Source of the DNA: a virus
IMG/VR virus record: IMGVR_UViG_3300031578_000001
Strand: one strand, 5' to 3'
Length of the DNA stretch: 64,000 bases
Part shown: one piece after another, positions 1 through 64,000 of the stretch
Numbering within the stretch: the first letter of the stretch is position 1
How the letters are laid out: each line of letters begins with the position of its first letter
The notes under the pieces: generated by a model
The model's database searches: none
What the model was told of the DNA's origin: nothing
The model's input: only the letters and a program-made list of their open reading frames with translations
Program-made: the position numbers and the translations under genes

Positions 1-10
1 GAATCGAAAC

Positions 11-229
11 ATGCAGCGGCGGATTCAGGTGGCGGGGGTCACGGTTGCCGGACCGTGGGAAGTGGCCCGAGCTGTGGTGTATCCGCTGTGGCAGCTTTCA
101 TCCGGGTACGCCTTCATCACCGTGGCGACCCCCGGAACGAGAACGATTGTCGTCCAGGTGATGCCTGCGAACGTCGCTGACACGGCCTACATTCAGTTCA
201 GCCGTCTCGAAATCATAAGGGTGACCTAA
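11..229 (+). CDS. hypothetical protein, probably the 3' end of a gene starting before the window
   Basis: The frame is open from the window edge and ends TAA two nt before the next ATG; the C-terminus looks like a beta-strand virion domain. Confidence 0.5.
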   Translation: MQRRIQVAGVTVAGPWEVARAVVYPLWQLSSGYAFITVATPGTRTIVVQVMPANVADTAYIQFSRLEIIRVT

Positions 230-230
230 C

Positions 231-1088
231 ATGGCGCAGTACGACTATTCGATCAATGACGACTTCCCGAACCACAAGGTGGCTCCGAGCCGCTTGCAGC
301 AGGAGATCCATGAGAAGTCCGAGATCCTGGTTGCTCTCGACGTCCCTTCCATCCTGACTGGCGGCGACCTCTGCCGGATCATGTTCAAGGCTGACCTTCC
401 GGCAGAGCAGCAGACGGCCCTGAATGCGGTAGTGGCGGCTCACAGTGGGGAGCCGCTGCCGAACAGTACTTGTCCGAACGTGAAGATCGTCGATACGGAC
501 ACTCTCGATCCGGACACGGCGGTGAGCTGCACCGAGGACGTCAAGGTCGACGTCGTGACGGGACAGAGCATATCCTCGAAGGATATCTCCTTTCCGTTCG
601 ACGTGAACATCATCGCCGCCGAGTACTACGTCGAACTCGTCGAGTCTGACGATAAGGACTACTTCGAAGCGTGGGGAATCGCTCAAGGAGATCCTGCGAT
701 CGGGGGTCTCACGGCCCCGGCCGCTCAGGATGACACGGTCATCAATGTGAGCTCCACCGTGTTCCAGTATATCCGTCCCGGCTTCTACGTGGAGTTCCAG
801 GACCAGGCCGGCGGGATCTACCGCGTGGACTCCATGGACTCAGGGGCCGGGACGATCACGCTGAACACCGGTCTCGAAGCGGCCGTGGCGGCGGGTAAGA
901 CGATCCATATCCGTCGTCCGTTCGTCCCGAAGAAATTCGTGAAGCAGAAGGCGATCCGCCGGATCGGGGATCTCTCTTCCGGGTCGAGCCCGCTCAACGC
1001 CGGAGATATCCTGCGGATCCACTACCACCACTACAACATGCCGACGATCGACGACTGGATGGCGTTCACGATCATCTATCTGTTCTGA
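231..1088 (+). CDS. putative virion structural protein (285 aa)
   Basis: Clean ORF with typical codon bias, tightly packed among appendage genes; no catalytic motif seen. Confidence 0.6.
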   Translation: MAQYDYSINDDFPNHKVAPSRLQQEIHEKSEILVALDVPSILTGGDLCRIMFKADLPAEQQTALNAVVAAHSGEPLPNSTCPNVKIVDTDTLDPDTAVSCTEDVKVDVVTGQSISSKDISFPFDVNIIAAEYYVELVESDDKDYFEAWGIAQGDPAIGGLTAPAAQDDTVINVSSTVFQYIRPGFYVEFQDQAGGIYRVDSMDSGAGTITLNTGLEAAVAAGKTIHIRRPFVPKKFVKQKAIRRIGDLSSGSSPLNAGDILRIHYHHYNMPTIDDWMAFTIIYLF

Positions 1089-1095
1089 GAATGAG

Positions 1096-2721
1096 ATGGT
1101 ACTCGATCCGAGACAGACCAGAAGGACGGATGTCCTCGATTCGGTGAGACCATGGGCCTCTGGATTCCCAGGAGAGCTCCGAAGAGATCCCTACACGGGA
1201 AACATCTACTCGTCCGCGGATACGAACCGCTGGCTTCCCGTGTGGACTACGGATAAGGATGTGATTCTACATGTCAACCCGTCCATCGGAGACGATGCCA
1301 ACGACGGCGACGTAGGATCTCCTCTCGAGACGATTCAGGAGGCTCTCGATAGAATTCCACCGACCGTTTGTCATTTCGTGATCATCGATCTCCAGGACAA
1401 TGGAGGAATCCAGACCTTCGATGAGCAGGTCTTCGTCAGAGACTTCCAGATCCAGGCGGGTGGAATCAAGATCCTCGGGAAAACACAGATCGCCACGCTG
1501 GCCCAAGGTTCGACCACGGTCACCCCGAACGCCGGTAACACTGGAACGAACAAGTTTCTGACGATCACTCCGAGCCCGAACTGGCTCGCGAACGACCTCG
1601 TGGGCAGGTTCTTTGAGATCACCACCGGCACCCATGCAGGGTCTTTCGTCTCGATCATTGGGAATACCGCGGACACACTCGAGCTCGGATCCGTGCCGTT
1701 CACGTTCTATGGGTCGTACGATAATACGGACGGGGGAGATATTCTCGACATCTCCACCATCATCAAACAGGCGAGCCAACTCTATGTAATCCCGACCATG
1801 GAGATTAGCAACATAATGCTGTCCGAGGACATATCTGTCGATTCGGGGTTGGTCTTCGAGCGTGTTCATATTGCCGGCGACAATGATGTAAGAGCCTCCG
1901 TCTTCATGCACGGAAACGTGAGCGTCGAATTCAACGAGAGTCGCATTGACGATTACATGTCAGCGACGACTGGTGTTCTTCAGATGACGATGCGGGATAG
2001 TCTGATTTGGGCCACGAAGGATAATCCGTATCAAGCCGAACTTTTCTCCTCGACATCTTCTTTCGACGGCGGAGTCGCTTTTCTCTTCTGCGGATTCATA
2101 GGTGGCATCCTGGTCAGCGAGTGGGGGAGTCCGCAAGTCCAGATCATCCAATCGAACTTCAAGGTGGATCCGATTACCCCGGCTAACATGCCCGACAGAT
2201 TCATCCGGGCGGCGGGAGGTATTCTCGTTCTTTCAATGTGCTCCCTTGATGGAGAGGGATCGATCATTCCGATCGAGATCAGAGGAGGGTCGAAGGCCGA
2301 GCTCAGGATTCAACACGGAGTGGAACTCCTCAATTCACCGACGTCAGGAATTATGACGAACAAGTTGTCCCTGGGTCACGCCCACATCAGGATAGACGAG
2401 TTGGCGAACGGGGGATCTAATCCGTACTCGCAGATCGACGGGAACGCTGAGTACGGAATTGATGTATCCGGGCCGCATATCATCGATTTTTACAAACCCA
2501 CTTTCGGATCGAACGGGATCGCTGGAATGAGGTTAAGGTACGGAGCCGTGGGCAAGTTCAGCGGAGCCTTCGGCAGTGAACCGCTGCTTTACGGTCCTGG
2601 CGGAGCCGGTGTGGACGAGATAGATTTCGACAACCAGGTGGGACCTGTTTTCATAAACTTCGACGATGCCGACACTGTCGGCCTTCAGTCCCTGTGCCAG
2701 TACATTCAGAACGGTCAGTAG
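1096..2721 (+). CDS. tail fibre/spike-like protein with right-handed beta-helix (541 aa)
   Basis: N-terminal LHVNPSIGDDANDG..SPLETIQEALDRIP motif typical of beta-helix (pectin-lyase-like) proteins, followed by G/N/I-rich repeating strands. Confidence 0.6.
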   Translation: MVLDPRQTRRTDVLDSVRPWASGFPGELRRDPYTGNIYSSADTNRWLPVWTTDKDVILHVNPSIGDDANDGDVGSPLETIQEALDRIPPTVCHFVIIDLQDNGGIQTFDEQVFVRDFQIQAGGIKILGKTQIATLAQGSTTVTPNAGNTGTNKFLTITPSPNWLANDLVGRFFEITTGTHAGSFVSIIGNTADTLELGSVPFTFYGSYDNTDGGDILDISTIIKQASQLYVIPTMEISNIMLSEDISVDSGLVFERVHIAGDNDVRASVFMHGNVSVEFNESRIDDYMSATTGVLQMTMRDSLIWATKDNPYQAELFSSTSSFDGGVAFLFCGFIGGILVSEWGSPQVQIIQSNFKVDPITPANMPDRFIRAAGGILVLSMCSLDGEGSIIPIEIRGGSKAELRIQHGVELLNSPTSGIMTNKLSLGHAHIRIDELANGGSNPYSQIDGNAEYGIDVSGPHIIDFYKPTFGSNGIAGMRLRYGAVGKFSGAFGSEPLLYGPGGAGVDEIDFDNQVGPVFINFDDADTVGLQSLCQYIQNGQ

Positions 2722-2722
2722 C

Positions 2723-2941
2723 ATGAGACTTGAACTCGACAAGGTATATGTGATCTTCCTCGCCGAGGTGGGAGCCGCCGGTGCGAAGGGGATCAGAAAT
2801 GTGTTCAGAGACATAGAGGCCGGAAAGATTCCTCCTCAGATGGGAGGAAGGATCATCGATAAACTGATCGTAGACTACGCGATCGTAGGAGACGATCTTA
2901 CCTTCATCGAGAATCTGAAGGCTACCATCACCGCAGGTTAG
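2723..2941 (+). CDS. hypothetical protein (72 aa)
   Basis: ATG at 2723 one nt after the upstream TAG; ends one nt before the next ATG (MRLELDKVYV...). Confidence 0.6.
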   Translation: MRLELDKVYVIFLAEVGAAGAKGIRNVFRDIEAGKIPPQMGGRIIDKLIVDYAIVGDDLTFIENLKATITAG

Positions 2942-2942
2942 C

Positions 2943-4277
2943 ATGGCGACTATCAAAGAGATCATTGCCGGGACCATAGGAATCGAGGACGGCGGTAAGA
3001 TCTTCCTCGACACCAAAAGGACCGTGTATCTCTACATGGCGAAGGACGGTGAGATGCACATCGTTTCTCCGTCTATAGGAGACCGGCAGGTCGGGGATCT
3101 GTATGAGAAATACACTGGCGATTCCTACTACGTGAAGCCTGGTGATCGTAGGGCCTACAGCACGATCGCTGATGCCGTCAAAGCCATCGAGGACGGTGCG
3201 GCCGTCAACGAGACCGGAGTCATCGAACTGGCACCAGGTGTACGTCATGTCATCGACGAAGTTCTTGAGATCCAGCCGAACAGAAGTTTATCGTTCATCT
3301 CCAAAGGGAGGGCCGAGATTCTCGGCTCGATTTCGCTGGGTGTGAGGTCCGGCGTAAACGGGCGAGGCGTGTTCTCGCTGTGCGGCGTCAACATCCTGGG
3401 AGACGTCATCGGGAGAGATCGTTGGGAAGTGAGGATGGACGATTGCGGGATTGCCGGGATCGTTGGCCAGGAGAACGGAAACGAAGGCGCCGGGTGCTCG
3501 ACGATTCTGAGCGGATGCCGCACCCTCACCCATCCAATGACGGGAAAATCACTTGCGTTTCGGCAGTCAGGAGTCACAGGAGAGTCCAGTCTCGTTCTGT
3601 CTCATTGCGCTTTCCGATGGGACAGAATCAGAGATCCTGTTTTCAGGTTCGGAACTGATGAGTGCGTTGTGCACGTGTTCAACTCCTCCTTCGACCTGGA
3701 CCTTGACGTGCCATCGTTCAAGTTCATAGAGGTCCCGCATCCGGACTACAATCCTTCGATTTTTCTCGAGATCTGGAATACGTTCGTATCAGCACGGTCG
3801 AGAGAACCTTCCGTTTTCGGTGTCCTCGATGGGTCAGGAGCCGAGCAACTTGAAGGACATGGATTCGTGATCGAGGCCATGGATCCTTCCATGGATGTGG
3901 TTCTGGAACCAGGAACCTGGTTCAGATCGGAAGACATCCGCGGTGTCTCGGTCATAGGCAACCTCATGAAATCCGATAATCCGAGCCGGTCCGTACTCAA
4001 CAAGATCCTCGTGCCATCGGTCAACGACCGGAACATGAGGAGATCGATGACTCGCAAGGAGATCACCGATCTTGATCTTGCCATCGCCTCGGGAGGCAGC
4101 GATCTTTTGGACCACTTCGGTAAGATATACGACGACTCAGTATCTCGTCTCGCAGTTAAGAGACTCGAGTTGAGAAGGCAGAGAATCGAATCGCAGAGGG
4201 GCACGATCAGAAACGAGATTCATAAACTCGTCTTCAGAAAGGTCGGAGCCCTCGCGTATAAAAAAGCCATGTCGTAA
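2943..4277 (+). CDS. beta-helix tail/appendage protein (444 aa)
   Basis: YVKPGDRRAYSTIADAVKAI..VIELAPG motif that precedes pectin-lyase-like beta-helices; helical C-terminal segment. Confidence 0.55.
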   Translation: MATIKEIIAGTIGIEDGGKIFLDTKRTVYLYMAKDGEMHIVSPSIGDRQVGDLYEKYTGDSYYVKPGDRRAYSTIADAVKAIEDGAAVNETGVIELAPGVRHVIDEVLEIQPNRSLSFISKGRAEILGSISLGVRSGVNGRGVFSLCGVNILGDVIGRDRWEVRMDDCGIAGIVGQENGNEGAGCSTILSGCRTLTHPMTGKSLAFRQSGVTGESSLVLSHCAFRWDRIRDPVFRFGTDECVVHVFNSSFDLDLDVPSFKFIEVPHPDYNPSIFLEIWNTFVSARSREPSVFGVLDGSGAEQLEGHGFVIEAMDPSMDVVLEPGTWFRSEDIRGVSVIGNLMKSDNPSRSVLNKILVPSVNDRNMRRSMTRKEITDLDLAIASGGSDLLDHFGKIYDDSVSRLAVKRLELRRQRIESQRGTIRNEIHKLVFRKVGALAYKKAMS

Positions 4278-4308
4278 TGGTGCCCTGGGTTTCATGAGGT
4301 CGAGAGAG

Positions 4309-4911
4309 ATGGAACTCTACGATCATGGAGAGCTGGAGAAGGAGTTGGATAAGGCTCTGGACCTACTTGAGAATAGCGTCCAGGAGTTCTCTGCACAACA
4401 GAGGATGACCAGGATCGAGGTGGACCGATATGCCGAACGACTCAACGGAGAATCAGACGCCAAAGCCCTTGGAGCGTGCAACAGAGAGGACGGATTACTT
4501 GAACCGTCTTCTCGATCTCGTGGACAGGTGGCGGGCGGAAATCACACAGACAACAGCAAGCATCCAGTCAATGACGAACTTCATGGACCAGATTTCGTCA
4601 TGCCAGAGGGAGATCAAGACGAAGATCTCGAAGATCGAGACGAACAGCGAAAGGATTGCGAAAGTGACGGAGAGGAGGAGCGGGATTATGGGTGCATTGG
4701 ATTGGGCCTTGGACAAGGCTCAGAACCAGACGAAAGCCTTCCTCTTGGTGCTGATGGCAGTGGTCGCTCTGGCGGTGTTGGGTGCGACACTCGGGTGGGA
4801 TATCCCAAGACTGCTTGTCAAATGAACACATTGAGTGCCATTGTCTGGGTCATGGTCGTCTTGATCGTCGTGTTCGGGGCGAGCAGTGTTGTCCGGCTGG
4901 TTTTGAAATAG
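4309..4911 (+). CDS. possible protein with helical N-terminus and C-terminal TM, fully overlapping 4430-4825
   Basis: GAGAGAG before ATG 4309 and a natural-looking N-terminus (MELYDHGELEKELDKALDLL); the middle may be a shadow frame. Confidence 0.3.
   Translation: MELYDHGELEKELDKALDLLENSVQEFSAQQRMTRIEVDRYAERLNGESDAKALGACNREDGLLEPSSRSRGQVAGGNHTDNSKHPVNDELHGPDFVMPEGDQDEDLEDRDEQRKDCESDGEEERDYGCIGLGLGQGSEPDESLPLGADGSGRSGGVGCDTRVGYPKTACQMNTLSAIVWVMVVLIVVFGASSVVRLVLK
4430..4825 (+). CDS. coiled-coil protein with C-terminal transmembrane helix (holin/XhlA-like topology)
   Basis: RBS GAGGTGG; heptad-like region followed by AFLLVLMAVVALAVLGATLGW. Confidence 0.7.
   Translation: MPNDSTENQTPKPLERATERTDYLNRLLDLVDRWRAEITQTTASIQSMTNFMDQISSCQREIKTKISKIETNSERIAKVTERRSGIMGALDWALDKAQNQTKAFLLVLMAVVALAVLGATLGWDIPRLLVK
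4822..4911 (+). CDS. 29-aa single-TM micropeptide
   Basis: ATGA overlap with the upstream stop; MNTLSAIVWVMVVLIVVFGASSVVRLVLK. Confidence 0.45.
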   Translation: MNTLSAIVWVMVVLIVVFGASSVVRLVLK

Positions 4912-4921
4912 GGAAGGTGAG

Positions 4922-5128
4922 ATGAGCGATCCGTTGGTGGACTTCAAGGTGGTGAAGAGGACGGAGAGTTCGGTGGTTGTAGAGATCAATGGTTCTTTAA
5001 TGGAGATTCCTGTATGCCGATCAACTTCGTCTTCACAAGAAACGACAAGTCCTTTATCAGCCGGGCCATCATATGGTTCGAGCAACGAAGGACTCAGAAA
5101 GAAAGACGCACTTCTCACGGCCTCCTGA
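4922..5128 (+). CDS. hypothetical protein (68 aa)
   Basis: RBS GGAAGGTGAG; the first ~31 aa look natural and the tail overlaps the next gene. Confidence 0.4.
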   Translation: MSDPLVDFKVVKRTESSVVVEINGSLMEIPVCRSTSSSQETTSPLSAGPSYGSSNEGLRKKDALLTAS

Positions 5129-5613
5129 AGTTCTGGCCCTCGGGTCCGATCTTCAGGGAGAACTTTCTTTCCTTCGAGGCCATGGAACGCGGCGTCTGGA
5201 TGAGCATCTACGAGAAGTCCATCGGCCAGCAGACGGTCGTGGCTGATTTCGAGATAGATCTACCGGACCACATCGCCGATGAGGTCGCCAGGATCGCGAT
5301 CAAACGCTACAGCGACTGGTACTACGACTTCGAGGGTGTAGCCTCCAACGCCGTGTGGATCCTGATGAAGCGGTGGTTCGGAACGCTGATCCGTTGGTTC
5401 AACTTCACCTGGAAGTTCGAGGTGGAGCAGGGCCAGTTGTTCTGTACGGGTCTCCTCTACGAAATCGCCAAGGTCGCCCAGGAGAAGGATCCGAGCGGCC
5501 GTGAGTGGGTGGGGGACATCAAGAACGCCGAGGAGGCTACGCCCAGGCGCCTCATCGACGTCTGCTTCGGGAATCCGTGCTACAGGTGGAAGGGAGGATC
5601 GGCGAAGCCGTGA
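5014..5613 (+). CDS. permuted papain-like amidase (YiiX/YebB, peptidase C92-like)
   Basis: His (TSHGLL) precedes FEAMERGV, YYDF and the catalytic Cys in LFCTGLL; His-before-Cys order is diagnostic of permuted NlpC/P60. Confidence 0.7.
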   Translation: MPINFVFTRNDKSFISRAIIWFEQRRTQKERRTSHGLLKFWPSGPIFRENFLSFEAMERGVWMSIYEKSIGQQTVVADFEIDLPDHIADEVARIAIKRYSDWYYDFEGVASNAVWILMKRWFGTLIRWFNFTWKFEVEQGQLFCTGLLYEIAKVAQEKDPSGREWVGDIKNAEEATPRRLIDVCFGNPCYRWKGGSAKP

Positions 5614-6068
5614 TTTCTTTTTACGCAGCATTCGTTGACGAACTGGACAAGATCTCCGGTATGCCTGTTGTCGGGCCACCTGGACAGGTTCCGGTTCCAC
5701 ACCCTGCCGGTGGGATCACGTATGCACCGATCGGCGAAGTGCGTCGGGTATCGAGGACACGCCCTGGGAGTACGGGATTCGTTCCGATAAAGAAGATCGC
5801 CAGTCCGGGCGCTCCCAAGGGCCATCCGGACTGGAAGACTTTCAAGAAGCACAGGACTCCTCTCACGCCCGAGGAGCGCAAAGCAGTCATGGACGCCAAG
5901 GCTGTCTGGCATCACGGTAAGCGTGGAGCGCCGACACCGGCTGTCAGCAAAGCGGTCATCGACGGCAAGACCTGGTTCGAGACGCACACTCATCGTGCCC
6001 TCAATTACGCCAAGTCGGTGAAGGGAGCCATCGGCCGCTTCCATAAGTTCATAGAGGGGACAGCATGA
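5610..6068 (+). CDS. putative internal head protein with AFxDELxKI leader (152 aa)
   Basis: GTGA overlap with the upstream stop; starts MISFYAAFVDELDKIS; His-rich C-terminal domain. Confidence 0.65.
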   Translation: MISFYAAFVDELDKISGMPVVGPPGQVPVPHPAGGITYAPIGEVRRVSRTRPGSTGFVPIKKIASPGAPKGHPDWKTFKKHRTPLTPEERKAVMDAKAVWHHGKRGAPTPAVSKAVIDGKTWFETHTHRALNYAKSVKGAIGRFHKFIEGTA

Positions 6069-6190
6069 AGCTCCCAGGATACGACGGCCCAAACCCTCCC
6101 GAGAAGATGAAGGACATCATCGCTTGGGAGAAGGCTCTTGCCGAACTGATGAAGAAGATCACATTCGTGAAGGATGGAGAGGGGTCATGA
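6065..6190 (+). CDS. hypothetical micro-protein (41 aa)
   Basis: ATGA overlaps at both ends; MKLPGYDGPNPPEKMKDIIAWEKALAELMKKITFVKDGEGS. Confidence 0.55.
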   Translation: MKLPGYDGPNPPEKMKDIIAWEKALAELMKKITFVKDGEGS

Positions 6191-6414
6191 GCATCTATAG
6201 CGCCTTCCTCGATGAGGTGATCAAGATCGCGGAGGGAAAGCCCAAGCCGGGCCAGCAGGGCCTCCTGGGCACGTCCACGGTACCCGATCCGAAGAAGGCA
6301 TCCGGCCAAACGGCGGCGATCGTAGGTCCTAAGGGAGGCCTGAACTTCACCAAGGATCTCGGGAAGATGCTGACCGCGAACCGTGCCGGGAAGCGCATCA
6401 TGTGGGGAGGGTAG
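6187..6414 (+). CDS. putative internal head protein with AFxDExxKIA leader (75 aa)
   Basis: ATGA overlap and RBS GGAGAGGGG; starts MSIYSAFLDEVIKIAE. Confidence 0.65.
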   Translation: MSIYSAFLDEVIKIAEGKPKPGQQGLLGTSTVPDPKKASGQTAAIVGPKGGLNFTKDLGKMLTANRAGKRIMWGG

Positions 6415-6442
6415 TTGCTTCTCAAACTCTATGGCTTATAAC
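6415..6442 (+). promoter_or_regulatory. candidate sigma70-like promoter upstream of the basic protein/RNAP operon
   Basis: TTGCTT-N16-TATAAC in the only AT-rich intergenic gap of this region. Confidence 0.4.
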
Positions 6443-6467
6443 TTCTTAGGGAAAGACCAGGTGGGTC

Positions 6468-7028
6468 ATGAAGAATAACAGGACGAAACTGAACGAATCC
6501 CAGACGAAGATCCTGTTGAGGAACCTCGGAGATCCGAGCCTGATCGCAGGCAAACTCGACATCTTCACCAGTGAGGAGACCCATTCGATCATCGAACTTG
6601 ATATCTCCAAGAAGACGCACATTCTGGTCTACGAGACGCTGAAAAATGACCACGAGAAATTTGAGGTGCTCCAGGAGAAGGATTTCGGCGGGACCGGATC
6701 GTACGTCAGAATCCGCTACGTAAGGAAGGGGATATGGACGCTCGACTTACCTCCCGATTTGGCGAATCCTTCCTCGATGAAATCCTCCCGATCTTCGAAA
6801 AAGAAGGAGGAGGAGAAGAAGGAAGGGGAAGCTCCGATCATAGGGTTCGGAGCTGCGGTTTCGAAGCCGAAGCCTGCCAAGAAGAAGATACCAGCCAAGA
6901 AAAAGAAGGCTCCAGTCAAGAAGAAAGCCCCGGCGAAACGGAAGGCTCCGGCCAAGAAAAAGTCGCCCGTAAGAAAGAAAAAGGCGGTTCCTCGGAAACG
7001 CTCCTCGCGATCCTCGGGAGCGCGATAG
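6468..7028 (+). CDS. protein with histone H1-like Lys/Ala/Pro tail (186 aa)
   Basis: C-terminal KPKPAKKKIPAKKKKAPVKKKAPAKRKAPAKKKSPVRKKK repeats. Confidence 0.75.
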   Translation: MKNNRTKLNESQTKILLRNLGDPSLIAGKLDIFTSEETHSIIELDISKKTHILVYETLKNDHEKFEVLQEKDFGGTGSYVRIRYVRKGIWTLDLPPDLANPSSMKSSRSSKKKEEEKKEGEAPIIGFGAAVSKPKPAKKKIPAKKKKAPVKKKAPAKRKAPAKKKSPVRKKKAVPRKRSSRSSGAR

Positions 7029-7282
7029 GGGCCGGTGCAGGAGGCGCCTCCCACATATCGAAATTCCTGAAGCAGCGCAAAGAGTGGCTCTCCGGCAGAA
7101 AAGATCCTCCCATCCATCCGAAGAGCAAGAAACTCTGGGACGTTCTCAGGAAACCCTCCTTCGTCACGCCTCATATGATCAGGAGGATCGGCGGTGGGGC
7201 TGCGCTCGGTTACATTACCGCAGCGAGTCTCCCAGGAATCGCCAGGCGCCTTCGTGTGCTTCTCAAGAAGGACCGTAAATGA
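6734..7282 (+). CDS. putative internal virion protein with glycine-zipper-like segments, overlapping the upstream gene by 295 nt
   Basis: Strong RBS GGAAGGGG; SFLDEILPIFEKEG leader-like motif; C-terminal LLAILGSAIGAGAGG and IGGGAALGY; ATGA-coupled to RNAP. Confidence 0.6.
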   Translation: MDARLTSRFGESFLDEILPIFEKEGGGEEGRGSSDHRVRSCGFEAEACQEEDTSQEKEGSSQEESPGETEGSGQEKVARKKEKGGSSETLLAILGSAIGAGAGGASHISKFLKQRKEWLSGRKDPPIHPKSKKLWDVLRKPSFVTPHMIRRIGGGAALGYITAASLPGIARRLRVLLKKDRK

Positions 7283-10200
7283 TTGACGCCGATCTCCAGT
7301 TTCCAGAGATGATGAAGCGCGTCGAGCGGACGATTGCCTCAGCATTCCCGATCGAATCGACCGGTCACATTATGGAGTTGAGCAATCTCGAGTGGAAGGG
7401 ATTCGGTAACGATGTGCGTGACAACATCACCCTTCACAAAGACTACAAGATGAAGGACAAGACCCTTTCGACCGATCTGGTGGGCGACATCACCATCCGC
7501 AAGAAAGGTGGAAAAGTGGTGGATAAGAAGACCGGGGCGGTCCTGCTCACGCTTCCCCATATCACCAACCGAGCCTCCTATATCGTCAACGGGAATGAGG
7601 TCCAGACCATCAATCAGCTTAGGCTCAGACCCGGGCCGTATACGCGGTTCACCTCCGATGACAATACCGAGACCTTCATCAATGCGGCCGGTGGCGGATA
7701 CAAGATCATCTTTGACAGGCAGACCGGTGTCATTCGGATCAAGTCGGGCACGACGTTCGTCTACATCTACCCCATCATGAAAGCCCTTGGCGTGTCTGAC
7801 CAGGCGATGCAGAGTGCTTGGGGATCGGTGATCTTCGAGGCGAACAAGAAGTATGACAAGCGTGAGCACGTCGAGAAACTCTTCAGGACGATGCGGAGAT
7901 TCAGCGCCGTTCCGGATAATCAGGTCGAGGTGGATCAGGCCGTGGAGGACTTCTTCAACTCGAAGAGGATCGATCCGAAGATCTCCAAGATCACATTGAA
8001 AAAGGAATTCACGAGTATCACCCCGGAATTGCTCCTGGACGCGAGCCGCAAGGCCGTGGATCTGGCCAAAGGGACGGCCGAGATGGACGACACGGAATCA
8101 CTGGCTTTCAAATCGATTCACTCGGTCGAGGACTTCGTCCCGGAGAAACTCGAGAGAGCCGTGCCGTCGATTCGTCGCCAGATCCAGATAAAGATGGATC
8201 GGATTCCTGTCGTCGAAACATTGATTTCGCCCAGGATGTTCTCGAATCCGGTGATCGACTGGTTCATGACCAGCGAGTTTACCAGGTATTCGGATCAGCA
8301 GAACCCCATCGACATGGCCGGGACCTCCCAGCTCACGACCACCATGGGCGAGGGAGGTATCCGGAGTATGCACGCCGTCACGGACCAGGTGCGAACGGTT
8401 CACCCATCCCAGATGGGTTTCCTGGATCCGCTGCACACTCCTGAAGGCGGAAAGATTGGCGTCACCGGGCACCTGACCATCGGAGCTCAGAAGAGAGGCG
8501 ACTCCCTCTTCTTGACCGTTCTCAACGCGAGGACGGGAGCACAGACTCAGAAGAGCGCGCAGGAGCTCGAGGACGCAACGGTGGCCTTCAATGATCAGTA
8601 CGTTCTCGACACTGGAAAGCCTAAACCCATCGCTTCCCTGATCGCGGCCAGGAAGGCGGGCAAGATCCAGATGGTCCCATCCGGAGAAGCGGACTTCATC
8701 TTTAAGGATCCCCGTTCTTTCTTCTCGGTCGCATCCAACGCGATTCCGTTCCTGCACAACAACAGTTCGAACCGCGGGCAGATGGCCGACCGTCATATCG
8801 AGCAGGCCGTTCCGCTTGTCAACCCCGACAGACCCCTGGTCCAGGCTCGGTTCAAGGGCGACATGGGGTACGACGATTACTTCGGCAAATACTCGAATGT
8901 AGCCGCTCCGATGGCTGGCACCGTGACCAAGGTCACGGACGATCTGATCAGGATCAAAGATCAGTCGGACCAAACCCACGACGTCAGATTGCACCACAAC
9001 TATCCTCTCAATGGGGGCTCGTTCCTCACGGACAGGCCTGTCGTGGTCACGGGGGATCGTGTCACTAAAGGCCAAGTCATCGCAGAGAACAATTTCACCA
9101 AGGATGGATCTCTGGCGCTCGGTAAGAATCTCCGCACGGCCCTGATCCCTTACAAGGGTCAGAATTTCGAGGACGGGGTGGTCATTTCCCAGGATGCCGC
9201 TACGAAGCTCACCTCGGAACATAAGCATGAGATGCGTCTCGATCTGACGAAGGACATTAAGATCGGACTCGACATCTGGCTGGCGCACTATCCGGACGAG
9301 GTGTCGAAGGTGAACCGGGGGAAGTACGACACGTCCGGAGTCATTCGTAAGGGCTCGAGAATCGATCGTGGCGATGTCCTGATCCCTGCCGTGGAGCAAG
9401 TCCAGATTCATGAAGAATATGATTACGCGAGGCTTCACAAGGCCCTGCGTCGACCCTGGCGCAATGTGGCGGTCACGTGGGAGTCGGATTATCCAGGAAC
9501 CGTGGTGGACGTGGTGAGGACGGCTAAGTTCATCAAGGTGTTCATCAGGACGGAGGAGGCTGCCCAGGTAGGCGACAAGTTATGCTATACCCCGGATCAT
9601 GAGGTTTTGACGCTCAGCGGATGGAAGCCTATTGCGGAGGTGACTCTCGACGATTGGGTAGCGGTTCTGGATGCAGATGGATTCCTTAGATACGAGCAGC
9701 CATACGAACTCCATTCTTACCTGATAGACGAGAACATCTACTCGCTGGAATCCCAACAGGTATCTCTGTCCGTGACTACGAATCACAATCTCTATGTCCG
9801 TAAGAGAGGGAATAAGGAGCACGAACTTATTCCCGCCGCTGAGTGCGTTGGAAAGCGCGTTCGACATAAAAAAGATGCGAAATGGGATGGTTCTTCCGTC
9901 GAAAAGATCGTGATCCCTGGATACACGGTGAAGTGCGGGCAGGGTGGCGCGGCGACGAAAATGATAGAGCCCTCCGAATTCGAGTCACGGGACTTTCTTC
10001 GTTTCTTGGGATTCTTCATTGCTGAGGGGAACCGGTGCGCCCCGAGGCGCGGCTCTTACAGAGTTTCGCTATCTCAGAATGACGGACCGAACAAGGTGTG
10101 GATCAAGCGGGTCCTCAAGAGACTCGGTCTCGGTTGTTCTCTGCCGAAAGGTAAGGTGGAGTTCTGTCACAGGGGAATCTGGGAATGGCTTGATTGTGTG

Positions 10201-13200
10201 GGTGATGGCGCTGGGAACAAACATATTCCGAAGTTGATCCTCGGTTTTAGCAGTGACCTTCTATTGTGCCTCTGGGAAGGACTGCATAGGGGAGATGGAT
10301 CAATAAGCAAGTCTGGCTCTGAGATCTACTATACATCGAGCCGTCAACTCGCGGATCAGGTTCAAGAATTGGCTTTGAAGGTCGGCTGGTCTGGAAATAT
10401 CTACACCAGATTCGAGGCTGGATGGGAGACGATCATTAAAGGGAAGAAGACTAAAGCCAACTTTGATGGTCTTGTGGTTCGGATCGTGAAATCGAAGAAC
10501 CAACCCATGATCAACCACGGGCACGCACGGACGCAGAACGGACAGGTGGAGGAATTGCGGCGATATTGTGGTCCGGTCCACTGTGTCACGGTTCCAGGCC
10601 ACATACTATATACGAGGAGAAATGGAAAGCCGGTCTGGTGCGGTAATTCCAATAGGGCAGGCGGCAAGGGCATCATCGTGAATATCCTTCCGGACAACGA
10701 GATGCTCAGGGATGAGTCGGGACAACCTCTCGACGTCCTGTTCAATCCCGGAGGCGTTGCCGGTCGAGTTAACCCGGGCCAGATCTTCGAGGGTGCAGCC
10801 GGAAAGGTGGCGCTGAAGACGGGCAAGCAGTACCTCGTCGACAACTTCTCGGAGCAGTCGTCCCTGGAGATGGTCAAGAAAAATCTCAAAGACGCCGGTA
10901 TGAGCGACCTCGAGAGCGTCACAGATCCCACGTCCAATAATACGGTCAAGGACGTGTTCGTCGGGAACGTGCATTTCGTGAAGTTGCAGCACCAGGTGAG
11001 TAAGAAGTTCTCGGCTCGGGGGATCGGAGGATACACGGCCGATGAGCAGCCCTCTAAGGTCAGCGGTGAGTCGGCACAGAACATCGGTTCAGGAGAGATC
11101 TATGCTCTACTGGCGTCAGGATCTCTTCATTTTTTGAAGGATGCTGCGACCCTGAAGTCGCAGTCGAATCCTGAATACTGGAGAGCCATGCAACTCGGGC
11201 TTCCCACTCCTCCTCCGAAACAACCTTTCATTCTCGACAAGTTCATCACGAGTCTCGAGGGCGCAGGGATCAACATGAAGCGGGAAGGAAACTCGCTGAA
11301 GGTCCTTCCCATGACGGACAAGGAAACTGAGTCGAGATCGAAGGGAGAGATCAAGAGTCCGGATGTCGTGAGAGCCTCGGACCTTCGTCCGGAACGAGGG
11401 GGTCTGTTCGACAAGGCCGTGACGGGAGGTATAGGCGGGACATCATGGTCCCACATCGATCTCGAGACGCCGGTCCCTAACCCTCTCATGGAGAAGTCGG
11501 TGATCTCTGTTCTGGGCCTCAAGCCGGCCGAGTACAGGGCAATCATGGCTGGGAATCTGTTCGTGACCCAGGACGGAAAATTCACAGCGGATCACCAGAA
11601 GGGACAGCCTGCCGGCGTCGGTCTGAAAATCCTTCTGGACAATGTGAACGTGAACCGAGAGCTCGAGAAGACCATCGTCGCCATTCGTGTGGCCAGGGGT
11701 GCGCGTCTCAACGAACTAAACCTCCGTAGACGCTATCTTCAGGCACTCAAGGCCTCTAAGATGACGCCGTCCGAGGCGTACATTCAGTCGAAAATCCCGG
11801 TCATTCCTCCGGCGTTCCGGCCGATCTATCCTCTTCCTGACGGGTCGCTGAACGTGGCCGATCCGAACCATAGCTACCGCGAGATCCTCATGATCAACAA
11901 CCAGCTGAAGGATCTCGCAGCCAAAGGAGTAGACAACAAGAACCTGGCACCAATCCGTGCGGATCTATTCGCAGCGGTCCAGGGTATGACCGGGATGATG
12001 GAGCCCCTTACCAGATCGAAGAACTTCAGGGGATTCGTGTCCACGATCAAGGGAAGGGTGAATAAGCGGGGCCTGTTCCAAGGTCGTGTGGTGAAGCGAC
12101 CACAGGATCTGTCCGGCCGCTCCACCATCATCCCGGACCCACAGCTCGGAATCGACGAGATGGGGATGCCCGCGGAGATGGGCCTTGTCATCTACAAACC
12201 GTTCATTGTGCGCCGACTCGTCGGTCTCGGGTACAAGCCGACCGAGGCCCTCGATCTCATCGACAAGAAAGACGAGAAGGCCCTCGAGGCACTCAGGCAG
12301 GAGGCGAAGGAGAGACCGGCCTATCTGAATCGAGCTCCCACGCTTCACAAATTCGGCATCATGCCTTTCCATCCGAAGATCATGGAAGGGAAAGCGATCA
12401 GGATCAATCCGTTGATCGTCCGGGGGTACAACGCCGACTTTGACGGGGACGATCAGATAGGCATAGTGTTATTGCACCTCGACCAGGAATCTCTTACCTT
12501 CGTAGAAGAGCAGTACGGTAAGAGATTCCTGGAGGACAGAGATGTGACGGCTCGTTACAAATGCTGCGTTCCGGCGTTTCAATCCGGGCGCTTGATCATG
12601 GTAGATCTCGCGGATTTCCCTGCCCTTCAGAAATTCAGAACTACTGAAGGGCGTAACGGCCCGATCGATTGGCATAAGATTCCGAAGGGCACCAGCGTAA
12701 TCGCCTATAATGAGTCCTCTGGTTCGCTGAAGTGGGCCAGAGCCACGGTCTGGTCCAAACACTATGACCGGCTTGTCGAGATCGTCGAACTTCAGAGTGG
12801 GAGACAGATCATCACCGATGACGATCCTCGCGCTGTGTACGGTATAGTCGCAGGATCGCTCGATTTTGTGAGGGCAACTCCAAAGGAGGCGGTTGAGACA
12901 GGGATTTTCGTACCCAGAATGGCGACAGCGGAGGTGCCGGATCTTGAACCAGAGTACATTCCGGCCCGAAATATCAAAGGAGCCAGATTACACCTGAAGG
13001 AGCGCATCGATCTCACAGGAGATTTTGGATATTTACTCGGATCCTTGGCTGGGGATGGCTGGCCGGTTTTTGTCCATGATGATGCCCGCGGCGTATCACT
13101 CGCTGGGATAGCAGACGAGGTAGTGGCCCGATGTGACCGGGCGGTAGACTCGCTGTTCGATGGCGCGGCGCCTGAATGTAGCCCGGTGGATGGTAAGGAA

Positions 13201-15885
13201 TCCTACGGCGAGAGTCGTCGAGTGACTTGGACTTCGGTCGAGCTTGGCTGGTTCATACACGGCCTGATCGGGAGGGGGGCGGAGAACAAGCATCTCCCTC
13301 CTTGGGTGTTCTCTTGTCGTAAGGAATTCAGATTTTCCGTGTTCGCCGGTCTCATGGATACGGACGGCGGAGTCGGAATTTCCAAGGCAAAGAAAAAGCC
13401 GCAACTCATGGCAAGCTATTCCTCTGTCAGTCTGCGGCTTGTAAGGGAGGTCAGGCTCCTCGCGGCTTCTTTGGGAATCGATAGCCGGATCACACCATCT
13501 AAGACCCCAGCCGGAGAGCCCTTTTGGGTGCTTAGTTTTTCAAATATCGGAATCAAGGAATGGGGAGGATCTGGTTTACAAAATCCGGACAAGATCAGAA
13601 AGATCTCCGAGACACCTGTCGATCCAAATTCCAATGTGGCTGCCCGATTTGATATCGTTCCGATCTCGTCCGGCCTTGCCCACGAGATCCGTAAGGTGAT
13701 CAAGGCTCCAAGGGATGCTTCCAAGGAAAGGAAATCGATCTATGTTGTTCTTAGTAAGGCGATCACCGTTGGATCTATGAGTCGCCAGATAGCTGTAAAG
13801 ATACTCAGCATGTTCAAGACGTTCGATCATCCAGATTACGAGAGGTGGAAGACGATTGTTAGATCCGGCGTCAAGTGGGATCGAGTCGTTTCGTTTGAAA
13901 GAACCGGTATCAAGGAAACTGGGTATGACTTGACTGTTCCCGGGTTTGAGACCTTTGTCTCGATCGATGGACTCGTTTTGTCGAACACCATGGGCGTTCA
14001 CGTTCCTGTGAGCGAAGAGGCCAGGATCGAGGCCCTGTCGAAGATGCCGTCAAAGCAGCTCTTTTCCGTCACGGATGACTCGGTGATTCACACGCCGACC
14101 AAGGAATACGTCCTTGGTCTCTACCTCATGACGAAACCTATTGGGCCTAAGGTGACGGCCAAGAATGTTTCCGAGATGCTCGATCGGTTCAACAAGAAAG
14201 AGATCCTGGTGAACCAGACTGTGAGCATCCTCGGGAAGATCTGGACGCCTGGACAGGCTCTCGTGAACGATGTGTTTCCTTCCGGGATGAGGCCCGGCAA
14301 CGTCATTGTCAATAAGAGCAAGATGTCGGCCCTGATCGAGGAAGCTGCGAGGACCTACCCTAAGGAGGCCGGGAGCGTCATCACGAAACTCAAGGACCTC
14401 GGTGCGTTCTACGTCACGGAGATTGGGTACTCGGTCGGTCTCAAGGATCTCGAATTCAATTACGTGAAGAGGGACAAGATTCTCGCGGATGCGGCCAAGA
14501 AGACGCCCAGAATAGGATTCGAGGCGGCCTACGGACAGGCCCTCGGTCGTCTCGACAATCAGGTGAAAGGAATGAAGGGGAATCGATTCGTTCTCGGGAA
14601 CATCGAGTCGGGAGCCTTCGGTAAGGCCGACATGGTGACGCAGATGATCGCCACACCGGTGGCGGTGCGTGATCATAAAAATGAACTCATTGAAGTTCCA
14701 ATCGCCAAGAGCTTCGTAGAGGGGCACAGCATCACGTCATACTGGTCCACGATTCCAGGCGCACGGAAGGGCCTCATCGAGAAGGGCCTCGGTACCGCCG
14801 AGACGGGAGCGCTGAGTAAGAGGCTCATCAACACGACGATCGAGCAGATCATTTCGATTCAGGACTGTGGAACGCTCGAAGGCATCATGATGCCCATCGA
14901 ATCGAGGGAAGCGGTCGACCGTGTGGTCTCCGACGGGCGAAACGCCGGCAAGATATTGACTCAGTCCCTTGCCAGGCAGATGAAGGCCGCAGGGAAGTCA
15001 CAGGTCAAGGTCAGATCTCCGTTAACTTGCCGCGCTCAGAGAGGAATCTGCGCGAAGTGTTTTGGTCTGCTCGAGAACGGTCAGTTCCCTCCCATCGGGT
15101 ATCACGTAGGTGTCCTCGCGGGTCAGGCCATAAGCGAGCCTATGACCCAACTGATGCTTAAATCTTTTCATACCGGCGGTGCCATGAGCCGGAAGATGGT
15201 CGGTTTCGATCGGATCCGCCAGATCATGGAGATGCCCGAGAATGTTCCCGGGAAAGCTACGATCGCCATGACGACCGGGACCGTGGATAGCATCACTCAG
15301 GCTGCCGGTGGCGGCTGGATCGTGAAGATAGATGACGTGGATCACTTCATCCCGAAAGAGCGTGGACTGGGGGTTAAGCGCGGAGATAGAGTTCTCGCCG
15401 GTAAGACGATATCGAAGACCGGAGTCGTGAGGCCTCAGGATCTACTCTCGGCTACGAACGACATCAACGTGGTTCGTGGCCGTCTGATCAAGGACCTCGA
15501 AAATGAGTTCAGCCAGGGAGGCGTCAGGATCAAGCGTAAACTCTTCGAGACGGTAGTGAAGCCCATGACCGATAGGTCCGAGGTGCTTGATGCCGGGGAT
15601 GGAGAGAAGCACGAGATCTTCAAGGGGGATATCATTCCGACGAATCTGATCGATGAGACCAACAAGAAGATCAAACAGACCGGCGGCCGGCTGATCCAGT
15701 TCAAGCCGTCACTTCTGTCGATTAGGGTCGCCCCTTATCACAGCGGGGATTTCGTTGGTAAATTGATGTTCGAGCGTCCACATGAGACAATCTCTGCGGC
15801 GCCTCGGATAGGGGCCAAGTCGGATATCGCTACGGGTCATCCGATTACGCAGTATGTTTTCGGCCAGCTCGGAAAGAAGAAATGA
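7279..15885 (+). CDS. rpoBC: DNA-directed RNA polymerase, fused beta-beta' subunits, with two inteins (2868 aa; ~2001 aa spliced)
   Basis: Beta motifs NAIPFLHNNSSNR, GQNFEDG, GDKL/SNRAGGKG, NPGGVAGRVNPGQ, KLQHQVSKKFSAR. Beta' motifs IPPAFRP, DLSGRS, LNRAPTLH, catalytic NADFDGD, bridge helix GARKGL..TAETG, SPLTC..C..C Zn site, trigger loop QAISEPMTQLMLKSFHTGG. Confidence 0.97.
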   Translation: MIDADLQFPEMMKRVERTIASAFPIESTGHIMELSNLEWKGFGNDVRDNITLHKDYKMKDKTLSTDLVGDITIRKKGGKVVDKKTGAVLLTLPHITNRASYIVNGNEVQTINQLRLRPGPYTRFTSDDNTETFINAAGGGYKIIFDRQTGVIRIKSGTTFVYIYPIMKALGVSDQAMQSAWGSVIFEANKKYDKREHVEKLFRTMRRFSAVPDNQVEVDQAVEDFFNSKRIDPKISKITLKKEFTSITPELLLDASRKAVDLAKGTAEMDDTESLAFKSIHSVEDFVPEKLERAVPSIRRQIQIKMDRIPVVETLISPRMFSNPVIDWFMTSEFTRYSDQQNPIDMAGTSQLTTTMGEGGIRSMHAVTDQVRTVHPSQMGFLDPLHTPEGGKIGVTGHLTIGAQKRGDSLFLTVLNARTGAQTQKSAQELEDATVAFNDQYVLDTGKPKPIASLIAARKAGKIQMVPSGEADFIFKDPRSFFSVASNAIPFLHNNSSNRGQMADRHIEQAVPLVNPDRPLVQARFKGDMGYDDYFGKYSNVAAPMAGTVTKVTDDLIRIKDQSDQTHDVRLHHNYPLNGGSFLTDRPVVVTGDRVTKGQVIAENNFTKDGSLALGKNLRTALIPYKGQNFEDGVVISQDAATKLTSEHKHEMRLDLTKDIKIGLDIWLAHYPDEVSKVNRGKYDTSGVIRKGSRIDRGDVLIPAVEQVQIHEEYDYARLHKALRRPWRNVAVTWESDYPGTVVDVVRTAKFIKVFIRTEEAAQVGDKLCYTPDHEVLTLSGWKPIAEVTLDDWVAVLDADGFLRYEQPYELHSYLIDENIYSLESQQVSLSVTTNHNLYVRKRGNKEHELIPAAECVGKRVRHKKDAKWDGSSVEKIVIPGYTVKCGQGGAATKMIEPSEFESRDFLRFLGFFIAEGNRCAPRRGSYRVSLSQNDGPNKVWIKRVLKRLGLGCSLPKGKVEFCHRGIWEWLDCVGDGAGNKHIPKLILGFSSDLLLCLWEGLHRGDGSISKSGSEIYYTSSRQLADQVQELALKVGWSGNIYTRFEAGWETIIKGKKTKANFDGLVVRIVKSKNQPMINHGHARTQNGQVEELRRYCGPVHCVTVPGHILYTRRNGKPVWCGNSNRAGGKGIIVNILPDNEMLRDESGQPLDVLFNPGGVAGRVNPGQIFEGAAGKVALKTGKQYLVDNFSEQSSLEMVKKNLKDAGMSDLESVTDPTSNNTVKDVFVGNVHFVKLQHQVSKKFSARGIGGYTADEQPSKVSGESAQNIGSGEIYALLASGSLHFLKDAATLKSQSNPEYWRAMQLGLPTPPPKQPFILDKFITSLEGAGINMKREGNSLKVLPMTDKETESRSKGEIKSPDVVRASDLRPERGGLFDKAVTGGIGGTSWSHIDLETPVPNPLMEKSVISVLGLKPAEYRAIMAGNLFVTQDGKFTADHQKGQPAGVGLKILLDNVNVNRELEKTIVAIRVARGARLNELNLRRRYLQALKASKMTPSEAYIQSKIPVIPPAFRPIYPLPDGSLNVADPNHSYREILMINNQLKDLAAKGVDNKNLAPIRADLFAAVQGMTGMMEPLTRSKNFRGFVSTIKGRVNKRGLFQGRVVKRPQDLSGRSTIIPDPQLGIDEMGMPAEMGLVIYKPFIVRRLVGLGYKPTEALDLIDKKDEKALEALRQEAKERPAYLNRAPTLHKFGIMPFHPKIMEGKAIRINPLIVRGYNADFDGDDQIGIVLLHLDQESLTFVEEQYGKRFLEDRDVTARYKCCVPAFQSGRLIMVDLADFPALQKFRTTEGRNGPIDWHKIPKGTSVIAYNESSGSLKWARATVWSKHYDRLVEIVELQSGRQIITDDDPRAVYGIVAGSLDFVRATPKEAVETGIFVPRMATAEVPDLEPEYIPARNIKGARLHLKERIDLTGDFGYLLGSLAGDGWPVFVHDDARGVSLAGIADEVVARCDRAVDSLFDGAAPECSPVDGKESYGESRRVTWTSVELGWFIHGLIGRGAENKHLPPWVFSCRKEFRFSVFAGLMDTDGGVGISKAKKKPQLMASYSSVSLRLVREVRLLAASLGIDSRITPSKTPAGEPFWVLSFSNIGIKEWGGSGLQNPDKIRKISETPVDPNSNVAARFDIVPISSGLAHEIRKVIKAPRDASKERKSIYVVLSKAITVGSMSRQIAVKILSMFKTFDHPDYERWKTIVRSGVKWDRVVSFERTGIKETGYDLTVPGFETFVSIDGLVLSNTMGVHVPVSEEARIEALSKMPSKQLFSVTDDSVIHTPTKEYVLGLYLMTKPIGPKVTAKNVSEMLDRFNKKEILVNQTVSILGKIWTPGQALVNDVFPSGMRPGNVIVNKSKMSALIEEAARTYPKEAGSVITKLKDLGAFYVTEIGYSVGLKDLEFNYVKRDKILADAAKKTPRIGFEAAYGQALGRLDNQVKGMKGNRFVLGNIESGAFGKADMVTQMIATPVAVRDHKNELIEVPIAKSFVEGHSITSYWSTIPGARKGLIEKGLGTAETGALSKRLINTTIEQIISIQDCGTLEGIMMPIESREAVDRVVSDGRNAGKILTQSLARQMKAAGKSQVKVRSPLTCRAQRGICAKCFGLLENGQFPPIGYHVGVLAGQAISEPMTQLMLKSFHTGGAMSRKMVGFDRIRQIMEMPENVPGKATIAMTTGTVDSITQAAGGGWIVKIDDVDHFIPKERGLGVKRGDRVLAGKTISKTGVVRPQDLLSATNDINVVRGRLIKDLENEFSQGGVRIKRKLFETVVKPMTDRSEVLDAGDGEKHEIFKGDIIPTNLIDETNKKIKQTGGRLIQFKPSLLSIRVAPYHSGDFVGKLMFERPHETISAAPRIGAKSDIATGHPITQYVFGQLGKKK
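9583..10647 (+). mobile_element. intein with LAGLIDADG homing endonuclease in RNAP beta (355 aa)
   Basis: Splits GDKL|SNR; starts CYTPDH, Block B TTNH, FLGFFIAEG and WEGLHRGDG motifs, ends WCGN with +1 Ser. Confidence 0.93.
12451..13986 (+). mobile_element. non-canonical intein with LAGLIDADG endonuclease directly after the RNAP beta' NADFDGD motif (512 aa)
   Basis: Removal restores NADFDGD|TMGVHVP; YLLGSLAGDG and FAGLMDTDG motifs; C-terminal GYDLTV..TFV..DGLVLSN|T; starts DQIG rather than C/S. Confidence 0.85.
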
Positions 15886-17195
15886 TCGCAGTCGGAGAAG
15901 TCACGCAGTCCGTCCCGACGAAGCGGGCGTACTTCGTTAATTTCTACGACGGGGTCGAGAAACTGTGCTCCATCGGAAACATCGGGATCGACATACCTCT
16001 GCGGGAAGGCGACAAGGTTCTATGCGCTTTCTCTGATACACGGGTGAACAGCGGGTGGGTGATCCTCTGCCGGATCGACACGCCGAGACTCCCTAAGCCG
16101 GGCGAGGAGAATCTCGAGAAGAGCATCGAGCAACAACTCGCCGAGGAGCAGGAGAACCTGATCAAGACGGCAGTTGGCGGCTACGAGCCCGACGGCATTC
16201 CGGACTGGGGAGGCGGTTGGGACGAACCCCCGACCTACGGCGAGATCCTGGCCAAGAGTCGGACATCCCAAGGATTCTCGAAGGTGATGTCCGATGGGTC
16301 CATGATCAACTTCGTGGATCAGATCCTCCACATCGTCCTGAGCAAGCACAATAAGGCGGCGATCTTCAGGATGAAGCAACTTATTCTCGACGTGATTCCT
16401 GGATTTTTCCTGAACGTCACTCCTAAGGACCAGGTCGACGTGCAGCCAGAGGCTCCTACCGAGGCGACATCTCCGAACAAGAAGAAAGTCATAATCGAAT
16501 CCGGGATCGCTCCTGATCCAGAAGACAACCTCATCGATTTCTTCATGGAAGCCGGAATCCTGAAGCAGATGGACGACCCTGGCTACGGGAAGAGCGTCGA
16601 TACACAGGGCAAGAAGATCAAGCGAGGAGGTCGGGTAAGGATCAGGGATTTCGCCATCTTCGAGTCCGACATCGAGAACAAGGAGTTGCGACTCACGTTT
16701 CAGATCCCAGGAACGGCTCCGACAGATCTGTACCAGATCAGGGCTAACACGAGCGAGTTCGTGATCTCGTGGGGAAAACAATTCTTCGCGATCAGGGACT
16801 CCGGAATCATGATGAAGGGGGATCTTCTTGGCTTCGCCGGACCCTGGGCCATGTGGAGTAAGATGACTACCGAACCCCTTATGCACAATACGGAGCTCTC
16901 CGAAGACCAGATGCAGCCGATCTGCGAATGGAAAGAGGATGCCCCGGCTGGCGGGATTAAGTTCCTCAAAAGTGTATACTTTGGACAGAACGAGGAACCT
17001 GCGGTTCTCCAGTCGTTTATCGACAATGTGTATACGAAGGAGATGGATCTCATTCGGGACCACTTCCACTCGTATTCGCCGCCTGCGGTCGTCACTGGCA
17101 CGTCGCCGGCACTCCAGGCGGGATTACTGGTGCTCGATGCTCTTCTGGATCCGCCGCTGGTGTCAGATATTCTGAGCGGACAGATCACGATCTGA
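15882..17195 (+). CDS. putative baseplate spike/gp5-like protein with N-terminal OB-fold (437 aa)
   Basis: N-terminal G-V...P..EGDKVLCAF....WVILC pattern resembles gp5/gpV OB domains and is followed by beta-strand repeats. Confidence 0.45.
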   Translation: MIAVGEVTQSVPTKRAYFVNFYDGVEKLCSIGNIGIDIPLREGDKVLCAFSDTRVNSGWVILCRIDTPRLPKPGEENLEKSIEQQLAEEQENLIKTAVGGYEPDGIPDWGGGWDEPPTYGEILAKSRTSQGFSKVMSDGSMINFVDQILHIVLSKHNKAAIFRMKQLILDVIPGFFLNVTPKDQVDVQPEAPTEATSPNKKKVIIESGIAPDPEDNLIDFFMEAGILKQMDDPGYGKSVDTQGKKIKRGGRVRIRDFAIFESDIENKELRLTFQIPGTAPTDLYQIRANTSEFVISWGKQFFAIRDSGIMMKGDLLGFAGPWAMWSKMTTEPLMHNTELSEDQMQPICEWKEDAPAGGIKFLKSVYFGQNEEPAVLQSFIDNVYTKEMDLIRDHFHSYSPPAVVTGTSPALQAGLLVLDALLDPPLVSDILSGQITI

Positions 17196-17207
17196 CGGAG
17201 GAAGAAG

Positions 17208-19007
17208 ATGGCCATGGAAGTTGCAGGACAGCCCCTTTTCCTGACGAAGGAGGACGTTCTCCCCGTAATGGAGAAGGTGGCCATGTATAAACTGAGTCCC
17301 GACCCGTCGAAGTGGGACCAGGAAATCATGACCTTCCTTCACGAGCAGAATCCCTATCTCCAGGACTACGACATCCGGATCCACATGAACAAGACCAATC
17401 CGGATTCGGGTTCCGGCGTGGGCCAGATTGTCATCGAGGAGAAGATCGCGGTTCCGATCATCATCGAATCGAACAAGCTTTACCCGCTCGATCTTTTCTG
17501 GTCCGAGGACAAACTTCAGCCCATGACCAAGCCATCGCTGATGAGTGCCCTTCAGCGAACCAATGTCGGAAAGGCGGTGGAGCCGGGTCACGGAGAGATC
17601 TCGGATGTGAGCATCTACCAGGCCACCCGTCCACCGTTCTCGGGGAAATATTCCTTCGCCGAAGGCCTGACCTTTACCAACGACGAGCTCCAAGAAGTCC
17701 TTTCGGTCATGGGATCCGAGGCTCTCGACTTCGCCATTCGTACCAACCCGGTGTTCAAGGACTCGCTGGCCGCATACAGCCGCAACGCTCTGACGGACGA
17801 GGACCTTAAGAAGACGGCGTCCGCGTCCATCCTCGACGCGAATCTGGTCGACCTTTTCTCCTACAGCGAGATCGAGAGTCCCGGGATCTACAGCGTCGTG
17901 GCCAACGGCTTCATGAAGAGGGCTGCGTTCGTCTTCGACATGGTCATCGACTGGGATGATCAGCTGGTCGAAGGCAAGAAGATGGCCCTCGATATCGAGG
18001 ATCGGGGCATTTCCATCCAGGACTCCATGGGCGGCATACCCCTCGAGCTCGGTGGGGACTTCGAGAAGATCGCCATGGCCGAGGACCGTCCGTGTTCCGG
18101 TGACATCGGGATCTTCTGGCTCACGAAGAATGGCCGCGCTGTCGCCACGATGCCGGTCAAGGTCCTGTTCAGCGGATCAAGCGACAGCGACATCCCGTTC
18201 GTCAAGGTCGCTGAACTCGGTCTGGTGGAGAGGAACAGAACGGTCTACCGCTCGCCGGAGTACAGCAGTTTCACGAAGGTGGGCGAGAACATCTTCATGT
18301 CCAGAGAATGGGAATGGGCGAAGGTCGGGGAAGTACGGAAGATCGCAGCCGTCGAGATCGCCAACAAGCTCGACTGGCCCGACGACGTGGTCGAGATTCA
18401 GAACAGGCGGGGATTCTTCATGCTCGAAGGTCTCGATGTCGACGGCATCCCGAAGGAGGGCGCCGGACGTCTGGAGTTCGAGGAGCATCTTTCCAAGGTC
18501 ATGAACCCGGAGACCGTGTCCGGTCTCATGAAACAGGCCGAGGATCGGGGGAGCGTCTTTTTCACGGTACAGGAGCAGGAGGCCGTCAAGACGGCCAGTG
18601 AGAAGCGCGTCATCGATCTCAAGGCCGGGTTGACGAAGGCCCTGATCAAGATGGCTCACCAGAGGAACATAGGACCAAGCCGTTTGGTACAACATGCGGC
18701 CCATGTGAGGCCGTGCGAACGGTTCGAGTTTCTCAAGTTCGCAGTTCATGTCAACGAAGACATGGCGAAGAACACGGTGGACTCCATCCTCGGTCTGAAC
18801 TTCGTCAACGACGAGAATCTCTACAAGTTCGTAGAGAAGACCGAGATCCTCGAGAACGCCCTCGACACCCTTGCTAAGCTTCTCCTGGCTGCGCGACTCG
18901 GTCTCGACATCGAACAGGCTCCTCTCCGTACGGCCATGTTTTCGATGGACGAGGTGGTTCGCCAGTTGAAGAGTCTGGGAAGCCAAGTCTATGGTGAAGA
19001 GGAATAG
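17208..19007 (+). CDS. putative head-associated protein with multiple K-x-A motifs (599 aa)
   Basis: RBS GGAGG; MEKVA, KKTAS, FEKIA, RKIAA, VKTAS, IKMA, LKFA; no catalytic motif recognised. Confidence 0.7.
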   Translation: MAMEVAGQPLFLTKEDVLPVMEKVAMYKLSPDPSKWDQEIMTFLHEQNPYLQDYDIRIHMNKTNPDSGSGVGQIVIEEKIAVPIIIESNKLYPLDLFWSEDKLQPMTKPSLMSALQRTNVGKAVEPGHGEISDVSIYQATRPPFSGKYSFAEGLTFTNDELQEVLSVMGSEALDFAIRTNPVFKDSLAAYSRNALTDEDLKKTASASILDANLVDLFSYSEIESPGIYSVVANGFMKRAAFVFDMVIDWDDQLVEGKKMALDIEDRGISIQDSMGGIPLELGGDFEKIAMAEDRPCSGDIGIFWLTKNGRAVATMPVKVLFSGSSDSDIPFVKVAELGLVERNRTVYRSPEYSSFTKVGENIFMSREWEWAKVGEVRKIAAVEIANKLDWPDDVVEIQNRRGFFMLEGLDVDGIPKEGAGRLEFEEHLSKVMNPETVSGLMKQAEDRGSVFFTVQEQEAVKTASEKRVIDLKAGLTKALIKMAHQRNIGPSRLVQHAAHVRPCERFEFLKFAVHVNEDMAKNTVDSILGLNFVNDENLYKFVEKTEILENALDTLAKLLLAARLGLDIEQAPLRTAMFSMDEVVRQLKSLGSQVYGEEE

Positions 19008-20082
19008 CAAACTCAAGACGTTCACCAGAGCCGGACTTTTAGCGAAGTACGGGATCTCTTTTGACACTCTGGGCACGTTGCTCGGCTCTGATCTCCTCGA
19101 TGGGGAGTTCGAGCATAAAGCGGGCAAGAGCCTGTTTGCGGTGTCTCCTCAGGATGATTTCGTTTTTCGCTGCTCCAGGCTTCAGGTTGACAGCTTCCAC
19201 ACTATCGGACTGACTTTCCCTTTCCACCGTTTTCTCGTCTACCGGTTCATCAACACGCCCGTGGACGAAGTCTACGAGGAGATCTTCCAGCTCGGCCTGC
19301 TCCCGAAGATAGACGCCTTCACGAAGGACGAGATGAAGCGTCTCCATAAGAAGATCATCGGAGCCGCTCCGAGAGAACTGGCGAAGGCGTTCAAGGATCT
19401 GAGGGAACCGAAGAAGGACGAGAAGAAGAAATACGATCTCTTTCTGAAGACCTTGAACATCCAGTTGTACTATGACAAGCCGTCGCTCGTTGACGATCTA
19501 ATGTTCTACATACCCATGCGGGCGGAGCTCGAGGTCATCCTTACGACGATCTGTACCGCGGAGGAGGCGACTGAGGCGCTCTCCAAAATGATCGACGTGT
19601 CGATCCCGCTCTCGGCTATCACCACCTACAGGATCCTTCTTTACGCTTCCCATAACGTCAATCCGAGGCACATAGATATGTATTACAACCTGATCCTTCC
19701 GAGCGAGAGACTCGTAAAACGCGAGGCGATGGGTCTCACCCTCACTGAGTTCTGTGTCAAGAAGGGGGCCGATCGTGTGGTGGACACGAAGACTGTCCTT
19801 GAGGTCATCATGAGGCACGCCCAGAAGGAGGTCATGCGTCTCCATCAGATCAAGACCCCTGAAGGGCACCAGGCTGCCAGGGCCGCTCTCGATCGGCTCA
19901 TCAAGGCTCACGACAGACTCGAGGCCATGGGCGCCACGAGCGAGGAGAGCCGCGAGAATCTGGCGAAGACGTTCAAGAAGTTCAGGATCAAGAAGGTCAC
20001 GAACGCGGAGGCTGGACCCATTTTCACCATACACGACATCCAGAAGGACGGCGTCGGTGAGGTGGAGTCCGGTGGCAAATGA
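18991..20082 (+). CDS. hypothetical protein, candidate terminase small subunit (363 aa)
   Basis: Immediately upstream of and ATGA-coupled to terL; helical and basic. The call rests on position only. Confidence 0.4.
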   Translation: MVKRNSKLKTFTRAGLLAKYGISFDTLGTLLGSDLLDGEFEHKAGKSLFAVSPQDDFVFRCSRLQVDSFHTIGLTFPFHRFLVYRFINTPVDEVYEEIFQLGLLPKIDAFTKDEMKRLHKKIIGAAPRELAKAFKDLREPKKDEKKKYDLFLKTLNIQLYYDKPSLVDDLMFYIPMRAELEVILTTICTAEEATEALSKMIDVSIPLSAITTYRILLYASHNVNPRHIDMYYNLILPSERLVKREAMGLTLTEFCVKKGADRVVDTKTVLEVIMRHAQKEVMRLHQIKTPEGHQAARAALDRLIKAHDRLEAMGATSEESRENLAKTFKKFRIKKVTNAEAGPIFTIHDIQKDGVGEVESGGK

Positions 20083-21908
20083 GTTTTCAAGTCAAATATC
20101 ATGATCCGTCGACGACGGGTGTCAGGTTCAGGCCTAACAAATACTCCCTGCTTCCGGAGGCGGCTTCGCTCATCGGATGCGGTCTTGTGGATGTGGACGA
20201 GGATGCGATTGACGAAGTCACCCAAGAGACGATGGAGAGCGACGATTCCCAGATCGAAGGATGGATCTCCAATTTCGCTGAAGCTCTCGTCACCGTAAAT
20301 CGAGAGCCTCTCTCCCTCAAGGATCGCGACTACCTTCGTATGATCTACGATGTCAGGAGCGAGTACCCGAACGGATCGAGGAACACGGTGATCGTTTCCG
20401 GCCGACAGGTCGAGAAATCGACCACCATTGCCGCGAAGGTTATGACCTTGTGCATCCTCCACCCGTCGTTCTCGGCTCTGGTAGTCGAGCCCCGGGTAGA
20501 TCAGATCAAGGTCATCAGCCAGCAGCGCTTCGACCCGATGGCCCATGATTCCAAGCCCCTTCGCCAGGGATGGCTCTCAAGCAAAAACGTCTGGCAGGTA
20601 GGAATGAAGGGGTTCAACAACGGGTCCATCGTGAACTTCAAGTCCTGTTATTACTCTGCCGACCCCTCCCGTGGGATCACGGCCGGATTCCTCGCAATCG
20701 ACGAGTTGCAGGACATCATCTCGGACAACATTCCGATCCTCGAGGAGTGCCAGTCCCACCTTCAGATGGAGCCGGACCGCGTCTTCAATCTCTATACCGG
20801 GACCCCGAAGACGACATCAAACACGCTCAACCAGCACTGGAGGGATACCTGCCAATTCGAGTGGCTCGTCAAGTGCCAGTCGTGCACCAACTATAACTAC
20901 CTCGACGAGAAGGTCATCGGAAAGCACTTCTACATCTGCACTCGATGCGGGAGGCAGATTTACCCGACTAAGCACGGGCAGTGGATTGCCATGAAGCCGA
21001 GCAAGCTCGACTACAGATGGGGGTTCAGGATCTCCCAGCTGATGGTCCCGTTCATGGAGCACGCTAAGATCCTGGAGAAAATGGAGAATCCGAACATTCC
21101 TCATCGGGTATTCATGAATGAGGTGGTGGGACTCTCCTACGACGAGGGACAGCTGCTCCTGACGGAAGCCGATATATTGAAGCACTGTGAGCCCAGGCCC
21201 CAGGATACGCCCCAGAACATTGCACAGAGGACCGATATATTCATGTGCGCCGGGGTCGATCATGGGACCGGCGACTATGCCGTTTCCGGCATGGACGACG
21301 GCGGAACCCGTGGGATGAAGGCTCGGGCCAAGCCGTCGTTCACGTGACTGGCTTTCGGCGGTTTTGGAGCCGACGATCGGTTCCGAATTCTCAAGATGGA
21401 AAAGTTCCATGGTGAGATGGCCAACCTGGCACGTCAGCCGGAGTATATCGACGAATACGTCAGGAAGTACGGCGCTAAGTGGGTGATGTCAGACTACGGG
21501 TTCGGCGCCCACACGAACGCCAGACTCGTTGCGGATCACGGGTGGACACGGTCTGATGTCGAGGGAACGAGGGATCCCCTCCTGATGGAATGCGAATACT
21601 CTGGGATACAGAAGGTTCCGATCAGATGGCACAGCGGAGCCTGGAGATATATTATCAATCGTAACTTTGCCATCGAGCATACGGTTGACGGGATCAAAAG
21701 GGGGACGATCTGGTTCTTTCGTGAAGCCGAAATGAAGGAATTCATTGACGACTTCACCTCCATGTATACCGAGTACGACTTCAGGAGCAAGCACGTAAGA
21801 TACGACCACGTTCTCCCGGATGACTGTTTCCAGGCGGTTCTATACTGCTATCTGGCCGCCTTGCAGCATCGTGGGATGCTCGTCCCCACAATGGTTCCGA
21901 ACATTTGA
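20079..21908 (+). CDS. terL: terminase large subunit (lambda GpA-like), interrupted by one in-frame TGA at 21345-21347 (609 aa if read through)
   Basis: Walker A SGRQVEKST, Walker B LAIDELQD, motif III TGTPKT, CxxC..CxxC Zn site. Nuclease motif AGVDHG lies before the stop; SDYGFG and DDCFQA lie after it in the same frame. Confidence 0.88.
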
Positions 21909-21932
21909 CTTGTTTTAGGTTTAGAGTACCCT
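21905..21932 (+). promoter_or_regulatory. candidate promoter of the head-gene operon
   Basis: TTGACT-N16-TACCCT in an AT-rich gap before 21966. Confidence 0.4.
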
Positions 21933-21965
21933 TTCTATTGCAAGGCGAGTCCAGAGGAGTGAAAT

Positions 21966-23105
21966 ATGGACATCAACCCGATCAGGCTCATGGATCTCGC
22001 TAAAGTAGCGAGCCGGGAATTCCTGTCGAACGGGAAGACCCTGAACGAGGTCATTGCCAAGATCGCCGAGGAGCACGAACTCACTCCGATGCAGATCCGG
22101 AGGGTCTCAGAGCACGCCAATCATGAGGCGAATCTGGCCCTTTACAAGCGATCGGAGGACAAGACGTTCGCGTTCGAGTTGGCTGATCCGGATCAGATCA
22201 TCAACATGATCCAGGCCGAGGTCCCGAAGACGGCCGGGGTGGACGTCTTCGACGTTATCGATGCCACCAGGGCCATGGGTCTGGAGAAGAGGGCGGAAGG
22301 CGACCCGGAGATCTTCGGACTGACGATCGAGGAGGATCCCACGCTCGGTGAGTGCCAGCAGCGAAATATCAATATCCTCCTGGAGAAACTGGCCTACAAG
22401 ACGAAGGCCTTCAAGCGCGAGACGATGCAGAAGCTCGCGGGAATCAGGGCGGAGATCTCGGGGATCATGGACCAGATCGGTGAGATGGCTCGGGATCACA
22501 TCTTCGATAACAAAGGGAACCTCTCCGACCTGCTCAAGTTCGCCTGCGTTCACGACCCGGACTACTCGAATGTCTTCAAGGTCGCCTTCGAGCACATTCG
22601 GGATTCCCTCGTCGAGAAACTCGGAGCCCCGGTCGACGCCGCCCTGCTTGCCGATAATCTTGAGATCCCCGACTCGACTCTCGAGGTGATTAACGGCGAG
22701 CATTCCCTCGCCATCATCCTCGACACGTTCAAGAACAAGATCAGTGACGAGGATCGTGAAACCCAGCACCAGATCCTTCTCGGCACCTTCGGGAACGCCG
22801 TAGTCGACCAGATGAACGTGCTCAAGACGCCTGAGGACGTGGACAAGAACCTGGAAGAGACTCTGGTGGGTATGGACAAGAAGTCGGAGGAGGGGCGGGA
22901 GGCATTCCTCGAGATGCTCGGGCAATCCAAGGAAGCCTTGGGGCCGATGGGTAAGGCCCTCCTCATGTTGGGCGGCGGACTCGGTCTCAAGGGGGTCTAC
23001 GACATCACCAAGGAAACGACCAAGGGGGCGGTCAAGGGAGCGGCGCGAGAAAGGAACGAGCGGAAACGGCTCGAGGAACTCGCCGTCCGTCGAGGCCTCT
23101 ACTAA
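21966..23105 (+). CDS. putative internal head/core protein with K-x-A motifs (379 aa)
   Basis: RBS GAGGAG; KVAS, KIAE, KTAG, KRAE, KLAY, KFAC, KEAL; Gly-rich hydrophobic C-terminal segment. Confidence 0.7.
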   Translation: MDINPIRLMDLAKVASREFLSNGKTLNEVIAKIAEEHELTPMQIRRVSEHANHEANLALYKRSEDKTFAFELADPDQIINMIQAEVPKTAGVDVFDVIDATRAMGLEKRAEGDPEIFGLTIEEDPTLGECQQRNINILLEKLAYKTKAFKRETMQKLAGIRAEISGIMDQIGEMARDHIFDNKGNLSDLLKFACVHDPDYSNVFKVAFEHIRDSLVEKLGAPVDAALLADNLEIPDSTLEVINGEHSLAIILDTFKNKISDEDRETQHQILLGTFGNAVVDQMNVLKTPEDVDKNLEETLVGMDKKSEEGREAFLEMLGQSKEALGPMGKALLMLGGGLGLKGVYDITKETTKGAVKGAARERNERKRLEELAVRRGLY

Positions 23106-23116
23106 AAGGAGCTCCG

Positions 23117-23764
23117 ATGTCTCTCCTCAAGAAGTACGCCTGCATGTACGGCGATCTGGAGTTCACTCCTTCCGAGGAAGAAGAACTCGGGAAGTTTGCC
23201 GCGCAGCTCATGAAGATTGCCATGGATCAGGACGAACACGCCATGGTCGATCTCTTCAAGGAGGCCTTCGTCGACGTGGATGCGGAGGGTTTCCGCCGGA
23301 TCAACGATTACCTGGAGTGGTTGGAATACTCCGAGAAGAACGCCGCGCTCGGCGCCACCATCGGGAAGATCCTGGGACCACTGTCTCTGGCTCTCGCCGC
23401 GATACCGCTCATTGGTCACGGCATCAAGGCCGTTACCAGTGGATCGGAGCTCAAGAGGTCACTGGCGAAGATCTACATGATGCACCCGGAACTTAAAAAC
23501 GATCCTAACGTGCAGGACTACTTCCAGGCCCTGGCGGACTTCGCTCCGGACATCGCCAAAAATCCGCTGGTCGCCGGCAACGTGATCGTGCAGATGCACC
23601 GGGTCGGGCCGTCCTTCGTGACGCCCCAGTTGATCCGTGAACTGATCGGGATCCAGGGACAGACCCAGAGTCCCAAGTTCGGGACGCCGTCGTCGGCCGC
23701 TGCGGAGATGTCGAAGCCGACGTTGGATTTGGCCAAGATGCTCTCGAGCAAGTTCGGAAAGTGA
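23117..23764 (+). CDS. putative internal head protein (215 aa)
   Basis: RBS AAGGAG; KYAC, KFAA, KIAM, KEAF, KNAA followed by a hydrophobic helix LGATIGKILGPLSLALAAIPLIG. Confidence 0.7.
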   Translation: MSLLKKYACMYGDLEFTPSEEEELGKFAAQLMKIAMDQDEHAMVDLFKEAFVDVDAEGFRRINDYLEWLEYSEKNAALGATIGKILGPLSLALAAIPLIGHGIKAVTSGSELKRSLAKIYMMHPELKNDPNVQDYFQALADFAPDIAKNPLVAGNVIVQMHRVGPSFVTPQLIRELIGIQGQTQSPKFGTPSSAAAEMSKPTLDLAKMLSSKFGK

Positions 23765-26700
23765 CGATGTTCGACAAAGGCCCCATGATCGTCCTCATTC
23801 ATCCCGAGGAGGACAGCAAGGCCCCCTTCGTAGATCGCGGTTCGGATACGAATGTCACTGGAGAGAAGCCTCTCAAGAAGAAGGCCTCCCTGGTCGCACT
23901 CGTTCCCGAAGATGCCGTGCACGTCGATGTGCAGGTCAAGACCGCCTCCGTGGACGATATCGCCCTCGACCTCTTCACGCTCGAGCTTCGGGCCATGGAG
24001 AAGATCGCTCAGCCGATAGCTCCTCCGATTCTCAAGAGACCAGTCGGAAGGATCCTTCCAGGCATCTCCAGGGCACTCTTCACGCCATCCAAGGTCGCTC
24101 CCGCAAAACCCAAACCGGCAAGACCCGAGGTATCTCCCGAATCGATCCAGAAAGCTCTTCAGCCTGAACCTTCGGTTGCCAAGGGAAAGGCTCGCGAGAT
24201 TGCGTACCGCAGGACCGAAAAAGGCCCTGAACTCGCCTCTCCAGAACCTGTTAAGGCGCCTAAGGGATACGAGTATCTCGAGAGGAGGGAAAAGGTTCCT
24301 TTCGCCGAGAGTGAGAAGCCATTCAAGGAAGAGCTTCGTACTCCGTTCCGTCAAGCCCTGAGCAAGATCCCGCTTGTTGGCAAGAGACTTGGAAAGGGCG
24401 TTCCGACCGAATTCGTTTCGAAAGGTGAATACGAGTACCTCAGACCGAAGATTGTTAGCGGAGATATCCCTCGACAGGTAGCTTATGCGTTCGGTAGAGG
24501 AGTGAAGGGCGTGGGTGGGGCTGCTGCTGGTGCTGCTAAGGCAGTTCCCGGTGTGGGAACGATTCCAGCCGTTCTTCGCGCCCATGAAAAGATGCCTCTG
24601 AAGGAACGTGTCACGTTGCGGGCTCTTGAGGGAGCTAAAGGTGAGCAGGCACAGAAGGCACGCAAAGAGCTCGTTAAGAAGCTCACGATCGAACCTAAGA
24701 AAATAAAGCCCGAGCTCGAACAGTTGCCGAAGGAACTTCGGAGCAAGCCTGAGATCGCCCAGATGGCCGTTAAGGCATCCGAAGATATCGATAGGTTCAA
24801 GAATCTGAGCGAGGGGGAGCAGTCCAGGGAACTCTTCGGCTCGATGGAGGTCAAGGGACACAAGGGTGGATGGCGTCAGGCGAGCCAGGATGAGATCGGT
24901 AAGGCGGTCAAGGAGTACAGGCAGAAGGGTTCCTTCCCGCAGGGTACGAGAGCGACAGGTCGTCTCGGAGAGGCCCACGAACTCTCGCGAGTCATCGAAG
25001 AGAAACAACTTCCCGAATGGGCTACCTCGAAAGGAATCAAAGGCGGGAAGAAAGTTCCGTTCAGTGCCGAAGAAGCCCAACAACAGGCGGCGACCCAGGC
25101 ATTCATGCGCGGTGCCAGAGGAAAGGGCAAAGAAGTACAGAGAGCAGCCGGGATCGAGGAGCGCCAGAAGTTCCTCAAAGAACAAGCAAAGAAAATCCCG
25201 GAAACGGCGGCGCCTGGCGGTCGGCTACCTGGTGGTAAACAGCCGGAAGGCCGTGGGAAGCCCGGTATCCCTCCTCCGGGAACGGCTGGGCCAACTCCCA
25301 CGCCGAAGAATCTCGTTCCTCCATCGGGAGGAACTGCCGCGAAGCCGCCGGCCGAGCCCACTGCGAAGCCTGTCACGGCTCCGAAAACGCTCGAAGATCT
25401 TCACAGCGCAGCGAGGTCCGGGACCCTTCACAAGGTCGACATGAAGGACATCCAGGGCATCGTCTCCAAGGAATTTCATGATCCCCAAGCGGCGGCGAAG
25501 GCTCTCAATGTGTTCATCGACCAGCGCCAGATGCTGGCGAGCAGGGCGACAAGGGGAGCGGCCCTCGGCAAAGGGCTCGATGTCGCTGGTGGAAAGCCGG
25601 CGCCAGTGGGAGCACCTGCTCCGGTAGCGGCTCCGCCAGCGGTTCCAACTGCTGCTCCGGTTGCTGCTCCAGCCGCACCGGCTCCGGCTCCAGCTCCAGT
25701 TGCGGAGAAGCCGAAGATTGACGTGGGCGGCGTGTCGAAGTCCCTCGAGGCTGTGTCAGCCCAGACCAATGTCGGTCCGACCCAGAACATGCTCTACTAC
25801 GCGCAGACGAATATGCCTCCCGAGGGATCTCCCGGGCATGCGGAGGCCATGCAGCGTCTCAATAGGGTCACCAAATTCCATAAGCAGATGTGGAACGTGC
25901 CCCCGAAGGGTGTGAATTCGAAACTTCAGACCTACCTGAAGGCAAATCCAGAGGATGCGCAATTCTTCCAGGGAGCACTCGAGCAATATGCTGCCGGTGG
26001 CCAGATTCCCGGTCAGGTATCGATGTTCCAGACCGGAGGTCCTCAAGCCCCTCCCGTGGTGCCAAAGTACACGATATCGGCCGCAGATGAGCAGGCCAGA
26101 GCCGCTGCGCAGAAGTGGGTCAAGAACGTCCAGAAACAGATTCCGGGATTCGACTATACGGACCCCGGTCAATTTGCTCAGGCGAAAACACAATTCAAGA
26201 TGAGTCCCACGGCCGAAAAGGCTTTCATGCAGGTCGCCCCGGAAGGATGGCGGCAGCCAGCGCCTGCGCAGCAGACCTTTATTTCTGGAGGTCCTTTGGC
26301 TGGTGGAATCCAGCCAACCGAGCAGCAGATTCAGGCCGAGCAGGTTAAGAGGATGCTCCAGAGTCTGGGATATCCGATTCCGAGCACATCAACGGTTCCA
26401 GGCGCTCAGGGTGCCGGTCTTCCTCCAGCAGCTGCCCAGGGCGCTTTATCCGGAGCCAGCCAGGGTGCACTTCCTGGAGGTGCACAGGCTGGACTTCCGG
26501 CCGATATGTCGAAGAGGATCGCCGATGTGGTCGGTGGTGGAAGTCCAGAGCTCCAGGCCTTCTTGCAGTCACAGGGCGTCAAACCGGGAGGCGGGTTCAT
26601 GGAGGGCGCCATGAACATGCTTCCTTGGTTCGCCGTCCCGATGGGACTCCAGGCCATGGGAGTCGAAGGGATCCTTCCGCAGCTCGCCGGATACGCCTCA

Positions 26701-26829
26701 ATTCCGTTTCTCCAGCAGAAGATGCAGGGCATGATGGGGCGAGATCCCGAGAAGATCAGGCAGGCCACGCAGGCATACCTCGCCGGGCAACAGCCTGGAA
26801 AGATTCCTGCACCCGTACCCCAAGGATAA
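23761..26829 (+). CDS. large Pro/Ala/Gln/Gly-rich putative internal (ejection-type) virion protein (1022 aa)
   Basis: GTGA coupling; N-terminal KKAS, KTAS, MEKIA; PAAPAPAP low-complexity linker; hydrophobic C-terminal helices. Confidence 0.6.
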   Translation: MTMFDKGPMIVLIHPEEDSKAPFVDRGSDTNVTGEKPLKKKASLVALVPEDAVHVDVQVKTASVDDIALDLFTLELRAMEKIAQPIAPPILKRPVGRILPGISRALFTPSKVAPAKPKPARPEVSPESIQKALQPEPSVAKGKAREIAYRRTEKGPELASPEPVKAPKGYEYLERREKVPFAESEKPFKEELRTPFRQALSKIPLVGKRLGKGVPTEFVSKGEYEYLRPKIVSGDIPRQVAYAFGRGVKGVGGAAAGAAKAVPGVGTIPAVLRAHEKMPLKERVTLRALEGAKGEQAQKARKELVKKLTIEPKKIKPELEQLPKELRSKPEIAQMAVKASEDIDRFKNLSEGEQSRELFGSMEVKGHKGGWRQASQDEIGKAVKEYRQKGSFPQGTRATGRLGEAHELSRVIEEKQLPEWATSKGIKGGKKVPFSAEEAQQQAATQAFMRGARGKGKEVQRAAGIEERQKFLKEQAKKIPETAAPGGRLPGGKQPEGRGKPGIPPPGTAGPTPTPKNLVPPSGGTAAKPPAEPTAKPVTAPKTLEDLHSAARSGTLHKVDMKDIQGIVSKEFHDPQAAAKALNVFIDQRQMLASRATRGAALGKGLDVAGGKPAPVGAPAPVAAPPAVPTAAPVAAPAAPAPAPAPVAEKPKIDVGGVSKSLEAVSAQTNVGPTQNMLYYAQTNMPPEGSPGHAEAMQRLNRVTKFHKQMWNVPPKGVNSKLQTYLKANPEDAQFFQGALEQYAAGGQIPGQVSMFQTGGPQAPPVVPKYTISAADEQARAAAQKWVKNVQKQIPGFDYTDPGQFAQAKTQFKMSPTAEKAFMQVAPEGWRQPAPAQQTFISGGPLAGGIQPTEQQIQAEQVKRMLQSLGYPIPSTSTVPGAQGAGLPPAAAQGALSGASQGALPGGAQAGLPADMSKRIADVVGGGSPELQAFLQSQGVKPGGGFMEGAMNMLPWFAVPMGLQAMGVEGILPQLAGYASIPFLQQKMQGMMGRDPEKIRQATQAYLAGQQPGKIPAPVPQG

Positions 26830-26832
26830 GTC

Positions 26833-29800
26833 ATGTTCGTAGATGCTTCAGGATTGGCGATCACGCCCCTCGGCATGGACACGCCGGAATGGGGTCCGAA
26901 CATGATCCACCTGCATCCGCGCACGATGGAGAAGATCGCTTCCGAACTCTTCGTTCCCGAGCGTCTCGTCGAGTTCATGGAATCGATTCGTCCGAGGGAG
27001 GACGGTCGATACATCCTTCTACATGCCATCGGTGCCGGAGAATACTGGGGTTGCTTTCTTCCTGGATCACTCGTTCAAAGGGCAGACGGACGGTATGTTC
27101 CGATCGAGGACGTTAAGAAGGGGGATCGGGTTCTCAGTCGTAGCGGGCACTTCCGCGAGGTCCTTGCCGTCTGGAAGCATGGCCGCCATCGTGAGGGTGT
27201 CAGCATTTCGGTGGAGGGCCTTGTTGATGACATCAAAACTACGCCGAATCACGAATTTCTCGGCCTTCCTTTTGATGAGATTGTCTGTGACAGGGATCGT
27301 ACCGGGCGGTGTATTCCAGAGACCAGCGGCACGCAGAATATATGCAAGAGGACCCAGTCCGCAGCCTGCGTTTTAGCGCCGAAGACGCATACAGGGCGTT
27401 GGGTGGCGGCCGAGGCGCTGGCTCTCAAGGACTTCCTTCTCTGTGCCATTCCTGATCATGACGAGCCTCCTATTTTCACGGAGGATGAGGCCCGCGCTAT
27501 TGGTCTGTGGGTGGCAGATGGTAATTTCATCGGTAATGTTTTGGAGTTCTCTGTCGCCGACTCCGAGATATATCTCGTCGAGGACATCGAGAAACTCACA
27601 AAGGCCAAGACCTACGACGGGCACGGTGCCTGCAAATCGGTTCGAGTTAATCGCCCCGATCTCGCGCCCAAGATTAAGGCCCTCTTCGGAGAATATTCTC
27701 ACGGGAAGCGAATTCCCGGCACATTCTGTAGGCAGCCTGAGGAGGTCGTGCTCGCCTTTCTTTCTGGCTACTTTGACGGTGACGGTTCACAGAACCTGAA
27801 AGACAGTACGACCTATGCCCACACTGTCTCGAAGGATTTGGCCCTTGGGGTTCAGAGGCTTCTCTGGTCCGTCAAGATACCGGCGACCGTGTGCATGACA
27901 CCTGGTGGGTTCCACGTCAACTTCTCGCTGGATCGAGGACGTCGACTCACCGAACGATGCCGGAAATTCTCTGATCACACCCCGAAGGGGCGCCCGAGTT
28001 ATCGGCAGTTCTTTATCGACGGGTACGTGTGTCTCCCGATCAGGAAACTGGAGAGGTTTCAGATTGACGGCCCAGTCTACGATCTGGAGGTCGAGGAGGA
28101 GCACGCCTATAACGTCGGCCAAGTGGTCTGTCACAATAGCAATAAGAACGGTGACTACTTCCCGGAGTGGAGTCTCAAGGGCCTCCAGATGCCGGACGAG
28201 GTGAAGGTCTACGTCCGGGATCGAGGTCTTCCTGTTCCCCAGGAATACGGCTATAGGACCTTCGAGTTCTACGGCTGGCCTTACAGGTATCACAACAACT
28301 CCGACCCGATCCATACCATCGGCGAGCGCGTTTGCTGCTCGGCCTACAACGATCGCATGCATCGGATCGAGTTGATAATTTTCGTTCGGAAGGATCTGGC
28401 TCCGGATCTCGTGAATAGGATTGACGCCGGTGTGCAGGTTCCCTGGTCCATGGGATCGAAGCTCCCCTTCGACGTTTGTCTGCCGGCTGGATCTCCCGTG
28501 CATGGTCCAGAGGGTGTGGAGCGGATTGAGGACGTTCAGGAGGGTGATCTGGTCTTTACGAAGGAAGGCCGGGTTCGTCCGGTCACTAAGACCTTCAAGA
28601 GGCTATTCTCCGGGACTCTGGTGACCCTCGACGTGAAGGGGCTTCCCGAAACGCTTACACTGACCGGAAACCATCCGATCTTTATCTTCCGAAAGGAACA
28701 GATCAGGCAGCCAGGCGGTCGGAGATTGGATGAAAGGGCTAAAGAGGCTGAAGGTCAGTTCGTGAACTCCGAGGATGTGAAGCCCGGAGATTACGTCTTC
28801 GTGCCTAAGATCAGGCCGGACGATACGGAGTTCGAGGCTATCGACCCTGTATTCTCCCGGTTGTGCGGCTACTACCTCGGCGACGGTCACATCATCACCC
28901 AGCGTCGTGGTGAGAAAAAGGATGGTCCCAGAGATTTCACAGGTGTTTCCATCTCCTGTGGGACCGATGACGAGGAGCATCTGAATAGAGTGGTGAACAC
29001 CCTTGAAGATCTCTCCGAATCCAAGGTTCACGTCTATTCAGCGGGAGAAGACAGAGCCGCCGTTGCTGTGGTGTGCCACGACAAGATTCTTGCCGCGAGG
29101 GTTGCGGCTATGTGTGGCCGTAAGAAAGAGAAGCGACTTCCTCCCGAAATCTTCTATAGCGCAACGGAATCGCGGTTGGCTCTTCTCGGTGGTTTGATGG
29201 ACTCAGATGGAAGTATTGATCAGAAGAAGAGTTCATCGAGAATCACGATCACTCTTCTGGATCTTATGCGCCAAACGCAGATGCTTGCGTTGTCTGTTGG
29301 GATACCGGCTACTCTTTCTTTCGTGAAAAGCAAAGGAAACGCGTATCGCGGGGCCGATACAATCGTAGGGCAGGCGCATCTCGGCGCGACTGCGACTCAG
29401 ATTTTGGCCCCGTACTCGATCAAGTGCGGAAGGGCTGAGCCGAGAGCGCGGTGGGGCGCAACGGCGGTCGAGCGAGAGGATGGTTTCCTCTTCCCAGTGA
29501 AAACCGTGATCCATGAGGAGGTCGAGCAAGAACCGGTCTTCAACCTTTCCGTGGAAGAGGATGAGACCTACTTGATCGGCCCGGCAGTCCATAACTGCTC
29601 TGTTTGCATGAATCCGGCCAAGACCCGGCAGCAGTATTGCTTCGTCTCCGGAACCCTGATCACGCTCGCCAACGGTTCCGTCAAACCGATCGAAGAAATT
29701 CGTGTTGGCGACTCGGTACTGGGGGCCGAGGGTCTTCCTACGACAGTCACCCATCTGTTCCAGCGAGAAGTAGACGAGGAGATCGTCGAGATCCGCCATA

Positions 29801-31701
29801 GCGTTAGCCAAGAGATCCTGCGCTGCACGAAGGAGCACCCGATCCTTTCCTCTCCGAGGGAGGCTTTCTCCTGCTACTACCATCGGTACGGCAGAGAAGT
29901 CCGAAGCTGCTTCCCTGGGGCGTTCGAGGAGTGTTCGTCCTGTCGTAGTCCCGAGGAGACTCCCGATTTTGTGAAGGCACGAGATCTCCGGATTGGGGAT
30001 TCCGTGTACTCTCCCGGTGTTCTACAGGAAACTCCATCAGATCTTATCGAGACCGATGCCTACATGATTGGCCTTTTCATGGCCGAGGGCAGCTTCGCCA
30101 AGGCCGGTGATCGATTCCGCTCTGCCCAGTTTTCCATCCATGAAGATGAGTCGCACCTCATCGAGAAGATTGCCGCCTTCGGCGAAAAGTTCAACCACAC
30201 GGCCAAGGTATATGGTCGGGCCGGGAGTCAGGGCATCAGTGTCCGAGTCCACTCCCATGATGCTGCTGCCTTCCTTCACGGGCATACCGGAGAGTATGCC
30301 CATTCAAAATTCGCCTCTGACCAGGTCGTCTTCTCTCCTCCGCAGATCGTCGCCCAGTATCTGGGCGGTCTATGGGATGGAGACGGCCATGTTCAGTCCC
30401 GGTCCGGAAGACAGCCCGTGTCCCGACTGAATACGGCATCGAGATCTCTGGCGTGGCAGACGTCGGCGCTGCTCCGGAAGGTGGGACACCCGGCGTATCT
30501 TGGGCGTGCCCGCGTTCCTGGAGGCCCCACAACCAGGACGAACAAGTTTGACCAGTGGTACGTCACCACCGACTTTCTCAGGTCGACGTCCTTGTCCAGG
30601 TCCGCAATCCGCCGTGGGATCGAAATCGGCTCGATCCGGGAGATAGGGCGATCCCGCTATAGGGGGCCTGTTTTCAACTTCGAGACGGAAAACAACACCT
30701 ATGTGGCCGGCGGTATCGCCGTCCATAATTGCAACCACTTGAAGAACATGCTGAATAGGATTCTTCCTGATGGGACGAAAGTTTTCTCCTTCAACTATTT
30801 CCCCAGGTTCTTCGATATCAGCGAGGTGACAGTCCCCGCGGATCGCAGCGCCTACTCGTTGAAGAAGGTGGCGGAGTTCATGGAATCCGGACAGGCCAGT
30901 CCGATCTGGGTTCCAGGGACGGATTACGTGTCCATCGGTCCCACCCATGAAGAGTTCAGAAGGGTTATCGAAACCGAGATGGAAAAGATCGCTGAGCGGC
31001 CGAGATTCACTCTGGAGGAGCAGGCTCACTTCGACGAAATGATCGAGATCATGTCGAATGGCGGCGAAAAGGAAGCGGACATCGACAAAGAGGTTCCTGC
31101 CCAGGAACCCGGGAAGAATCTCGGATCCGAACCCGTGAGCAAGGATCTATGGCAGTTCGTTTACGACCTGGCCAAGAAGGACCGTGAGATGGTTCAGGAG
31201 ATGCCGTCGTCGATGCGAGGTGCTCTCAGGAACCAGCCGATCGACAAGGTGCTCCAGGCCCTAACGGCAACTGGAATCCAGATGACCCCTGATGAGTCCG
31301 AGGACATCATAGGGGATCGTGAACTACCAGACGAACTTGACACTTCCTGTCCGGATCCTACACTACTCAAGAGGATTTCAGGTATCGTTCCGGGAAGATC
31401 GATGTTCGAACCTCGATTCTCGGTACGGGTGATCCAGATCTCGAGAGTTGGAGATGAAGAGTCGGATCTCCCGAAATTTCTTGTGAAAAGGGCGAACGGG
31501 ATCTATGATCAATACATCAAGTGGCTCCGTTCAATCGAGTTGGAGAAGCTGGCAGAACTTGTCGCTCATCCTCCTGTTCAACTGCTCCTTAGCCCGGACG
31601 TTCTAAAAGACAAAATGTTCGAGTTCGAGGAGGAAAAGACAGGATGCTCCTTGGAAGAGGAATTCCTGCCTTTCGTTGCGGGAGCGGCCCTTGAGGATTG
31701 A
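26833..31701 (+). CDS. prohead maturation protease (HK97/herpes assemblin fold) with a Zn-ribbon insertion and three inteins (1622 aa; ~523 aa spliced)
   Basis: Exteins contain YRYH, WSMG (catalytic Ser) and DISEVTVPAD (compare EVSxVxxPA of S78 proteases), plus reconstituted CSVC-x10-CNH; lies between terminase and scaffold/MCP genes. Confidence 0.8.
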   Translation: MFVDASGLAITPLGMDTPEWGPNMIHLHPRTMEKIASELFVPERLVEFMESIRPREDGRYILLHAIGAGEYWGCFLPGSLVQRADGRYVPIEDVKKGDRVLSRSGHFREVLAVWKHGRHREGVSISVEGLVDDIKTTPNHEFLGLPFDEIVCDRDRTGRCIPETSGTQNICKRTQSAACVLAPKTHTGRWVAAEALALKDFLLCAIPDHDEPPIFTEDEARAIGLWVADGNFIGNVLEFSVADSEIYLVEDIEKLTKAKTYDGHGACKSVRVNRPDLAPKIKALFGEYSHGKRIPGTFCRQPEEVVLAFLSGYFDGDGSQNLKDSTTYAHTVSKDLALGVQRLLWSVKIPATVCMTPGGFHVNFSLDRGRRLTERCRKFSDHTPKGRPSYRQFFIDGYVCLPIRKLERFQIDGPVYDLEVEEEHAYNVGQVVCHNSNKNGDYFPEWSLKGLQMPDEVKVYVRDRGLPVPQEYGYRTFEFYGWPYRYHNNSDPIHTIGERVCCSAYNDRMHRIELIIFVRKDLAPDLVNRIDAGVQVPWSMGSKLPFDVCLPAGSPVHGPEGVERIEDVQEGDLVFTKEGRVRPVTKTFKRLFSGTLVTLDVKGLPETLTLTGNHPIFIFRKEQIRQPGGRRLDERAKEAEGQFVNSEDVKPGDYVFVPKIRPDDTEFEAIDPVFSRLCGYYLGDGHIITQRRGEKKDGPRDFTGVSISCGTDDEEHLNRVVNTLEDLSESKVHVYSAGEDRAAVAVVCHDKILAARVAAMCGRKKEKRLPPEIFYSATESRLALLGGLMDSDGSIDQKKSSSRITITLLDLMRQTQMLALSVGIPATLSFVKSKGNAYRGADTIVGQAHLGATATQILAPYSIKCGRAEPRARWGATAVEREDGFLFPVKTVIHEEVEQEPVFNLSVEEDETYLIGPAVHNCSVCMNPAKTRQQYCFVSGTLITLANGSVKPIEEIRVGDSVLGAEGLPTTVTHLFQREVDEEIVEIRHSVSQEILRCTKEHPILSSPREAFSCYYHRYGREVRSCFPGAFEECSSCRSPEETPDFVKARDLRIGDSVYSPGVLQETPSDLIETDAYMIGLFMAEGSFAKAGDRFRSAQFSIHEDESHLIEKIAAFGEKFNHTAKVYGRAGSQGISVRVHSHDAAAFLHGHTGEYAHSKFASDQVVFSPPQIVAQYLGGLWDGDGHVQSRSGRQPVSRLNTASRSLAWQTSALLRKVGHPAYLGRARVPGGPTTRTNKFDQWYVTTDFLRSTSLSRSAIRRGIEIGSIREIGRSRYRGPVFNFETENNTYVAGGIAVHNCNHLKNMLNRILPDGTKVFSFNYFPRFFDISEVTVPADRSAYSLKKVAEFMESGQASPIWVPGTDYVSIGPTHEEFRRVIETEMEKIAERPRFTLEEQAHFDEMIEIMSNGGEKEADIDKEVPAQEPGKNLGSEPVSKDLWQFVYDLAKKDREMVQEMPSSMRGALRNQPIDKVLQALTATGIQMTPDESEDIIGDRELPDELDTSCPDPTLLKRISGIVPGRSMFEPRFSVRVIQISRVGDEESDLPKFLVKRANGIYDQYIKWLRSIELEKLAELVAHPPVQLLLSPDVLKDKMFEFEEEKTGCSLEEEFLPFVAGAALED
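27052..28137 (+). mobile_element. intein 1 of the protease (362 aa, LAGLIDADG)
   Basis: YWG|CFLPG ... TTPNH ... GLWVADG, SGYFDGDG ... VVCHN|S. Confidence 0.93.
28477..29595 (+). mobile_element. intein 2 of the protease (373 aa, LAGLIDADG)
   Basis: FDV|CLPAG ... TGNH ... GYYLGDG, GGLMDSDG ... PAVHN|C. Confidence 0.93.
29638..30729 (+). mobile_element. intein 3 of the protease (364 aa, LAGLIDADG)
   Basis: QQY|CFVSG ... TKEH ... GLFMAEG, GGLWDGDG ... IAVHN|C. Confidence 0.93.
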
Positions 31702-31707
31702 GCAGTA

Positions 31708-31745
31708 GAGGACCTTGGAGGTCCTCGCCGCAGAGATGCGGTTTT
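31708..31745 (+). terminator. tandem hairpins after the protease gene; the second has a short U-tract (weak terminator or processing site)
   Basis: GAGGACCT-TGG-AGGTCCTC, then CCGCA-GAGA-TGCGG-TTTT. Confidence 0.4.
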
Positions 31746-31779
31746 AGGGCTCACCGTGCCAGAGAAAAAGGAGAAGATC

Positions 31780-32199
31780 ATGGCAAAGGACGTCGCTTCC
31801 ATCATCAGAACACTCCGGAGCGAGTCCCAGATCACGAAGGAGGCACAGGCCAAGAGCCAGGGGTCGTCCGACAAGACCGAGGACCTCAAGAAGGAAGCCG
31901 TTGCACAGAACCTGATCGCGGGAGGAAAACTTTTCGCGTTCGGGATCATCGGCGGACTCCAGGAGAAGGTCGCAGCGGCTCCGATCGGCGCCTCAGGACA
32001 GGCCCAGCCTTCCCAGGGGAACGAGTCCAACGACGACTCGATGATGAAGCGTATCACCGACAAGGTGATGAGCTTCAAGGGTTACGCTTCCCCGGGGAGC
32101 TCTCCTTCGGTTCCGGGTTCCAACCCCAACGTCGTGGCGGAAACAGTGGAGCCGGCCCAGGCCGCGAAGCCGAACCAGGACGAGCCCGCGGGCGGTTAA
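31780..32199 (+). CDS. scaffold-like/internal head protein (139 aa)
   Basis: RBS AAGGAG before MAKDVAS; KEAQ, KEAV, KVAA motifs. Confidence 0.7.
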   Translation: MAKDVASIIRTLRSESQITKEAQAKSQGSSDKTEDLKKEAVAQNLIAGGKLFAFGIIGGLQEKVAAAPIGASGQAQPSQGNESNDDSMMKRITDKVMSFKGYASPGSSPSVPGSNPNVVAETVEPAQAAKPNQDEPAGG

Positions 32200-32222
32200 T
32201 CACTGCCGATAGGTGAGCATCG

Positions 32223-32426
32223 ATGATCGATCTCATAAAACTGGCCGAGAAGTTTAGGGACGGCACTCGTTATCTGGACGACGATGAGACCGTCCTTCTC
32301 GCTTCGGCCGTCGAGACCATCGCCCTCGAGAAAGAAGCAGGAAGACTGGAGGGTGTCGACAGCGAGAAGGAGATCGTCATGCTCGGTGCGGCAATCGCCG
32401 ACGCGATTTTGAGAAGGAGCTCGTGA
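32223..32426 (+). CDS. small acidic head-module protein (67 aa)
   Basis: RBS AGGTG; KLAE and KEAG motifs. Confidence 0.65.
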   Translation: MIDLIKLAEKFRDGTRYLDDDETVLLASAVETIALEKEAGRLEGVDSEKEIVMLGAAIADAILRRSS

Positions 32427-32427
32427 C

Positions 32428-32832
32428 ATGGAACTCGTCGATTTCTACAACGACCTCGTCACGAAGGAAGCGCAGATCAAGCTCGCTCACGTGCTCGAAG
32501 AGTACAAAGAGCAGCCGGAGACTCTCGCGGCCTTCGACAAGACCCTGGACCTGGTGAAAAAGGCGCAGGAACTGGGCAAGATCCCCGCTCTCAATTCCAG
32601 CGAAGCCATCTCCGTCGCAGTCCAGCTCGTGGAAGAGGAGAAGCTCGCGCAGGCCGCCGAGGAGTGGGAGAAAATCGGGCAGGAGGTGGCCGAGCTACTC
32701 AAGGAGAACTTCGGGATCACCCAGGAAGACATCGAGAAGATCTCGTCCGAGGAAGAGGCCGACGAGTTCGGGCGCTTCTGCGCCAAACTCTGGGCCACAG
32801 CCAAGACCGGCGAGAACTACCTGACGGAGTAG
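32428..32832 (+). CDS. acidic helical scaffold-like protein (134 aa)
   Basis: Glu-rich helices; KEAQ and KLAQ motifs; strong high-expression codon bias. Confidence 0.7.
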   Translation: MELVDFYNDLVTKEAQIKLAHVLEEYKEQPETLAAFDKTLDLVKKAQELGKIPALNSSEAISVAVQLVEEEKLAQAAEEWEKIGQEVAELLKENFGITQEDIEKISSEEEADEFGRFCAKLWATAKTGENYLTE

Positions 32833-32842
32833 GAGACCCGAC

Positions 32843-33133
32843 GTGGACCCTCTCGAGCTGAACAGGATCGTCGAGAAAGCGAAAGCGGAAGCAACCGCTA
32901 CCGGTGCCCTCGAGGCACCTCGTAAAGAGATCGACGCCGAGAAGCTGGGTGGTGTCCAGAAAGAGGTCGAGGATTCCGATATCGAGCGTCTCTCCGGATG
33001 GCTGGAGGATCTGGCCGAGGAGAGCGTCGAAGAGGAGACTCTCAAGAAGGAAGCCGGAGCGGAGCGAAGCAGAAACATGAACGTCGCGAAGCTTCTCGCC
33101 GCACTCGACACGCTCATGGAGGTGGGTCGATGA
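32843..33133 (+). CDS. acidic helical scaffold-like protein (96 aa)
   Basis: RBS AGGAG with GTG start; KEAG motif. Confidence 0.65.
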   Translation: MDPLELNRIVEKAKAEATATGALEAPRKEIDAEKLGGVQKEVEDSDIERLSGWLEDLAEESVEEETLKKEAGAERSRNMNVAKLLAALDTLMEVGR

Positions 33134-33507
33134 GCGACGACTCCAGGTATGTCAAAGAGGTCGGAGCGACTCTCCGGAAGCAGCAGGACCTGATCAAACA
33201 GGCCCAGGTGCGGGAAACCGACCTACAGACCAAGATCGCATCCATGCAGACCGAGATGCAGATCCACAGGGACGTGATCGATCTCGTCTCGCAGGGGATG
33301 ATTGACCCGAGCGATGCCGCCGAGAAACTCGCACTGTTCCTGGAGGATCCAGAGCAGGTCGAGGTTATCAAGCAAGCACTCGCTCTTGGCCTCGACCGGA
33401 TTCCCAGCTTGGGATCCGTCATCGAGGAAGAGTCCCTGTCCTCGGAGGACGAGGATCCCATAACCCGGATGCTGCGGGAGAACGAACCTCATCTGCGTGG
33501 CATCTGA
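33130..33507 (+). CDS. putative capsid scaffolding protein (125 aa)
   Basis: ATGA coupling; coiled-coil N-half with KQAQ, KIAS, KLAL, KQAL; acidic C-terminus; directly precedes the decoration and MCP genes. Confidence 0.6.
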   Translation: MSDDSRYVKEVGATLRKQQDLIKQAQVRETDLQTKIASMQTEMQIHRDVIDLVSQGMIDPSDAAEKLALFLEDPEQVEVIKQALALGLDRIPSLGSVIEEESLSSEDEDPITRMLRENEPHLRGI

Positions 33508-33546
33508 CGGCAATGAACCGGACATCTGAGTCCGAAGGAGAGAATC

Positions 33547-34041
33547 ATGGCCAACGACTACGACGAGAGGAAGACCACCAGCGTCGTGCGGCTGAACTCG
33601 AAACTCTCCGCAACCGACCTCGAGCACTTCGAGGACGGAGGGGTGGACATCGCGGAGGGAATCTTGATCGCCGAGGACGCGAACGGGAAGGCCAAGATCG
33701 CGGTCGTAACGGACCGTGCGGTCTTCGTGAACTTCCTCGACACCGACCACGGGTCGGTACGGGATTCCACCAAGGACGTTTTCGATCCCACGGCCCCGGT
33801 CCTGACCAGGAGCACGGGCGGGCTGACGGGGATCATCGGGCGCGAGACGCCGATCGGCCTCCACAAGTCCCTGTGGGACGGAACGCCGGCGCGGGGCGAA
33901 CTGGTGACCGTGGGAACCGTCGGAAAACCCAAAGGCGTGGCACCGGCATCGATCGCGACCACGCCCCATTTCGGCGTCATCCACCGCGTGCGCGGGGACT
34001 TCATCTGGTTCCTGTTCAAGTCGGTGGCCGGCATCGGCTAA
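33547..34041 (+). CDS. capsid decoration/cement protein (164 aa)
   Basis: RBS AAGGAG; beta-rich, G/V/A-rich; canonical position immediately upstream of MCP. Confidence 0.65.
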   Translation: MANDYDERKTTSVVRLNSKLSATDLEHFEDGGVDIAEGILIAEDANGKAKIAVVTDRAVFVNFLDTDHGSVRDSTKDVFDPTAPVLTRSTGGLTGIIGRETPIGLHKSLWDGTPARGELVTVGTVGKPKGVAPASIATTPHFGVIHRVRGDFIWFLFKSVAGIG

Positions 34042-34106
34042 ACCCGATCTTCGAGACGACCCCGAAAGGGTAAAGCCGAAGGTCCCAGAGAGACAAGGAG
34101 ACAACC

Positions 34107-35291
34107 ATGGACTTCACTCCCGAGAGGTTCAACGCTCTCTTCGGTGAGGCCGTCCGCAGGGGAGGTGAGTACCTCGAGAAGGTCGCCGACGCCGGGGATC
34201 TCTACGTGCAGAAGAAGCTCCGCGAGAACTCCTTCGCCCGGAAGATCATCCAGCCGAAGACCGTCACCGAGCGCGAGTGCCAGCGGTCCCTCACCGAGGA
34301 CTCCCTCGAGTACGTGGACGACATCGAGCCGGATTCGATCGCCATGCACATCAACTGGAGAGGGGAGCCGGAGAAGTCGTGGATCATGGGAAAGCGTTAC
34401 GCGATCCCGTTCCACACCATCTCCTCCGACATCTTCCAGAAGACGGAATCCGAGCTCCGGGCGTACCGGATGCCCATCACCAAGATCATCGAGCAGAACA
34501 TCATCAGGGACATCCAGGAGCAGGAGGACGTGACGTTCATGCAGCACGTCCTCGCTGCGCTGTTCTTGGCCACCCGTGCCCGCTACAACACTCTCGTGCG
34601 GCGCGGCGTCCTTTCCACCTCCAGGAACTTCGCCAACGAGACCGAGTTGGCGTGCTTCCTCTTCACCCAGAACAAGGCCTACCAGGCATCGCCTTGGGCT
34701 GCGGCCATCCCCACTTCGGCCCTCAACCGGGCCAAGGGTTTCCACAGCAACATCCTGTTCTCGGACCAGTCCGAGTTCAATCGGATCGTGCTGCGTGACC
34801 TGAGCCAGGTCTGCTCCGCCCGCGAGCTCGAGCTCAAGACCTTCCTCATGCACAAGTACGACTTCGACGCGACCATCGCGTGGTCGCTGAACGAGGCCGG
34901 CCTCGAGATCACCAGCGAGATCGTGCGGGACGGATTCAAGTACACCACGATCGGCGGTTTCACCTACGTGACGACCGTCCGCGACAACCAGCAGCTGGTG
35001 CAGCCCGGCCAGATCTTCGGTTTCCCGTCGCCCCAGTTCCTCGGGAAGTTCCTCATCCTCGACAACACCAAGTTCTTCATCAACCGGCGCGGCCGGTTCA
35101 TCGAGATGGAGGCTTGGGAGGAGATCGGCGCAGGCTTCGGGAACATCTACGGCGTCTGCTGCATCATCCTTAAGGGGGCCGAGATGACCATCCCGGTCGC
35201 TTTCCAGAACCCGTCCGATGTGGTCGGCGTCACGGGATCGCTCCGGATCATCAACGACCATACGCTCACCTCGATCCCGGCTCCGGTGTAG
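34107..35291 (+). CDS. major capsid protein (HK97 fold, 394 aa)
   Basis: Strong RBS AAGGAG; extreme C/G-ending codon bias; KLRENSFARKII..P N-arm/E-loop pattern and IEQ..IRDIQEQED spine helix; followed by a terminator. Confidence 0.85.
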   Translation: MDFTPERFNALFGEAVRRGGEYLEKVADAGDLYVQKKLRENSFARKIIQPKTVTERECQRSLTEDSLEYVDDIEPDSIAMHINWRGEPEKSWIMGKRYAIPFHTISSDIFQKTESELRAYRMPITKIIEQNIIRDIQEQEDVTFMQHVLAALFLATRARYNTLVRRGVLSTSRNFANETELACFLFTQNKAYQASPWAAAIPTSALNRAKGFHSNILFSDQSEFNRIVLRDLSQVCSARELELKTFLMHKYDFDATIAWSLNEAGLEITSEIVRDGFKYTTIGGFTYVTTVRDNQQLVQPGQIFGFPSPQFLGKFLILDNTKFFINRRGRFIEMEAWEEIGAGFGNIYGVCCIILKGAEMTIPVAFQNPSDVVGVTGSLRIINDHTLTSIPAPV

Positions 35292-35327
35292 GATCGGGTT
35301 GACCCGTAGGGTCAGAGGCGCACTTGA

Positions 35328-35370
35328 GACAAGGCCCGTCCGCCGCGCTGGCGGCGGGCCTGTCTTTTTT
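35328..35370 (+). terminator. Rho-independent terminator after MCP
   Basis: AGGCCCG(T)CCGCC-GCGCT-GGCGGCGGGCCT stem followed by TTTTTT. Confidence 0.8.
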
Positions 35371-35398
35371 GTCGGGAGCAGGAGAAGGACAGGAGATC

Positions 35399-36094
35399 AT
35401 GGAGAACGTGAAGATCTACTCGGCGTCGGGGGCCACGATCGACCTGGCTCTCGACAAGATCAATCCCAGGCAGATGAAGGTCATCCAGAAGGACCAGATC
35501 ACTCCGCAGGTCCTCCAGGCTCACGGCGCCAGCATCGCCGTGGCCTCTCTGGATGGCCAGGTGATCCACGTGGGAGAACAGATCAACCCCCAGTTCCTCA
35601 TCCGGGAGTTCGGATGGCAGGTGGGAGGCGTGGAGCCCTACAAACCCTCGTCCAAGGTCGCCAGGCTCCTCGGGAAAAAGAGAGACGGTCTCGATCCGAG
35701 AACCGTGGCTCTGAGGCTCGAGAGCGAGGCCAAGGCTCAGAAGGACGCCGAGGAGACGGGGACGTCTCGGGCAGAGGTCACGAAGCTGGACATCCACACT
35801 GCCAAAAAGGCAGCCTTGAACGTGGTCGCGTCCGTGGCCGGGCACGACAGGGAGGACGGCGCAGGTGCCGAGCCTCCGACCATGCCTGTGGAGTCTGAGA
35901 TGGCCCCAGGCGAGTCCGAGTCGTCCGACCCTACCTCGGAGACCCATGAGGGGGAAAACGTCAACGGGGCGCAAGGAGACAAGGCCCAGGACGCCCGAGA
36001 AGAGGGGTCCGAGTCTGACCAGGAGCCCAATTCGACCCGGGAATCCCAGAAGGAGTCCGGTAAGAAGGGGAAGAAAGGCAAGAAGGGTAAGTAG
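35399..36094 (+). CDS. hypothetical protein with acidic disordered tail ending KKGKKGKKGK (231 aa)
   Basis: RBS AGGAG before ATG 35399. Confidence 0.7.
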   Translation: MENVKIYSASGATIDLALDKINPRQMKVIQKDQITPQVLQAHGASIAVASLDGQVIHVGEQINPQFLIREFGWQVGGVEPYKPSSKVARLLGKKRDGLDPRTVALRLESEAKAQKDAEETGTSRAEVTKLDIHTAKKAALNVVASVAGHDREDGAGAEPPTMPVESEMAPGESESSDPTSETHEGENVNGAQGDKAQDAREEGSESDQEPNSTRESQKESGKKGKKGKKGK

Positions 36095-36120
36095 ACCCCA
36101 GGCTGTGAGGACGTTCCGAC

Positions 36121-36612
36121 ATGGAAATACGAGTCCCCAAGCCCCTCGTCCGGGAGCTCCGGGCCAAGCTTCGGGATTATCCCGAGATCAACTACGTCGA
36201 TAAGAAGGAGGAGAGTCGGGACAAGGATCTGGCCCGATGCCTCTGGGAGGCAATGGAAGATCTCAACCTGATTCCTCCTGTCTTCAATGACGACTACAGT
36301 TTCACGAACCTACCCAGGAAGGCCGTGCGGATCATCCTTGACTTGGCCGTGGTTAGAGTCCTCAACGAGGTCTCGATCTGGATGATTCGTCAGGACTTCA
36401 AGTACATTGCCGGCGACGTTCAAGTCGATATCTACAGCCGGTGGAGGTCCTACCAGCAACTCATTCCAATACTCTCCGGGGAAGTCAAAGCAGCTGCCCA
36501 GGGATTCAAGTTCAGCGAGAATACGGAGAGGGCATGGGGAGCGAATCTCACGGAGATGTATGATTCGTGGCGGGGCTTGGAGAATGCTGACTGGTTCGTC
36601 ATCAACGTATAG
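36121..36612 (+). CDS. putative head-tail adaptor protein (163 aa)
   Basis: Helical; LRDYPEIN..EESRDKDL..AMEDLNLIPP pattern; located after MCP. Confidence 0.55.
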   Translation: MEIRVPKPLVRELRAKLRDYPEINYVDKKEESRDKDLARCLWEAMEDLNLIPPVFNDDYSFTNLPRKAVRIILDLAVVRVLNEVSIWMIRQDFKYIAGDVQVDIYSRWRSYQQLIPILSGEVKAAAQGFKFSENTERAWGANLTEMYDSWRGLENADWFVINV

Positions 36613-36624
36613 GAAGGCGAGACT

Positions 36625-36969
36625 ATGCCAAAGCAAGAACTTCACGGAAGGGACCCTGTCGCTTTCAAGAGCAGCACGATCGCGGCCCCCGATGTCACTT
36701 TCTCGTCCTTGACCGCGACCTACTTCAAGCTGAAGAACTACGACAAGATCCAGGACGTGATCTACTGCATCGGGGCTGTAGGGACGTTTCCATCCAAGTG
36801 GGAGAAACTCTTCGCCGGAGAAGAGATCGTGGTGCCCTCGTTGGGAGCCGCGGTGGTGAGTTTCAGGAAGATGGTGTTCTTCCGGAACATAGCCAGGAAC
36901 GACGACGATTCGACCAGGACGAACGACGTGAGTGTGACCGTCGGACTCGAGGAGCGCGAAGTTCCGTAG
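36625..36969 (+). CDS. hypothetical virion protein (114 aa)
   Basis: RBS AGGAAGG; beta-rich. Confidence 0.6.
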   Translation: MPKQELHGRDPVAFKSSTIAAPDVTFSSLTATYFKLKNYDKIQDVIYCIGAVGTFPSKWEKLFAGEEIVVPSLGAAVVSFRKMVFFRNIARNDDDSTRTNDVSVTVGLEEREVP

Positions 36970-37133
36970 TGTCCTTCTCAGGCGGCGTTAAAAGTTCCTC
37001 TTAAAGGTCGCGCCGTACCTGAAGAAGTGACCCGGTAGCGTCGAAGTCCGATGGTGCATCTGCGAGCACGAGCGCAGTCGCCCAGGCCGGTGGTGAGTGA
37101 GCGGTCGTCCATCTCTCGTGCGCGGGCCGAACC

Positions 37134-38009
37134 ATGCAGATCACTGCAATAGAGTTCGATGAACTGAGGGTGTATCAGGCATCTCCGGAGGCCCGGGTCG
37201 TCTGGTGGTCCTTCCGTCTGACCAATCGTGATCTCAGCGGGATTCCGGTGGACATCCATCGGTCGTTCTCCCCTGATCAGGAATTCGAAAAGGTCGGTAC
37301 GGTATTGTGGCCTCAGACCTACTTCGTCGATAGCGAAGTGAACCTTGGTGACTTCTGGAGAAACGCCTACTACTCCCTCTCCGCCATGGTGGACGGACAC
37401 ACGATCGAGACCAGCAGGGAGGGTCTTTACGGCAGTCCCCCTCCGATGGTGCAGGAAATGGTAAAACAGTTCGACATCAGCCTTCAGTTCGGTGGCGATC
37501 CTGTTTTCATTTATCTGCGGCGGAGCAGGATCCGGTGTCCGGATTGCTGGGACGCCGTAAGCAAGAAGGTCACTCGAAGCAAGTGTCCGACGTGTTTCGC
37601 CACCGGATACCTGGGCGGGTTCTATTCCCCTATTCTCACTTGCGTAAAGATCAGTTCTGAGATGAAGAGCAACCAACCTGACGCTACGCTCAGAGAAGGA
37701 GCACAGACTGTTTTCAAGGCGTCGAGATTCCCAGAGGTGCGTCCCAGGGACGTAATCCGTGAGGTGAACTCCGGGAAGTTGTGGCGAATCGTGAATATCA
37801 CTCCAGTGAGAATGAACGGATATATGATCCATCAGAGTCTCGTGATGACCCGTCTCGAGACGAGCGAGATCGAGAACGATTTACCTATCCCGGAGAGTCT
37901 CGAGTACGTAATCGCACCCCACTGGTCCGACAGGATCAGGAATCACGAAGATAAAGTGGCAAGGAATGATCCTGAGAAACCAGTCACAGAAGCGAGGTTG
38001 TGGAGATGA
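37134..38009 (+). CDS. putative neck/head-closure protein with N-terminal Ig/FN3-like domain and CxxC Zn finger (291 aa)
   Basis: CPDCWD..CPTCFATGYLGGF; C-terminal ..PRDVIRE..WRI beta-barrel typical of gp14/head-closure proteins. Confidence 0.55.
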   Translation: MQITAIEFDELRVYQASPEARVVWWSFRLTNRDLSGIPVDIHRSFSPDQEFEKVGTVLWPQTYFVDSEVNLGDFWRNAYYSLSAMVDGHTIETSREGLYGSPPPMVQEMVKQFDISLQFGGDPVFIYLRRSRIRCPDCWDAVSKKVTRSKCPTCFATGYLGGFYSPILTCVKISSEMKSNQPDATLREGAQTVFKASRFPEVRPRDVIREVNSGKLWRIVNITPVRMNGYMIHQSLVMTRLETSEIENDLPIPESLEYVIAPHWSDRIRNHEDKVARNDPEKPVTEARLWR

Positions 38010-38311
38010 GCGAGAATATGCCCCTGGCATGGCCCCTGAAGAAAGGCGTCGAAGAGACGATCAATAAGCAGATCGACAAGGGCGCCAAGGACTCCGAAGG
38101 GACGGACGACCCGAGATCCCAGGTTTCCGGGAACCCGGACAATGTCCCGGAGCGGGAGCCCACGGTAACCAAGATGTCTTCGGCCGAGTTCTATATCGAC
38201 GTTCAGGAGTCGGTGAGTCGGATCCTTGAGAAGAGGGCCATATGCGGGAAGGATCACGACAAGAAGAAGAGGAAGATGAAGATCCCTCCCCAGTTCCTGT
38301 CGAATAGATAG
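38006..38311 (+). CDS. hypothetical protein (101 aa)
   Basis: ATGA coupling; LEKRAI motif. Confidence 0.55.
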   Translation: MSENMPLAWPLKKGVEETINKQIDKGAKDSEGTDDPRSQVSGNPDNVPEREPTVTKMSSAEFYIDVQESVSRILEKRAICGKDHDKKKRKMKIPPQFLSNR

Positions 38312-38749
38312 ATGCCGCTTGCCATTCTCAGATTCACGGACCCTCCAGGAAAGGAGGAGATGCAGCGTGTCGCGGTGGATGTGACGCAGGGTATTCGTGA
38401 GTATCTGGCCGGAAATCTGAAGCATCGAAGCGGCCGACTGGAGGAGAGCATCAGGTCCGTGGCGTACGGAAGAGAGATTGTCGTAGAGTCCGATCTTCCC
38501 TATGCCGAGTCCCTTGACCGGGGATCAAAGTCGTCTAATGTCATGTGGCATTTGATAAACCGGGTCGTACCGCTAAAATTAAGAGATGGAAGAACCATAT
38601 TCCGAGCCATGACCATGGAAAGTGTCCGGCGAGGAAAATGGAGGACAAGACCGAGAATGGGAGTAGACTTCACAGGTAGAGGAATCGAGATCGCGAGGAG
38701 CAAGACTTCGTTGCGGTCCTTTCAAAATTTCATAGTGGTGAAACCCTGA
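38312..38749 (+). CDS. HK97 gp10-like neck/tail completion protein (145 aa)
   Basis: SGRLEESIRS..VVESDLPYAESLDRGSK resembles the gp10-family TG.L..SI..YA..vE.Gt pattern. Confidence 0.55.
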   Translation: MPLAILRFTDPPGKEEMQRVAVDVTQGIREYLAGNLKHRSGRLEESIRSVAYGREIVVESDLPYAESLDRGSKSSNVMWHLINRVVPLKLRDGRTIFRAMTMESVRRGKWRTRPRMGVDFTGRGIEIARSKTSLRSFQNFIVVKP

Positions 38750-38764
38750 GCTGGAGGAAGAACA

Positions 38765-39079
38765 ATGATTACGGAACCTCTGCAAGGTGCCGACTTGGAA
38801 TTCGCGGATTCTCTGGCGAGCATCATGGGAACTTCCGATCTGCGGAAAGTCGCTTCGGCTCCGGCCGGGACGCCAGCGGAAGGAACCAAGGCACCGGAGA
38901 GCGGCATGGTGAAGGAGGCCTCGGGAGACATGTGGGACGACATGTTCGGCATGTCCCTCCAGGATCTCATGAAGAACGCTGACTTCCGCCGCGGAGTCGA
39001 GGAAGGCCTCGAGGAGAGGCGAAGCGATTGGGAGCCCCTGCTCGTGAACTACTGGGGCTGCCTGACCGGGCAGCTGTAG
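38765..39079 (+). CDS. hypothetical protein with K-x-A motifs (104 aa)
   Basis: RBS GGAGG; RKVAS and KEAS. Confidence 0.65.
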   Translation: MITEPLQGADLEFADSLASIMGTSDLRKVASAPAGTPAEGTKAPESGMVKEASGDMWDDMFGMSLQDLMKNADFRRGVEEGLEERRSDWEPLLVNYWGCLTGQL

Positions 39080-39080
39080 G

Positions 39081-39743
39081 ATGTCGTCGACGCCAAGTTA
39101 TGGAGATAAGGTCTCGAGGATTGGCGATTTCATTCGCTATCCGAAACGCGTACTGATCGAGGCCCTCCAGATCGGATTCAGAGAAGAGTACCTGTTCACT
39201 GATACTGAGGGTGAGAGGGTCGAGAACCCGTTCATCTACAAGACCGACGAGAACGGTGAGACGACCAAGGACAGCAGGATCGAGATCGCTGATACATGGA
39301 CAGAAGAACTCAAAGAGACGGATCCGAGACCGATCATCACGGTCAGACGGTCCGTTCTCTCGTTCAACAGGAATGCGATCGGCGGTCTTGGTTCGATAGA
39401 TCTTCCAGGCGGGAAGTGGAAGAAGTTCACTATCATGATGGACTGTCCTATCATCGCGAACTGCTGGTCGAGGAAGGACCTCGAGTCGGAAGAGATCGCG
39501 ATGGCCGTGGCCTTTTTCTTCAGTCTGTTCCGGGAAACGCATCTGAAAAGGACAAGGCTCCAGTCGCTTTCGGAGCCCTCCATCGGGGACACGACACCTG
39601 TGAAGGTGGACGCGGAGCACGAGCTTTTCGTGACCCCGGTTCAGATCATGACCACTATGACCTTGGCGTGGAAGGTAAACTATACTGCCCTCGCTGACGC
39701 GAAGGGTGTCCAAATAAACACTAACGAGAGCGGGAGATCGTGA
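39081..39743 (+). CDS. putative tail terminator/completion protein (220 aa)
   Basis: Immediately upstream of the sheath; alpha/beta pattern (RPIITVRR..CWSRKDLESEEIA). Confidence 0.5.
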   Translation: MSSTPSYGDKVSRIGDFIRYPKRVLIEALQIGFREEYLFTDTEGERVENPFIYKTDENGETTKDSRIEIADTWTEELKETDPRPIITVRRSVLSFNRNAIGGLGSIDLPGGKWKKFTIMMDCPIIANCWSRKDLESEEIAMAVAFFFSLFRETHLKRTRLQSLSEPSIGDTTPVKVDAEHELFVTPVQIMTTMTLAWKVNYTALADAKGVQINTNESGRS

Positions 39744-42700
39744 TGGCCAGCAGCAACCTTAGAACAGACCTCGAAATCATCCAGGTCTTCGAGCCCGCGT
39801 CCCCCATCGTACAGGACGCCAACAATCCATTGGTTCTGATTGGCGTGAACCGTCAGATCGTCTGGCATGAGAACACTGGCAACTTCATCGGTGGCCAGGA
39901 GAACGATCCCTTCTACTTCCCCGACCTAATCGCGGGATCGAAGGTGGAGCAACCTTCCGCCTCCGAAGAGGAGCTCCGGCCTCACGTCTTCATCTCGGGC
40001 CGCTACGGTGTGTCGGAGGTGACTCCCATCTACAACTTCGGCGTCGATCCTCCGAACATCGAATTATCCCCCACCCTCTCCGCGGTCTTCGAGATCGCGA
40101 GCGGTAACACGGGCGAGTATTCCTCCTCGTCGGGGAAGTTCGTGGACCCGAGCGCCGACTTCATCGAGGCCGAGGTGGCTCCCGGCGACGTGATCAAAGT
40201 CGACGACGTGGATGCCTTCCTCGTGACCAACCTGGTGTCCGATACCGAGATCGATGTCAGTCGGATCGACAAAGCCGATCCGACCTGGTCGGGCGATCTC
40301 TCGGCCGAGGATTCCAACGGAGACCGGATCTTCACGGATCTCGGCTATGACTTCGAGACTGCGGGCGTCATGATCGGCGATCTCATGACCGTCAAGGGCT
40401 GGGACATCCTGGCCACGGGTGATGGCATCGACTTCTCGGCGGAGGTCGTGGGAGTCCGGACCATCACGGCCGGGACCGGTTACGACTTCTCCGGCGCCGG
40501 TGTCCAGCCTCCAGTCACGGGTCCCCCGTATCAGGTGGACATCATCTGGATGCAGGACAACGATAACCCGCCGGACTGGTACCCGGCTCTCAAGGTGAGC
40601 GCGAACGTGACCACGAACACGCTTGACGCCGTGAACCTGATCACCACACCGGCATACCCCGGACCGACAGATGCCGAAGATGACAAGGTCTTCGAGATCT
40701 ACCACTACACCCAGATCGATTTGACGGGTGGGACCGTGTGGACCGATGCCAACGGCGACTGGACTGCGGACGGGATTCCGATCGCCGGCCAGAGGACTTT
40801 CAGCATCGGCGGCGGGAACCCCAATGGGATCGATTTCTCCACACTGCTCACGCTTTCGCTCTCGCGGTACAACCTGGTGGTCCACGGGATCAACGATGCC
40901 GGGGGAACCACGAACGCAAGGCCGATCTTCAAGATCATCTCCATCACGAACCCGACGACCCTCGTGGTGCAGAACTGGGACCCCGATAGGCCCCAGAACT
41001 CGACCACCGGGACGGGAACGACCTGGGAGATCTGGGACGATGGCGGAGCCGTGATCATGGGATTCCAGGGAGCGTCGATCACGGCCGAGGGTCCGGGCGG
41101 ACTCCTCGCCGCGAACGAGCGTCTGTTCACCAGCACCATCGACATGGAAGTGGCCGGTGTGGCCGTGGGCGACACGGTCTTCAGCGCGGGCGGCATGGCC
41201 ATGTTCGAGGTCACCACGGTCGGCGCCAGCGGAAATCCGGGGTATCCCGGACTCCTGAACCAGTTCGAACTGGGAGTCACCAACTTGGTACCGGGCACCC
41301 CTCCCCCGAGCTGGAACGATGGGAACTTCCCGTTCTACGTGACGGACGTGACCGAGGCGATCATGCGGGTCACGCGGGTTCTCGATGCCAACAATCTCAC
41401 AGTCCGGAACACGATGGCGAGCACGCCTCCGGAGGCTTCGGCGTTCACCGGCCTGCTCTACTCGATCACCGTGGCCGACTCGCTCTCGAGCCTGAACTAC
41501 ACGATCGAGAAGACCGTGTCTGGCGCCAACCTCACGGGCGACGTCCTCGTGACCTACACGGCCCGCAGGAACGACTCCTACACGCAACTATTCACCGTGA
41601 AGGCCGATGACTGGGAGTCTCTCCTGGGACAGGCGGTGCCGGCGAACCCCTTGGCGCTGGCTGCCAAGATCGGCACCCTGAATTCCAACTACCCCCTGTG
41701 GGTCCTCCAGGTCCCCAACGATCTGTCCCAGGACTGGACCGACACCTTGAACTACCTGAAGACGAACAGGTACTACATCCTCTGCCCCCTGACGCAGGAC
41801 GAGACGGTCCTCTCTGCCTATAGGGCGCACGTCCTGGCCCAATCGACCCCGGAGACCAAGAGGGACAGAATCCTCTTCCAGTCCCATCTCTTCGAGAGGA
41901 TCAAGACCAGGACTACCGGGTCCACCTCGACGTTCACCAAGACGGCTACGGTCACCACGATCACGGTCACGGGCGATCTCTCGGCCTACGGAGTCCTCGT
42001 GGGCGACGTGATGAAGGGGACGGCCAACGTCTCTGGAACCGAGTATGCGTTCGAAGCCAGGATTATCACCCTGATCACGGGAGCCTCCTCCATCCTGACG
42101 GTCGTGAACGACAACGGGATCGGCGGGACGCCTCCGGTCAGCGGGACCATCACGGCCTGGACCATTCAGTCCAAGGATCTCACGGACACCCAGTTCGCCA
42201 TGGAGATGGCGGAGTACGCCGAGGGGCTCGGGAACCGCAGATTCCGTAATGTGTTCCCGAGCACCTGCCAGGTGAAGTTCTCCGACCAGACCGACCCGTC
42301 CCTGGCCTCGGGACTTTACGGAGGGGGCGACGTGATCGTCGAGGTTGGTGGCCAGTACCAGGCGGCCATGTTCGCGGCCATGCGGTCCTCGCAGAAGCCA
42401 GCCCAGGCGCTCACCAAGGTCATGGGTACCGGGATCTACAAGGTCTTGAACCCGTTCGGAGACTTCTACGGAGGGGACGAGGACACCAACGACATCGTCC
42501 TGAACGGCGGTAACTGGATCGCGACCCAGGATACCGTGGGCGGCGACGTCTCGTCGGCCAGGGCGGTCACGACCGATACAAGCGATATCCAGAAGCTCGA
42601 GGACTCGGTCACGGTCCAGGTGGACAACTTCGCCAGGATCCTGCGCAAGCAGATCAAACCGTTGCTCGGACCCTTCAACATCGAGGAGACCTACTTCGAC

Positions 42701-42880
42701 ATGGTCAGCGCTAACGTGCAGGCCGTGATCGACAAGATCGTCATCGAGGACAAGGACATGAAGTTCATCGAGTTCCTCGATATCAGGGAGTCCGAAACGA
42801 TCATCGATACCTTCGAGCTTGACTTCAATGCCGATCCGTTCATCTCAGCCGCAAGGGCGAAGGTCACCATCTTCGTCTAA
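39743..42880 (+). CDS. contractile tail sheath protein with large inserted domains (~1045 aa)
   Basis: C-terminal sheath core YYILCPLTQD..AHV..QS..KRDRI, QALT, VTTD..EDSVTVQVD..KPLLGPFNI; followed by the tube gene. Confidence 0.85.
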   Translation: MASSNLRTDLEIIQVFEPASPIVQDANNPLVLIGVNRQIVWHENTGNFIGGQENDPFYFPDLIAGSKVEQPSASEEELRPHVFISGRYGVSEVTPIYNFGVDPPNIELSPTLSAVFEIASGNTGEYSSSSGKFVDPSADFIEAEVAPGDVIKVDDVDAFLVTNLVSDTEIDVSRIDKADPTWSGDLSAEDSNGDRIFTDLGYDFETAGVMIGDLMTVKGWDILATGDGIDFSAEVVGVRTITAGTGYDFSGAGVQPPVTGPPYQVDIIWMQDNDNPPDWYPALKVSANVTTNTLDAVNLITTPAYPGPTDAEDDKVFEIYHYTQIDLTGGTVWTDANGDWTADGIPIAGQRTFSIGGGNPNGIDFSTLLTLSLSRYNLVVHGINDAGGTTNARPIFKIISITNPTTLVVQNWDPDRPQNSTTGTGTTWEIWDDGGAVIMGFQGASITAEGPGGLLAANERLFTSTIDMEVAGVAVGDTVFSAGGMAMFEVTTVGASGNPGYPGLLNQFELGVTNLVPGTPPPSWNDGNFPFYVTDVTEAIMRVTRVLDANNLTVRNTMASTPPEASAFTGLLYSITVADSLSSLNYTIEKTVSGANLTGDVLVTYTARRNDSYTQLFTVKADDWESLLGQAVPANPLALAAKIGTLNSNYPLWVLQVPNDLSQDWTDTLNYLKTNRYYILCPLTQDETVLSAYRAHVLAQSTPETKRDRILFQSHLFERIKTRTTGSTSTFTKTATVTTITVTGDLSAYGVLVGDVMKGTANVSGTEYAFEARIITLITGASSILTVVNDNGIGGTPPVSGTITAWTIQSKDLTDTQFAMEMAEYAEGLGNRRFRNVFPSTCQVKFSDQTDPSLASGLYGGGDVIVEVGGQYQAAMFAAMRSSQKPAQALTKVMGTGIYKVLNPFGDFYGGDEDTNDIVLNGGNWIATQDTVGGDVSSARAVTTDTSDIQKLEDSVTVQVDNFARILRKQIKPLLGPFNIEETYFDMVSANVQAVIDKIVIEDKDMKFIEFLDIRESETIIDTFELDFNADPFISAARAKVTIFV

Positions 42881-42908
42881 ATGTTGCTGACACAAAAAGG
42901 AGCAGGAG

Positions 42909-43649
42909 ATGCCCAGCACGAGTTTCATCAACTGGAAGTTCGCTTCCGAGCATGTCCAGGCGGAACTCCAGAACGGTGAGTACGTCAGCGCCGAGTCGAC
43001 GCTGATCCTCGCCGGTCCTTCCCGTCTGAGGATGATCCAGGACGGAAGCCCGGATCCTCTGGCCGCAAAAAGCCGGCTGTTCCCGGTGGGCCTGCTTCAG
43101 ACGATGCAAGTCGCCCAGAACCGTCAGGTGGCCCGCCTCTTCGAGATCGGGTCGAAGCGATCCTACTTCGTCCCGGGGCGCCTCTTCGCTAACTTCCAGA
43201 TCAACAGGATTCTCTTCTACGGGCCGAGCCTCATGCGTCTGCTCTACGCCCTGGCGCCGCGAAGGGGATTCGGACAGCCTTTCAATTTCGCCCCGGACGG
43301 CACGACGCCCAGGCATCAGGACGATCTCCGGACGCCTCGGTCCTACGAGTCGCTGTTCCCGGCCCCTGGTACGAACTTCCAGCTGGGACCTGGCCACGGT
43401 GGGAAGTCGGCCGACGACAACAGGGACTTCTTCATCAACCTGGCCTCGGAGCTCTTCAACGTGCCCTTCGGCCTATGCCCCCTTCTGAAGGATGCCCGTC
43501 AACGGCCGTACGGATCCTTCTACATGGAGGACTGCATGATCGAGGCGCACTCGATCGGCTTCGACTCGAACAACATCGTGATCGCGGAAGGCGTGAACGG
43601 ACAGTTCGACATGCTCATGCCCGTGCAGGTGTACGACAAAGCAGCCTAA
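42909..43649 (+). CDS. tail tube protein (246 aa)
   Basis: Follows the sheath; PVGLLQTMQVAQNRQVARLFEIGS and YMEDCMIEAHS tube-like strands; RBS AGGAG. Confidence 0.75.
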   Translation: MPSTSFINWKFASEHVQAELQNGEYVSAESTLILAGPSRLRMIQDGSPDPLAAKSRLFPVGLLQTMQVAQNRQVARLFEIGSKRSYFVPGRLFANFQINRILFYGPSLMRLLYALAPRRGFGQPFNFAPDGTTPRHQDDLRTPRSYESLFPAPGTNFQLGPGHGGKSADDNRDFFINLASELFNVPFGLCPLLKDARQRPYGSFYMEDCMIEAHSIGFDSNNIVIAEGVNGQFDMLMPVQVYDKAA

Positions 43650-43670
43650 GCCTTGTGGTTCGTTCCGTGG

Positions 43671-43707
43671 GAGAGCCCGGCGATTAGTCGTCGGGCTCTT
43701 CTTTTTT
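43671..43707 (+). terminator. Rho-independent terminator at the convergence of the two gene blocks
   Basis: GAGAGCCCGGCGA-TTAG-TCGTCGGGCTCTT followed by CTTTTTT. Confidence 0.8.
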
Positions 43708-44505
43708 GAGTGCGGCTGGAGGGATGTGACCTTCTCTGATGAGAACGTAGAGTTTCCTGAGGGCCGCGCTTTCGATCTGTCGTATCCGTTCCCTGGACTT
43801 TCCGTAGTGTTCCGAGATCTCCTTCAAGGTCTCTTCGTCGCACGAGATCCCGTAGCGCCGGCGTATGATATCCTCCTCGAGAGGCTTGAGTCTGTGGAGG
43901 ACACCTGCGATCTTCTCCTTGATTTCCGCATTCGCTGATATGTCTATCGGATCTCCATCGGTTGATGGAATGTCATCGCATATGTTGTGAGCGATCATGG
44001 TTCTCTTCTCGTTGTATTTCTTGAAGATCCTGAGAAGGGATACTGACCACCCAAGGAATTCGTAGACCTCATGTTCGGTCGGAGTTCGTCCCGTGTCCTC
44101 CTCGATAGCTTTCTTGGCAAGTTTGAAATCGTTCTTGAGGTTCGAGACAGAGGCCACTGTTTCCCTACTGAAGAAGTTAAGACCTTTCCTGATTTTAGAG
44201 TTGATCCACCAGACGGCGTACGTGGAGAACTTGAACCCGAGGCTGATGTTGAATTTGTCGATGGCCGTGAACAGGCCTATCGTTCCGTCACTGATGAGGG
44301 ACATGACCCTCGGGTCCTTGGGGCCACAGAACTTCATCACGCACGAGATAACGAGTCTCATATTCCGTTCGATGAACTCGATCCGGGCTTCTTTATTTCC
44401 CTTTTTTATCAACCTCAGAAGTCTCTTCTCCTCCTGAGCCGATAAGGTTCCTTTGTTCTCGAACTTCTTATAGAACTCGTTGAATTCCTGCTGGTCATTA
44501 GCCAT
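43684..44505 (-). CDS. RNA polymerase sigma factor, sigma70 family (273 aa)
   Basis: Region 1.2 LSAQEE..ERNMRLV, region 2 GTIGLFTAIDKF..GFKFSTYAVWWI, region 4.2 TLKEISEHYGKSRERIRQIESAALRKL. Confidence 0.93.
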   Translation of the reverse strand: MANDQQEFNEFYKKFENKGTLSAQEEKRLLRLIKKGNKEARIEFIERNMRLVISCVMKFCGPKDPRVMSLISDGTIGLFTAIDKFNISLGFKFSTYAVWWINSKIRKGLNFFSRETVASVSNLKNDFKLAKKAIEEDTGRTPTEHEVYEFLGWSVSLLRIFKKYNEKRTMIAHNICDDIPSTDGDPIDISANAEIKEKIAGVLHRLKPLEEDIIRRRYGISCDEETLKEISEHYGKSRERIRQIESAALRKLYVLIREGHIPPAALKKEEPDD

Positions 44506-44974
44506 TTCTGATCGTCTGGAAACGGTCGATAAACATGAGGAACCTGTCCATGATGAACGGGGCCTCGAATGCCGTAGTGTAGATGATCAGATCCCAGTGG
44601 TTCCTGAAGATAGGGTTTTCCGAGGCTTCGGCCTCGACGTTGGTGAGACTCATCTCGAGTATTCTCCTGGCCAGATACTCCCCGAGGATCCCCATATTTT
44701 GCTTCGTGATCTTTTTGAAATGGAAGGCGATTTTCGACCAGACGGGAGAGAGTTCCTGGATTCCGTACTCCAACTGGAAGTGAGGATAATCTTTTGTCGT
44801 GAACTGGACCACGACCGGATCGCTGTCGTGACCCATCTCCTTCAGGGCGTCGAGATCGATGCTAACCTCAGGGTTCTTTTCCATGAACTTCTTGAAGGCG
44901 CCCGGCGCGTGCTCGTGCAGGGCGTTCGCGAATTCAGGATCTCCCGGCGTTATTATCTTTCTCTTTTCCGCCAT
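44498..44974 (-). CDS. hypothetical protein (158 aa)
   Basis: Coupled to the sigma gene; natural composition. Confidence 0.65.
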   Translation of the reverse strand: MAEKRKIITPGDPEFANALHEHAPGAFKKFMEKNPEVSIDLDALKEMGHDSDPVVVQFTTKDYPHFQLEYGIQELSPVWSKIAFHFKKITKQNMGILGEYLARRILEMSLTNVEAEASENPIFRNHWDLIIYTTAFEAPFIMDRFLMFIDRFQTIRNG

Positions 44975-45407
44975 CTTCTTCCCCTCTCTTCTTTCTCTTC
45001 ATCTCCTCCTTCACATAGAGCCTCGCCTTATCGAGGACCTCGTTGTAGGAGATCTTTCTTTCCTCGAGCTCGTTCCTGACCTTCAACTCGCCTCGCAGCA
45101 TATCCACCTTGATCGAGAGGTTATCGATGGATCTAAGGAGTGGTTCGAGGTTGGCTCCAAGCAACGCCTGGAGTAGGAGGGCTTTCATGGTCTCGATGGA
45201 TGGGATCTTCACCTGGGACATCGGAGTCTGGGATCTCAATGGTTCCACAGGCTTGCCGCACTCAGGGCAGACGAAAGTCAGTATTCCGTCCGTCTCCACC
45301 TTCGGAGCTTCCCACACGGGTAGATATGCCTTGCATCCATCGCAGTAGAGGATATTTCCGAGAGATCCGAGGTCTACCCCATTAGGAACATTTTCAGGTT
45401 TGAGCAT
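44934..45407 (-). CDS. Zn-ribbon protein with coiled-coil C-terminus (157 aa)
   Basis: YCDGC..VCPECG. Confidence 0.65.
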   Translation of the reverse strand: MLKPENVPNGVDLGSLGNILYCDGCKAYLPVWEAPKVETDGILTFVCPECGKPVEPLRSQTPMSQVKIPSIETMKALLLQALLGANLEPLLRSIDNLSIKVDMLRGELKVRNELEERKISYNEVLDKARLYVKEEMKRKKRGEEDGGKEKDNNAGRS

Positions 45408-45817
45408 GGAACAGTCTCCTCTGCAATACGCATAATCAGGTCTGCCTGCTCTCTAAAAAATTCGCGAGCGAATAGAAATGGGACCCTGGCGAAGAAGGTC
45501 TCCGCCAGGGTTCCGAGAAAGTATTTCCGGTATTCGTTACGAAGCCATGCCCAGTCGAGCGCGTCAGAGGCATCTTTCTTAGAGAGCCTGAACGTGATGA
45601 TTTTCTTGCGCCTTGGATTCGTTTCCGGGAACCAATCACTGTCGAATTTATAGATCGATAGGAACACCCTGAAGAAGTCTTGGAAGGTGCGGTTTGTCTG
45701 GGTCTTGAGGCTCCGGATCTTATTCCTGGTGGGAGAGGAGAGGGATGCTCTGACGATCGTGCCGAAACGAGATTCTGTCAGACGGGCTTCAAGAATCTCT
45801 TTTGGCAGCTCCGGCAT
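45374..45817 (-). CDS. hypothetical basic protein (147 aa)
   Basis: RBS GAGGAG before MPELPKEIL (ATG 45817). Confidence 0.6.
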   Translation of the reverse strand: MPELPKEILEARLTESRFGTIVRASLSSPTRNKIRSLKTQTNRTFQDFFRVFLSIYKFDSDWFPETNPRRKKIITFRLSKKDASDALDWAWLRNEYRKYFLGTLAETFFARVPFLFAREFFREQADLIMRIAEETVPCSNLKMFLMG

Positions 45818-45933
45818 TCGTAGGTCTCCTCGCTGACCTGCGAGCCGTCGTTCTCGACCGTGTCGGCGGTCTTGACCCATTCTACGTCGCAGGATTCGCA
45901 GTTAGGACACTTCACCGCGCCGTGTTTGTCCAT
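45778..45933 (-). CDS. Zn-ribbon micro-protein (51 aa; 55 aa from the alternative ATG at 45945)
   Basis: MDKHGAVKCPNCESCDVEWVKTADTVENDGSQVSEETYECRSCQKRFLKPV; GGAG RBS; below the ORF-track length cutoff. Confidence 0.65.
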   Translation of the reverse strand: MDKHGAVKCPNCESCDVEWVKTADTVENDGSQVSEETYECRSCQKRFLKPV

Positions 45934-45952
45934 TTCCTGCTCCATGGATTAG

Positions 45953-45981
45953 AGAGTAGCGTGGACGGAAGGCCGCGTCAA
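45953..45981 (-). promoter_or_regulatory. candidate promoter of the operon ending in the sigma gene
   Basis: TTGACG-N17-TACTCT on the minus strand. Confidence 0.5.
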
Positions 45982-46301
45982 GAGCGAACTTGCGGCTCCT
46001 TTCCGACGGCCGAGCAGGCGTTCTCGTAGGTGCTGGCCAGGTCGACCCAGGAATCGTCGGCCGCTGGGACGTGATGTCCGCTGCCTTCCGGGTCCTCGAC
46101 GAGGCCCCCGGTCGCATCGATGGTGGCGATAAACTCAAGCAGAGCCGAGAAGGTGGCCTTGGGCTCGATCCAGTTCTCGCCCGGAATCGATGGATTCATG
46201 CTTCTCCTGTGGAGACGGCCGCAGTCCGGGCACCATCTGAGGTACACTCCGCTGGCAGCGGTCCCGATGTCCTTCATCGGGGCTCCGCATCTGCATTCCA
46301 T
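45978..46301 (-). CDS. Zn-finger hypothetical protein (107 aa)
   Basis: RBS GGAG; MECRCG..WCPDCG. Confidence 0.65.
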   Translation of the reverse strand: MECRCGAPMKDIGTAASGVYLRWCPDCGRLHRRSMNPSIPGENWIEPKATFSALLEFIATIDATGGLVEDPEGSGHHVPAADDSWVDLASTYENACSAVGKEPQVRS

Positions 46302-46330
46302 GGGATCTCCTTGTATCAATCGGTTTGGTA

Positions 46331-46552
46331 CTACCAATCCAGTTTGCACTTCTTGTGGATGAAGAGCATCTGTCCGAATCTGGCAAGAAGCAGTACCTTC
46401 TCGTGGGGTTCATCCCCTATCGGCTCGCTGCACGTCAGGCAGAGTACACGCTTCACGCGATCGAGGTCGTATCCATATTCTGGATGGTACTGTTTTTCCG
46501 GGGTGGGTTTGCACAGACCGCACTTGCAGTCAGGTGGTTTGCTGCGTTTCAT
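46331..46552 (-). CDS. Cys-rich Zn-binding hypothetical protein (73 aa)
   Basis: CKCGLC, CLTC and HKKC. Confidence 0.6.
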   Translation of the reverse strand: MKRSKPPDCKCGLCKPTPEKQYHPEYGYDLDRVKRVLCLTCSEPIGDEPHEKVLLLARFGQMLFIHKKCKLDW

Positions 46553-46555
46553 TCG

Positions 46556-46870
46556 TTAATCCGAGAAGAGATTCCCCTGGCGGAGATCCGGGGGAATTTC
46601 CTTGACCTCGAGATCCGTGTAGCCGGTTTCTCTCAACTCTTTGAGGAGCCGTCGGTATTCCGTCTCTGTCGCCGGCACGGTCTTTCCGAGAACGGTATCG
46701 TAGTCTGCTGCTCTGTGCTGGCCGATGTGGGAGTAGGAGGCGACGTTGCCCTGGGTGTCGAACGGGATGTCAGGGAACAGGGCCACGACGTCGCCCTCAT
46801 TGAATTTCCTGAAGATGACGGTAGTCCAGGCCAGGGGTTTCTTGTTCTTCCTTTTAGGCATTTCATTCAA
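46556..46870 (-). CDS. conserved hypothetical phage protein (104 aa)
   Basis: VIFRKF..GDVVALFP..SYSHIGQH..EY..L..EL..GY pattern, which I recognise as a recurrent phage family of unknown function. Confidence 0.65.
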   Translation of the reverse strand: MNEMPKRKNKKPLAWTTVIFRKFNEGDVVALFPDIPFDTQGNVASYSHIGQHRAADYDTVLGKTVPATETEYRRLLKELRETGYTDLEVKEIPPDLRQGNLFSD

Positions 46871-46874
46871 CCTG

Positions 46875-46915
46875 AATATCCGGGATATTATTTCCCTTGA
46901 CGTTCAATTTGTCGA
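46875..46915 (-). promoter_or_regulatory. candidate promoter with an overlapping palindromic operator
   Basis: TCGACA-N17-AATAAT (46915-46887) and perfect inverted repeat AATATCC-G-GGATATT (46875-46889). Confidence 0.4.
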
Positions 46916-46942
46916 CGAGGATTGTTCAAGCATTCCTCGATG

Positions 46943-47575
46943 TTAACTTTTCGATTCTAACCATTTCTGGAATCCAAGGTCCTGCTCTTCCCTCTGTTTT
47001 ACGATCAGACTCGCAGCCTCATCGGCGTCGTCGGGGAGATGGTCCATAAAGGCCTGGAGCACGGTGAGCGTCATTTCGCAATCGGTGCCGGCGCTGTGGG
47101 CGTTACCGTCCACCCAGATTCCGAGCCTGTCGATTACGTTCTCGAGTTTGTGTCGGCCCTTACCTTTCCAGAAGCGTCCGACTTTCTCGAGTCTGACCAC
47201 GACCAAGGGATCGATGACCGGCTTGGTCATGGCGAGCCATTTCCAGGCATCTCCCATTTCGTTCAGCATGAAGGAGGCATCGAATGGCCAGTTGTAGGCC
47301 ACAAGGACGTCTGCCGTCGAGAGCCAGTCTGCGACCTTCTGAACGATGTCTCCGAACTCGGGAGCGTCCTTAACCTTCTTGTCCGTGATACCGTGGATCG
47401 CGGACGCCTCCGGAGGGATGGGAATGCCAGGGTTGATGAGCCTCGAGTGGACTTTGTTGATCTTTCCGTTCACCATTCTGGCAGTTCCCAGCTCGACGAT
47501 CTTGTCCTTCTCGGGATCGAGGCCCGTGGTCTCGACGTCGATGGCGATGACGGTTCCCTTCTTCCAGGTCTTCAT
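46943..47575 (-). CDS. dnaQ: DEDDh 3'-5' exonuclease, DNA polymerase III epsilon-like (210 aa)
   Basis: IDVETTG, IHGIT, AYNWPFD, AHSAGTDC. Confidence 0.92.
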   Translation of the reverse strand: MKTWKKGTVIAIDVETTGLDPEKDKIVELGTARMVNGKINKVHSRLINPGIPIPPEASAIHGITDKKVKDAPEFGDIVQKVADWLSTADVLVAYNWPFDASFMLNEMGDAWKWLAMTKPVIDPLVVVRLEKVGRFWKGKGRHKLENVIDRLGIWVDGNAHSAGTDCEMTLTVLQAFMDHLPDDADEAASLIVKQREEQDLGFQKWLESKS

Positions 47576-47802
47576 CTGGCGTTCTCCAGCGTGATCGAGC
47601 AGTCCATGTGGGCCGAGAGCGTTCCGGCAATTTCGGCTCTGTAGACTCTGAGTTTGGGGACGTCGTCCACGTCTATGTCTCCCATGTTGATTTCTTCCCG
47701 GATTTTCTCCTTGATCTCGTCGAAGGTTCCGATAACTATCATCACATCGATATTGTCGATGACGATAAAAGTGTTACTACAGGCAGGTTTCTTTTTCTTC
47801 AC
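47572..47802 (-). CDS. hypothetical protein (76 aa)
   Basis: RBS AAGGAGG; ATGA coupling to dnaQ. Confidence 0.6.
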   Translation of the reverse strand: MKKKKPACSNTFIVIDNIDVMIVIGTFDEIKEKIREEINMGDIDVDDVPKLRVYRAEIAGTLSAHMDCSITLENAR

Positions 47803-48046
47803 GTTCCTTCACCTCCTTGAATTCGATGGTCATGATCGTGTCGCGTGTCCACTCGGTATTACATTCGTTGCAGTAGAAGTTGATCACGACGATCTCGCCC
47901 GGAATGGGATAGCTGAGTATGCCGGACACCTGGTCTTGGGCTGTCTCGTGGCCGCACGCCGGGCAGTTGTCCCGGAATTCATGTCCATGATAGAACCGCT
48001 TGGCCAGCTCAGGCTGTTGGTCCTGTGGAAGCTTGATGATCTTCAT
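47777..48046 (-). CDS. Zn-ribbon protein (89 aa)
   Basis: CPACG..FYCNEC. Confidence 0.65.
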   Translation of the reverse strand: MKIIKLPQDQQPELAKRFYHGHEFRDNCPACGHETAQDQVSGILSYPIPGEIVVINFYCNECNTEWTRDTIMTIEFKEVKEREEKETCL

Positions 48047-48366
48047 CGACTTCGGTCTTTCCTGCCCTTCGAGCGTATGACCATCTTGGTCGGGTCGAGG
48101 AGCAGGCCGTCGTAGATGTAGGCGTTCCCGAACAATAGGAGATAGTCCTTGACGAGTTGGTCCGTGGCCGGCCTGCCGAGAACATTTCTCAGGTATGTGA
48201 CTTCGTCGTGGAGATCTTCGACCAGGCGCATGAGGGACGACGCCGCGCTAATGGACGCCTGGATGTCTATCATTTTGGATAGATCAGCCAGTTCACCCAA
48301 CTTGACCAGCATCTCTTCGGCCTTCTTGATCCTCTCGCTCCACTTGGTTACTTCTTCGCCGGTCAC
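48043..48366 (-). CDS. hypothetical coiled-coil protein (107 aa)
   Basis: RBS GGAGGAG with GTG at 48366. Confidence 0.6.
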   Translation of the reverse strand: MTGEEVTKWSERIKKAEEMLVKLGELADLSKMIDIQASISAASSLMRLVEDLHDEVTYLRNVLGRPATDQLVKDYLLLFGNAYIYDGLLLDPTKMVIRSKGRKDRSR

Positions 48367-48368
48367 GT

Positions 48369-49196
48369 TTACTCCTCCACAGCAACCTTGACGGTCTTCG
48401 GAATCATGATCTCCTTTTCCTCTACGCGGTGGTTTTTGACGAAGTCGATGAATGCGTCCAGGACCTTTTGGATGGTCTTGTCGAAATCCCAGACGATACG
48501 TACGCGGTCCCGCAAGGAATCCGTGTCCCACGAATCGAAGTCGTTGGGATCCTCATCCATCTCCTTGCCCGGCATCGTGAAGGTCCGCATGTGGGTCTTC
48601 TTATAGTCCTGCATACCTCCTTCACGGTGGCAATGGCCGCACTGATTTACACCGACTTCTCCATTCTTATTCACGTCCTCCTTCGCCCGCTTAGCGATTT
48701 CGATTACCTTCTCAACGGGGAGATCGAGCTCGGCGATCTCGGACTGAGTCGGATAGACTTCTGGAATCCACATTGTGTGGGTCAGTGCATATAGGTAAGC
48801 AACGCCCTCAGGTGATTTGTCATCCAGGACCGTCTGTGGGATTCCCCTACGGTAGTTCTGCTGTCCGCAGAAATGGCAGTGGCGCTTGTAACCAGAGGGC
48901 TTTTGGCCCCCATGATACAAAACCAGGTATCCACCCGAACGTCCGTTGGATCCAATCTGCCACTCATGGTTCCACCGCTCATCGAATTCTCGGATGATGT
49001 CGTTGCCATCATGGAATGCCTCGTCGATGCCGAGGAAGTCATAGGCTTTGGAGAGGAGGTCACGTGGGACAAATGTATCGACCTTGACACGGGCTGCGTA
49101 GGAGGTTGAGAGGTTCCATGAATTCATGGTGTAATACCTGAAGTGTTCACTCAGGTACGCGATCATTTCCTTTCTTGTCCTTGGCTTTCTCGGCAC
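48369..49196 (-). CDS. conserved hypothetical protein (HFRYYTMNSWN family) with Zn-finger insertion (275 aa)
   Basis: YLSEHFRYYTMNSWNLSTSYA, GSNGRSGGYLVL, CHFC and CGHC. Confidence 0.7.
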   Translation of the reverse strand: MPRKPRTRKEMIAYLSEHFRYYTMNSWNLSTSYAARVKVDTFVPRDLLSKAYDFLGIDEAFHDGNDIIREFDERWNHEWQIGSNGRSGGYLVLYHGGQKPSGYKRHCHFCGQQNYRRGIPQTVLDDKSPEGVAYLYALTHTMWIPEVYPTQSEIAELDLPVEKVIEIAKRAKEDVNKNGEVGVNQCGHCHREGGMQDYKKTHMRTFTMPGKEMDEDPNDFDSWDTDSLRDRVRIVWDFDKTIQKVLDAFIDFVKNHRVEEKEIMIPKTVKVAVEE

Positions 49197-49467
49197 GTTC
49201 GATCTCCTCAAATTTCTTGATCCCCTCACTGGTGATTGACCATCCCCAGTCCTTGTGGAATCCATAGTTCACCACGGAGTAGCTCACGAGTCTCTTTTCT
49301 TGGAGTGCGTTGAGGACTTTGCCGGCAGTTCTCGCGTAGGCCTGAGGCTTCCTATTTTTACCCCAGACCGTATCGCCGATGTACCCGGGTCCAAGTTGCC
49401 GATCGAATTTCATCGAGTCGTCGTAGAGCACTCCGAGAACCTTGATCTGCGCTTCGCTCAGGTTCAC
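49147..49467 (-). CDS. putative winged-helix DNA-binding protein (106 aa)
   Basis: LSEAQIKVL..VLNALQEKRLV..WSITSEG is a winged-HTH pattern. Confidence 0.55.
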   Translation of the reverse strand: MNLSEAQIKVLGVLYDDSMKFDRQLGPGYIGDTVWGKNRKPQAYARTAGKVLNALQEKRLVSYSVVNYGFHKDWGWSITSEGIKKFEEIERAEKAKDKKGNDRVPE

Positions 49468-49991
49468 TTTATCTTCCTCATCTTTCCGAACACGTTGAGG
49501 ACCCGGATCACGTTGTTCGGGCCGCAGAGAACCGGGTGAAGTGCCACGCGCTGGACATTGAACTCCTTATAGGCCGGAATGACCAGGATGTGGAGGATGA
49601 GGATAAGACCGCCCGTTCTTGTAAGCCTGGCCGCTTCCTTGAGGACGTGCTTGGGCTTCGGCAGGTCTTTCATGTCCTTGGACCACTCAAACCCGAATCC
49701 TGCCGTGTAAGGAGGATCTGCGATCACCATGTCGAAGGTGCCATTTTTCAACGGGATCTTATCGTATGGCGCCACTATCTCGGCTCCCGTTTCGGATCGA
49801 AAATCAGTGGTCACTCCGATGTCGGATTCGCCGCAGAACATGGATAAGATCTTCTTTCCCTCGAGAGGGTAGAACTTCTTGAGGTTATAGATGAAGCGAC
49901 CTGGCCAGCGCTGACGCTGGCCGGTGTTAGGAGGACTTCCGCAGAGCCATGGGGTCATGTCCATCCCGCTGCTCGTCTTGAAGTGCTTCAT
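49464..49991 (-). CDS. minimal amino (N6-A/N4-C) methyltransferase (175 aa)
   Basis: Motif I LSMFCGES followed by motif IV IADPPY. Confidence 0.75.
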   Translation of the reverse strand: MKHFKTSSGMDMTPWLCGSPPNTGQRQRWPGRFIYNLKKFYPLEGKKILSMFCGESDIGVTTDFRSETGAEIVAPYDKIPLKNGTFDMVIADPPYTAGFGFEWSKDMKDLPKPKHVLKEAARLTRTGGLILILHILVIPAYKEFNVQRVALHPVLCGPNNVIRVLNVFGKMRKIK

Positions 49992-50245
49992 CCGAACATC
50001 TCCTTCTCCAGGTCCTCGAGGGTGGGTTCCTCTTCTTCCTTGTGTTTCTTGATCTTCTTCGAGACGGTCGCCAGATCGACGCCGTAAAAGGGATTCTTAG
50101 CGGCTTTCCTGAAGGCGGCTGTCTTCATGCACTTCGTGCAGTCGACTTCGCAGGCCCTGGTAGTGACTTCCCGGTCGGGAAGGTCTTTGGCGCCACACTC
50201 TCCGACGCCTTTCTGATTCTCATACTCCCTCAGTAGATGTTTCAT
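49988..50245 (-). CDS. small Cys-containing hypothetical protein (85 aa)
   Basis: MKHLL..ECG..ACEVDCTKC; ATGA coupling to the MTase. Confidence 0.55.
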   Translation of the reverse strand: MKHLLREYENQKGVGECGAKDLPDREVTTRACEVDCTKCMKTAAFRKAAKNPFYGVDLATVSKKIKKHKEEEEPTLEDLEKEMFG

Positions 50246-50481
50246 CCTGCTCGTCACCTGGAGGATCCTCCAATCCGAGAAGCGAGAGGTCGAGGCCTGC
50301 GGAGGCGCCCAGTCCGATGAGGGCGGCAAGATTCTTCATGGTCTTCTCCCGCTTCTCCGGATTCATTTTCGATAGATGCTCCCTGATCTCGGTCCTTCGA
50401 ATCTTGAGCTCTCTTTTGTTCTTCTCGATCGCCTCTGTTCTACGCTGGTCGAAGGACCCTCGCTTTTTTTGCCTCTCCCAT
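50220..50481 (-). pseudogene. small protein (MGEAK-KRGSFDQRR..., ~86 aa) with a +1 frameshift in an A7 run
   Basis: ATG with RBS GAGGTAGGT stops after 13 codons; removing one A from the run at 50464-50470 opens a natural 86-aa frame. Confidence 0.5.
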
Positions 50482-50483
50482 AC

Positions 50484-50999
50484 CTACCTCTCCAATTGAC
50501 GAATGCGACCCGTGGCTACTATAGCTACGGCCACGGCATCGCTGATGTCCTCCTGACCGGGTTCGATGGCGAGATCGAACATTTTGTTTACGGTCTTCCT
50601 GACGGCTTCCTTGGCCTCATTACGTAATCCTTTACATCTGAGGTCGCTCCGGATTTTGGCCGGTGAGAGCTCGATGACCTCTCTGCCGGTGTACGCCTTC
50701 GCCGCGCACAACCCGACGCCCATGAACTTCAGGATCGTGATGGCGGCTTTCAGTTTGGCGATGTGGTGCTGCTCGAAGGCCACATAGTCGGGGCGTGCCT
50801 TCTTGAATAAGGCGTCGAGATTCCGGTAGAAGTCCACGAGTCGGTCGGCCATGGGCCTCAGTTTTTTGCTGATGTGGGACTTGGTGGTGAACATTCCCTT
50901 GTCGAGAATCTTTGATTTCGAGACGAGATCCGTCTCGAGGAGAGCCCAGCCCGTGATGCCTGATGATGAGTCGAACCCGAGGATTCTGATCTTAGTCAT
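50484..50999 (-). CDS. ruvC: RuvC-like Holliday junction resolvase (171 aa)
   Basis: ILGFDSS..TGWALL, AFEQ, DISDAVAVA acidic catalytic residues. Confidence 0.88.
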   Translation of the reverse strand: MTKIRILGFDSSSGITGWALLETDLVSKSKILDKGMFTTKSHISKKLRPMADRLVDFYRNLDALFKKARPDYVAFEQHHIAKLKAAITILKFMGVGLCAAKAYTGREVIELSPAKIRSDLRCKGLRNEAKEAVRKTVNKMFDLAIEPGQEDISDAVAVAIVATGRIRQLER

Positions 51000-51429
51000 C
51001 CTTCATCTCCTCTTCCGGAGGATGGGAGCCCATTTCAGCGAATCTGGCCTTGACCATGTCCTGGAGAATCTTCTTCCTCTTGCTCGGAGGAATCTTGTGC
51101 CAAGGAATCTCGATCGCTCGAGGAGGAATGATCTCGATCTTCTCTCGCATCAGTCGTACGAACTGGTTCACGACATCCTTCGGAGTCACACGATCCACGG
51201 TCCTGCTTTCGAAGAACCACGGAGGGATGACAAATCCGAATGGTTCCTCTGGCGGCGTCAGATAGTGGTAGAAGAGATCCTTTTCGAGACCACGGACCGC
51301 AATGGTCACATAGATGAAGTATCCATAGACCTTCGAGAGAACTTCCTGCTGAAGACCCGCGGTGATTTCGATCTTCGTGATCAGGATGCTCCAGAACTTT
51401 TTCGTTCTAACTTGGTCCGGTTTATCCAT
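50992..51429 (-). CDS. hypothetical protein (145 aa)
   Basis: Fills the gap between RNase H and RuvC; natural composition. Confidence 0.6.
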   Translation of the reverse strand: MDKPDQVRTKKFWSILITKIEITAGLQQEVLSKVYGYFIYVTIAVRGLEKDLFYHYLTPPEEPFGFVIPPWFFESRTVDRVTPKDVVNQFVRLMREKIEIIPPRAIEIPWHKIPPSKRKKILQDMVKARFAEMGSHPPEEEMKDD

Positions 51430-51848
51430 CGGTGCCTCGAGCCTTTAGAAACAGTATCGGCTTTGTTCATGGCGCCCTTCACGAGAGTGAACCTGAAGAA
51501 TTTGATACTCCCAGTTTTCCTCATATCGTCGAGTTCGGTGAGGATCCTTTTTGCGAGACGCTTTGAGGTCTTGGACCTCGTTTTATTGATCTCGTAGAGC
51601 GAGTCGATAACGGATGTTGAGTCCGTATGGAATAGAATCCCGTCGCCCTTCTCGAGGACTCCTGATCTCATAAGGGAAGTAATCAGGTCGATCCCCCAGA
51701 ACACAGCGAGAAACTCTGCCTCCGTAGTAGTACGGCCGGGTTTAGCGGCCGTCCCCAGTCGAATGACTTCCTTGCCATCGTTGAGGACGACCGCTCCCAG
51801 ACCGATGAGCCGTTTTCCTCCGGAGGTGTCGATGTGAACTTCGATCAC
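51381..51848 (-). CDS. rnhA: ribonuclease HI-like protein (155 aa)
   Basis: HIDTS, TTTEAEFLAV, FHTDS, NKAD match the D-E-D-D RNase H tetrad. Confidence 0.8.
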   Translation of the reverse strand: MIEVHIDTSGGKRLIGLGAVVLNDGKEVIRLGTAAKPGRTTTEAEFLAVFWGIDLITSLMRSGVLEKGDGILFHTDSTSVIDSLYEINKTRSKTSKRLAKRILTELDDMRKTGSIKFFRFTLVKGAMNKADTVSKGSRHRWINRTKLERKSSGAS

Positions 51849-53284
51849 TTTCCGGACCCTTTCTTATCGGCCTTCTTCACGATCTTCTTCTTGGCCACGG
51901 CCTTCTTCTTCGATCCCTTCTTGGCTATCTTCGCCTCCTCCTCGTAGAGCCAGCACAGGAGACTCTGATTGATGTCGAGGCCCACTGGAAGCGTCTTCTC
52001 GAGTTCCTCCTTCCTGGAATAGTAGGCGGCTTCGCTGACGCCCAGGGAGGGAACGAGGCGAGTGATCTCGGTCTTGACGTCCTTGGATTTCATGACCTTG
52101 ACCTTCTCGACCACGTTACTGGCCGGAGCCTTGGCCTTCGAGACCTTGGCAGCCTTTGGCTTCTCGGGAGCAGGCTCCTCGATCTTGATCTCGGGCGTGA
52201 CCGTGAAGGGTGCCTTGGGCATGAGGGACTGGGCCACCTTGATGGGAAACATCCGGACGAGCTTGACGCCGAGGAATATCAGCGCCTCGGATTCGCTGGA
52301 GGCCACGCAGAACAGCGGATCGCTGGACCCGTCCTTGTAGCCCTGGAAGATGTGGGAGGTGGGAGCCACGCCGATCTTCTGGGCCGTGATGTCATCGGAC
52401 AGTGGCACGAAGATGGCGGCCACTGGAGCAGTGCGCTCGGCCAGCTCCTTGAGTGCCGCGAGTCCTCTTGACTTCCAGAACGCCGCGTCCTTCTTGTCCT
52501 TCAGGTTCGCGTAGTTGCTGGAGAAGTCGATGATCGCCTGGAGATACCACTCGCCCCTGTTGTTCGCAACAAGAGCGGCCTCGGCGATCTCCTCGAACTG
52601 GAGGATGATCGGCATCTCGTAGGCCGCGATCTCGAACTTGACGGTCTTGGTCTCTTTGCTCATGTTGGCCCGATCGGACTCGGCCACGAGCTTCTTGACC
52701 ATGTTCTCCAGTGCCTCAAGGCTCGTGAAGTTCTTATCGCCGGGAGCGGCGATGCAGCGGGCCAGCCACGTCTCGATGTTCCTGGTCGTGATCTTCCCGT
52801 TGACGATGCCCTTACGGATGATCTTGATCTTGGTCCAGGAGAGGCCGCCCAGGCGCTTGATATTCGTCACGCCGACCTCGATGAGTACGCGCCAGTTCTT
52901 CACCAGCTCCGTCGCTTTGGTGTAGGAGATCTGGAGGTGTTCGCGGTAGTAGTCCTTGCGCTCCCAACCATGGGCCACGTGGACCTGCTTCTCCTCGATC
53001 GCGTAGAGCACGGCTGCCAGTTCGGCCTCGTTTTGCGCCTTCGACCGATCCAGCTGAATGGCCCTCTGTTCCAGTTCCGCGGACGTGAGGCTCATCGGAT
53101 CCTTGAAAGGCGTGATGCCGATCTCCTGGAGCTCGATGATCGCGGTTTCCTGATCCGACATCGGCTTGGCATTGACCTCAATGGGTCCATCGGCCTTTAC
53201 CACATCGGCCACCTTTTTCCCCTTTTTCGGTGTCGACTTCTTCGTCGCCTTCCCTGAGCTTTTCCCCGTTGACTTTTTGGCCAT
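51845..53284 (-). CDS. hypothetical DNA-binding protein with Lys-rich N- and C-terminal tails (479 aa)
   Basis: RBS GAGGAG; MAKKSTGKSSGKATKK... and ...AKKGSKKKAVAKKKIVKK; strong codon bias. Confidence 0.7.
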   Translation of the reverse strand: MAKKSTGKSSGKATKKSTPKKGKKVADVVKADGPIEVNAKPMSDQETAIIELQEIGITPFKDPMSLTSAELEQRAIQLDRSKAQNEAELAAVLYAIEEKQVHVAHGWERKDYYREHLQISYTKATELVKNWRVLIEVGVTNIKRLGGLSWTKIKIIRKGIVNGKITTRNIETWLARCIAAPGDKNFTSLEALENMVKKLVAESDRANMSKETKTVKFEIAAYEMPIILQFEEIAEAALVANNRGEWYLQAIIDFSSNYANLKDKKDAAFWKSRGLAALKELAERTAPVAAIFVPLSDDITAQKIGVAPTSHIFQGYKDGSSDPLFCVASSESEALIFLGVKLVRMFPIKVAQSLMPKAPFTVTPEIKIEEPAPEKPKAAKVSKAKAPASNVVEKVKVMKSKDVKTEITRLVPSLGVSEAAYYSRKEELEKTLPVGLDINQSLLCWLYEEEAKIAKKGSKKKAVAKKKIVKKADKKGSGK

Positions 53285-53298
53285 GTCACTCCTCCTCG

Positions 53299-54180
53299 TT
53301 ATGAAGCCTTCGCGGCCCGCTTGGACGGGAAGCACTTCGATCTTCCCCAGCACCGCTTCGCCTTGGACACATCTTTGCTTTTGCATAGCGGCGGGGCGGC
53401 CATGGGATCTTTTGTATCGAGGAGCATGGCGAGAACTCGTGTCTGTTCATCCAGCCATGCTATTGCCCTTGGATCAGGTTTCTTCAGGAACGGCCTGAAG
53501 TCCCAGTCTGTTTTGTTGATGTAGAGAGGCATGATCAATTTGATCCCCCGTGCCCATGCGTAGGAGGACGATTGGATGACGTCCTTAGAGACGGCTTTGT
53601 GGAGATCCTTGAACTGATCCTGCCTCATGGACTTCATCTCGAGGATCGTTTCGTTGTCACGAATGACGAGTTCGCCATCCGTGTTTCCGGTGACCTCGAT
53701 TCCGTTCAAGGTGAAGCTCACTTCAGGTTCGATGTAGATCCATCTGGTATCGAGATCGGCGCACGATACGTCGAGCGTTCCTCCGTTGTCGTAATGGATC
53801 GTGAGTTTCGACGTGCACGGTTCTTTGGGCATGAATCCGTCTTTGCGACTGTCGCAGACGGAACATTTCCAGGAACCCCGGAGGATCCCCATTGGTCCAA
53901 AATACCTGTTCTGCCACCACCAGTGGGTCATCGTCCCGCAGTCGAACATCTTTCGGTCCTTACCGGAAACCTGGATATCCGCGTATCCGGGATCGAGGAG
54001 TTTGAACATGAGTTTTCTGAAGCATGGGGCGAGAAGGTCGGTGACATGGACTCCTGGTCTTCTCTCGTCCGCTGGTTGCTTCGCGAGAAAGGCATTCAGG
54101 TCGCGCCTGAACTGATCGAACGGATCCTCGAATAGGAGGAACCGGTTGAAAGCCCCGATAACTTCGATGATGTTTTCCAC
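53299..54180 (-). CDS. Cas4/RecB-like PD-(D/E)xK exonuclease (293 aa)
   Basis: PCFRK, G..DGELV..ILEMKS, QSSSY, C-terminal C-x9-C-x5-C Fe-S staple; internal CSVC Zn motif. Confidence 0.8.
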   Translation of the reverse strand: MENIIEVIGAFNRFLLFEDPFDQFRRDLNAFLAKQPADERRPGVHVTDLLAPCFRKLMFKLLDPGYADIQVSGKDRKMFDCGTMTHWWWQNRYFGPMGILRGSWKCSVCDSRKDGFMPKEPCTSKLTIHYDNGGTLDVSCADLDTRWIYIEPEVSFTLNGIEVTGNTDGELVIRDNETILEMKSMRQDQFKDLHKAVSKDVIQSSSYAWARGIKLIMPLYINKTDWDFRPFLKKPDPRAIAWLDEQTRVLAMLLDTKDPMAAPPLCKSKDVSKAKRCWGRSKCFPSKRAAKAS

Positions 54181-54395
54181 TAACCCTCCTGGGAAGATTT
54201 GAGCCTGGAGGCCAGATCGGAGATGCTCATCTCGGCGAGATCGGATCTCTTGATCTGCATGAGTTCCCTTCCGGCGTCGTTGTAGATCTTCACGGTCTCG
54301 GGTGTAATCGTGATCTTCGCGACACAGACCGAGGAGTGGTGGATCGCAAGAATGAAAATTTCATGGATCCCGTCATCGTCTATGCTTTGAGCCAC
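54180..54395 (-). CDS. hypothetical protein (71 aa)
   Basis: Fills the gap between UDG and the Cas4-like gene. Confidence 0.55.
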   Translation of the reverse strand: MAQSIDDDGIHEIFILAIHHSSVCVAKITITPETVKIYNDAGRELMQIKRSDLAEMSISDLASRLKSSQEG

Positions 54396-55006
54396 TGCTT
54401 GGTTCTCCTGAAGATCTCTACAGCGTCGTCCCTCAACTTCACGTCCTTCTGGTTGTATCCGAGATATTGGGGGTGTACGTTGACGACGACGGGGATCTCA
54501 CCGTACGTGGTTTTGAGGACCGATTGTCGTCCCACCCAGGTCTTAACGAAATTCTCAGGAGATTTCTCCAAGCCCAGGAGCCTCTGTGTAGCCACTTTAC
54601 CAAGGGTCACGATGACTCTCGGTTGGACTACTTCAATCTGCCTGTAGAGGAAGGGGAGACAGTTGGACACTTCCTCCTGAGTCGGCGCTCGGTTTCCCGA
54701 GACAGGATACAGGCGCTTCGGAGGGTGACATTTGAGGATGTTAGCGATGAAGATCCACTCTCTTTTGATTTCGGCATCAGTGAGACATGCCGTCAGAATT
54801 CCGCCTGCATTGCCGACGAACACTCTTCCAGCAATGTCCTCGTCGACTCCTGGAGCCTCACCGACGAGCATCATGCCTGTCGATGCGAGACCGGATCCGA
54901 AGACTCGGGTTCTGGCGAATTCGCTGATGCCGCACTTCGTGCAGGTGACCACGTCGCGGTAGATCTCGAGGAGTTTCTCTTTTTTCGTCATTTTCTCTTC
55001 ATCCAC
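54380..55006 (-). CDS. udg: uracil-DNA glycosylase family 4 (Fe-S) (208 aa)
   Basis: CTKC, VGEAPG, FVG, NILKCHPP, CLPFL, HPQY. Confidence 0.92.
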   Translation of the reverse strand: MDEEKMTKKEKLLEIYRDVVTCTKCGISEFARTRVFGSGLASTGMMLVGEAPGVDEDIAGRVFVGNAGGILTACLTDAEIKREWIFIANILKCHPPKRLYPVSGNRAPTQEEVSNCLPFLYRQIEVVQPRVIVTLGKVATQRLLGLEKSPENFVKTWVGRQSVLKTTYGEIPVVVNVHPQYLGYNQKDVKLRDDAVEIFRRTKQWLKA

Positions 55007-55371
55007 ACGGAGATCGGAACTGCGATGAAGGTCCTGCTCGGTATGAACGTCCCCCTCCTCTCGAACCCGAAGACAAAAGCGGGGTCGAGACTATCCTCTT
55101 CAGCGTGCAGGATCAACTTCTCTATGTCGGCGAGCTTGATCGAAATGGACTTTCCTATCGTCCCTTTCGCCTGGATCAGGAGACCTTCGTCCTTCAAGTC
55201 CTCTCGCTCGATGCAGCCAGATCCGGACCCGGATTGCCGGGAACAGGAGAGCATCCACTCGAGAAGATTCTCGAATCGCTCTCCTCTCTCCCGGTTATCC
55301 TTGTTGGTCTTCGATCTCTTCTCCGAGGCTTTCTTTGAGCCAACTCGAGTCCTCTCCCTCTTCTCGATCAT
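54988..55371 (-). CDS. Hjc-like PD-(D/E)xK nuclease/Holliday junction resolvase (~127 aa; longer start at 55470 possible)
   Basis: RGERFE..SRQSGSG..EDL..IQAK pattern; GGAGAGG RBS before MIEKR. Confidence 0.65.
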   Translation of the reverse strand: MIEKRERTRVGSKKASEKRSKTNKDNRERGERFENLLEWMLSCSRQSGSGSGCIEREDLKDEGLLIQAKGTIGKSISIKLADIEKLILHAEEDSLDPAFVFGFERRGTFIPSRTFIAVPISVWMKRK

Positions 55372-56812
55372 CTTCTGCCTCTCCGGATAGATCGACTTCA
55401 CCGGGAGACTCATTGACGATTTTTTCGCTTTCTGCGACGAAGGGGTCGAGTCCGAACGGTGAGTATTCATAGTGAGATTTCCTCAGGTGATCCTTGGCGG
55501 TGACAGGGAGCATTTCGCGGAAAATCAGGTATCTCGCGATATATCCAATATCTCTCCTCATCAGGAACGAACGCATCTCAGCCACTTTCTTGAACTCCCT
55601 GCCAAGGACTGTATGGGCGTTCTTAGTTTTACGGTAGTAGCCGAGCGCCTCCAAGTAGGAGAAGAGCCTGTCGTAGTCGTTGGTGTCTCCGGCCGTGAGG
55701 AAGCCGTGCTTGGTTTTGACCGTGTCGAGGTAGAGGCGGTAGCTGCCCTGCCCGAGTGGAGGTCCGGCAGCCTTTCCCTTCTTTGCCTCGAACTTCACGT
55801 CAATAAACCTCGCGGACTTATCCGCACCAACCCTCGACGCTCTGGCATCGAAGTCCGGTGTGGCCGATATGATGCGCATCTCGAGGTCCTGGCTATATTG
55901 GGCCTTCTTTCCGCCCGAAGGACGTCGTGGATCCTGCTTCGGATTCTTCACAGGACCAAGATAGAATTGGTTGGTCCAGATCACTGTCGCTCTGGCATTG
56001 AAGTCCTGCTTGGCCACTATCTGAGCGTTGACGATCTTCTTCAAGCCCTCGGAGGCGAGCCTGGCGAGGGGAGAGATACGTGCCTCCCCTACGCCAGGCC
56101 CAAGGGTCTCCCGAGGAGTGAGCATGGCCAGTGAGTCGAACGTGACGACGTCAACGGCTCCGTGCAGGATGGCGTCTACCGCGAAATCGAACGCGGCGTT
56201 TCCGTCCCTTGGAAGTGCCACCCAGAACGTCTCGTCGTCACTTTTGATGAGGTCGAAACCTTTCTTCTGGATGATGTCGTCCCCGACTCTGACGCCCCAT
56301 CTGCGAGCCCATGGAGGATCGAAGCAATCTTCCACGTCAATGTGGAGTACAACCATGGGACTGTTCTTACCGCATTTGCACGTTACGATCACTTCTCCGG
56401 TCTCCGGAGAAACCCAATCAATGATCGGCATGAAGCATTCGCGGCAGGTGTTCTGGGCGGCGCCAGCAAGGATTAGTGTGGTGACGGTCTTTCCGGTGGA
56501 TTCGTCCCCGATGATGCAGATTCGTTTTCCGAAGGCCGGCTTCAGAACCAGATCGATGTCTACCAGCGGGGTATAGATCCGATTCACGGCGAAGATTTCG
56601 TACTGTTCCGGGGTGACAAGGAAGCTGGATCCTGTGTCCTTGATGAACTGCTGGTTGACTTCCCCCATCGACATCCGGACCCGAGGTTCCGCCTTCTCCT
56701 TATCCTCTCCGGAGGTTTTCTTGGACGTCTTTCTGGGCGCGGATTTCTTCTTGACGGCTTTCTTGGCCGCCGGTTTTCCGGCCTTCTTTTTAGACGTCTT
56801 TTTCCTCGCCAT
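55295..56812 (-). CDS. recA: RecA/UvsX-like recombinase with basic N-terminal tail and Zn-ribbon insertion (505 aa)
   Basis: Walker A GDESTGKT, HIDVEDCFDP..WGV, TFDSLAML, IWTNQ, SGGKK. Confidence 0.88.
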   Translation of the reverse strand: MARKKTSKKKAGKPAAKKAVKKKSAPRKTSKKTSGEDKEKAEPRVRMSMGEVNQQFIKDTGSSFLVTPEQYEIFAVNRIYTPLVDIDLVLKPAFGKRICIIGDESTGKTVTTLILAGAAQNTCRECFMPIIDWVSPETGEVIVTCKCGKNSPMVVLHIDVEDCFDPPWARRWGVRVGDDIIQKKGFDLIKSDDETFWVALPRDGNAAFDFAVDAILHGAVDVVTFDSLAMLTPRETLGPGVGEARISPLARLASEGLKKIVNAQIVAKQDFNARATVIWTNQFYLGPVKNPKQDPRRPSGGKKAQYSQDLEMRIISATPDFDARASRVGADKSARFIDVKFEAKKGKAAGPPLGQGSYRLYLDTVKTKHGFLTAGDTNDYDRLFSYLEALGYYRKTKNAHTVLGREFKKVAEMRSFLMRRDIGYIARYLIFREMLPVTAKDHLRKSHYEYSPFGLDPFVAESEKIVNESPGEVDLSGEAEDDREEGEDSSWLKESLGEEIEDQQG

Positions 56813-56842
56813 ATTCTTCTCCTCGTACCCAGTCACTTGGTA

Positions 56843-57376
56843 CTACGCCTGCGGGGTGCTGGGGAAGCCCGGGATTTGCCCTTGTGCCTGGCCCTGATCG
56901 GGCGTGAAGCCCTGTTGCGGAGCGGCGGCCTGCGGTGCCGTGGCCCAGCAAGGACCGAAACCGGAGCCGATGCTGATTCGGTTCATGGTGTCCTGGATCT
57001 TCACGACCATTCGAGGGAACAGATTGTCGATGTTATCCTCGAAAGGCTTCCCAGTGGGGAGGATGGGGATGTCGATTCCGACCTCGAGGGAGCTGTAATC
57101 CCCGAAGACGCCCGAGAGCTTCTCGCTGATGCGGAATACCATGGGGGCGTGGATCTGGATGACCGTGGGCTGCACTTCAGCGGGCTTGGTGGATTTCTTG
57201 GGTTCCGCCTTCAAGGCGGTTCCGGATTTCTTCTTGGCCATGAGTTCCTCCATGTCTTGTTCGATCTCGAACGATTCCTTGAGAAGAATCTCGTCCGGCT
57301 GTCCAGTCACATGCCTAATAGCAATGATGGAGCCGAGCAAGGAGATCCGATGTGTCCCGACAGATGACGATTCCAT
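56843..57376 (-). CDS. hypothetical protein with Gln/Pro/Gly-rich tail (177 aa; alternative start MAKKK at 57241)
   Basis: RBS GAGGGG; C-terminal QQGFTPDQGQAQGQ tail resembles SSB-type linkers. Confidence 0.55.
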   Translation of the reverse strand: MESSSVGTHRISLLGSIIAIRHVTGQPDEILLKESFEIEQDMEELMAKKKSGTALKAEPKKSTKPAEVQPTVIQIHAPMVFRISEKLSGVFGDYSSLEVGIDIPILPTGKPFEDNIDNLFPRMVVKIQDTMNRISIGSGFGPCWATAPQAAAPQQGFTPDQGQAQGQIPGFPSTPQA

Positions 57377-58862
57377 ACCCCTCGTTCCTATAAAACTTGA
57401 GATGACTCTCATGCTGATACCTGAAGGTATCCACCGACTGGATCAGCGGATCGATAATGATCGGCTGTCTCTTCCCCTCACGATATCGGAGCGCACGTCC
57501 GATGGTCTGCTCGACGCGGGTGACCGGCATGGCGAGCAGAGCTGCGTCCTTGTGCGGGGCGTCGATGGCATGTTCGGTATTCTTGTAGGTGGTGAACGTG
57601 AGTCTTGGCTTCAGGCACGGTTCCTTGTTCATGCCTCCGAAGAACAGAGACGCGTCCTCTTCGGGAACGCTCTTGATGATCTGCTCGTACAGGTAGGTGA
57701 GGTGATTCCTGAACTTAGAGAAGATCAGGGCGTGACGTCCGGTCTTCCAGAGTGCGTAGACGATCTGGAGGAGGAATATGTTGTAGGTGACGTCGTTGGC
57801 CAGCCTCTCCCACATTTCGCTGAACAGAATCTTGGATCCGGACCCTTCCCGGTTCTGGCAGATGTCGGTGATCTGGCACATTTTCGAGCATGCCCACTTC
57901 GATATGGGCTTATACATGGCGGTGCAGAAATAGGACGCGTGGTCCTTCTGATCGATTCTTGTGAAAAGCGGTGCGTCAATCTTGAAGACGACCGGATCCA
58001 TCGTTCTCCCCTCGAGGTGAACGATCACGGGACCGAGGCAATCCATGAACACCCATTCGAGACCATCGGCCCGGTCCGGTGTGGCAGTGAGGGAGATCGA
58101 GTATTGGAAGGAGATCCTGAAGATCGTGTCCGCGAACGTAGGGGCCGAGAATTTGTGTGCTTCGTCAACTATGAGCAGAGATGCCTGAAGGGGCTCTTCG
58201 ATGCTCCCGTTCCTGAAGAGCGTCTGAGCCATTACGATAACGATGTCGCCCCTCGTATCCACTTTAGTACGCCCAGTCGCAGGAATGCCCACTTTCTTGC
58301 ATATCTTGCGCTGGTCGGCCGTGGGCATGACGAACGAGATGGACGCGCCAGGAATGAACTTATGAATCGTCTCGGCCCATTGTTCGGCGACGTGTATCTG
58401 ATCGACGAGAACGATGGATCGGTGAGAGCAGACTTTGGCCAAGAACCATGTTCCGACCACAGTTTTCCCACTCCCGCATTTCCCCTGGATCGTGACTCCA
58501 TTCCACTTCTCGAGTGCCTTGACGGCTGCCTCGGTTCCCGCCTTCTGCTCCTCGAGGAGATCTCCTACGAACTTGAACTTGGGTTCTGGTGGCCGGTCTT
58601 GGACCGCGTGGATGATCTTGTCCGACTTAACTGCGAGACCGATGCCGACTCCAGCCGCGTACTTATACTTCGGAACGAGAAGATGCTTACCGATTGTCTT
58701 GTATACCTGGAACGTCGTTTTCTTTCCCGGGGCGGATCTCGATCTTTTTGGATCAGCGGTAAGATCCTTCTCCACCCTTGGCGTGAGTCTTGAGATAGGG
58801 ATTACGGATACGCCGCGGAAAAAGATCTCGTCACGAAACAACGGCAACTGATCTGCTTTCAT
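57315..58862 (-). CDS. superfamily II (UvsW-like) DNA helicase (515 aa)
   Basis: GKCGSGKT, IVDEAH, LTATPDRAD, QTIGRALR; ATGA coupling at 58862. Confidence 0.9.
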   Translation of the reverse strand: MKADQLPLFRDEIFFRGVSVIPISRLTPRVEKDLTADPKRSRSAPGKKTTFQVYKTIGKHLLVPKYKYAAGVGIGLAVKSDKIIHAVQDRPPEPKFKFVGDLLEEQKAGTEAAVKALEKWNGVTIQGKCGSGKTVVGTWFLAKVCSHRSIVLVDQIHVAEQWAETIHKFIPGASISFVMPTADQRKICKKVGIPATGRTKVDTRGDIVIVMAQTLFRNGSIEEPLQASLLIVDEAHKFSAPTFADTIFRISFQYSISLTATPDRADGLEWVFMDCLGPVIVHLEGRTMDPVVFKIDAPLFTRIDQKDHASYFCTAMYKPISKWACSKMCQITDICQNREGSGSKILFSEMWERLANDVTYNIFLLQIVYALWKTGRHALIFSKFRNHLTYLYEQIIKSVPEEDASLFFGGMNKEPCLKPRLTFTTYKNTEHAIDAPHKDAALLAMPVTRVEQTIGRALRYREGKRQPIIIDPLIQSVDTFRYQHESHLKFYRNEGYGIVICRDTSDLLARLHHCY

Positions 58863-59605
58863 CTGCCAGGTCCCAGAAGAGCAAAGATGGGAGTCCTGAT
58901 GAACTTCCCCTTCTTTTCCGGATGGAGCCACGTATCGAACGTAGTGCACCATTCGCGGAGTACGTCGAGGTGAGTCTTCTCGTTAGTCACGATCTCGCGC
59001 TTAGCATCTGCGAGCATGTTCTCAATGTCGGCCAGGTTGATTAACCCATCCAAGATGGGATCACGTTCCACGATCTCCCACAAACTATCTGACCTATTGT
59101 TGGAGACATTCTTGTGGTCGCAGGTACGTTCAGTCCTTCTCAAAAACTGGCATTCCACCGGCTTGTTATCGAGCAGGCATCCGTGATCCGCCAGGAACGG
59201 GCACGGAATTCCGACCTTCGCCCAGTCGTATTGAAAGACGTTGGGATCGAAGGGGTTGAAGTTACGAACTCCAGCAGCACGGCACTGATGCTGCCAGACC
59301 TGGTACACACCTTTGGACTGTTCGATCGCGTGAATCTTCGCCGGATAGTTCCTGAACATCTCCCTCGACAGATATTCCAACTCGATGCGACTCGTGATGA
59401 TCGGGATCCGGTAACAGCAGTCCGAGCATCCTGGAGGGCAAGGGAACTTAGGGAATCTGCGGCTGAGCAGGTTCCTGACCTCCTTGAGCACGGATCTGAA
59501 TGCCTTAATCTTCGTGCCGAAGCCGACCTTGTTGTTTCCTATGGTGTTGAGGTGCTTCTGCACCTTGGATTTCAGGGCATCGAAGAACGGGACCTCGTTT
59601 TTCAC
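58859..59605 (-). CDS. YkgJ-like cysteine-cluster protein (248 aa)
   Basis: CPPGCSDCC and CPFL..GC..KPVEC. Confidence 0.75.
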   Translation of the reverse strand: MKNEVPFFDALKSKVQKHLNTIGNNKVGFGTKIKAFRSVLKEVRNLLSRRFPKFPCPPGCSDCCYRIPIITSRIELEYLSREMFRNYPAKIHAIEQSKGVYQVWQHQCRAAGVRNFNPFDPNVFQYDWAKVGIPCPFLADHGCLLDNKPVECQFLRRTERTCDHKNVSNNRSDSLWEIVERDPILDGLINLADIENMLADAKREIVTNEKTHLDVLREWCTTFDTWLHPEKKGKFIRTPIFALLGPGR

Positions 59606-59607
59606 GG

Positions 59608-59862
59608 CTACTCCTCGATTTCAGGGAAGTGAATGTGGGTGCTGATCGCCCGTTCCTGGACTTCCTTCACGAACTTCTCGGCACTCTTGTCGTGCGGAGC
59701 GTCGAAGAAGATGATGATCGCGCTTCCGTCTTCGTCATCCTTGACCAAGGCAAATCCTTCCGGAAGGTTGCCCATGTCGGAGTAGAGTCTCCCATTCAAG
59801 TCGCTATCATCGATTTCGACCATTGACTGCTCCACCCGGGTCATTCTCATTTTGACCTTCAC
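59608..59862 (-). CDS. hypothetical acidic protein (84 aa)
   Basis: RBS GAGGAGG with GTG at 59862. Confidence 0.6.
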   Translation of the reverse strand: MKVKMRMTRVEQSMVEIDDSDLNGRLYSDMGNLPEGFALVKDDEDGSAIIIFFDAPHDKSAEKFVKEVQERAISTHIHFPEIEE

Positions 59863-59884
59863 GGTTCCTCCTCTTTGCAACGGG

Positions 59885-59916
59885 CCAGGAGGGCCGTCGA
59901 TGGACGACCCTCCTGG
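59885..59916. other. 14-bp intergenic stem-loop downstream of the DUF932 gene
   Basis: CCAGGAGGGCCGTC-GATG-GACGACCCTCCTGG; no U-tract on the coding (minus) strand. Confidence 0.6.
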
Positions 59917-59932
59917 TTTCCGTCAGTGCACC

Positions 59933-61177
59933 TCAGACCACCTCAACGTCAATTTGCTTCGCGAACATGACCTGCGGCATCCGCAGGACCTGGGACCCGG
60001 CTTCCTCGAGGACCACGGCCTTCTCGTAGTCCTTGTCCTTCAACTCGTGGGCCTGGAAGGTGATGGCCTGGGCCATGGCGAAACGTGTGCGCCCGTGATC
60101 TTGCGTCTCCTCGATGTACTTGGAGAGGATGCCTTTGCTGATCTCATCGCCGAAGGAGAACTTGTCGGAGATGTTCAGGATTGCCTGTTCCGGGTGATCC
60201 ACCGGCCATCCGGCGTTCTCGGCGAACAGGTCGGCGATGGCCTGGAATTTCTCGGCCACCAGGCACGCCTTAATGACGTCCCTCATGCGGGCGAAGAGGG
60301 AGGCGTTCATCTTCCGGATCGTGTCGTGGGACAAGATGTCCATGTCTTTGTACTCGGATCCCACGTGGATCTGGGAAAGTTCTTCCGTCGACACCAGTAG
60401 GTTGGTGCACGAAAAGACCAGGAGAGTGGGCACCACGACCATCTGGGCGAGGCCTACGTCGGAGTTCTTCACTCGGAGGCCGGCACCACAGGGAACACGG
60501 ATCATTTTGTGGCCGTGGCCCTTCTCTGGGAATGAGATCTCGGCCCGCATGTCGGAGAGGGTGAAGTTGAGGTGCATGCGCTCCTCGGACAGGGATCCGT
60601 CGATCTTGACGTCGTCTCGCTTAGCCTTCTCGATCTGGTCGAGGGCTATGCCGGCCACATCGAGGTTGTCGATGATCCGGTAGCCCTTGGACAGGATTGC
60701 CCGGAGAACGCCGTCGCTCCCGTTGGGCTCGAAGGCCCGGACGAGTTGGCGCTGCGTCCCGGGATCCACGCGATTTACCCTGGGTTTGGCCGTCCCGATC
60801 CGGTTGGCGATGTCGCTGTCGTGCATCCAGCGGTTAACCATGTCCGCGGCCAGATCCGGGTACTTGGCGGCCGTGAGCCGCAGGTGGTCGAGAGGGATCC
60901 TGGTGAGGTTCGAGAGATGGGTCAAGGCCACATTGGTAGGCCTGAAGGTTCCGTCGTGTCCGCTGAACGTGAACCCAAAACGGTCCCCTTCTTTTGTCCC
61001 GATGGATTTCGCCTTGAGATCATTGCGGCGGACGATGGTGTCGAATCGCGCCTTGTTCCTCGACTCCAGGGTCTTGGCCAGGTCGCTGATGGAGAGAAGC
61101 TTATTGGTTCTCTCGCCGAAAGGCTGAACGGTCGCTGCCGAGACGTCGAGTCCCGGTACCCCGTTTTTCTTCGCCAT
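59933..61177 (-). CDS. DUF932-family protein (414 aa)
   Basis: LRAILSKGYRIIDNLDV, GLRVKNSDVG..LLVFSCTNLLV; strong codon bias. Confidence 0.7.
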   Translation of the reverse strand: MAKKNGVPGLDVSAATVQPFGERTNKLLSISDLAKTLESRNKARFDTIVRRNDLKAKSIGTKEGDRFGFTFSGHDGTFRPTNVALTHLSNLTRIPLDHLRLTAAKYPDLAADMVNRWMHDSDIANRIGTAKPRVNRVDPGTQRQLVRAFEPNGSDGVLRAILSKGYRIIDNLDVAGIALDQIEKAKRDDVKIDGSLSEERMHLNFTLSDMRAEISFPEKGHGHKMIRVPCGAGLRVKNSDVGLAQMVVVPTLLVFSCTNLLVSTEELSQIHVGSEYKDMDILSHDTIRKMNASLFARMRDVIKACLVAEKFQAIADLFAENAGWPVDHPEQAILNISDKFSFGDEISKGILSKYIEETQDHGRTRFAMAQAITFQAHELKDKDYEKAVVLEEAGSQVLRMPQVMFAKQIDVEVV

Positions 61178-61205
61178 GGATTTCTCTGCTCCTATTTCGG
61201 TGTTG

Positions 61206-61625
61206 TCAATTCCTCTCCGCCTGTGTTTTCAACTCGTCGCCCACCATTGAATTCCTAAGGACGTTATCGAGTCGACGGAGTACGGACCCCATGGTGTCCG
61301 CGTCATCCTTGAGTACAATTCTCAAGAACGGCATGTCGTTCTTTAGGACTCTCCAGGTTGCGCCGGAGTCCTGGTACGGGCCTGTGCCTGGGTAGAGAGC
61401 GATGTCGTCGTAGGACTTCTTCAGCCTCAATATCATTGTGACGATGTCCGCTACGGCGTTTTGAATGAGCCCCCACTCGCCTGAGCCGTGAGTGTCTGCC
61501 TGACGTCCGTAGTTTCCGTTCTCCTTCTTCTCCCAGATGAAACTATCGAGGCCAATACGACCACCTTGGGAGAGGTGAGACGTGCACAGTATCCTGAACA
61601 AGGACTCCTCGTCCTCAAACATCAT
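61206..61625 (-). CDS. hypothetical protein (139 aa)
   Basis: RBS AGGAGG before ATG 61625, overlapping the polymerase stop. Confidence 0.6.
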   Translation of the reverse strand: MMFEDEESLFRILCTSHLSQGGRIGLDSFIWEKKENGNYGRQADTHGSGEWGLIQNAVADIVTMILRLKKSYDDIALYPGTGPYQDSGATWRVLKNDMPFLRIVLKDDADTMGSVLRRLDNVLRNSMVGDELKTQAERN

Positions 61626-64000
61626 ATCCACCTCCTGCGTAGAATTCGTCAATGGAGACGAACCCCGACGACTCTGCCACCTCGGCGATTTCATCGAACT
61701 GTTCGAAGCTGGGAACGAATTTCGAGGCCCATCTCCTCTGGTCGTCATCGAGCATGGCGACACAGGGTTTGATCCCGGATTCTGGATCAGGCATGTGTCC
61801 GATTTCCAGGATGTCGTCGTTATCCTTATCGCTCCAGGCGTCACAGATTTTCGCCGAAGCGAAGGTCGGAACTCTCAGATTGAACCAGGCGAGTTCCATG
61901 ATGTACTTGACCAGGATTCCGACGTCCTGCGCCTTCTTCTCGGGAACTTCCGCACCGATTTCATCGTGGACCTGGAGGACGAGTTTGGTGCCCTTAAACT
62001 TCCTGTTCTTGACAACGTACTCCCAGATGGCCCAGCAGATGATCTTCAGGACATCGGCAGCCGATCCCTGGATGATGAAGTTGAGGAGTTTACCGGCGGA
62101 GATGAAACTTTCCGTGAAATGACGCTCCCGGCCCGAGAGGGTTTTGAACATTCTCTGTCCCTCGTTCCAGCACCCATCGAGATACTCCATGCTTTCGGGG
62201 ATTCCTGAGTAGAGGGACATGAACGCGTTCCGGAATCTGTCGGCACCCTGGATGTCGTACTCGCCGTCTTCCTTGAAGAGTTTCGCGTAGACGGCGAAGC
62301 CGGCGGCCATCATGCCGTAGCAGTTATGGGATACGAGTCCGTTAGCGATGAAGCTGTGATCGTCGGCGACGGTGAAATCATGGACGGTAGTCGGTTCGAC
62401 ATAGTCTATCGTGACTCTTGTAATCTTCTCCTCGGCGTCGAATCGTTTCTTTGGTTCGTAGTTCTTACCCACGACTTTGACAGTCGGAATGCTTACGAGG
62501 AATCGAATCTTGCTATTCTGCCCGACGACCCCGACGGCCGCCGATATATCCTTGCCATAGTCGTAGACTCTTGAGTTGATTCCGACGCTGTCGAGAAGCC
62601 GTATCACGTCATTCAATAGGCCACGGCTCTTGGATGCGTAGGTGATCTGCGCCCGTCTTCTCGTGACAGAGACGGATCCATCTCCGTCCCATAGAGATCC
62701 GAGAACCTCGAGACGAGCCTTCCTATTCAGCGAGAACACGGATTCTGGTATCCGCTTTCCTATGGATTCCTTTACGCCGAACTTCCTGAGGTGTTTCTCG
62801 AACACACTTTTGGGGGCGGAGATGTGGGGAGATCCATCAAGGTCGTACCATTTGAATCCGAGGTACTTGTCCATCTTCTCTGCCACTAAGGGATTGACAT
62901 TCGGGTCCTGAGAAATCTTGTATCTGGAGTTGCTGTAACTTCCCTCGGACAGGAACCAGCCGAGTAGGGCGCAGGACTCTTTCGGGGCTTTATCTCCATT
63001 GGAATATCCCCTGCCATGGTAGACGAGGTAGTTTCCAGTTTTGAGTCGGCCCATTTCGACCCATCCCTTGCCTCCTTTCATACCGTTGGCAGAGGGGAAG
63101 TATCTTTCAAGCATGTGGTCGGGAGTGCCTGTGATGATCTTGCCGGTCGATGTCTCGACGGTAACGAGCGTCTTCGTTTTGAGTCTCTGAAGTGCTGTCA
63201 CGGATCGCCACCCGGTTCTCGTCATGACCAGGTCGCCAATCTCGATCTTCTCGATGGGTCTGTAGCCGTCGATAGTCAGGATCTGCGTTCCGGCTACGAG
63301 ACACAGACCGAAGTTGAGATTCTTCGCCAGCTTCCTTCCGATGTCGAATCCCACCATCTGGGAGACGAACGACTTCGTCGATGCGTGGACGTCTCCCGTG
63401 TAGTAGGTGATGCCGTCGTGGTGAACACACTCCTGGTAGATCTTCATGAGATTGGCGTCACCTGTTACGTGGGCGATCAGTCTCAATTCGATCTGGCTCA
63501 GGTCCGCGCTGAGGAACTTCTTTCCCCGTGGGGCCGCGAATGCTTCTCGGATCTTGGGTCCGAGTTGCTGGATTCGTTCGTCGTACTCATGGGGCTTTGA
63601 TCTCGCTGGTATGTTCTGGAGGTTAGGCCCAGATGAGGAGGCGCGGCCTGTCTTGCGTGCTCCGATTGGGTTGAACTTGGCATAGATTCTATGATTCTTG
63701 TCTTCGAGAGACTTCAGTCGCATCTTATGGACGTAGGTCCCGTAGAGTTTCTTCAGGGATTTGAAGTTCAGGATCATCTGCGGAAGCGGGTGCTTAATCC
63801 GCATCAGATTCTTCTCATTCGTTCCCCTATTCCCTGAGTAGTCTGTGAACCCGTGGATATCATAAAGGACGTTGGCAACCTGCTGGGGCGAGTTAGGGTT
63901 GAATTCCATCTTTGCAAGGTTGAAGACCTCGGCCTCGAACTCGTTAATGAGAGGGACGAAGATGTCCTCCAGTTTCTGGAGTCGATCCGGATTCACATGG
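61615..64000 (-). CDS. polA: DNA polymerase family A with an intein (partial; 5' part outside the window)
   Basis: TGRASSSGPNLQNIP, motif A SADLSQIELR, motif B RKLAKNLNFGL|CYG, NFIIQGSAAD, motif C LQVHDE. Confidence 0.95.
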   Translation of the reverse strand, partial: HVNPDRLQKLEDIFVPLINEFEAEVFNLAKMEFNPNSPQQVANVLYDIHGFTDYSGNRGTNEKNLMRIKHPLPQMILNFKSLKKLYGTYVHKMRLKSLEDKNHRIYAKFNPIGARKTGRASSSGPNLQNIPARSKPHEYDERIQQLGPKIREAFAAPRGKKFLSADLSQIELRLIAHVTGDANLMKIYQECVHHDGITYYTGDVHASTKSFVSQMVGFDIGRKLAKNLNFGLCLVAGTQILTIDGYRPIEKIEIGDLVMTRTGWRSVTALQRLKTKTLVTVETSTGKIITGTPDHMLERYFPSANGMKGGKGWVEMGRLKTGNYLVYHGRGYSNGDKAPKESCALLGWFLSEGSYSNSRYKISQDPNVNPLVAEKMDKYLGFKWYDLDGSPHISAPKSVFEKHLRKFGVKESIGKRIPESVFSLNRKARLEVLGSLWDGDGSVSVTRRRAQITYASKSRGLLNDVIRLLDSVGINSRVYDYGKDISAAVGVVGQNSKIRFLVSIPTVKVVGKNYEPKKRFDAEEKITRVTIDYVEPTTVHDFTVADDHSFIANGLVSHNCYGMMAAGFAVYAKLFKEDGEYDIQGADRFRNAFMSLYSGIPESMEYLDGCWNEGQRMFKTLSGRERHFTESFISAGKLLNFIIQGSAADVLKIICWAIWEYVVKNRKFKGTKLVLQVHDEIGAEVPEKKAQDVGILVKYIMELAWFNLRVPTFASAKICDAWSDKDNDDILEIGHMPDPESGIKPCVAMLDDDQRRWASKFVPSFEQFDEIAEVAESSGFVSIDEFYAGGGYDV
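62323..63303 (-). mobile_element. intein with LAGLIDADG endonuclease in PolA motif B (327 aa)
   Basis: NFGL|CLVAGT ... TPDH ... GWFLSEG, GSLWDGDG ... LVSHN|CYG. Confidence 0.93.

Follow-up and report, generated by a model that had tools for sequence, protein, structure and literature searches.

A bacterial-type RNA polymerase encoded as one beta-beta' chain, here interrupted by two inteins, in a family of large tailed phages

Introduction

Can a tailed phage encode a bacterial-type RNA polymerase core as one polypeptide, and could that polypeptide work with phage sigma factors in place of the alpha and omega subunits of a cellular enzyme? The question is raised by a polymerase gene in a 64,000-nucleotide stretch of DNA, here called the window, from the IMG/VR virus record IMGVR_UViG_3300031578_000001. 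To our knowledge, the well-studied RNA polymerases of cellular type all need an alpha-like assembly platform, and the alpha-free exceptions that we know of, those of phiKZ, AR9 and the crAss-like phages, have diverged so far that they use no sigma factor. A sequence-only reading of the window had proposed a self-sufficient two-protein transcription machine, consisting of a minimised beta-beta' chain and one sigma70 factor. We evaluated this proposal by profile searches, alignments to bacterial structures and to intein-free homologues, and surveys of related phage genomes.

Results

One open reading frame encodes all parts of a two-barrel polymerase

A single open reading frame encodes a precursor of 2868 aa in which a bacterial-type beta is fused head-to-tail to beta' (Table 1). 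Subtraction of two inteins (2868-355-512) leaves a spliced chain of 2001 aa, composed of a beta moiety of ~981 aa, a linker of ~9 residues and a beta' moiety of ~1016 aa. On the complete frame, the Pfam models Rpb2_6 (143 bits), Rpb2_3 (43.6), Rpb1_2 (81.2) and Rpb1_5 (83) scored above cut-off, while Rpb1_1 and Rpb1_3 matched below it; the beta/beta' domain matches had E values of 1e-23 to 1e-41, and LAGLIDADG_3 and Intein_splicing were matched as well. The top-ranked PDB matches were bacterial chains; the first part of beta reached E = 1.7e-54, and the two parts of beta' ~1e-42 and 5e-54. Directly after the junction, the beta' N-terminus (TDKETESRSKGEIKSPD...) aligned with bacterial beta' residues 16-53, and further downstream GARKGL...TGALSKRL and SEPMTQLMLKSFHTGG aligned to elements of the bacterial bridge helix and trigger loop. 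No SI3-type insertion was found in the beta' C-extein (aa 2237-2868). Alignment with intein-free homologues showed that intein removal restores the catalytic motifs GDKL-SNRAGGKG of beta and NADFDGD-TMGVHVPVS of beta'. An identical protein is recorded for 6 contigs, and those shown include both JGI and ENA assemblies; the fused frame is thus no assembly artefact. The frame, the Pfam matches and the homologue alignment together confirm that all two-barrel motifs lie in one spliced chain of ~2001 aa, as first read from the letters, and the frame is the precursor of a single-polypeptide, bacterial-type RNA polymerase core.

Table 1. Features of the polymerase locus and of the associated sigma70-family genes (positions in the window unless stated otherwise).
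Feature	Position	Strand	Evidence or remark
Small gene, conserved core of ~50 aa, Lys/Pro/Ala-rich tail	6468..7028	+	Homologues directly upstream of the polymerase in at least 4 family loci (BLAST)
Overlapping ORF, its stop codon overlapping the start of the polymerase gene (ATGA)	6734..7282	+	53% identical homologue at the same position in locus L012
Precursor ORF, single-chain beta-beta' RNA polymerase	7279..15885	+	ORF, Pfam, alignment
Beta N-extein, aa 1-768, ending in the double-psi-barrel motif GDKL	7279..9582	+	aa 57-706 collinear with Synechococcus beta 72-744, E 1.7e-54
Intein 1, aa 769-1123, 355 aa, LAGLIDADG endonuclease	9583..10647	+	Absent from 6 intein-free homologues; Pfam LAGLIDADG_3
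Beta C-extein, aa 1124 to ~1336, SNRAGGKG to LEGAGINMKRE	10648..11286	+	Pfam Rpb2_6; homologue alignment
Beta-to-beta' junction, ~aa 1337-1345, GNSLKVLPM	11287..11313	+	Junction columns conserved in 7-row alignment
Beta' N-extein, aa 1346-1724, clamp helices and catalytic NADFDGD	11314..12450	+	Bacterial beta' chains, E ~1e-42
Site of the deleted beta' Zn ribbon (GGLFDKAVTGGIGGTSWSHIDL, without Cys)	11401..11463	+	PDB alignment, direct reading
Intein 2, aa 1725-2236, 512 aa, non-canonical, two LAGLIDADG motifs	12451..13986	+	Exact insertion between DFDGD and T[MV]G.HVPVS
Beta' C-extein, aa 2237-2868: bridge helix, second Zn site, trigger loop	13987..15885	+	Streptomyces and Bacillus beta', E 5e-54
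Second beta' Zn site, C2530, C2584, C2591, C2594	14866..15060	+	Invariant in 7-row alignment; aligned to bacterial CGT...C..C..C
599-aa gene, 363-aa gene and large terminase (TerL), directly downstream	17208..21347	+	TerL by Pfam and PHROG
Sigma A, compact primary-like sigma70-family factor, 273 aa, regions 1.2-4.2	43684..44505	-	Pfam; SigA alignment
Sigma B, second sigma70-family gene, 229 aa, outside the window	G000:C1:91844-92533		Contig coordinates

Two inteins occupy the catalytic motifs

Each of the two inteins falls exactly on one of the catalytic double-psi-barrel motifs, and alignment with intein-free homologues placed their boundaries at GDKL/C...GN/SNRAGGKG and NADFDGD/DQIG...LSN/TMGVHVPVS. 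By direct reading, intein 1 belongs to class 1 (C769, TTNH in block B, terminal N1123 and S1124 at +1), with Gly rather than His as its penultimate residue. Intein 2 begins with Asp, reads TDDDP where TxxH would be expected, and ends in Ser-Asn before a Thr at +1. An element of ~504-520 aa occupies the identical site in 9 homologues whose polymerases are 34-55% identical; the frames are intact and the intein blocks strongly conserved. Across these 9, the first residue is D, Q, A or G and the +1 residue Thr; block F (GYDLTV) has an Asp, and no Cys is conserved. The element fits none of classes 1 to 3, as it offers no N-terminal nucleophile, no attack by a +1 Cys next to Ala1, and no WCT triad with a block F Cys. 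Since intein 2 is devoid of every known N-terminal nucleophile, the active site may fail to mature; the retention of this intein, intact and in an unchanged position, in 9 divergent homologues argues that it is under selection as a working element.

The chain is trimmed at many places and lacks one Zn ribbon

Where bacterial beta' carries a four-Cys stretch, the phage chain reads GLFDKAVTG-GIGGTS-WSHIDL, and the same deletion was seen in 7/7 alignment rows. Alignments and direct reading thus bear out the earlier observation that the first beta' Cys4 Zn finger is missing and the C-terminal Zn site kept. That the chain is far shorter than the ~2700 aa of cellular beta plus beta' is true of the comparison with E. 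coli (1342+1407 aa) but not of that with the smallest bacterial chains of solved structure (beta of 1100 aa, beta' of 1161 aa), relative to which just ~260 aa, or ~12%, are saved through many small trims. One of the shortened parts is the C-terminal beta' tail, which in bacteria contacts omega and which is here ~20-70 residues shorter than in two aligned bacterial chains. Alignment to bacterial beta further revealed changes in the rifampicin pocket, in residues corresponding to E. coli Q513, H526, R529 and S531, from which the phage polymerase is predicted to be rifampicin-insensitive.

The fused layout is fixed in a large phage family

IMG/VR yielded 331 matches to the polymerase, and a single open frame spanned the polymerase in 80/80 loci fetched. 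The fusion, which could have been taken for a peculiarity of one phage, is therefore family-wide. At E <= 1e-10 the family comprised 190 proteins, 1577-5019 aa in length; intein-free members measured ~2000-2090 aa and lay on contigs of up to 196 kb. Candidate split-gene relatives were rejected, their short high-identity matches being contig-end fragments. These data indicate that a large family of tailed phages, with genomes of ~180-200 kb, has the fused layout as its fixed state. Identity of the phage polymerase to any bacterial beta' was only 25-31%. In an unrooted beta' tree, built without archaeal and without published mReC sequences (mReC: multisubunit-RNAP-encoding Caudovirales), 21 bacterial sequences of several phyla formed one side of a branch with an SH-aLRT support of 100 and a length of 1.51. 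A search with two peptide patterns gave no confirmed family relative in 185,579 bacterial species genomes, and with it no hint of a prophage or a host. We found no description of this single-chain family in the literature and reviews searched.

No alpha N-terminal domain or omega is recognisable in the family

The source contig measures 120,910 bp and is 63% complete, so that of a genome of ~181 kb some 60 kb lie outside the search for alpha. Six-frame searches of this contig detected neither of the two alpha domains (N-terminal, C-terminal) nor omega. The alpha N-terminal domain (PF01000, PF01193) was likewise found in 0/17 large relatives, 7 of which are CheckV-complete (4 with terminal repeats), and in neither of the cultured relatives Arash and D69, while alpha controls were positive in 14/14 genomes. 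For omega (PF01192, RpoZ/Rpb6), nothing exceeded the Pfam cut-off in 20 records. Two relatives, G005 and G010, encode alpha-C-terminal-like domains. The reported lack of alpha and omega genes in the window accordingly extends to the contig, to 7 complete relatives and to 2 cultured ones, and no alpha N-terminal domain or omega is recognisable in the family by profile searches, with Pfam models that would miss a very divergent or non-homologous assembly factor. Natural beta-beta' fusions, as in Helicobacter, and fusions engineered in E. coli still work with alpha, and fusion alone is therefore no proof of alpha independence.

Sigma70-family genes accompany the polymerase

The gene on the opposite strand that had been read as a sigma70 homologue with regions 1.2-4.2 proved to be one: sigma A scored 39.8 bits with Sigma70_r2 (cut-off 24), 53.1 with r4 (24.1) and, slightly under its cut-off, 22.3 with r3 (25.3), and it aligned over regions 1.2-4.2 with residues 102-355 of primary SigA (E ~1e-32), its best matches being primary SigA/RpoD. 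It retains FSTYAVWWI in region 2.3/2.4 (-10 recognition) and RERIRQIE in region 4.2 (-35 recognition). As these recognition residues are host-like, sigma A could equally serve the host core polymerase. In Arash, sigma B corresponds to Gp10 (E 2e-18) and sigma A to Gp196. Sigma profiles matched 13/17 large relatives, including 6/7 complete ones, and both paralogues also occur in Arash, in D69 and in several relatives; in this family the polymerase gene thus nearly always has one or two sigma70-family genes with it. The neighbours of sigma B had no family matches, and a 985-aa gene among them had no match in Arash or D69.

PDB alignments and direct reading showed that the fused enzyme keeps the clamp helices and a flap-tip-like helix. 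Complex prediction for the beta' clamp region (aa 1346-1724) with sigma A gave a median score of 0.30 against a mark of 0.32, which speaks neither for nor against an interaction. Enrichment of k-mers in 59 upstream regions produced weak signals only, and a recurrent upstream decamer was dismissed as a promoter motif for its resemblance to the reverse complement of a ribosome-binding site. A sigma70-consensus scan of positions 1-20000 returned 13 sites against 7.9 +/- 3.1 expected, all of them with only 9/12 matches. From these two analyses no promoter motif can be claimed.

Relation to known polymerases

With the bacterial core (alpha2-beta-beta'-omega) the phage enzyme shares collinear beta and beta', both barrels, bridge helix, trigger loop, clamp helices and an accompanying sigma70-family initiation factor; it differs in having no alpha or omega genes and no first Zn ribbon, in being ~260-750 aa smaller and in its altered rifampicin pocket. 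Head-to-tail fusion of beta and beta' also occurs naturally in some bacteria (rpoBC of Helicobacter and Wolbachia). The enzymes of phiKZ and AR9 are likewise two-barrel phage polymerases without alpha and omega, one set being packaged in the virion for early transcription (PMC7598289). They consist of 4-5 polypeptides and have no sigma70 homologue, whereas here one chain is found with two sigma70-family genes. The gp66-type polymerase of crAss-like phages carries both barrels on one polypeptide, which is virion-delivered, related to RNAi-type polymerases and without a sigma70 factor. That enzyme is described in the mReC study as having no detectable similarity to the COG0085/COG0086 profiles (PMC7481178), while the enzyme studied here matches Pfam beta/beta' models.

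The lineage that the sequence-only reading had cited as known corresponds to the mReC of Weinheimer and Aylward (2020; PMC7481178). There are several similarities: mReC are likewise metagenomic tailed phages, some from the same kinds of sample, their beta and beta' are readily matched by bacterial profiles and lie apart from cellular clades, as the present enzyme may do, and in one mReC type the modules are of similar size (beta ~900-1000 aa, beta' ~1000 aa). However, in each of the mReC rows examined beta and beta' are separate products, in contrast to the single chain of all 80 relatives fetched here, and the paper makes no mention of fusion, sigma factors, inteins or absence of alpha (PMC7481178). 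Since the contigs examined list two separate genes, mReC are the nearest described relatives, but what was described for them is another layout.

Among cultured phages, Salmonella phage Arash and Vibrio phages D69, D181 and D148 carry an enzyme of the same lineage (24-33% identity by BLASTP), placed among the fused sequences in the tree. In these phages, too, beta is fused to beta' and the polymerase gene adjoins head genes, and Arash and D69 have two sigma paralogues and no alpha N-terminal domain. The four differ in that beta' is cut ~80 residues past the catalytic motif, giving chains of 1525 aa and ~606 aa, in that this motif reads AADYDGD as against NADFDGD here, and in the absence of inteins; what D181 and D148 have instead is an insertion, at the DNA level, of a homing endonuclease. 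The Arash and D69 loci, scanned with Rfam, yielded nothing relevant to introns.

Mass spectrometry of Arash particles detected Gp206 (beta plus the N-terminal part of beta', with the top spectral count), Gp216 and the sigma factor Gp10 (PMC10585845). In the portion of the virion table around gene number 196, Gp194 is followed by Gp197, and the sigma A counterpart Gp196 is thus not listed in it. The particle proteome, obtained after a sucrose gradient, comprises 116 proteins; since these include replication enzymes, virion association is suggestive only, as the authors themselves state (PMC10585845).

Discussion

We consider it probable that the phage chain is a core independent of alpha and omega, possibly packaged in the virion and served by two phage sigma factors. 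Sigma-core binding, alpha independence and the response to rifampicin are the parts of this reading that we infer. Protein splicing would yield the active 2001-aa enzyme, in which the covalent beta-beta' link would replace the assembly platform of the alpha dimer. Phage sigma factors, not that of the host, would dock on clamp helices and flap tip and so bring the enzyme to phage promoters. If the cultured relative Arash is a guide, core and Gp10-type sigma B may be packed in the virion to start early transcription, and sigma A may act later in infection. A link to the virion is also suggested by the place of the polymerase gene at the head of a packaging/head module and by the recurrence of head and packaging genes beside it in the fetched loci. 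The anatomy behind the putative self-sufficient two-protein machine holds, but its list of parts is incomplete because a second sigma70-family gene lies outside the window. A more ambitious version, in which an alpha- and omega-free chain is packed in the capsid with its own sigma, performs rifampicin-insensitive early transcription, is reprogrammed by a second sigma and has its active site matured by intein splicing outside the three classes, seems to us rather doubtful, if worth entertaining.

Alternatively, the phage sigma factors may redirect the host core, as in T4 and SPO1, leaving the single-chain enzyme to start with another, unrecognised factor or on special templates. The close match of sigma A to primary SigA/RpoD, with canonical residues kept in regions 2.4 and 4.2, would suit this, and phages without a polymerase commonly encode sigma homologues for the host core (PMC7598289). 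Yet in 6/7 complete genomes the sigma genes occur beside a fused polymerase that itself retains clamp helices and a flap-tip-like helix, and a Gp10-type sigma was reported together with the polymerase in Arash particles (PMC10585845), so that redirection of the host core appears unlikely. We regard as quite unlikely a scheme in which only the catalytic chain and the sigma factors come from the phage, and host alpha, perhaps with omega, is still needed for folding and assembly. Such a need would be in line with the alpha-dependent rpoBC fusions of Helicobacter and E. coli mentioned above, and alpha-contact surfaces could persist because the enzyme is for the most part collinear with bacterial beta/beta'. 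It would be awkward for an enzyme injected from the virion to act first, the omega-contacting beta' tail is shortened, and phiKZ and AR9 show that two-barrel polymerases can manage with neither subunit (PMC7598289). Finally, the gene could be crippled in this phage, the frame being a decaying or non-catalytic remnant in which intein 2 cannot splice. The Asp1 of that intein and its lack of TxxH, penultimate His and conserved Cys would fit such a remnant, but its intact counterparts with conserved blocks in 9 homologues and the recurrence of the identical frame on 6 contigs make it very improbable.

If the core is indeed independent of alpha and omega, one chain plus sigma70-family factors, without alpha, omega and the first Zn ribbon, would form the smallest natural bacterial holoenzyme and would allow a direct test of what these three parts do. 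It would also be a third route to phage-carried early transcription, beside the N4-type and phiKZ-type enzymes, and a handy single-gene core for structural work and orthogonal expression systems. The family is large, and could provide a minimal model of bacterial transcription for which cultured relatives are available in Arash (Salmonella) and D69 (Vibrio).

The product of the small upstream gene has a core with a predicted fold of pLDDT ~90; its best PDB match was insignificant (E 0.13), and it resembles neither omega nor alpha. The 437-aa gene downstream (15882-17195) was dismissed as a conserved subunit, with no Pfam or PHROG match, an uninformative Atlas search and presence in only 4 loci. 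The 599-aa gene showed no similarity to the Arash portal. A tailed-phage context is evident from TerL (20079-21347; Pfam, PHROG) and from the origin of the DNA in an IMG/VR virus record. In the flanks of the fetched loci, the 599-aa gene was matched in 51 and TerL in 40, and with the 599-aa gene, the 363-aa gene and TerL following downstream, the polymerase gene stands at the head of a packaging/head module.

The polymerase gene encodes a single-chain core precursor with two inteins

The polymerase gene forms one ORF of 2868 aa, in which Pfam searches revealed beta domains (Rpb2_3, Rpb2_6), beta' domains (Rpb1_2 and Rpb1_5, with Rpb1_1 and Rpb1_3 scoring below cut-off), together with LAGLIDADG_3 and Intein_splicing domains. 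The identical protein is recorded on six contigs, JGI and ENA assemblies being among those shown, and the ORF is therefore no assembly artefact. The beta portion runs collinear with bacterial beta chains of the smallest kind (aa 57-706 versus Synechococcus beta 72-744, E = 1.7e-54) and ends in ...LEGAGINMKRE, followed by a conserved linker of approximately nine residues. Since the beta' N-terminus, which aligns with bacterial beta' residues 16-53, starts right after this linker, the arrangement is, as judged from the alignment, a true head-to-tail fusion.

Both insertions were fixed to the residue by alignment with six intein-free homologues. Their removal yields a spliced chain of 2001 aa, the figure already reached by the sequence-only reading, with approximately 981 aa for beta and 1016 aa for beta'. 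That reading had called the chain far shorter than cellular enzymes, which holds against the E. coli pair (≈27% shorter); however, compared to the smallest solved bacterial chains found in PDB searches (1100 aa for beta, 1161 aa for beta'), it is just ≈12% below a minimal bacterial pair. The gene thus encodes a core enzyme of bacterial type as one precursor chain that contains two inteins.

Features of the polymerase locus and its candidate partners. G000 is the phage's own IMG/VR contig; G005 and G010 are two relatives.
Feature	Location	Strand	Evidence or remarks
Beta-beta' polymerase precursor, one ORF	window 7279-15885	+	Pfam domains
Intein 1	aa 769-1123		beta barrel, between GDKL and SNRAGGKG; alignment
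Intein 2	aa 1725-2236; window 12451-13986		beta' barrel, between NADFDGD and TMGVHVPVS; alignment
Small gene directly upstream of polymerase gene	window 6468-7028		homologues at same position in several family members
ORF overlapping the small gene in another frame	window 6734-7282		stop overlaps polymerase ATG
Sigma A	window 43684-44505	-	
Sigma B, sigma70-family, 229 aa	G000:C1:91844-92533 (window-equivalent 92796-93485, outside window)		Sigma70_r3 above cut-off; PHROG 351, E = 2e-16
Alpha-C-terminal-like protein	G005:C1:20739-21558		PF03118, E = 8.6e-17; without alpha N-terminal domain
Alpha-C-terminal-like protein	G010:C1:124515-124667		PF03118, E = 9.7e-12; without alpha N-terminal domain

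With Cys1, TTNH and a terminal Asn followed by a +1 Ser, intein 1 is an ordinary class 1 element. Intein 2 departs from this pattern, having Asp1, TDDDP as block B, a penultimate Ser and a +1 Thr. Elements of this type (≈504-520 aa) occupy exactly the same site (DFDGD/T) in nine homologues whose polymerases are just 34-55% identical; among these, residue 1 is D, Q, A or G and Cys is conserved nowhere, while the blocks ARF, DL.DFP, W[ST]xH, TDDD[PE]RAV[YF]G, GYDLTVPG and LSN/T are strongly conserved. By these residues, the intein 2 family falls outside all three known splicing classes. Canonical inteins occupy the same site in other members of the polymerase family. Intein 2 matters for the enzyme because activity requires its precise removal from the active site, and the conservation of the element argues that it does leave precisely.

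Retained and lost elements of the core

The first beta' Zn ribbon is the largest element to be lost. As noticed before any database search, this ribbon is absent (GLFDKAVTG-GIGGTS-WSHIDL, without Cys) and the second Zn site is kept (C2530, C2584, C2591, C2594); the deletion is common to all seven aligned members. Alignment further revealed that the bridge helix, the clamp helices, a flap-tip-like helix and the trigger loop are kept, the latter without the SI3 insertion. In the rifampicin pocket, the phage chain reads TRYSDQQNPIDMAGTSQLTTTMGEGG, compared to SQFMDQ.NPL.E.THKRR.SALGPGG in bacteria. The equivalents of E. coli Q513, H526, R529 and S531 are R, T, L and T; given the established rifampicin-resistance positions, the polymerase is predicted to be insensitive to rifampicin.

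The fusion is family-wide

A length-matched search (E ≤ 1e-10, among 8000 candidates scored) identified 190 family proteins, of approximately 2000-2090 aa when intein-free and up to 3966 aa when intein-bearing, on contigs reaching 196 kb. In IMG/VR, 331 family matches were confirmed, and in all 80 loci fetched from these a single open frame spans the whole match. The beta-beta' fusion is thus family-wide. Short relatives of high identity were considered as split genes and rejected, as they are just contig-end fragments (checked for the protein record P0127). Real split forms were found only at 28-30% identity, as ≈625-aa beta' C-terminal pieces of the kind seen in two cultured relatives, Salmonella phage Arash and Vibrio phage D69, in which one gene joins beta to the initial portion of beta' (1525 and 1527 aa, respectively) and the remaining beta' is a separate gene (606 and 609 aa).

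In a tree of the beta' C-terminal region, the split forms sit among fused sequences (support 94 and 96; long branches). A branch of length 1.51 (SH-aLRT 100) sets apart the 21 bacterial beta' sequences, from at least three phyla, which in this unrooted tree without archaea shows separation, not origin. Bacterial beta' chains of many phyla are about equally far from the phage chain (25-31% identity).

In Vibrio phages D181 (locus L005, 2740-3688) and D148, the fused gene is interrupted by ≈950 bp with a homing endonuclease. In D69, D181 and D148, ≈640 bp with two tiny ORFs lie between both polymerase genes (locus L001, 8279-8916); an Rfam scan of the D69 polymerase locus detected no intron.

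The multisubunit-RNAP-encoding Caudovirales (mReC) described in 2020 have beta and beta' chains that form branches separate from those of cellular enzymes (PMC7481178). In the available part of the published table these are always two separate proteins, whereas the present family has one chain; the text of that paper is silent on fusion, sigma, inteins and alpha (PMC7481178). According to its supplementary file 5, several mReC contigs bear two polymerase sets of different size, e.g. beta' ≈1365 with beta ≈1005 aa and beta' ≈1015 with beta ≈900 aa on one contig (PMC7481178). Reviews of phage multisubunit polymerases deal with the enzymes of phiKZ and AR9, which are split and work without sigma, and touch on mReC just in passing. 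Our literature search found no paper describing the single-chain family.

Alpha, omega and sigma partners

As the phage's own contig (120,910 bp) is just 63% complete and a ≈181-kb contig of the same phage was not searchable whole, relatives were searched for alpha. Models of the alpha N-terminal domain matched nothing in the own contig, in Arash and D69 or in 17 large relatives (seven CheckV-complete, four of these with terminal repeats); each of the 14 control genomes gave a signal. For omega, profile searches returned nothing above cut-off. The absence of alpha and omega genes, previously noted for the window, holds across all these genomes, and the family is without recognisable alpha or omega. 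Alpha-C-terminal-like domains occur in only two relatives (see table) and are lacking from the own contig. We propose that the covalent beta-beta' link would stand in for the alpha platform; a main rival is that the phage enzyme still recruits host alpha.

Sigma A is a compact, primary-like sigma factor of 273 aa. It aligns to SigA/RpoD from region 1.2 to 4.2 (E ≈ 1e-32), the span initially assigned to it, and keeps FSTYAVWWI and RERIRQIE. Counterparts of sigma A and sigma B exist in Arash (Gp196 for sigma A, E = 5e-11; Gp10 for sigma B, 30% identity, E = 2e-18), D69 and several uncultured relatives. With the sigma A profile, 13 of the 17 large contigs and six of the seven complete genomes yielded sigma genes, G005 being the one complete genome in which none was detected; sigma70-family partners thus co-occur with the polymerase. 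No promoter motif emerged from k-mer enrichment of upstream regions or a sigma70-consensus scan. The other main rival is that the phage sigmas serve the host core polymerase; in our proposal they would instead load onto the single-chain enzyme, and the virion would carry core and sigma B to serve early transcription, while sigma A would act later. The sigma B gene follows two ≈1000-aa genes with start/stop overlap.

Virion association and gene neighbourhood

In gradient-purified Arash particles, the fused chain Gp206 had the top spectral count of all proteins by mass spectrometry, and Gp216 and Gp10 were likewise detected (PMC10585845). Gp196 is missing from the stretch of the virion table around its number, where Gp194 is followed by Gp197 (PMC10585845). 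The association of polymerase and Gp10 with the virion is only suggestive, because the list of 116 proteins includes replication enzymes and its authors allow for carry-over (PMC10585845).

The polymerase gene heads a plus-strand block running on into a conserved 599-aa gene and then the large terminase, for which the flanks of fetched loci gave 51 and 40 matches, respectively. The product of the small upstream gene has a conserved core (...IELLD..D..RWQ.L.ND.ERYEV...), with a confident predicted beta-alpha-beta-beta fold and no significant PDB match, and in the window phage a Lys/Pro/Ala-rich, histone-H1-like tail. A homologue of the ORF overlapping it lies at the same position in the fetched locus L012 (53% identity), so that both overlapping frames have homologues.

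Follow-up and report, generated by a model that had tools for sequence, protein, structure and literature searches.

A mobile intein family in the catalytic loop of viral RNA polymerases that appears to match none of the published splicing class signatures

The window, a 64,000 nucleotide stretch of DNA from IMG/VR virus record IMGVR_UViG_3300031578_000001, carries an RNA polymerase gene interrupted at its active site by a genuine intein of 512 residues (12451–13986, + strand; RNA polymerase residues 1725–2236), in which a LAGLIDADG homing endonuclease is nested within a Hint splicing domain. The element is mobile, and it belongs to a large and apparently so far undescribed family that is specific to the D|T junction following the aspartate triad of the polymerase. 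Comparison of its sequence with the definitions of classes 1–3 (PMC2807308; PMC4031507) supports the view, already put forward in the earlier note, that it matches none of the three published class signatures: its first residue is not Cys, Ser or Thr, and it has neither a WCT triplet nor a block B histidine. The chemistry by which this nucleophile-less family is removed is probably of a kind so far unstudied. We propose that the element is a mobile intein which descends from a cysteine-less ancestor and splices by a class 2-like direct attack of Thr+1, a proposal to which, taken as a whole, we give about an even chance of being right.

The host gene (7279–15885, + strand; assigned from the ORF list, its translation and Pfam) encodes a single-chain fused β–β′ RNA polymerase of 2868 residues, with Pfam domains Rpb2_6 and Rpb1_1/2/3/5, and contains two inteins; it supplies the sole β′ catalytic domain in the virus record (120.9 kb, 63% complete). 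The insert described here is located exactly between NADFDGD (12430–12450, + strand), the Mg2+-binding Asp triad with which the N-extein ends, and TMGVHVP (13987–14007, + strand), with which the C-extein begins. Asp-1 is the third catalytic aspartate, and Thr+1 is the presumed branch-point nucleophile. The boundaries of the intein are fixed independently by the 93 of 109 RNA polymerase relatives that are uninterrupted at exactly D|T (for example P0121, NADFDGD-TMGVHVPVSEE), in which the D-x-D-G-D loop continues directly into the next strand; the closest relatives, up to 74% identical, are empty at the exact insertion point. In an alignment of intein-bearing homologues Asp-1, Gly-2 and Asp-3 are each present in 113/113 and Asp-5 in 112/113. 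The +1 residue of occupied alleles is Thr in 173 and Ser in one (n = 174), compared with Thr or Ser in 71/93 (76%) of the empty alleles (Fisher p = 1e-11, with sequences counted without regard to kinship). Thr+1 could partly reflect the target preference of the endonuclease and co-conversion of flanking sequence.

The match of the insert to known inteins is far beyond chance. Both LAGLIDADG motifs are present, the first at 13027–13062 (+ strand; GYLLGSLAGDGW) with acidic residue Asp202 (Asp in 77/113 and Asn in 34/113 family members), and the second at 13336–13371 (+ strand; SVFAGLMDTDGG) with Asp305 (Asp in 107/113); Pfam LAGLIDADG_3 matches the insert with E 4.8e-19. A profile of the family matches PI-PkoII (1e-9), PI-PfuI and a DnaB mini-intein. 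An AlphaFold2 model of the insert (mean pLDDT 86) contains the Hint fold with the endonuclease domain inserted, and matches TliVMA in Foldseek with E 4e-19. VIA fold comparison over model residues 11–522 gave Z scores of 28.4 for 7qsu, 26.9 for 2cw7 and 13–15 for mini-inteins, with 25.2 for TliVMA 7qss, 21.4 for PI-PfuI 1dq3 and 18–19 for PI-SceI. The overall two-domain architecture is thus shared with TliVMA (7qsu/7qss), PI-PfuI and PI-SceI, although these all belong to class 1, with the usual histidines and either Cys1 or Ser1, and are only 13–19% identical in sequence to the element. Each Hint-domain invariant of the family is retained in the copy at 12451–13986.

What the earlier note took for an N-terminal extension of 40–50 residues is better described as the first Hint strand followed by an inserted helix and linker. 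The model has a strand at intein residues 5–10, a helix at 12–22 and pLDDT below 50 at 31–39, and in comparisons with solved inteins it is residues 3/4 of these that fall on model residues 11/12; residues 1–10 are accordingly modelled as the canonical first strand, and approximately 11–39 as an inserted helix with a disordered linker. This segment corresponds to the short N-piece (IntN) of split relatives, so that the intein is cryptically split. Residues 1–31 (Asp1 to Asp31; 12451–12543, + strand), which run from the strand through the helix into the linker, are followed by an in-frame GTG at intein codon 32 (12544–12546), preceded by a Shine–Dalgarno-like GGAGGA (12531–12536) at a spacing of 7 nt (whole signal 12531–12546, + strand). 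In the DNA of 46 relatives the codon-32 column is ATG or GTG in 32, and 28 have both a start codon and a Shine–Dalgarno-like motif 3–12 nt upstream, against a background of 0.56% per codon. All six Val codons in the column are GTG, the Shine–Dalgarno motif is encoded through differing amino-acid pairs among the relatives, and residue 33 is small (T/A/S/P) in 102/113 homologues. Met is also found near position 32 in the proteins of sister inteins with Ser1 or Cys1. One relative (L093) is truly split: its upstream gene stops 46 residues beyond DFDGD, and a second gene lies in another frame with its own AAAGGAG-ATG, placing the split point in the disordered linker of the model. A second candidate (L089) was set aside, its only break being an in-frame TGA aligned with a Trp of a relative, and three further loci (L090–L092) were left out of the split evidence as their contigs stop just upstream of the gene.

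These start signals could mean that translation from codon 32 yields a C-piece (residues 32–512 plus the C-extein) and that splicing occurs mainly in trans, with the full-length precursor as a side product. The frequency of the signals, the constant use of GTG for Val, the small residue 33 and the genuine split of L093 at the equivalent point all speak for such a route. The open reading frame in the window is, however, continuous, with the N- and C-pieces not on separate genes; a contiguous reading frame cannot give a separate N-piece without a stop codon, and the start signals could be relics of repeated fusions. We consider mainly trans splicing very unlikely; it would in any case alter how the precursor is produced and leave the chemistry required at the N-terminal junction unchanged.

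The family comprises at least 174 homologues (606 cluster representatives at E≤1e-30); the counts given here for individual columns derive from an alignment of 113 intein-bearing homologues, and those for residues 1 and +1 from 174 sequences. Residue 1, Asp in the window, is Q in 74, E in 22, D in 16, A in 13, L in 12 and C in 8 members, with others besides, and has changed at least 85 times on a tree of the 174 inteins. Cys or Ser occurs there in just 12/174, scattered over the tree in at least 10 independent events, which excludes a subclade that has kept an ancestral Cys1 or Ser1. No position in the 113-homologue alignment holds a conserved Cys. The block B region (12805–12843, + strand; QIITDDDPRAVYG) contains Thr122 (B:7; Thr or Ser in 110/113) and an Asp where His B:10 is expected; Asp123, Asp125, Arg127 and Gly131 are invariant, the loop follows the pattern [T/S]-D-x-D-P-R throughout the family, and no His is found in this loop in either register against TxxH, the register being ambiguous by one residue. 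Upstream, the sequence W-S-K-H (12751–12762, + strand) includes Ser102 (Ser or Thr in 113/113) and the invariant His104 (113/113), which is probably the NX-motif His of cysteine-less inteins (PMC10189870); Lys or Arg precedes it in 57/113 homologues, and a profile segment, weak at 8 bit, aligns it with an Arg-His of PI-PkoII.

Towards the C-terminus, block F (13921–13956, + strand; GYDLTVPGFETF) has Asp493 (F:4) and, at the position of the usual His-Asn, Glu500-Thr501, so that the family motif is ETF versus the HNF usual in inteins; G491, D493, L494 and F502 are each conserved in 113/113 and E500 in 108/113. Block G (13969–13986, + strand) reads GLVLSN, followed by the Thr of the C-extein, with Ser511 (G:6) in 112/113 and Asn512 (G:7) in 113/113. 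Blocks F and G are better conserved than the active-site flanks of the polymerase itself, in homologues that are 30–50% identical.

The features that the earlier note had singled out, namely the position between NADFDGD and TMGVHVP, the two LAGLIDADG motifs, Asp1, Cys-Cys at 38–39, a block B devoid of His and a penultimate Ser, are all present in the sequence, and its proposed comparison of homologues at position 1, B:10 and G:6 gave the same pattern throughout (scattered Cys or Ser in 12/174, invariant Asp125, and Ser511 in 112/113), an outcome in the note's favour. Seen in a lone copy, residue 1, block B and G:6 look broken, which might suggest that the insert is dead or inert, that residue 1 reflects a sequencing error, or that splicing is canonical and starts at Cys38/39. 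We regard this group of explanations as exceedingly improbable. At least 174 homologues, 30–50% identical, show this pattern too, which rejects a local error, and the interrupted gene encodes the only β′ catalytic domain in the record. Cys38-Cys39 (12562–12567, + strand) are not conserved (column 38: E51/T19/V16/A7; column 39: T19/Q17/K15/S11 in the 113 homologues), and splicing from them would, as the note had foreseen, leave an insert beside the catalytic Asp; the loop would keep 38 residues that no empty allele has, and canonical splicing from this point was rejected.

With regard to the known classes, the class 1 features are absent, with Asp1 in place of Cys/Ser/Thr and T-D-D-D-P-R in place of the block B Thr-x-x-His. 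Class 3 identity was rejected, since there is no WCT triplet and Arg127, Asp493 and Leu510 occupy the positions of Trp B:12, Cys F:4 and Thr G:5; class 3 inteins, such as that of mycobacteriophage Bethlehem DnaB, likewise come from phages, carry Thr or Ser as the +1 residue and lack a residue-1 nucleophile (PMC2807308), but they retain His B:10, which is Asp here. Class 2 features are present in the absence of a residue-1 nucleophile and of a WCT triplet, and in Ser G:6, Asp F:4 and Thr B:7, the residues found in KlbA inteins (PMC4031507), whereas Asp125 replaces His B:10 and Thr replaces Cys at +1. As class 2 KlbA inteins are marked by Ser G:6 (PMC4031507), class 2 is on these motifs the closest known class, and the penultimate Ser, which the earlier note had correctly read but counted as an anomaly, adds no further oddity.

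The logic of class 2 (Methanococcus jannaschii KlbA and orthologues), in which the +1 residue attacks the N-terminal amide directly (PMC4031507; PMC2807308), is likely to be shared. KlbA inteins are nonetheless archaeal mini-inteins of approximately 168 residues with Ala1, Cys+1 and an essential His B:10, whereas the element in the window is a 512 residue intein with an endonuclease in a phage RNA polymerase, with a variable residue 1, Thr+1, Asp B:10 and Glu in place of the block F His. KlbA is absent from the PDB sequence matches at E≤1 and from the listed fold matches; as no sequence relationship was detected, the likeness is probably convergent. The cysteine-less class 1 inteins (PolB16 OarG, Psp Pol-1 and PI-TkoII/PI-PkoII 2cw7) share Thr+1 and presumably all-oxygen chemistry with the element, whose invariant His approximately 20 residues ahead of block B is probably the counterpart of their NX-motif His, but they keep Ser1 and His B:10, both of which the element lacks. 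PolB16, in which the NX-motif His is critical and the block B His dispensable, has an atypical split that leaves its N-piece short (PMC10189870). Sister inteins that occupy this insertion point in RNA polymerases of related phages are homologous over their full length at 25–30% identity, and share an F-P-H/R motif, a [W/F]-[S/T]-x-[H/E] motif and Thr+1; they differ in keeping Ser1 or Cys1. One group of sisters is canonical (Ser1, S-E-H-H and a His-Asn end), whilst others end in Tyr-Asp, Trp-Asp or Phe-Asp, one of them with Asn in place of the third catalytic Asp (DFDGN|C...YD|T).

The element is scattered over the RNA polymerase tree and hence mobile. Presence and absence of the family on a tree of 188 polymerases require at least 33 changes, 28 of them forced by well-supported branches, and the gene in the window falls in a clade of four (99% support) with three uninterrupted relatives. 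Mean identity between inteins (40.6%) is higher than between the exteins on either side (38% and 35%), with which it is uncorrelated (r = 0.13 and -0.01). The empty nearest polymerases and the gains and losses rule out a fixed, domesticated insertion inherited vertically. All members seen follow D-x-D/N-G-D (174 proteins, 46 loci). The insert was found in none of 50,697 records of cultured phages, in which the polymerase flank alone was matched. The literature, of which our coverage was incomplete, yielded no account of the family or of any intein inserted at NADFDGD, so that novelty is unproven.

Since the element is mobile, it must leave a working enzyme behind, and this bears on whether it is removed with ligation or only cleaved. 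In the latter case cyclisation of Asn512, perhaps with hydrolysis at Asp-1, would split the RNA polymerase post-translationally at its active site. The invariance of Asn512 and the loss of both the residue-1 nucleophile and the block B His speak for cleavage, as does the distribution of the polymerase over several genes in some relatives, with only about 88 residues of C-extein past the intein. A hydroxyl at +1 is, however, unneeded for Asn cyclisation, yet Thr or Ser occupies this position in 174/174; a nick beside the third catalytic Asp would have had to be harmless in each of dozens of invasions; and cleavage at the C-terminal junction alone would keep 58 kDa on the Mg2+ loop. Both mobility and the unvarying hydroxyl residue at +1 thus weigh against cleavage without ligation, which we consider decidedly unlikely.

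For the class 2-like route that we prefer, we envisage an ancestry among the cysteine-less, Ser1/Thr+1 oxygen-ester inteins of the same site, with later loss of the residue-1 nucleophile. Splicing would have been retained, since each new invasion must restore a contiguous NADFDGD–TMGVHVP strand; we infer self-excision and extein ligation from mobility and conservation. The first acyl shift would be skipped, and the hydroxyl of Thr+1 would attack the amide between Asp-1 and residue 1 directly, as in class 2, to form a branched ester. Asn512 would then cyclise, with Ser511 as the penultimate residue as in KlbA inteins, and the ester would finally shift to a peptide bond. Candidates for activating the scissile bond and the nucleophile are His104 (NX-motif-like), Asp493 (F:4), Thr122 and an acidic cluster of Asp123–Asp125 and Glu500, which may stand in for the usual histidines. 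Both the attacking group at the N-terminal junction, which has pLDDT below 50 in the model, and the roles of individual residues are putative. Besides Asn512, the Thr or Ser at +1 and the class 2 residues, support for this proposal comes from the sister inteins, homologous over their full length, in which Ser1 or Cys1 persists at this insertion point, and from the invariant His104, aligned with the Arg-His of a Ser1 intein. Against it, direct attack on an amide is a much harder task for Thr than for the Cys+1 of KlbA, a far stronger nucleophile, and His B:10, which is required in class 2, is missing; this His is also absolutely conserved among the Ser1 inteins examined in PMC10189870.

An internal hydroxyl might instead attack the N-terminal junction first and hand the N-extein to Thr+1, in keeping with class 3, where an internal nucleophile can stand in for residue 1 (PMC2807308). 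Ser102, two residues from the invariant His104, Thr122 and Ser511 are the candidates, at positions that hold Ser or Thr in 113/113, Thr or Ser in 110/113 and Ser in 112/113 homologues, respectively. F:4, the class 3 position, is nevertheless Asp; the [W/F]-[S/T]-x-[H/E] motif also occurs in sister inteins with Ser1 or Cys1, and so is not tied to loss of the nucleophile; and Thr B:7 normally assists and is no nucleophile. We therefore judge such a relay distinctly unlikely.

The host site itself could also take part, with Asp-1, alone or together with Mg2+ and Asp123–125/Glu500, activating its own C-terminal amide, either through a cyclic anhydride or by Lewis-acid polarisation of the carbonyl, followed by capture by Thr+1 or by the freed amine. 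Consistent with this are the D-x-D/N-G-D sequence preceding all members seen, the hard oxygen ligands at three usual His positions (Asp B:10, the block F Glu and Ser G:6), and the C-terminal Asp and the Asn at -1 among related same-site inteins, which suggest unusual side-chain chemistry at the junction; C-terminal Asp or Gln replaces Asn in some inteins (PMC4031507). Restriction to a single site is, however, normal for a homing intein, and as the polymerase itself fixes Asp-1, the invariance of this residue is uninformative about the intein. An anhydride could moreover give isoaspartate in the catalytic loop, and we found no precedent in the literature. Substrate- or metal-assisted splicing is thus unlikely, although, if true, it would be a new splicing chemistry bound to one insertion site. 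A broader formulation, which we hold to be rather unlikely but worth stating, is a fourth, all-oxygen mode of splicing independent of residue 1, in which the host Asp-1 and/or Mg2+ (held by the polymerase triad and the Asp/Glu residues of the intein) would activate the N-terminal amide, with dual expression from the full reading frame and the internal start.

To our knowledge, protein splicing follows three routes, of which two operate without a residue-1 nucleophile, each of single origin. If its members do splice, the family would form a third such group in nature, independent of the other two and very large, with approximately 600 cluster representatives: a mobile family, placed in the polymerase loop that is conserved most strongly, which has given up the first nucleophile, all conserved cysteines and the histidines customary in blocks B, F and G. 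A single cloned element would open two long-standing questions to experiment, namely amide activation without an acyl shift and the limits to which the Hint active site can be rewired, and a cysteine-less splicing domain indifferent to residue 1 would lend itself to ligating proteins in an oxidising environment. With its conserved internal start and its truly split relatives, the family would provide a natural series for the interconversion of contiguous and split inteins.

The intein (12451-13986, plus strand; 512 aa, ORF residues 1725-2236) is inserted between NADFDGD and TMGVHVP of a fused beta-beta' RNA polymerase (RNAP), identified from the ORF list, its translation and Pfam Rpb2 and Rpb1 domains as one ORF of 2868 aa (7279-15885, plus strand). 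Translation bears out the features described in the earlier note: Asp at residue 1, Cys-Cys at residues 38-39, QIITDDDPRAVYG at the expected block B place, two LAGLIDADG motifs, GYDLTVPGFETF as block F, and the ending GLVLSN followed by Thr. Pfam, profile and model fold matches identify the insert as an intein. LAGLIDADG_3 matches with E 4.8e-19, and an Intein_splicing match is present under its cut-off; the family profile matches PI-PkoII (1e-9), PI-PfuI and the DnaB mini-intein. An AlphaFold2 model built from a 46-sequence alignment (mean pLDDT 86) matches both endonuclease-bearing inteins (Foldseek E 4e-19; VIA Z 21-28) and mini-inteins (Z 13-15, spanning model residues 11-522).

The RNAP gene holds the sole beta' catalytic domain of the 120,910-base parent virus record, which is estimated to be 63% complete. 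Its neighbours encode a large terminase, in which an in-frame TGA had been flagged previously, and another protein with several intein-like matches. The beta part of the RNAP gene carries another intein (9583-10647, plus strand; ORF residues 769-1123, 355 aa); inserted between GDKL and SNRAGGKG, it looks canonical, with Cys1, block B T-T-N-H and a Gly-Asn end followed by Ser+1. A 1622-aa ORF (26833-31701, plus strand) has PHROG matches to intein-bearing proteins and an endonuclease, and inteins seem unusually numerous in this genome. A search of the window for tRNA genes found none. The intein ORF of one relative is interrupted by a single in-frame TGA (L089:860-880), aligned with Trp in a close homologue, which may reflect a nonsense mutation, an error or the reading of TGA as Trp. 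In many related phages (P0015, P0025, P0026, P0341 and others) only ~88-95 aa of polymerase lie downstream of the intein on the same gene, the remainder of beta' being separately encoded; polymerase gene architecture thus varies widely within the group.

The closest polymerases, retrieved by a search with the C-terminal extein, define the boundaries of the insert. Uninterrupted at exactly the Asp-Thr junction are 93 of 109 RNAP relatives, including P0121, P0128 and P0122 (70-74% identical); P0121 and P0128 read contiguously NADFDGD-TMGVHVPVSEE, so that the insert runs exactly from the residue after the last Asp of NADFDGD to Asn512, and Thr+1 belongs to the host protein itself. In a tree of 188 RNAPs based on the extein flanks, at least 33 changes are required to explain where this intein type occurs (well-supported branches force 28 of these), and the window's RNAP groups with three empty (intein-less) alleles in a clade of four (99% support). 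Mean identity to the window's intein is 40.6%, versus 38% and 35% for the flanks, and intein identity is uncorrelated with extein identity; the acidic residues of both LAGLIDADG motifs are retained in the window's intein and most members of a 113-member alignment. These results identify the element as a homing intein rather than a fixed domain. Since a naive allele must yield a working polymerase after every invasion, we infer, as the main argument for splicing over the rival outcome of cleavage without ligation, that the intein is excised and the RNAP chain rejoined.

A search with the intein plus its flanks gave 849 matches, of which the 120 listed all have this insert at this site; in a full HMMER scan, 606 of 1.84 billion cluster representatives match at E<=1e-30, and metagenome and virus scans add a further 88 loci. 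None of the INPHARED cultured phages searched carries the insert, and neither the family nor any intein at NADFDGD was found described in the searchable literature. The earlier note had proposed checking positions 1, B:10 and G:6 in homologues: in the 113-member alignment residue 1 is variable (Gln 55, Glu 16, Cys 7, Ala 7, Asp 6 and nine other residues), while Asp125 and Ser511 are invariant or nearly so. This is also true of Asp-1, Leu53, Phe56, Pro57, Trp101, Ser102 and His104; of Thr122, Asp123, Arg127, Ala128, Val129, Tyr130 and Gly131 around block B; of the LAGLIDADG cores and Gly491-Tyr-Asp-Leu-Thr-Val-Pro-Gly; and of Glu500, Thr501, Phe502, Gly507, Leu510 and Asn512. Blocks F and G are more conserved than the polymerase's own active-site flanks. 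Columns 38 and 39 are not Cys in the family, which sets aside Cys38/39 as a conserved feature, and no conserved Cys was found anywhere in the intein alignment. On an intein tree of 174 sequences residue 1 underwent at least 85 changes, and its 12 cases of Cys/Ser have at least 10 separate origins; position 1 is thus effectively free, which counters its reading as a decayed or retained nucleophile. The +1 residue is Thr in 173 and Ser in one of 174 occupied alleles; among the 93 empty alleles, 71 have Thr or Ser there (Fisher's test 1e-11, ignoring relatedness).

Class 1 inteins require Cys, Ser or Thr at residue 1 and use Thr B:7 and His B:10, and class 3 inteins require Trp B:12, Cys F:4 and Thr G:5 (PMC2807308, PMC4031507). 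The family lacks both the residue-1 nucleophile and His B:10, and the class 3 positions are Arg127, Asp493 and Leu510 in the window's intein. Class 2 (KlbA), which has neither a residue-1 nucleophile nor the class 3 triplet, has Ser at G:6, requires Thr B:7, His B:10 and Asp F:4, and its Cys+1 attacks the N-terminal amide directly (PMC2807308, PMC4031507). The family shares with KlbA the absent residue-1 nucleophile, Ser G:6, Asp F:4 and Thr B:7, and differs in having Asp for His B:10 and Thr for Cys+1. The penultimate Ser is thus present as first described but is no further anomaly, since it points to class 2. The block B register is ambiguous by one residue, the loop lacking His in either register; the model strand ends at Thr122, which favours this residue as B:7. 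No KlbA match was found by profile search or among the listed fold matches, so the likeness is read as mechanistic and is probably convergent.

The invariant Asn512 and +1 hydroxyl argue that the last three splicing steps (branched ester on Thr+1, Asn cyclisation and final acyl shift) are retained. Since neither the region of residue 1 nor NADFDGD supplies a nucleophile, the branched ester would have to form without a prior linear ester. Most likely, Thr+1 would attack the N-terminal junction directly, aided by His104, Asp493 and the acidic loop, and cyclisation of Asn512 and the final acyl shift would follow. The weak points of this first step are that Thr is a poor nucleophile and that His B:10 is missing. 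In a rival mechanism the N-terminal amide would be activated by Asp-1, by Mg2+ bound between the Asp triad and the intein's Asp/Glu cluster, or by both. It is favoured by the replacement of three His positions by Asp, Glu and Ser and by the unusual Asp/Asn chemistry of sister inteins at the same junction; an internal Ser/Thr of the intein could alternatively serve as the nucleophile. An Asn codon takes the place of that for the second catalytic Asp (D-F/Y/H-N-G-D) in 7 of 174 alleles carrying this type of intein, in three with other inteins at the site and in none of 93 empty alleles (L023, L052, L055, L057, P0123, P0181, P0212 and P0323 are among those with Asn); Asn-Gly is known to deamidate easily.

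The model has a strand at residues 5-10, a helix at 12-22 and pLDDT <50 at 31-39; residue 3 or 4 of solved inteins aligns with model residue 11 or 12 (intein residue 1 or 2), and PI-PkoII residue 8 with Val40 in the profile alignment. The supposed N-terminal extension therefore exists as ~30 extra residues, but these are inserted after a canonical first strand. That strand (12451-12480; consensus Q-Q-L/I-x-x-V-h-h) loosely resembles the displaced polymerase strand T-M-x-V-H-V-P (13987-14010; Q-M-A-V-H-V-P in bacteria), a likeness that may be accidental or may reflect strand mimicry in the precursor. At column 32, 84 of 113 members have Met, 18 Val and 9 Leu; 102 of the 113 have a small residue (T/A/S/P) at position 33, and ~12 proteins from the representative search start at the column-32 point. 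Among 46 contiguous relatives at the DNA level, 32 have ATG or GTG in column 32 (all six Val codons being GTG), and 28 combine a start codon with a Shine-Dalgarno (SD)-like motif 3-12 nt upstream, against a background of 0.56% per codon. The amino-acid pair that the motif encodes differs among relatives (Glu-Asp, Lys-Glu, Gly-Gly, or Arg-Arg as CGG AGA), a sign that selection acts on the nucleotides. In the window, GGAGGA (12531-12536, plus strand) precedes GTG (12544-12546) by a 7-nt spacer. In one relative (L093, on a 42.7-kb contig) the intein is genuinely divided between two genes: the first stops 46 aa past DFDGD, and the downstream gene, in another frame with an 11-nt overlap, has AAAGGAG eight bases before its ATG. 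Together, the conserved SD and start codon and this split locus mark the family as a cryptically split intein with a short N-piece.

Other inteins occupy the same site in related phages, most aligning full-length with the window's intein at 25-30% identity. One sister group is canonical (Ser1, block B S-E-H-H, His-Asn end); others have Ser1 or Cys1, block B variants and Trp-Asp, Phe-Asp or Gln-Asp ends, and one has Cys1, a Tyr-Asp end and the third catalytic Asp encoded as Asn. P0127, P0149, P0153 and P0159 read DFDGN before Cys1 and end in Asp, not Asn (Tyr-Asp, then Thr), with block B S-D-N-E and Glu at the His104 place. Where the window's intein has Trp101-His104, all same-site sisters have a [W/F]-[S/T]-x-[H/E] motif. 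The His of the NX motif is conserved only in cysteine-less Ser1/Thr+1 inteins (Pasch et al., PMC10189870); His104 aligns with Arg-His of PI-PkoII, a Ser1 intein, in a weak profile segment (~8 bits), and is the probable NX His. With its Ser1 and Cys1 sisters, this suggests that the family arose by loss of Ser1 from oxygen-ester class 1 inteins of this site. As an intein the family is of a known kind; its catalytic make-up is new, and its first splicing step probably so.

Follow-up and report, generated by a model that had tools for sequence, protein, structure and literature searches.

The large terminase subunit, TerL, belongs to an enzyme that is essential and that is normally encoded by a single unbroken gene. 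In bacterial selenoprotein genes, for which E. coli fdhF is the prototype, a SECIS inside the open reading frame is read by SelB, and Cys and Sec are the classical alternation pair at a recoded UGA. In the Qbeta coat/A1 system, a leaky UGA in a viral gene gives two products with a common N terminus in a set ratio, the longer of which carries an extra functional domain. A model of the bacterial SECIS (bSECIS) requires a loop of 3-9 nt on a stem of 4-16 bp, with a G among the first two loop nucleotides, a distance of 16-37 nt from the UGA and an MFE of -7.5 kcal/mol or lower (PMC13188914). The 2026 reviews and the database that we searched make no mention of phages. For the terminase of Streptomyces phage phiHau3, UUA-triggered translational bypassing was described and proposed to act as a host-state sensor; its terL contains 10-nt frame-breaking inserts that are hopped over, at two recoding sites (PMC10732093). 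Phages using code 4 or 15 have in-frame stops in late genes including that of the terminase, which were proposed to be a late-expression gate (Borges et al., bioRxiv 10.1101/2021.08.26.457843). In prokaryotes, and chiefly in their mobile elements, genes with a conserved in-frame stop and a low dN/dS are widespread, and UGA has been described as leaky, with ~6% readthrough in B. subtilis (PMC7918605). A recoded in-frame UGA in a terminase was not reported in the literature that we found.

Here we analyzed a 64,000-nucleotide stretch of DNA (the window) of an uncultured soil phage, from IMG/VR record IMGVR_UViG_3300031578_000001, in which terL contains such a codon (Table 1). The frame consists of 422 codons, the TGA and a further 186 codons up to the TGA at 21906. 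An earlier note, made from the letters of the window alone, had placed a single in-frame TGA in the nuclease region of TerL; this was confirmed by the frame and by PHROG 675 (terminase large subunit, E 3.6e-44), which matched both pieces collinearly, with profile positions 12-383 on the first and 375-547 on the second. The Pfam family PF05876 (GpA_ATPase) matched above its curated cut-off with an E value of 2.8e-10, and a PDB search by sequence returned only LIM-type zinc fingers, matched via the Zn ribbon of TerL. Acidic residues were found on both sides of the stop, as had also been claimed, with D394 (GVDHG) before it and D472 (SDYG) and D581/D582 (PDD) after it, all of them invariant in 66 homologues. 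The 422-residue product keeps D394 and is without D472 and D581/D582. The AlphaFold model of the full protein had a pLDDT of 86.7, and of 98 over residues 421-430; its top Foldseek matches were T4 gp17, Sf6 gp2, D6E and HK97 TerL, and the matches included full-length TerL as well as TerL nuclease domains. In this model strand beta2 begins at residue 423, and the UGA stands at the exact start of the nuclease core, after a floppy loop. The residue at this position, site 1, is buried in the strand and has no redox role. The ATPase and the C-terminal RNase H-like nuclease are joined in one TerL chain only if the UGA is read through.

Table 1. Features of the terL locus (positions in the window)
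Feature	Position	Strand	Remarks
terL, whole recoded frame	20079..21908	+	609 codons plus terminal stop; gpA-type ATPase, Zn ribbon, RNase H-like nuclease
Product if the UGA terminates, 422 aa	20079..21344	+	ATPase, Zn ribbon and linker; of the nuclease, strand beta1 only
In-frame TGA, codon 423, followed by CTG	21345..21347	+	First residue of nuclease strand beta2
16 codons from the TGA to the first downstream ATG	21348..21395	+	Very probably translated; coding-type conservation
Hairpin of the earlier note, 5 bp, 9-nt loop	21355..21373	+	TCGGC 21355-21359, GCCGA 21369-21373
Conserved hairpin, 11 bp in the window	21363..21387	+	RNAalifold consensus; begins 15-17 nt after the UGA
TGT (Cys583), directly after the catalytic Asp pair	21825..21827	+	Four relatives have a second in-frame TGA here
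Terminal stop of terL, TGA-C	21906..21908	+	Homologues end here

The same terL codon was TGA in all eight distinct metagenomic sequences (the window and seven others from other samples). They share 70-92% amino acid identity and form one clade (support 100/99), the sister lineage of which has GCG (Ala) at this codon. Among 101 homologues the column holds V in 86, A in 6, I in 5, L in 2 and F and T in one each, and Cys in none. The stop context is UGA-C in all eight, and the TGA-CTG read earlier in the window was confirmed. Synonymous sites were saturated within the clade, with a dS between sub-clades above 1.8, and dN/dS was equal on the two sides of the stop (0.075-0.106 before and 0.074-0.086 after it). 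None of the members had another stop or a frameshift in the 186 codons downstream. The occurrence of UGA at terL codon 423 in eight such diverged sequences is far beyond chance. Conservation of the stop in relatives had been set beforehand as the test for a candidate programmed recoding site instead of a plain break, and the proposal of such a candidate site was supported. A search for close relatives among viral contigs yielded none; among metagenome contigs it returned the 92% relative and, apart from that, just a distant fragment. Among genome contigs, the single match was a 2.4-kb contig from a Cellvibrio MAG with 45% identity, of no use for naming the host.

At site 1, RNAalifold gave a consensus stem of 9 bp (21365-21373 with 21377-21385) closed by the loop CGA at 21374-21376. 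A perfect hairpin with -11.9 to -14.1 kcal/mol was found in the same place in seven of the eight TGA bearers, and one at -11 kcal/mol or better in only 2 of 27 homologues without the TGA. It coincides with the strongest synonymous-conservation windows of the whole terL gene (z 4.1-4.5). Folding z-scores of whole sequence windows at site 1 did not separate the TGA bearers from the other homologues; only the specific hairpin did. The hairpin TCGGC/GCCGA to which attention had been drawn earlier is present, but it is not the conserved element: it is weaker, its 5-bp stem has lost the inner pair in four of the eight sequences (L001, L002, L042, L007), and because GCCGA is common to both hairpins, it competes with the conserved one and cannot form together with it.

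A sub-clade of four of the eight sequences has a second in-frame TGA, directly after PDD and before F (site 2), in the context UGA-U. In the window and in L040, L041, L009 and L043 this codon is TGT or TGC (Cys), and the column in homologues is A32 S16 C13 T12 G12 F7 V6. The 26-residue tail beyond the second TGA is conserved, with dN/dS of 0.09-0.31, and has no start codon of its own. In the TGA bearers, and only there, a 14-bp bulged stem with the apical loop UAYYU begins 6 nt after the UGA. They had the lowest folding energies among 31 homologues, between -28.7 and -35.3 kcal/mol (z -3.1 to -4.5), and no homologue without the TGA folded below z -1.7. Part of the upper stem is also present in homologues without the TGA and is therefore a by-product of the coding sequence. 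Each terL TGA has its own clade-specific hairpin, and the apical modules of both begin 17 nt after their UGA. Double compensatory changes were found in neither stem. An Rfam search of the whole window returned no match at gathering scores; with E values of up to 10 around the two sites, all matches were at chance level and lay elsewhere.

The phage record comprises 120.9 kb and is 63% complete. The earlier view that TGA is not recoded genome-wide holds, since TGA ends 49 of the 103 long ORFs in the record, including neighbors of terL and often as ATGA overlaps. It is the commonest stop, at a GC content of 56%. Genome-wide reassignment, in which TGA would be unused as a stop and many late genes would be interrupted, is thus not what was found. 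A rough screen by frame and GC3 pattern detected no other interrupted gene in the 120.9 kb, with terL as the only case; a Collar domain had no match in the record. TGA-C ends 10 of the 49 TGA-ended ORFs and also terL itself, and the context alone can therefore not be the recoding signal.

Taken together, the conserved TGA, the purifying selection after it, the clade-specific hairpin and the use of TGA as a normal stop elsewhere indicate that UGA423 is decoded deliberately and at that site only. We consider it highly probable that this codon is translated through. The route that we favor is of the SelB/SECIS type, to which we assign a probability of roughly 45%. The site 1 hairpin would then act as a bacterial SECIS, host SelB with Sec-tRNA would bind the apical stem-loop ~17 nt past the UGA, and selenocysteine would be inserted, a small residue that would fit both recoded columns. 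Small residues are indeed favored in both columns (site 1, V/A/I/T; site 2, A/S/C/T/G). All four bSECIS constraints hold at site 1 in seven of the eight sequences, as they do for only 2.6-6.3% of the codons in these genes; at site 2 the loop-G rule fails in all four TGA bearers. As in bacterial selenoprotein genes (PMC13188914), a conserved in-frame UGA is followed by C and by a downstream reading frame under selection. Within the terL coding sequence there is a stem-loop whose apical loop lies 21-26 nt past the UGA, and decoding is site-specific, UGA being a stop elsewhere. At site 2, UGA and Cys codons alternate, the latter occurring in the closest relatives; in the sub-clade the UGA may have arisen from a Cys codon and then gained its own hairpin. 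Unlike those genes, terL encodes a phage DNA-packaging enzyme and not an oxidoreductase, and the machinery would have to be that of the host. Site 1 replaces a structural Val/Ala and never, in the 101 homologues, a Cys, in contrast to known selenoproteins, and the site 2 loop is without the consensus G. Also against selenocysteine, no apical motif is common to the two hairpins, whereas recognition by a single SelB would presumably depend on one.

Ribosomes that terminate at the UGA would release a 422-residue, ATPase-only protein without the nuclease active site, and those that decode it would make the full 609-residue terminase with its nuclease. The UGA would set the amount of cutting-competent TerL and perhaps also its timing. 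A more far-reaching version, which we regard as rather unlikely, makes TerL a selenoprotein with a non-catalytic Sec, in which the phage borrows the host SelB/SECIS system purely as a gate. A packaging-competent, DNA-cutting terminase would then form only with active Sec machinery and selenium, and most ribosomes would release the ATPase-only subunit, which may join or temper the motor.

Near-cognate readthrough is a possible, if tentative, alternative. RF2 would be weak at UGA-C, a Trp, Cys or Arg tRNA would sometimes read the codon, the hairpins would raise the rate or pause the ribosome, and a fixed, small proportion of full TerL would result. UGA-C is reportedly the weakest stop context in E. 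coli (Poole et al. 1995), and its presence at site 1 marks a weak termination context, but the real stop of terL has an identical one. The start of the nuclease core would be a sensible place for a two-product switch; Trp, however, which bacteria usually insert at UGA, would there take the place of a near-invariant Val in a strand of the core, and the earlier suggestion of Trp insertion fits poorly with a column that is Val in 86 of 101 homologues. At site 2 the hairpin begins 6 nt after the UGA, as recoding stimulators typically do. At site 1 it begins 15-17 nt past the codon, which, given the mRNA channel, is too distant to touch a ribosome with the UGA in its A site, and we know of no bacterial case in which a hairpin is required for near-cognate readthrough. 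The leakiness of UGA and the wide occurrence of conserved in-frame stops (PMC7918605) speak for near-cognate reading, as does the finding of neither tRNA-Sec nor selB in the 63%-complete phage record, yet two leaky stops in the sub-clade would leave a very small full-length yield. The outcome would resemble Qbeta coat/A1, with two products sharing an N terminus in a set ratio and an extra functional domain on the longer one. Unlike in Qbeta, the stop of this dsDNA phage interrupts an enzyme domain instead of following a complete protein, a conserved hairpin accompanies it, and some lineages have a second recoded UGA.

A dedicated UGA-reading tRNA acting late in infection as a timed gate appears improbable. 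It would come from the remaining 37% of the phage genome or from the host, for instance as a Cys- or Gly-accepting UCA tRNA or as a tRNA of unusual shape. The incompleteness of the record leaves room for it, and suppressor tRNAs are frequent among phages with recoded stops, with detection in only 35-40% of these phages (bioRxiv 10.1101/2021.08.26.457843). ARAGORN found no tRNA in the 120.9 kb; with introns allowed it returned one tRNA-like element, which could count in favor of such a tRNA, but its anticodon is AAT and not UCA. Lowered thresholds gave hundreds of false calls. The phage suppressor tRNA suggested earlier was thus not found, nor was a tRNA-Sec or selB in the 63%-complete record. 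Reading by a general suppressor would extend to the 49 genuine TGA stops, among them those of neighboring late genes, and would not depend on site-specific hairpins. The in-frame stop in a late gene, the terminase, is shared with the code 4/15 phages. Unlike in those, TGA is here the commonest true stop, terL alone is affected in 120.9 kb, and TGA aligns with Val/Ala and Cys/Ala and not with Trp; the GC of 56% also differs from the low-GC phages in which recoding arises (bioRxiv 10.1101/2021.08.26.457843).

Still less probable is the absence of any recoding, with terL either decaying or split into a 422-residue ATPase and a nuclease fragment that is restarted at ATG 21396 or a CTG and assembles with it. 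Gene callers annotate two ORFs in every relative, and an ATG occurs 17-18 codons past the TGA in all eight sequences. However, the 16 codons ahead of it (21348-21395) differ among the eight mostly by synonymous third-position changes (TTC/TTT, GGC/GGT/GGA, CGA/CGC/CGT), and F-G-G-F-G..R-F-R is kept, a conservation of the coding type. No Shine-Dalgarno sequence precedes ATG 21396, the restart product would be without strand beta2, and the tail after the second TGA is conserved though it has no start codon. Decay is opposed by the dN/dS of 0.07-0.09, the saturated dS and the lack of further lesions in eight lineages, and no second terL was found in the 120.9-kb record. The earlier note had held a sequencing error or a defective genome to be equally possible, which these lineages make very unlikely. 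An error in the contig, for which only the general expectation of errors in metagenome contigs speaks, is negligible, as seven other independently assembled sequences from other samples have the same TGA and contigs from three soil runs, perhaps the source sample and so not independent, are identical over 20900-21950 at a word depth of 25-124, without variants at 21345-21347.

Comparison with phiHau3 shows an essential terminase that is likewise interrupted, with the full enzyme obtained only via recoding and with two separate sites in one terL. Unlike there, the frame of the present terL is unbroken and the codons after the stop appear translated, which points to decoding of the stop itself. 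The non-coding gap between take-off and landing codons that marks translational bypassing (T4 gene 60, phiHau3 terL) is absent, and neither a -1/+1 frameshift nor a hop past the stop was retained as an explanation, the codons after the TGA being read in frame 0. Other candidates were also rejected: TadA-type A-to-I editing, as the UACG loop context is absent; an internal promoter at GTGACT, as no -10 element follows and a promoter scan found nothing there; and the palindrome TCACGTGA over the stop, as it is lost in L005 and L040.

Gene callers split terL into two "hypothetical" ORFs in every relative, which amounts to a systematic mis-annotation in viromes. A stop long kept in terL, and a second one with its own hairpin, suggest a DNA-cutting motor that is made only via a special decoding event. 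If leaky termination is the cause, a tailed dsDNA phage would have a dosage switch in the style of Qbeta, between motor only and motor plus nuclease. If selenocysteine is inserted, TerL would be a non-redox phage selenoprotein, and virus assembly would be tied to the selenium machinery of the host.

The in-frame TGA reported in the terminase gene by the earlier note was borne out by the ORF structure: the frame remained open for 186 more codons beyond it. The upstream piece matched Pfam GpA_ATPase and positions 12-383 of PHROG 675 (terminase large subunit), and the downstream piece matched positions 375-547 of the same profile. We therefore regard both as a single terL gene cut by one stop; no second terL was found in the 120.9-kb record. 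The acidic residues said to flank the stop were located at D394 (GVDHG) upstream and at D472 (SDYG) and D581/D582 (PDD) downstream, all invariant in 66 homologues, and the stop context was TGA-CTG, as stated. The terminal TGA of terL fell within a conserved promoter-like motif, which was kept in all relatives despite a differing spacer, with GAGGAG and the downstream gene's ATG 3' of it. This motif possibly serves as a promoter recognized by the RNA polymerase and sigma factor of the phage itself; a promoter consensus scan made no call there because the -10 element matched at only 3 of 6 positions.

Coordinates and residue positions of the features discussed (window coordinates unless otherwise named; residues and columns are those of TerL)
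Feature	Position	Strand	Remarks
terL first piece, ORF	20079-21347	+	ends in TGA at 21345-21347 (UGA423, site 1)
Zinc ribbon	20871-20951 (residues 265-291)		C266, C269, C287, C290; between ATPase core and linker
Nuclease strand beta1	residues 390-394		AlphaFold model
Floppy loop after beta1	21279-21320 (residues 401-414)		AlphaFold model; low confidence, ~20 residues, rich in Gly, Asp, Arg, Lys
Nuclease strand beta2	starts exactly at residue 423		AlphaFold model
Hairpin of the earlier note	21355-21373	+	5 bp
Site 1 conserved stem	21363-21387	+	9-bp consensus, 11 bp in window
Site 2	residue 583		opens last helix, AlphaFold model
Column 423	106 homologues		V86 A6 I5 L2 F1 T1, never Cys
Column 583	106 homologues		A32 S16 C13 T12 G12 F7 V6 W1
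terL terminal TGA	21906-21908		
Promoter-like motif	21905-21932		TTGACT (21905-21910), 16 nt, TACCCT (21927-21932)
ATG of next gene	21966		
Gene pair split by TGA	17193-17195 (region 17193-17207)		
Gene pair split by TGA	69285 (region 69283-69285) of the whole phage record (G000)	-	
tRNA-like element	104570-104674 of the record's contig (G000:C1)	-	beyond the window

At the level of the sequence data, 20900-21950 was identical in contigs of three soil metagenome runs (word depth 25-124); these runs are possibly the source sample, and their agreement rules out a consensus slip only. Relatives were collected by using the read-through translation as a protein query, fetching the contigs of the products and searching with the downstream piece as well. 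The protein search gave products of 422-425 aa ending exactly at ...KPSFT, as well as full-length homologues of about 600 aa. Eight distinct terL sequences from different samples, the window included, all carried TGA at the same codon, with in-frame continuation and no further lesion in any. They formed one clade (100/99 support) comprising the window, L005, L040 and L041 (83-92% aa identity) and a second sub-clade of L001, L002, L007 and L042 (about 70%). The sister of this clade (P0002/L009) had GCG, Ala, at the site 1 codon; the stop therefore arose once and was then kept.

Between the two sub-clades synonymous sites were saturated (dS >1.8). The dN/dS ratio was 0.075-0.106 upstream of the stop and, within the sub-clade where it was computable, 0.074-0.086 from the stop to the gene end. 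The 16 codons from the TGA to the first ATG differed mainly at third positions (TTC/TTT, GGC/GGT/GGA, CGA/CGC/CGT) and retained F-G-G-F-G...R-F-R, a pattern that, as read from the alignment, marks translation and not a spacer. This coding-type variation counters both hopping over the stop and a restart at the ATG at 21396, which moreover lacked a Shine-Dalgarno sequence. We consider it very probable that UGA423 is translated through.

The read-through protein was modelled with AlphaFold from 66 aligned sequences; the mean pLDDT was 86.7 (98 over residues 421-430), and Foldseek grouped the model with T4 gp17, Sf6 gp2, D6E, HK97 TerL and isolated TerL nuclease domains. As strand beta2 starts at the UGA codon, termination there is predicted to yield an ATPase-only product with intact ATPase, Zn ribbon and linker and no nuclease core. 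The loop between beta1 and beta2 lies just upstream of the UGA, which stands at the loop end, and is missing from more distant homologues. Two Cys of the zinc ribbon were invariant and two nearly so; this ribbon is the only part of TerL with a sequence match to a solved structure (LIM-type fingers).

A second in-frame TGA was present in L001, L002, L007 and L042 directly 3' of the catalytic Asp pair, between PDD and F. The same codon was TGT or TGC (Cys) in the window, L040, L041, L009 and L043. The 26 residues after this TGA were conserved and contained no start codon, so that they could be produced only by its decoding. Judged by residue usage, columns 423 and 583 both suit small residues, and Trp, the usual product of bacterial UGA misreading, would suit neither well.

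The hairpin that had been proposed after the first TGA does exist, but its inner pair was lost in four relatives and its 3' arm was common to a better stem. This conserved site 1 stem, with a CGA or CGG loop, began 15-17 nt 3' of the UGA, and the gene-wide top windows of synonymous-site conservation fell on it; owing to the non-independence of the pairs, their rank weighs more than the z value of 4.1-4.5. Seven of the 8 site 1 TGA bearers had a perfect hairpin at the same position (−11.9 to −14.1 kcal/mol); one of −11 or better was found in this region in 2 of 27 other homologues, the sister reaching −3.1. At site 2, a 14-bp bulged hairpin began 6 nt 3' of the UGA in the four TGA bearers; among 31 homologues, these four ranked lowest in both energy (−28.7 to −35.3 kcal/mol) and z-score (−3.1 to −4.5). 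None of the remaining homologues fell below z −1.7, the Cys version of the window lying at about −1.3 to −1.7. Three substitutions within the site 2 stem preserved pairing; double compensatory changes were seen at neither stem. The apical modules of both hairpins started 17 nt 3' of their UGA. Each UGA was thus accompanied by a hairpin of its own.

The phage genome shows no reassignment of TGA, in line with the earlier note: in the record examined (IMG/VR, 120.9 kb, linear, CheckV 63% complete) it terminated 49 of 103 long ORFs, terL neighbours included and often as ATGA overlaps, and a rough screen of the record revealed no other gene interrupted by in-frame TGA. The phage is not alternatively coded as Borges et al. 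use the term. TGA-C ended 10 of these 49 ORFs, terL itself among them. Two other same-frame gene pairs split by a single TGA were rejected as recoding sites, as their own starts and a GGAGG ribosome-binding site immediately 3' of the stop identify ordinary gene boundaries. A search of the 63%-complete record for the proposed UCA tRNA or selB found no tRNA, tRNA-Sec or selB. The sole tRNA-like element (ARAGORN with introns) reads AAT and is not a UCA suppressor by this intron parse; it had normal acceptor, D and T arms and about 34 extra nt in the anticodon arm.

For the decoding of the UGA we favor selenocysteine (Sec) insertion by a SelB/SECIS-type route, with a probability of roughly 45%. 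The published bacterial SECIS model sets four constraints (PMC13188914); at site 1, 7 of 8 sequences agreed with every one of them, the chance level being 2.6-6.3% of codons in these genes, and the site 2 hairpin lacked the G required near the start of its loop. The hairpin at each site, the matching apical spacing, the Cys/UGA alternation at site 2 and the small residues taken by both columns speak for this route. So does the fact that the genuine terL stop is also UGA-C, as a result of which this context cannot by itself mark site 1. Against it are the absence of a Cys history or redox role at site 1, the dissimilarity of the two loops and the machinery not seen in the 63%-complete phage record. 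Near-cognate readthrough by simple leaky termination is possible, at somewhat lower odds: it would draw on the weak UGA-C context, the 6-nt spacing of the site 2 hairpin and a domain-boundary position that makes a neat two-product switch, but Trp fits poorly, the site 1 hairpin is far from the codon and two leaky stops would compound the loss of full-length protein. A dedicated suppressor tRNA, encoded by the host or by the unseen genome part, is improbable. The earlier note had held a sequencing error or a defective genome to be equally possible; with eight TGA-bearing sequences and no other lesion, a split or decaying terL is less probable still and an artefact hardly conceivable.

Among terminases, the closest parallel is that of phiHau3. 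Its terL is also interrupted, in two places, and UUA-triggered bypassing has been proposed to allow its expression and thereby to sense the state of the host (PMC10732093). The interruptions of phiHau3 are frame-breaking inserts, whereas in the phage of the window a stop is decoded. In-frame stops conserved under purifying selection have been reported as common across prokaryotes, chiefly in mobile elements, and were described without a mechanism (PMC7918605). Neither the 2026 prokaryotic selenoproteome review nor the BSepDB paper mentions phages or terminases, and the literature searched, limited to one library, yielded nothing specific on terminase readthrough or phage selenoproteins.

TerL homologues P0003, P0008, P0017, P0045 and P0060 (about 1010-1040 aa) contained intein and LAGLIDADG domains (PF14528, PF14890), and the match was split by about 1.2 kb in L008 and L028. 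With inteins in some lineages and UGA in that of the window, the TerL family thus tolerates different interruptions of terL. In this phage lineage, the interruption is a real and conserved UGA recoding site that lies within an essential enzyme and is associated with a hairpin, with a second such site in a sub-lineage.
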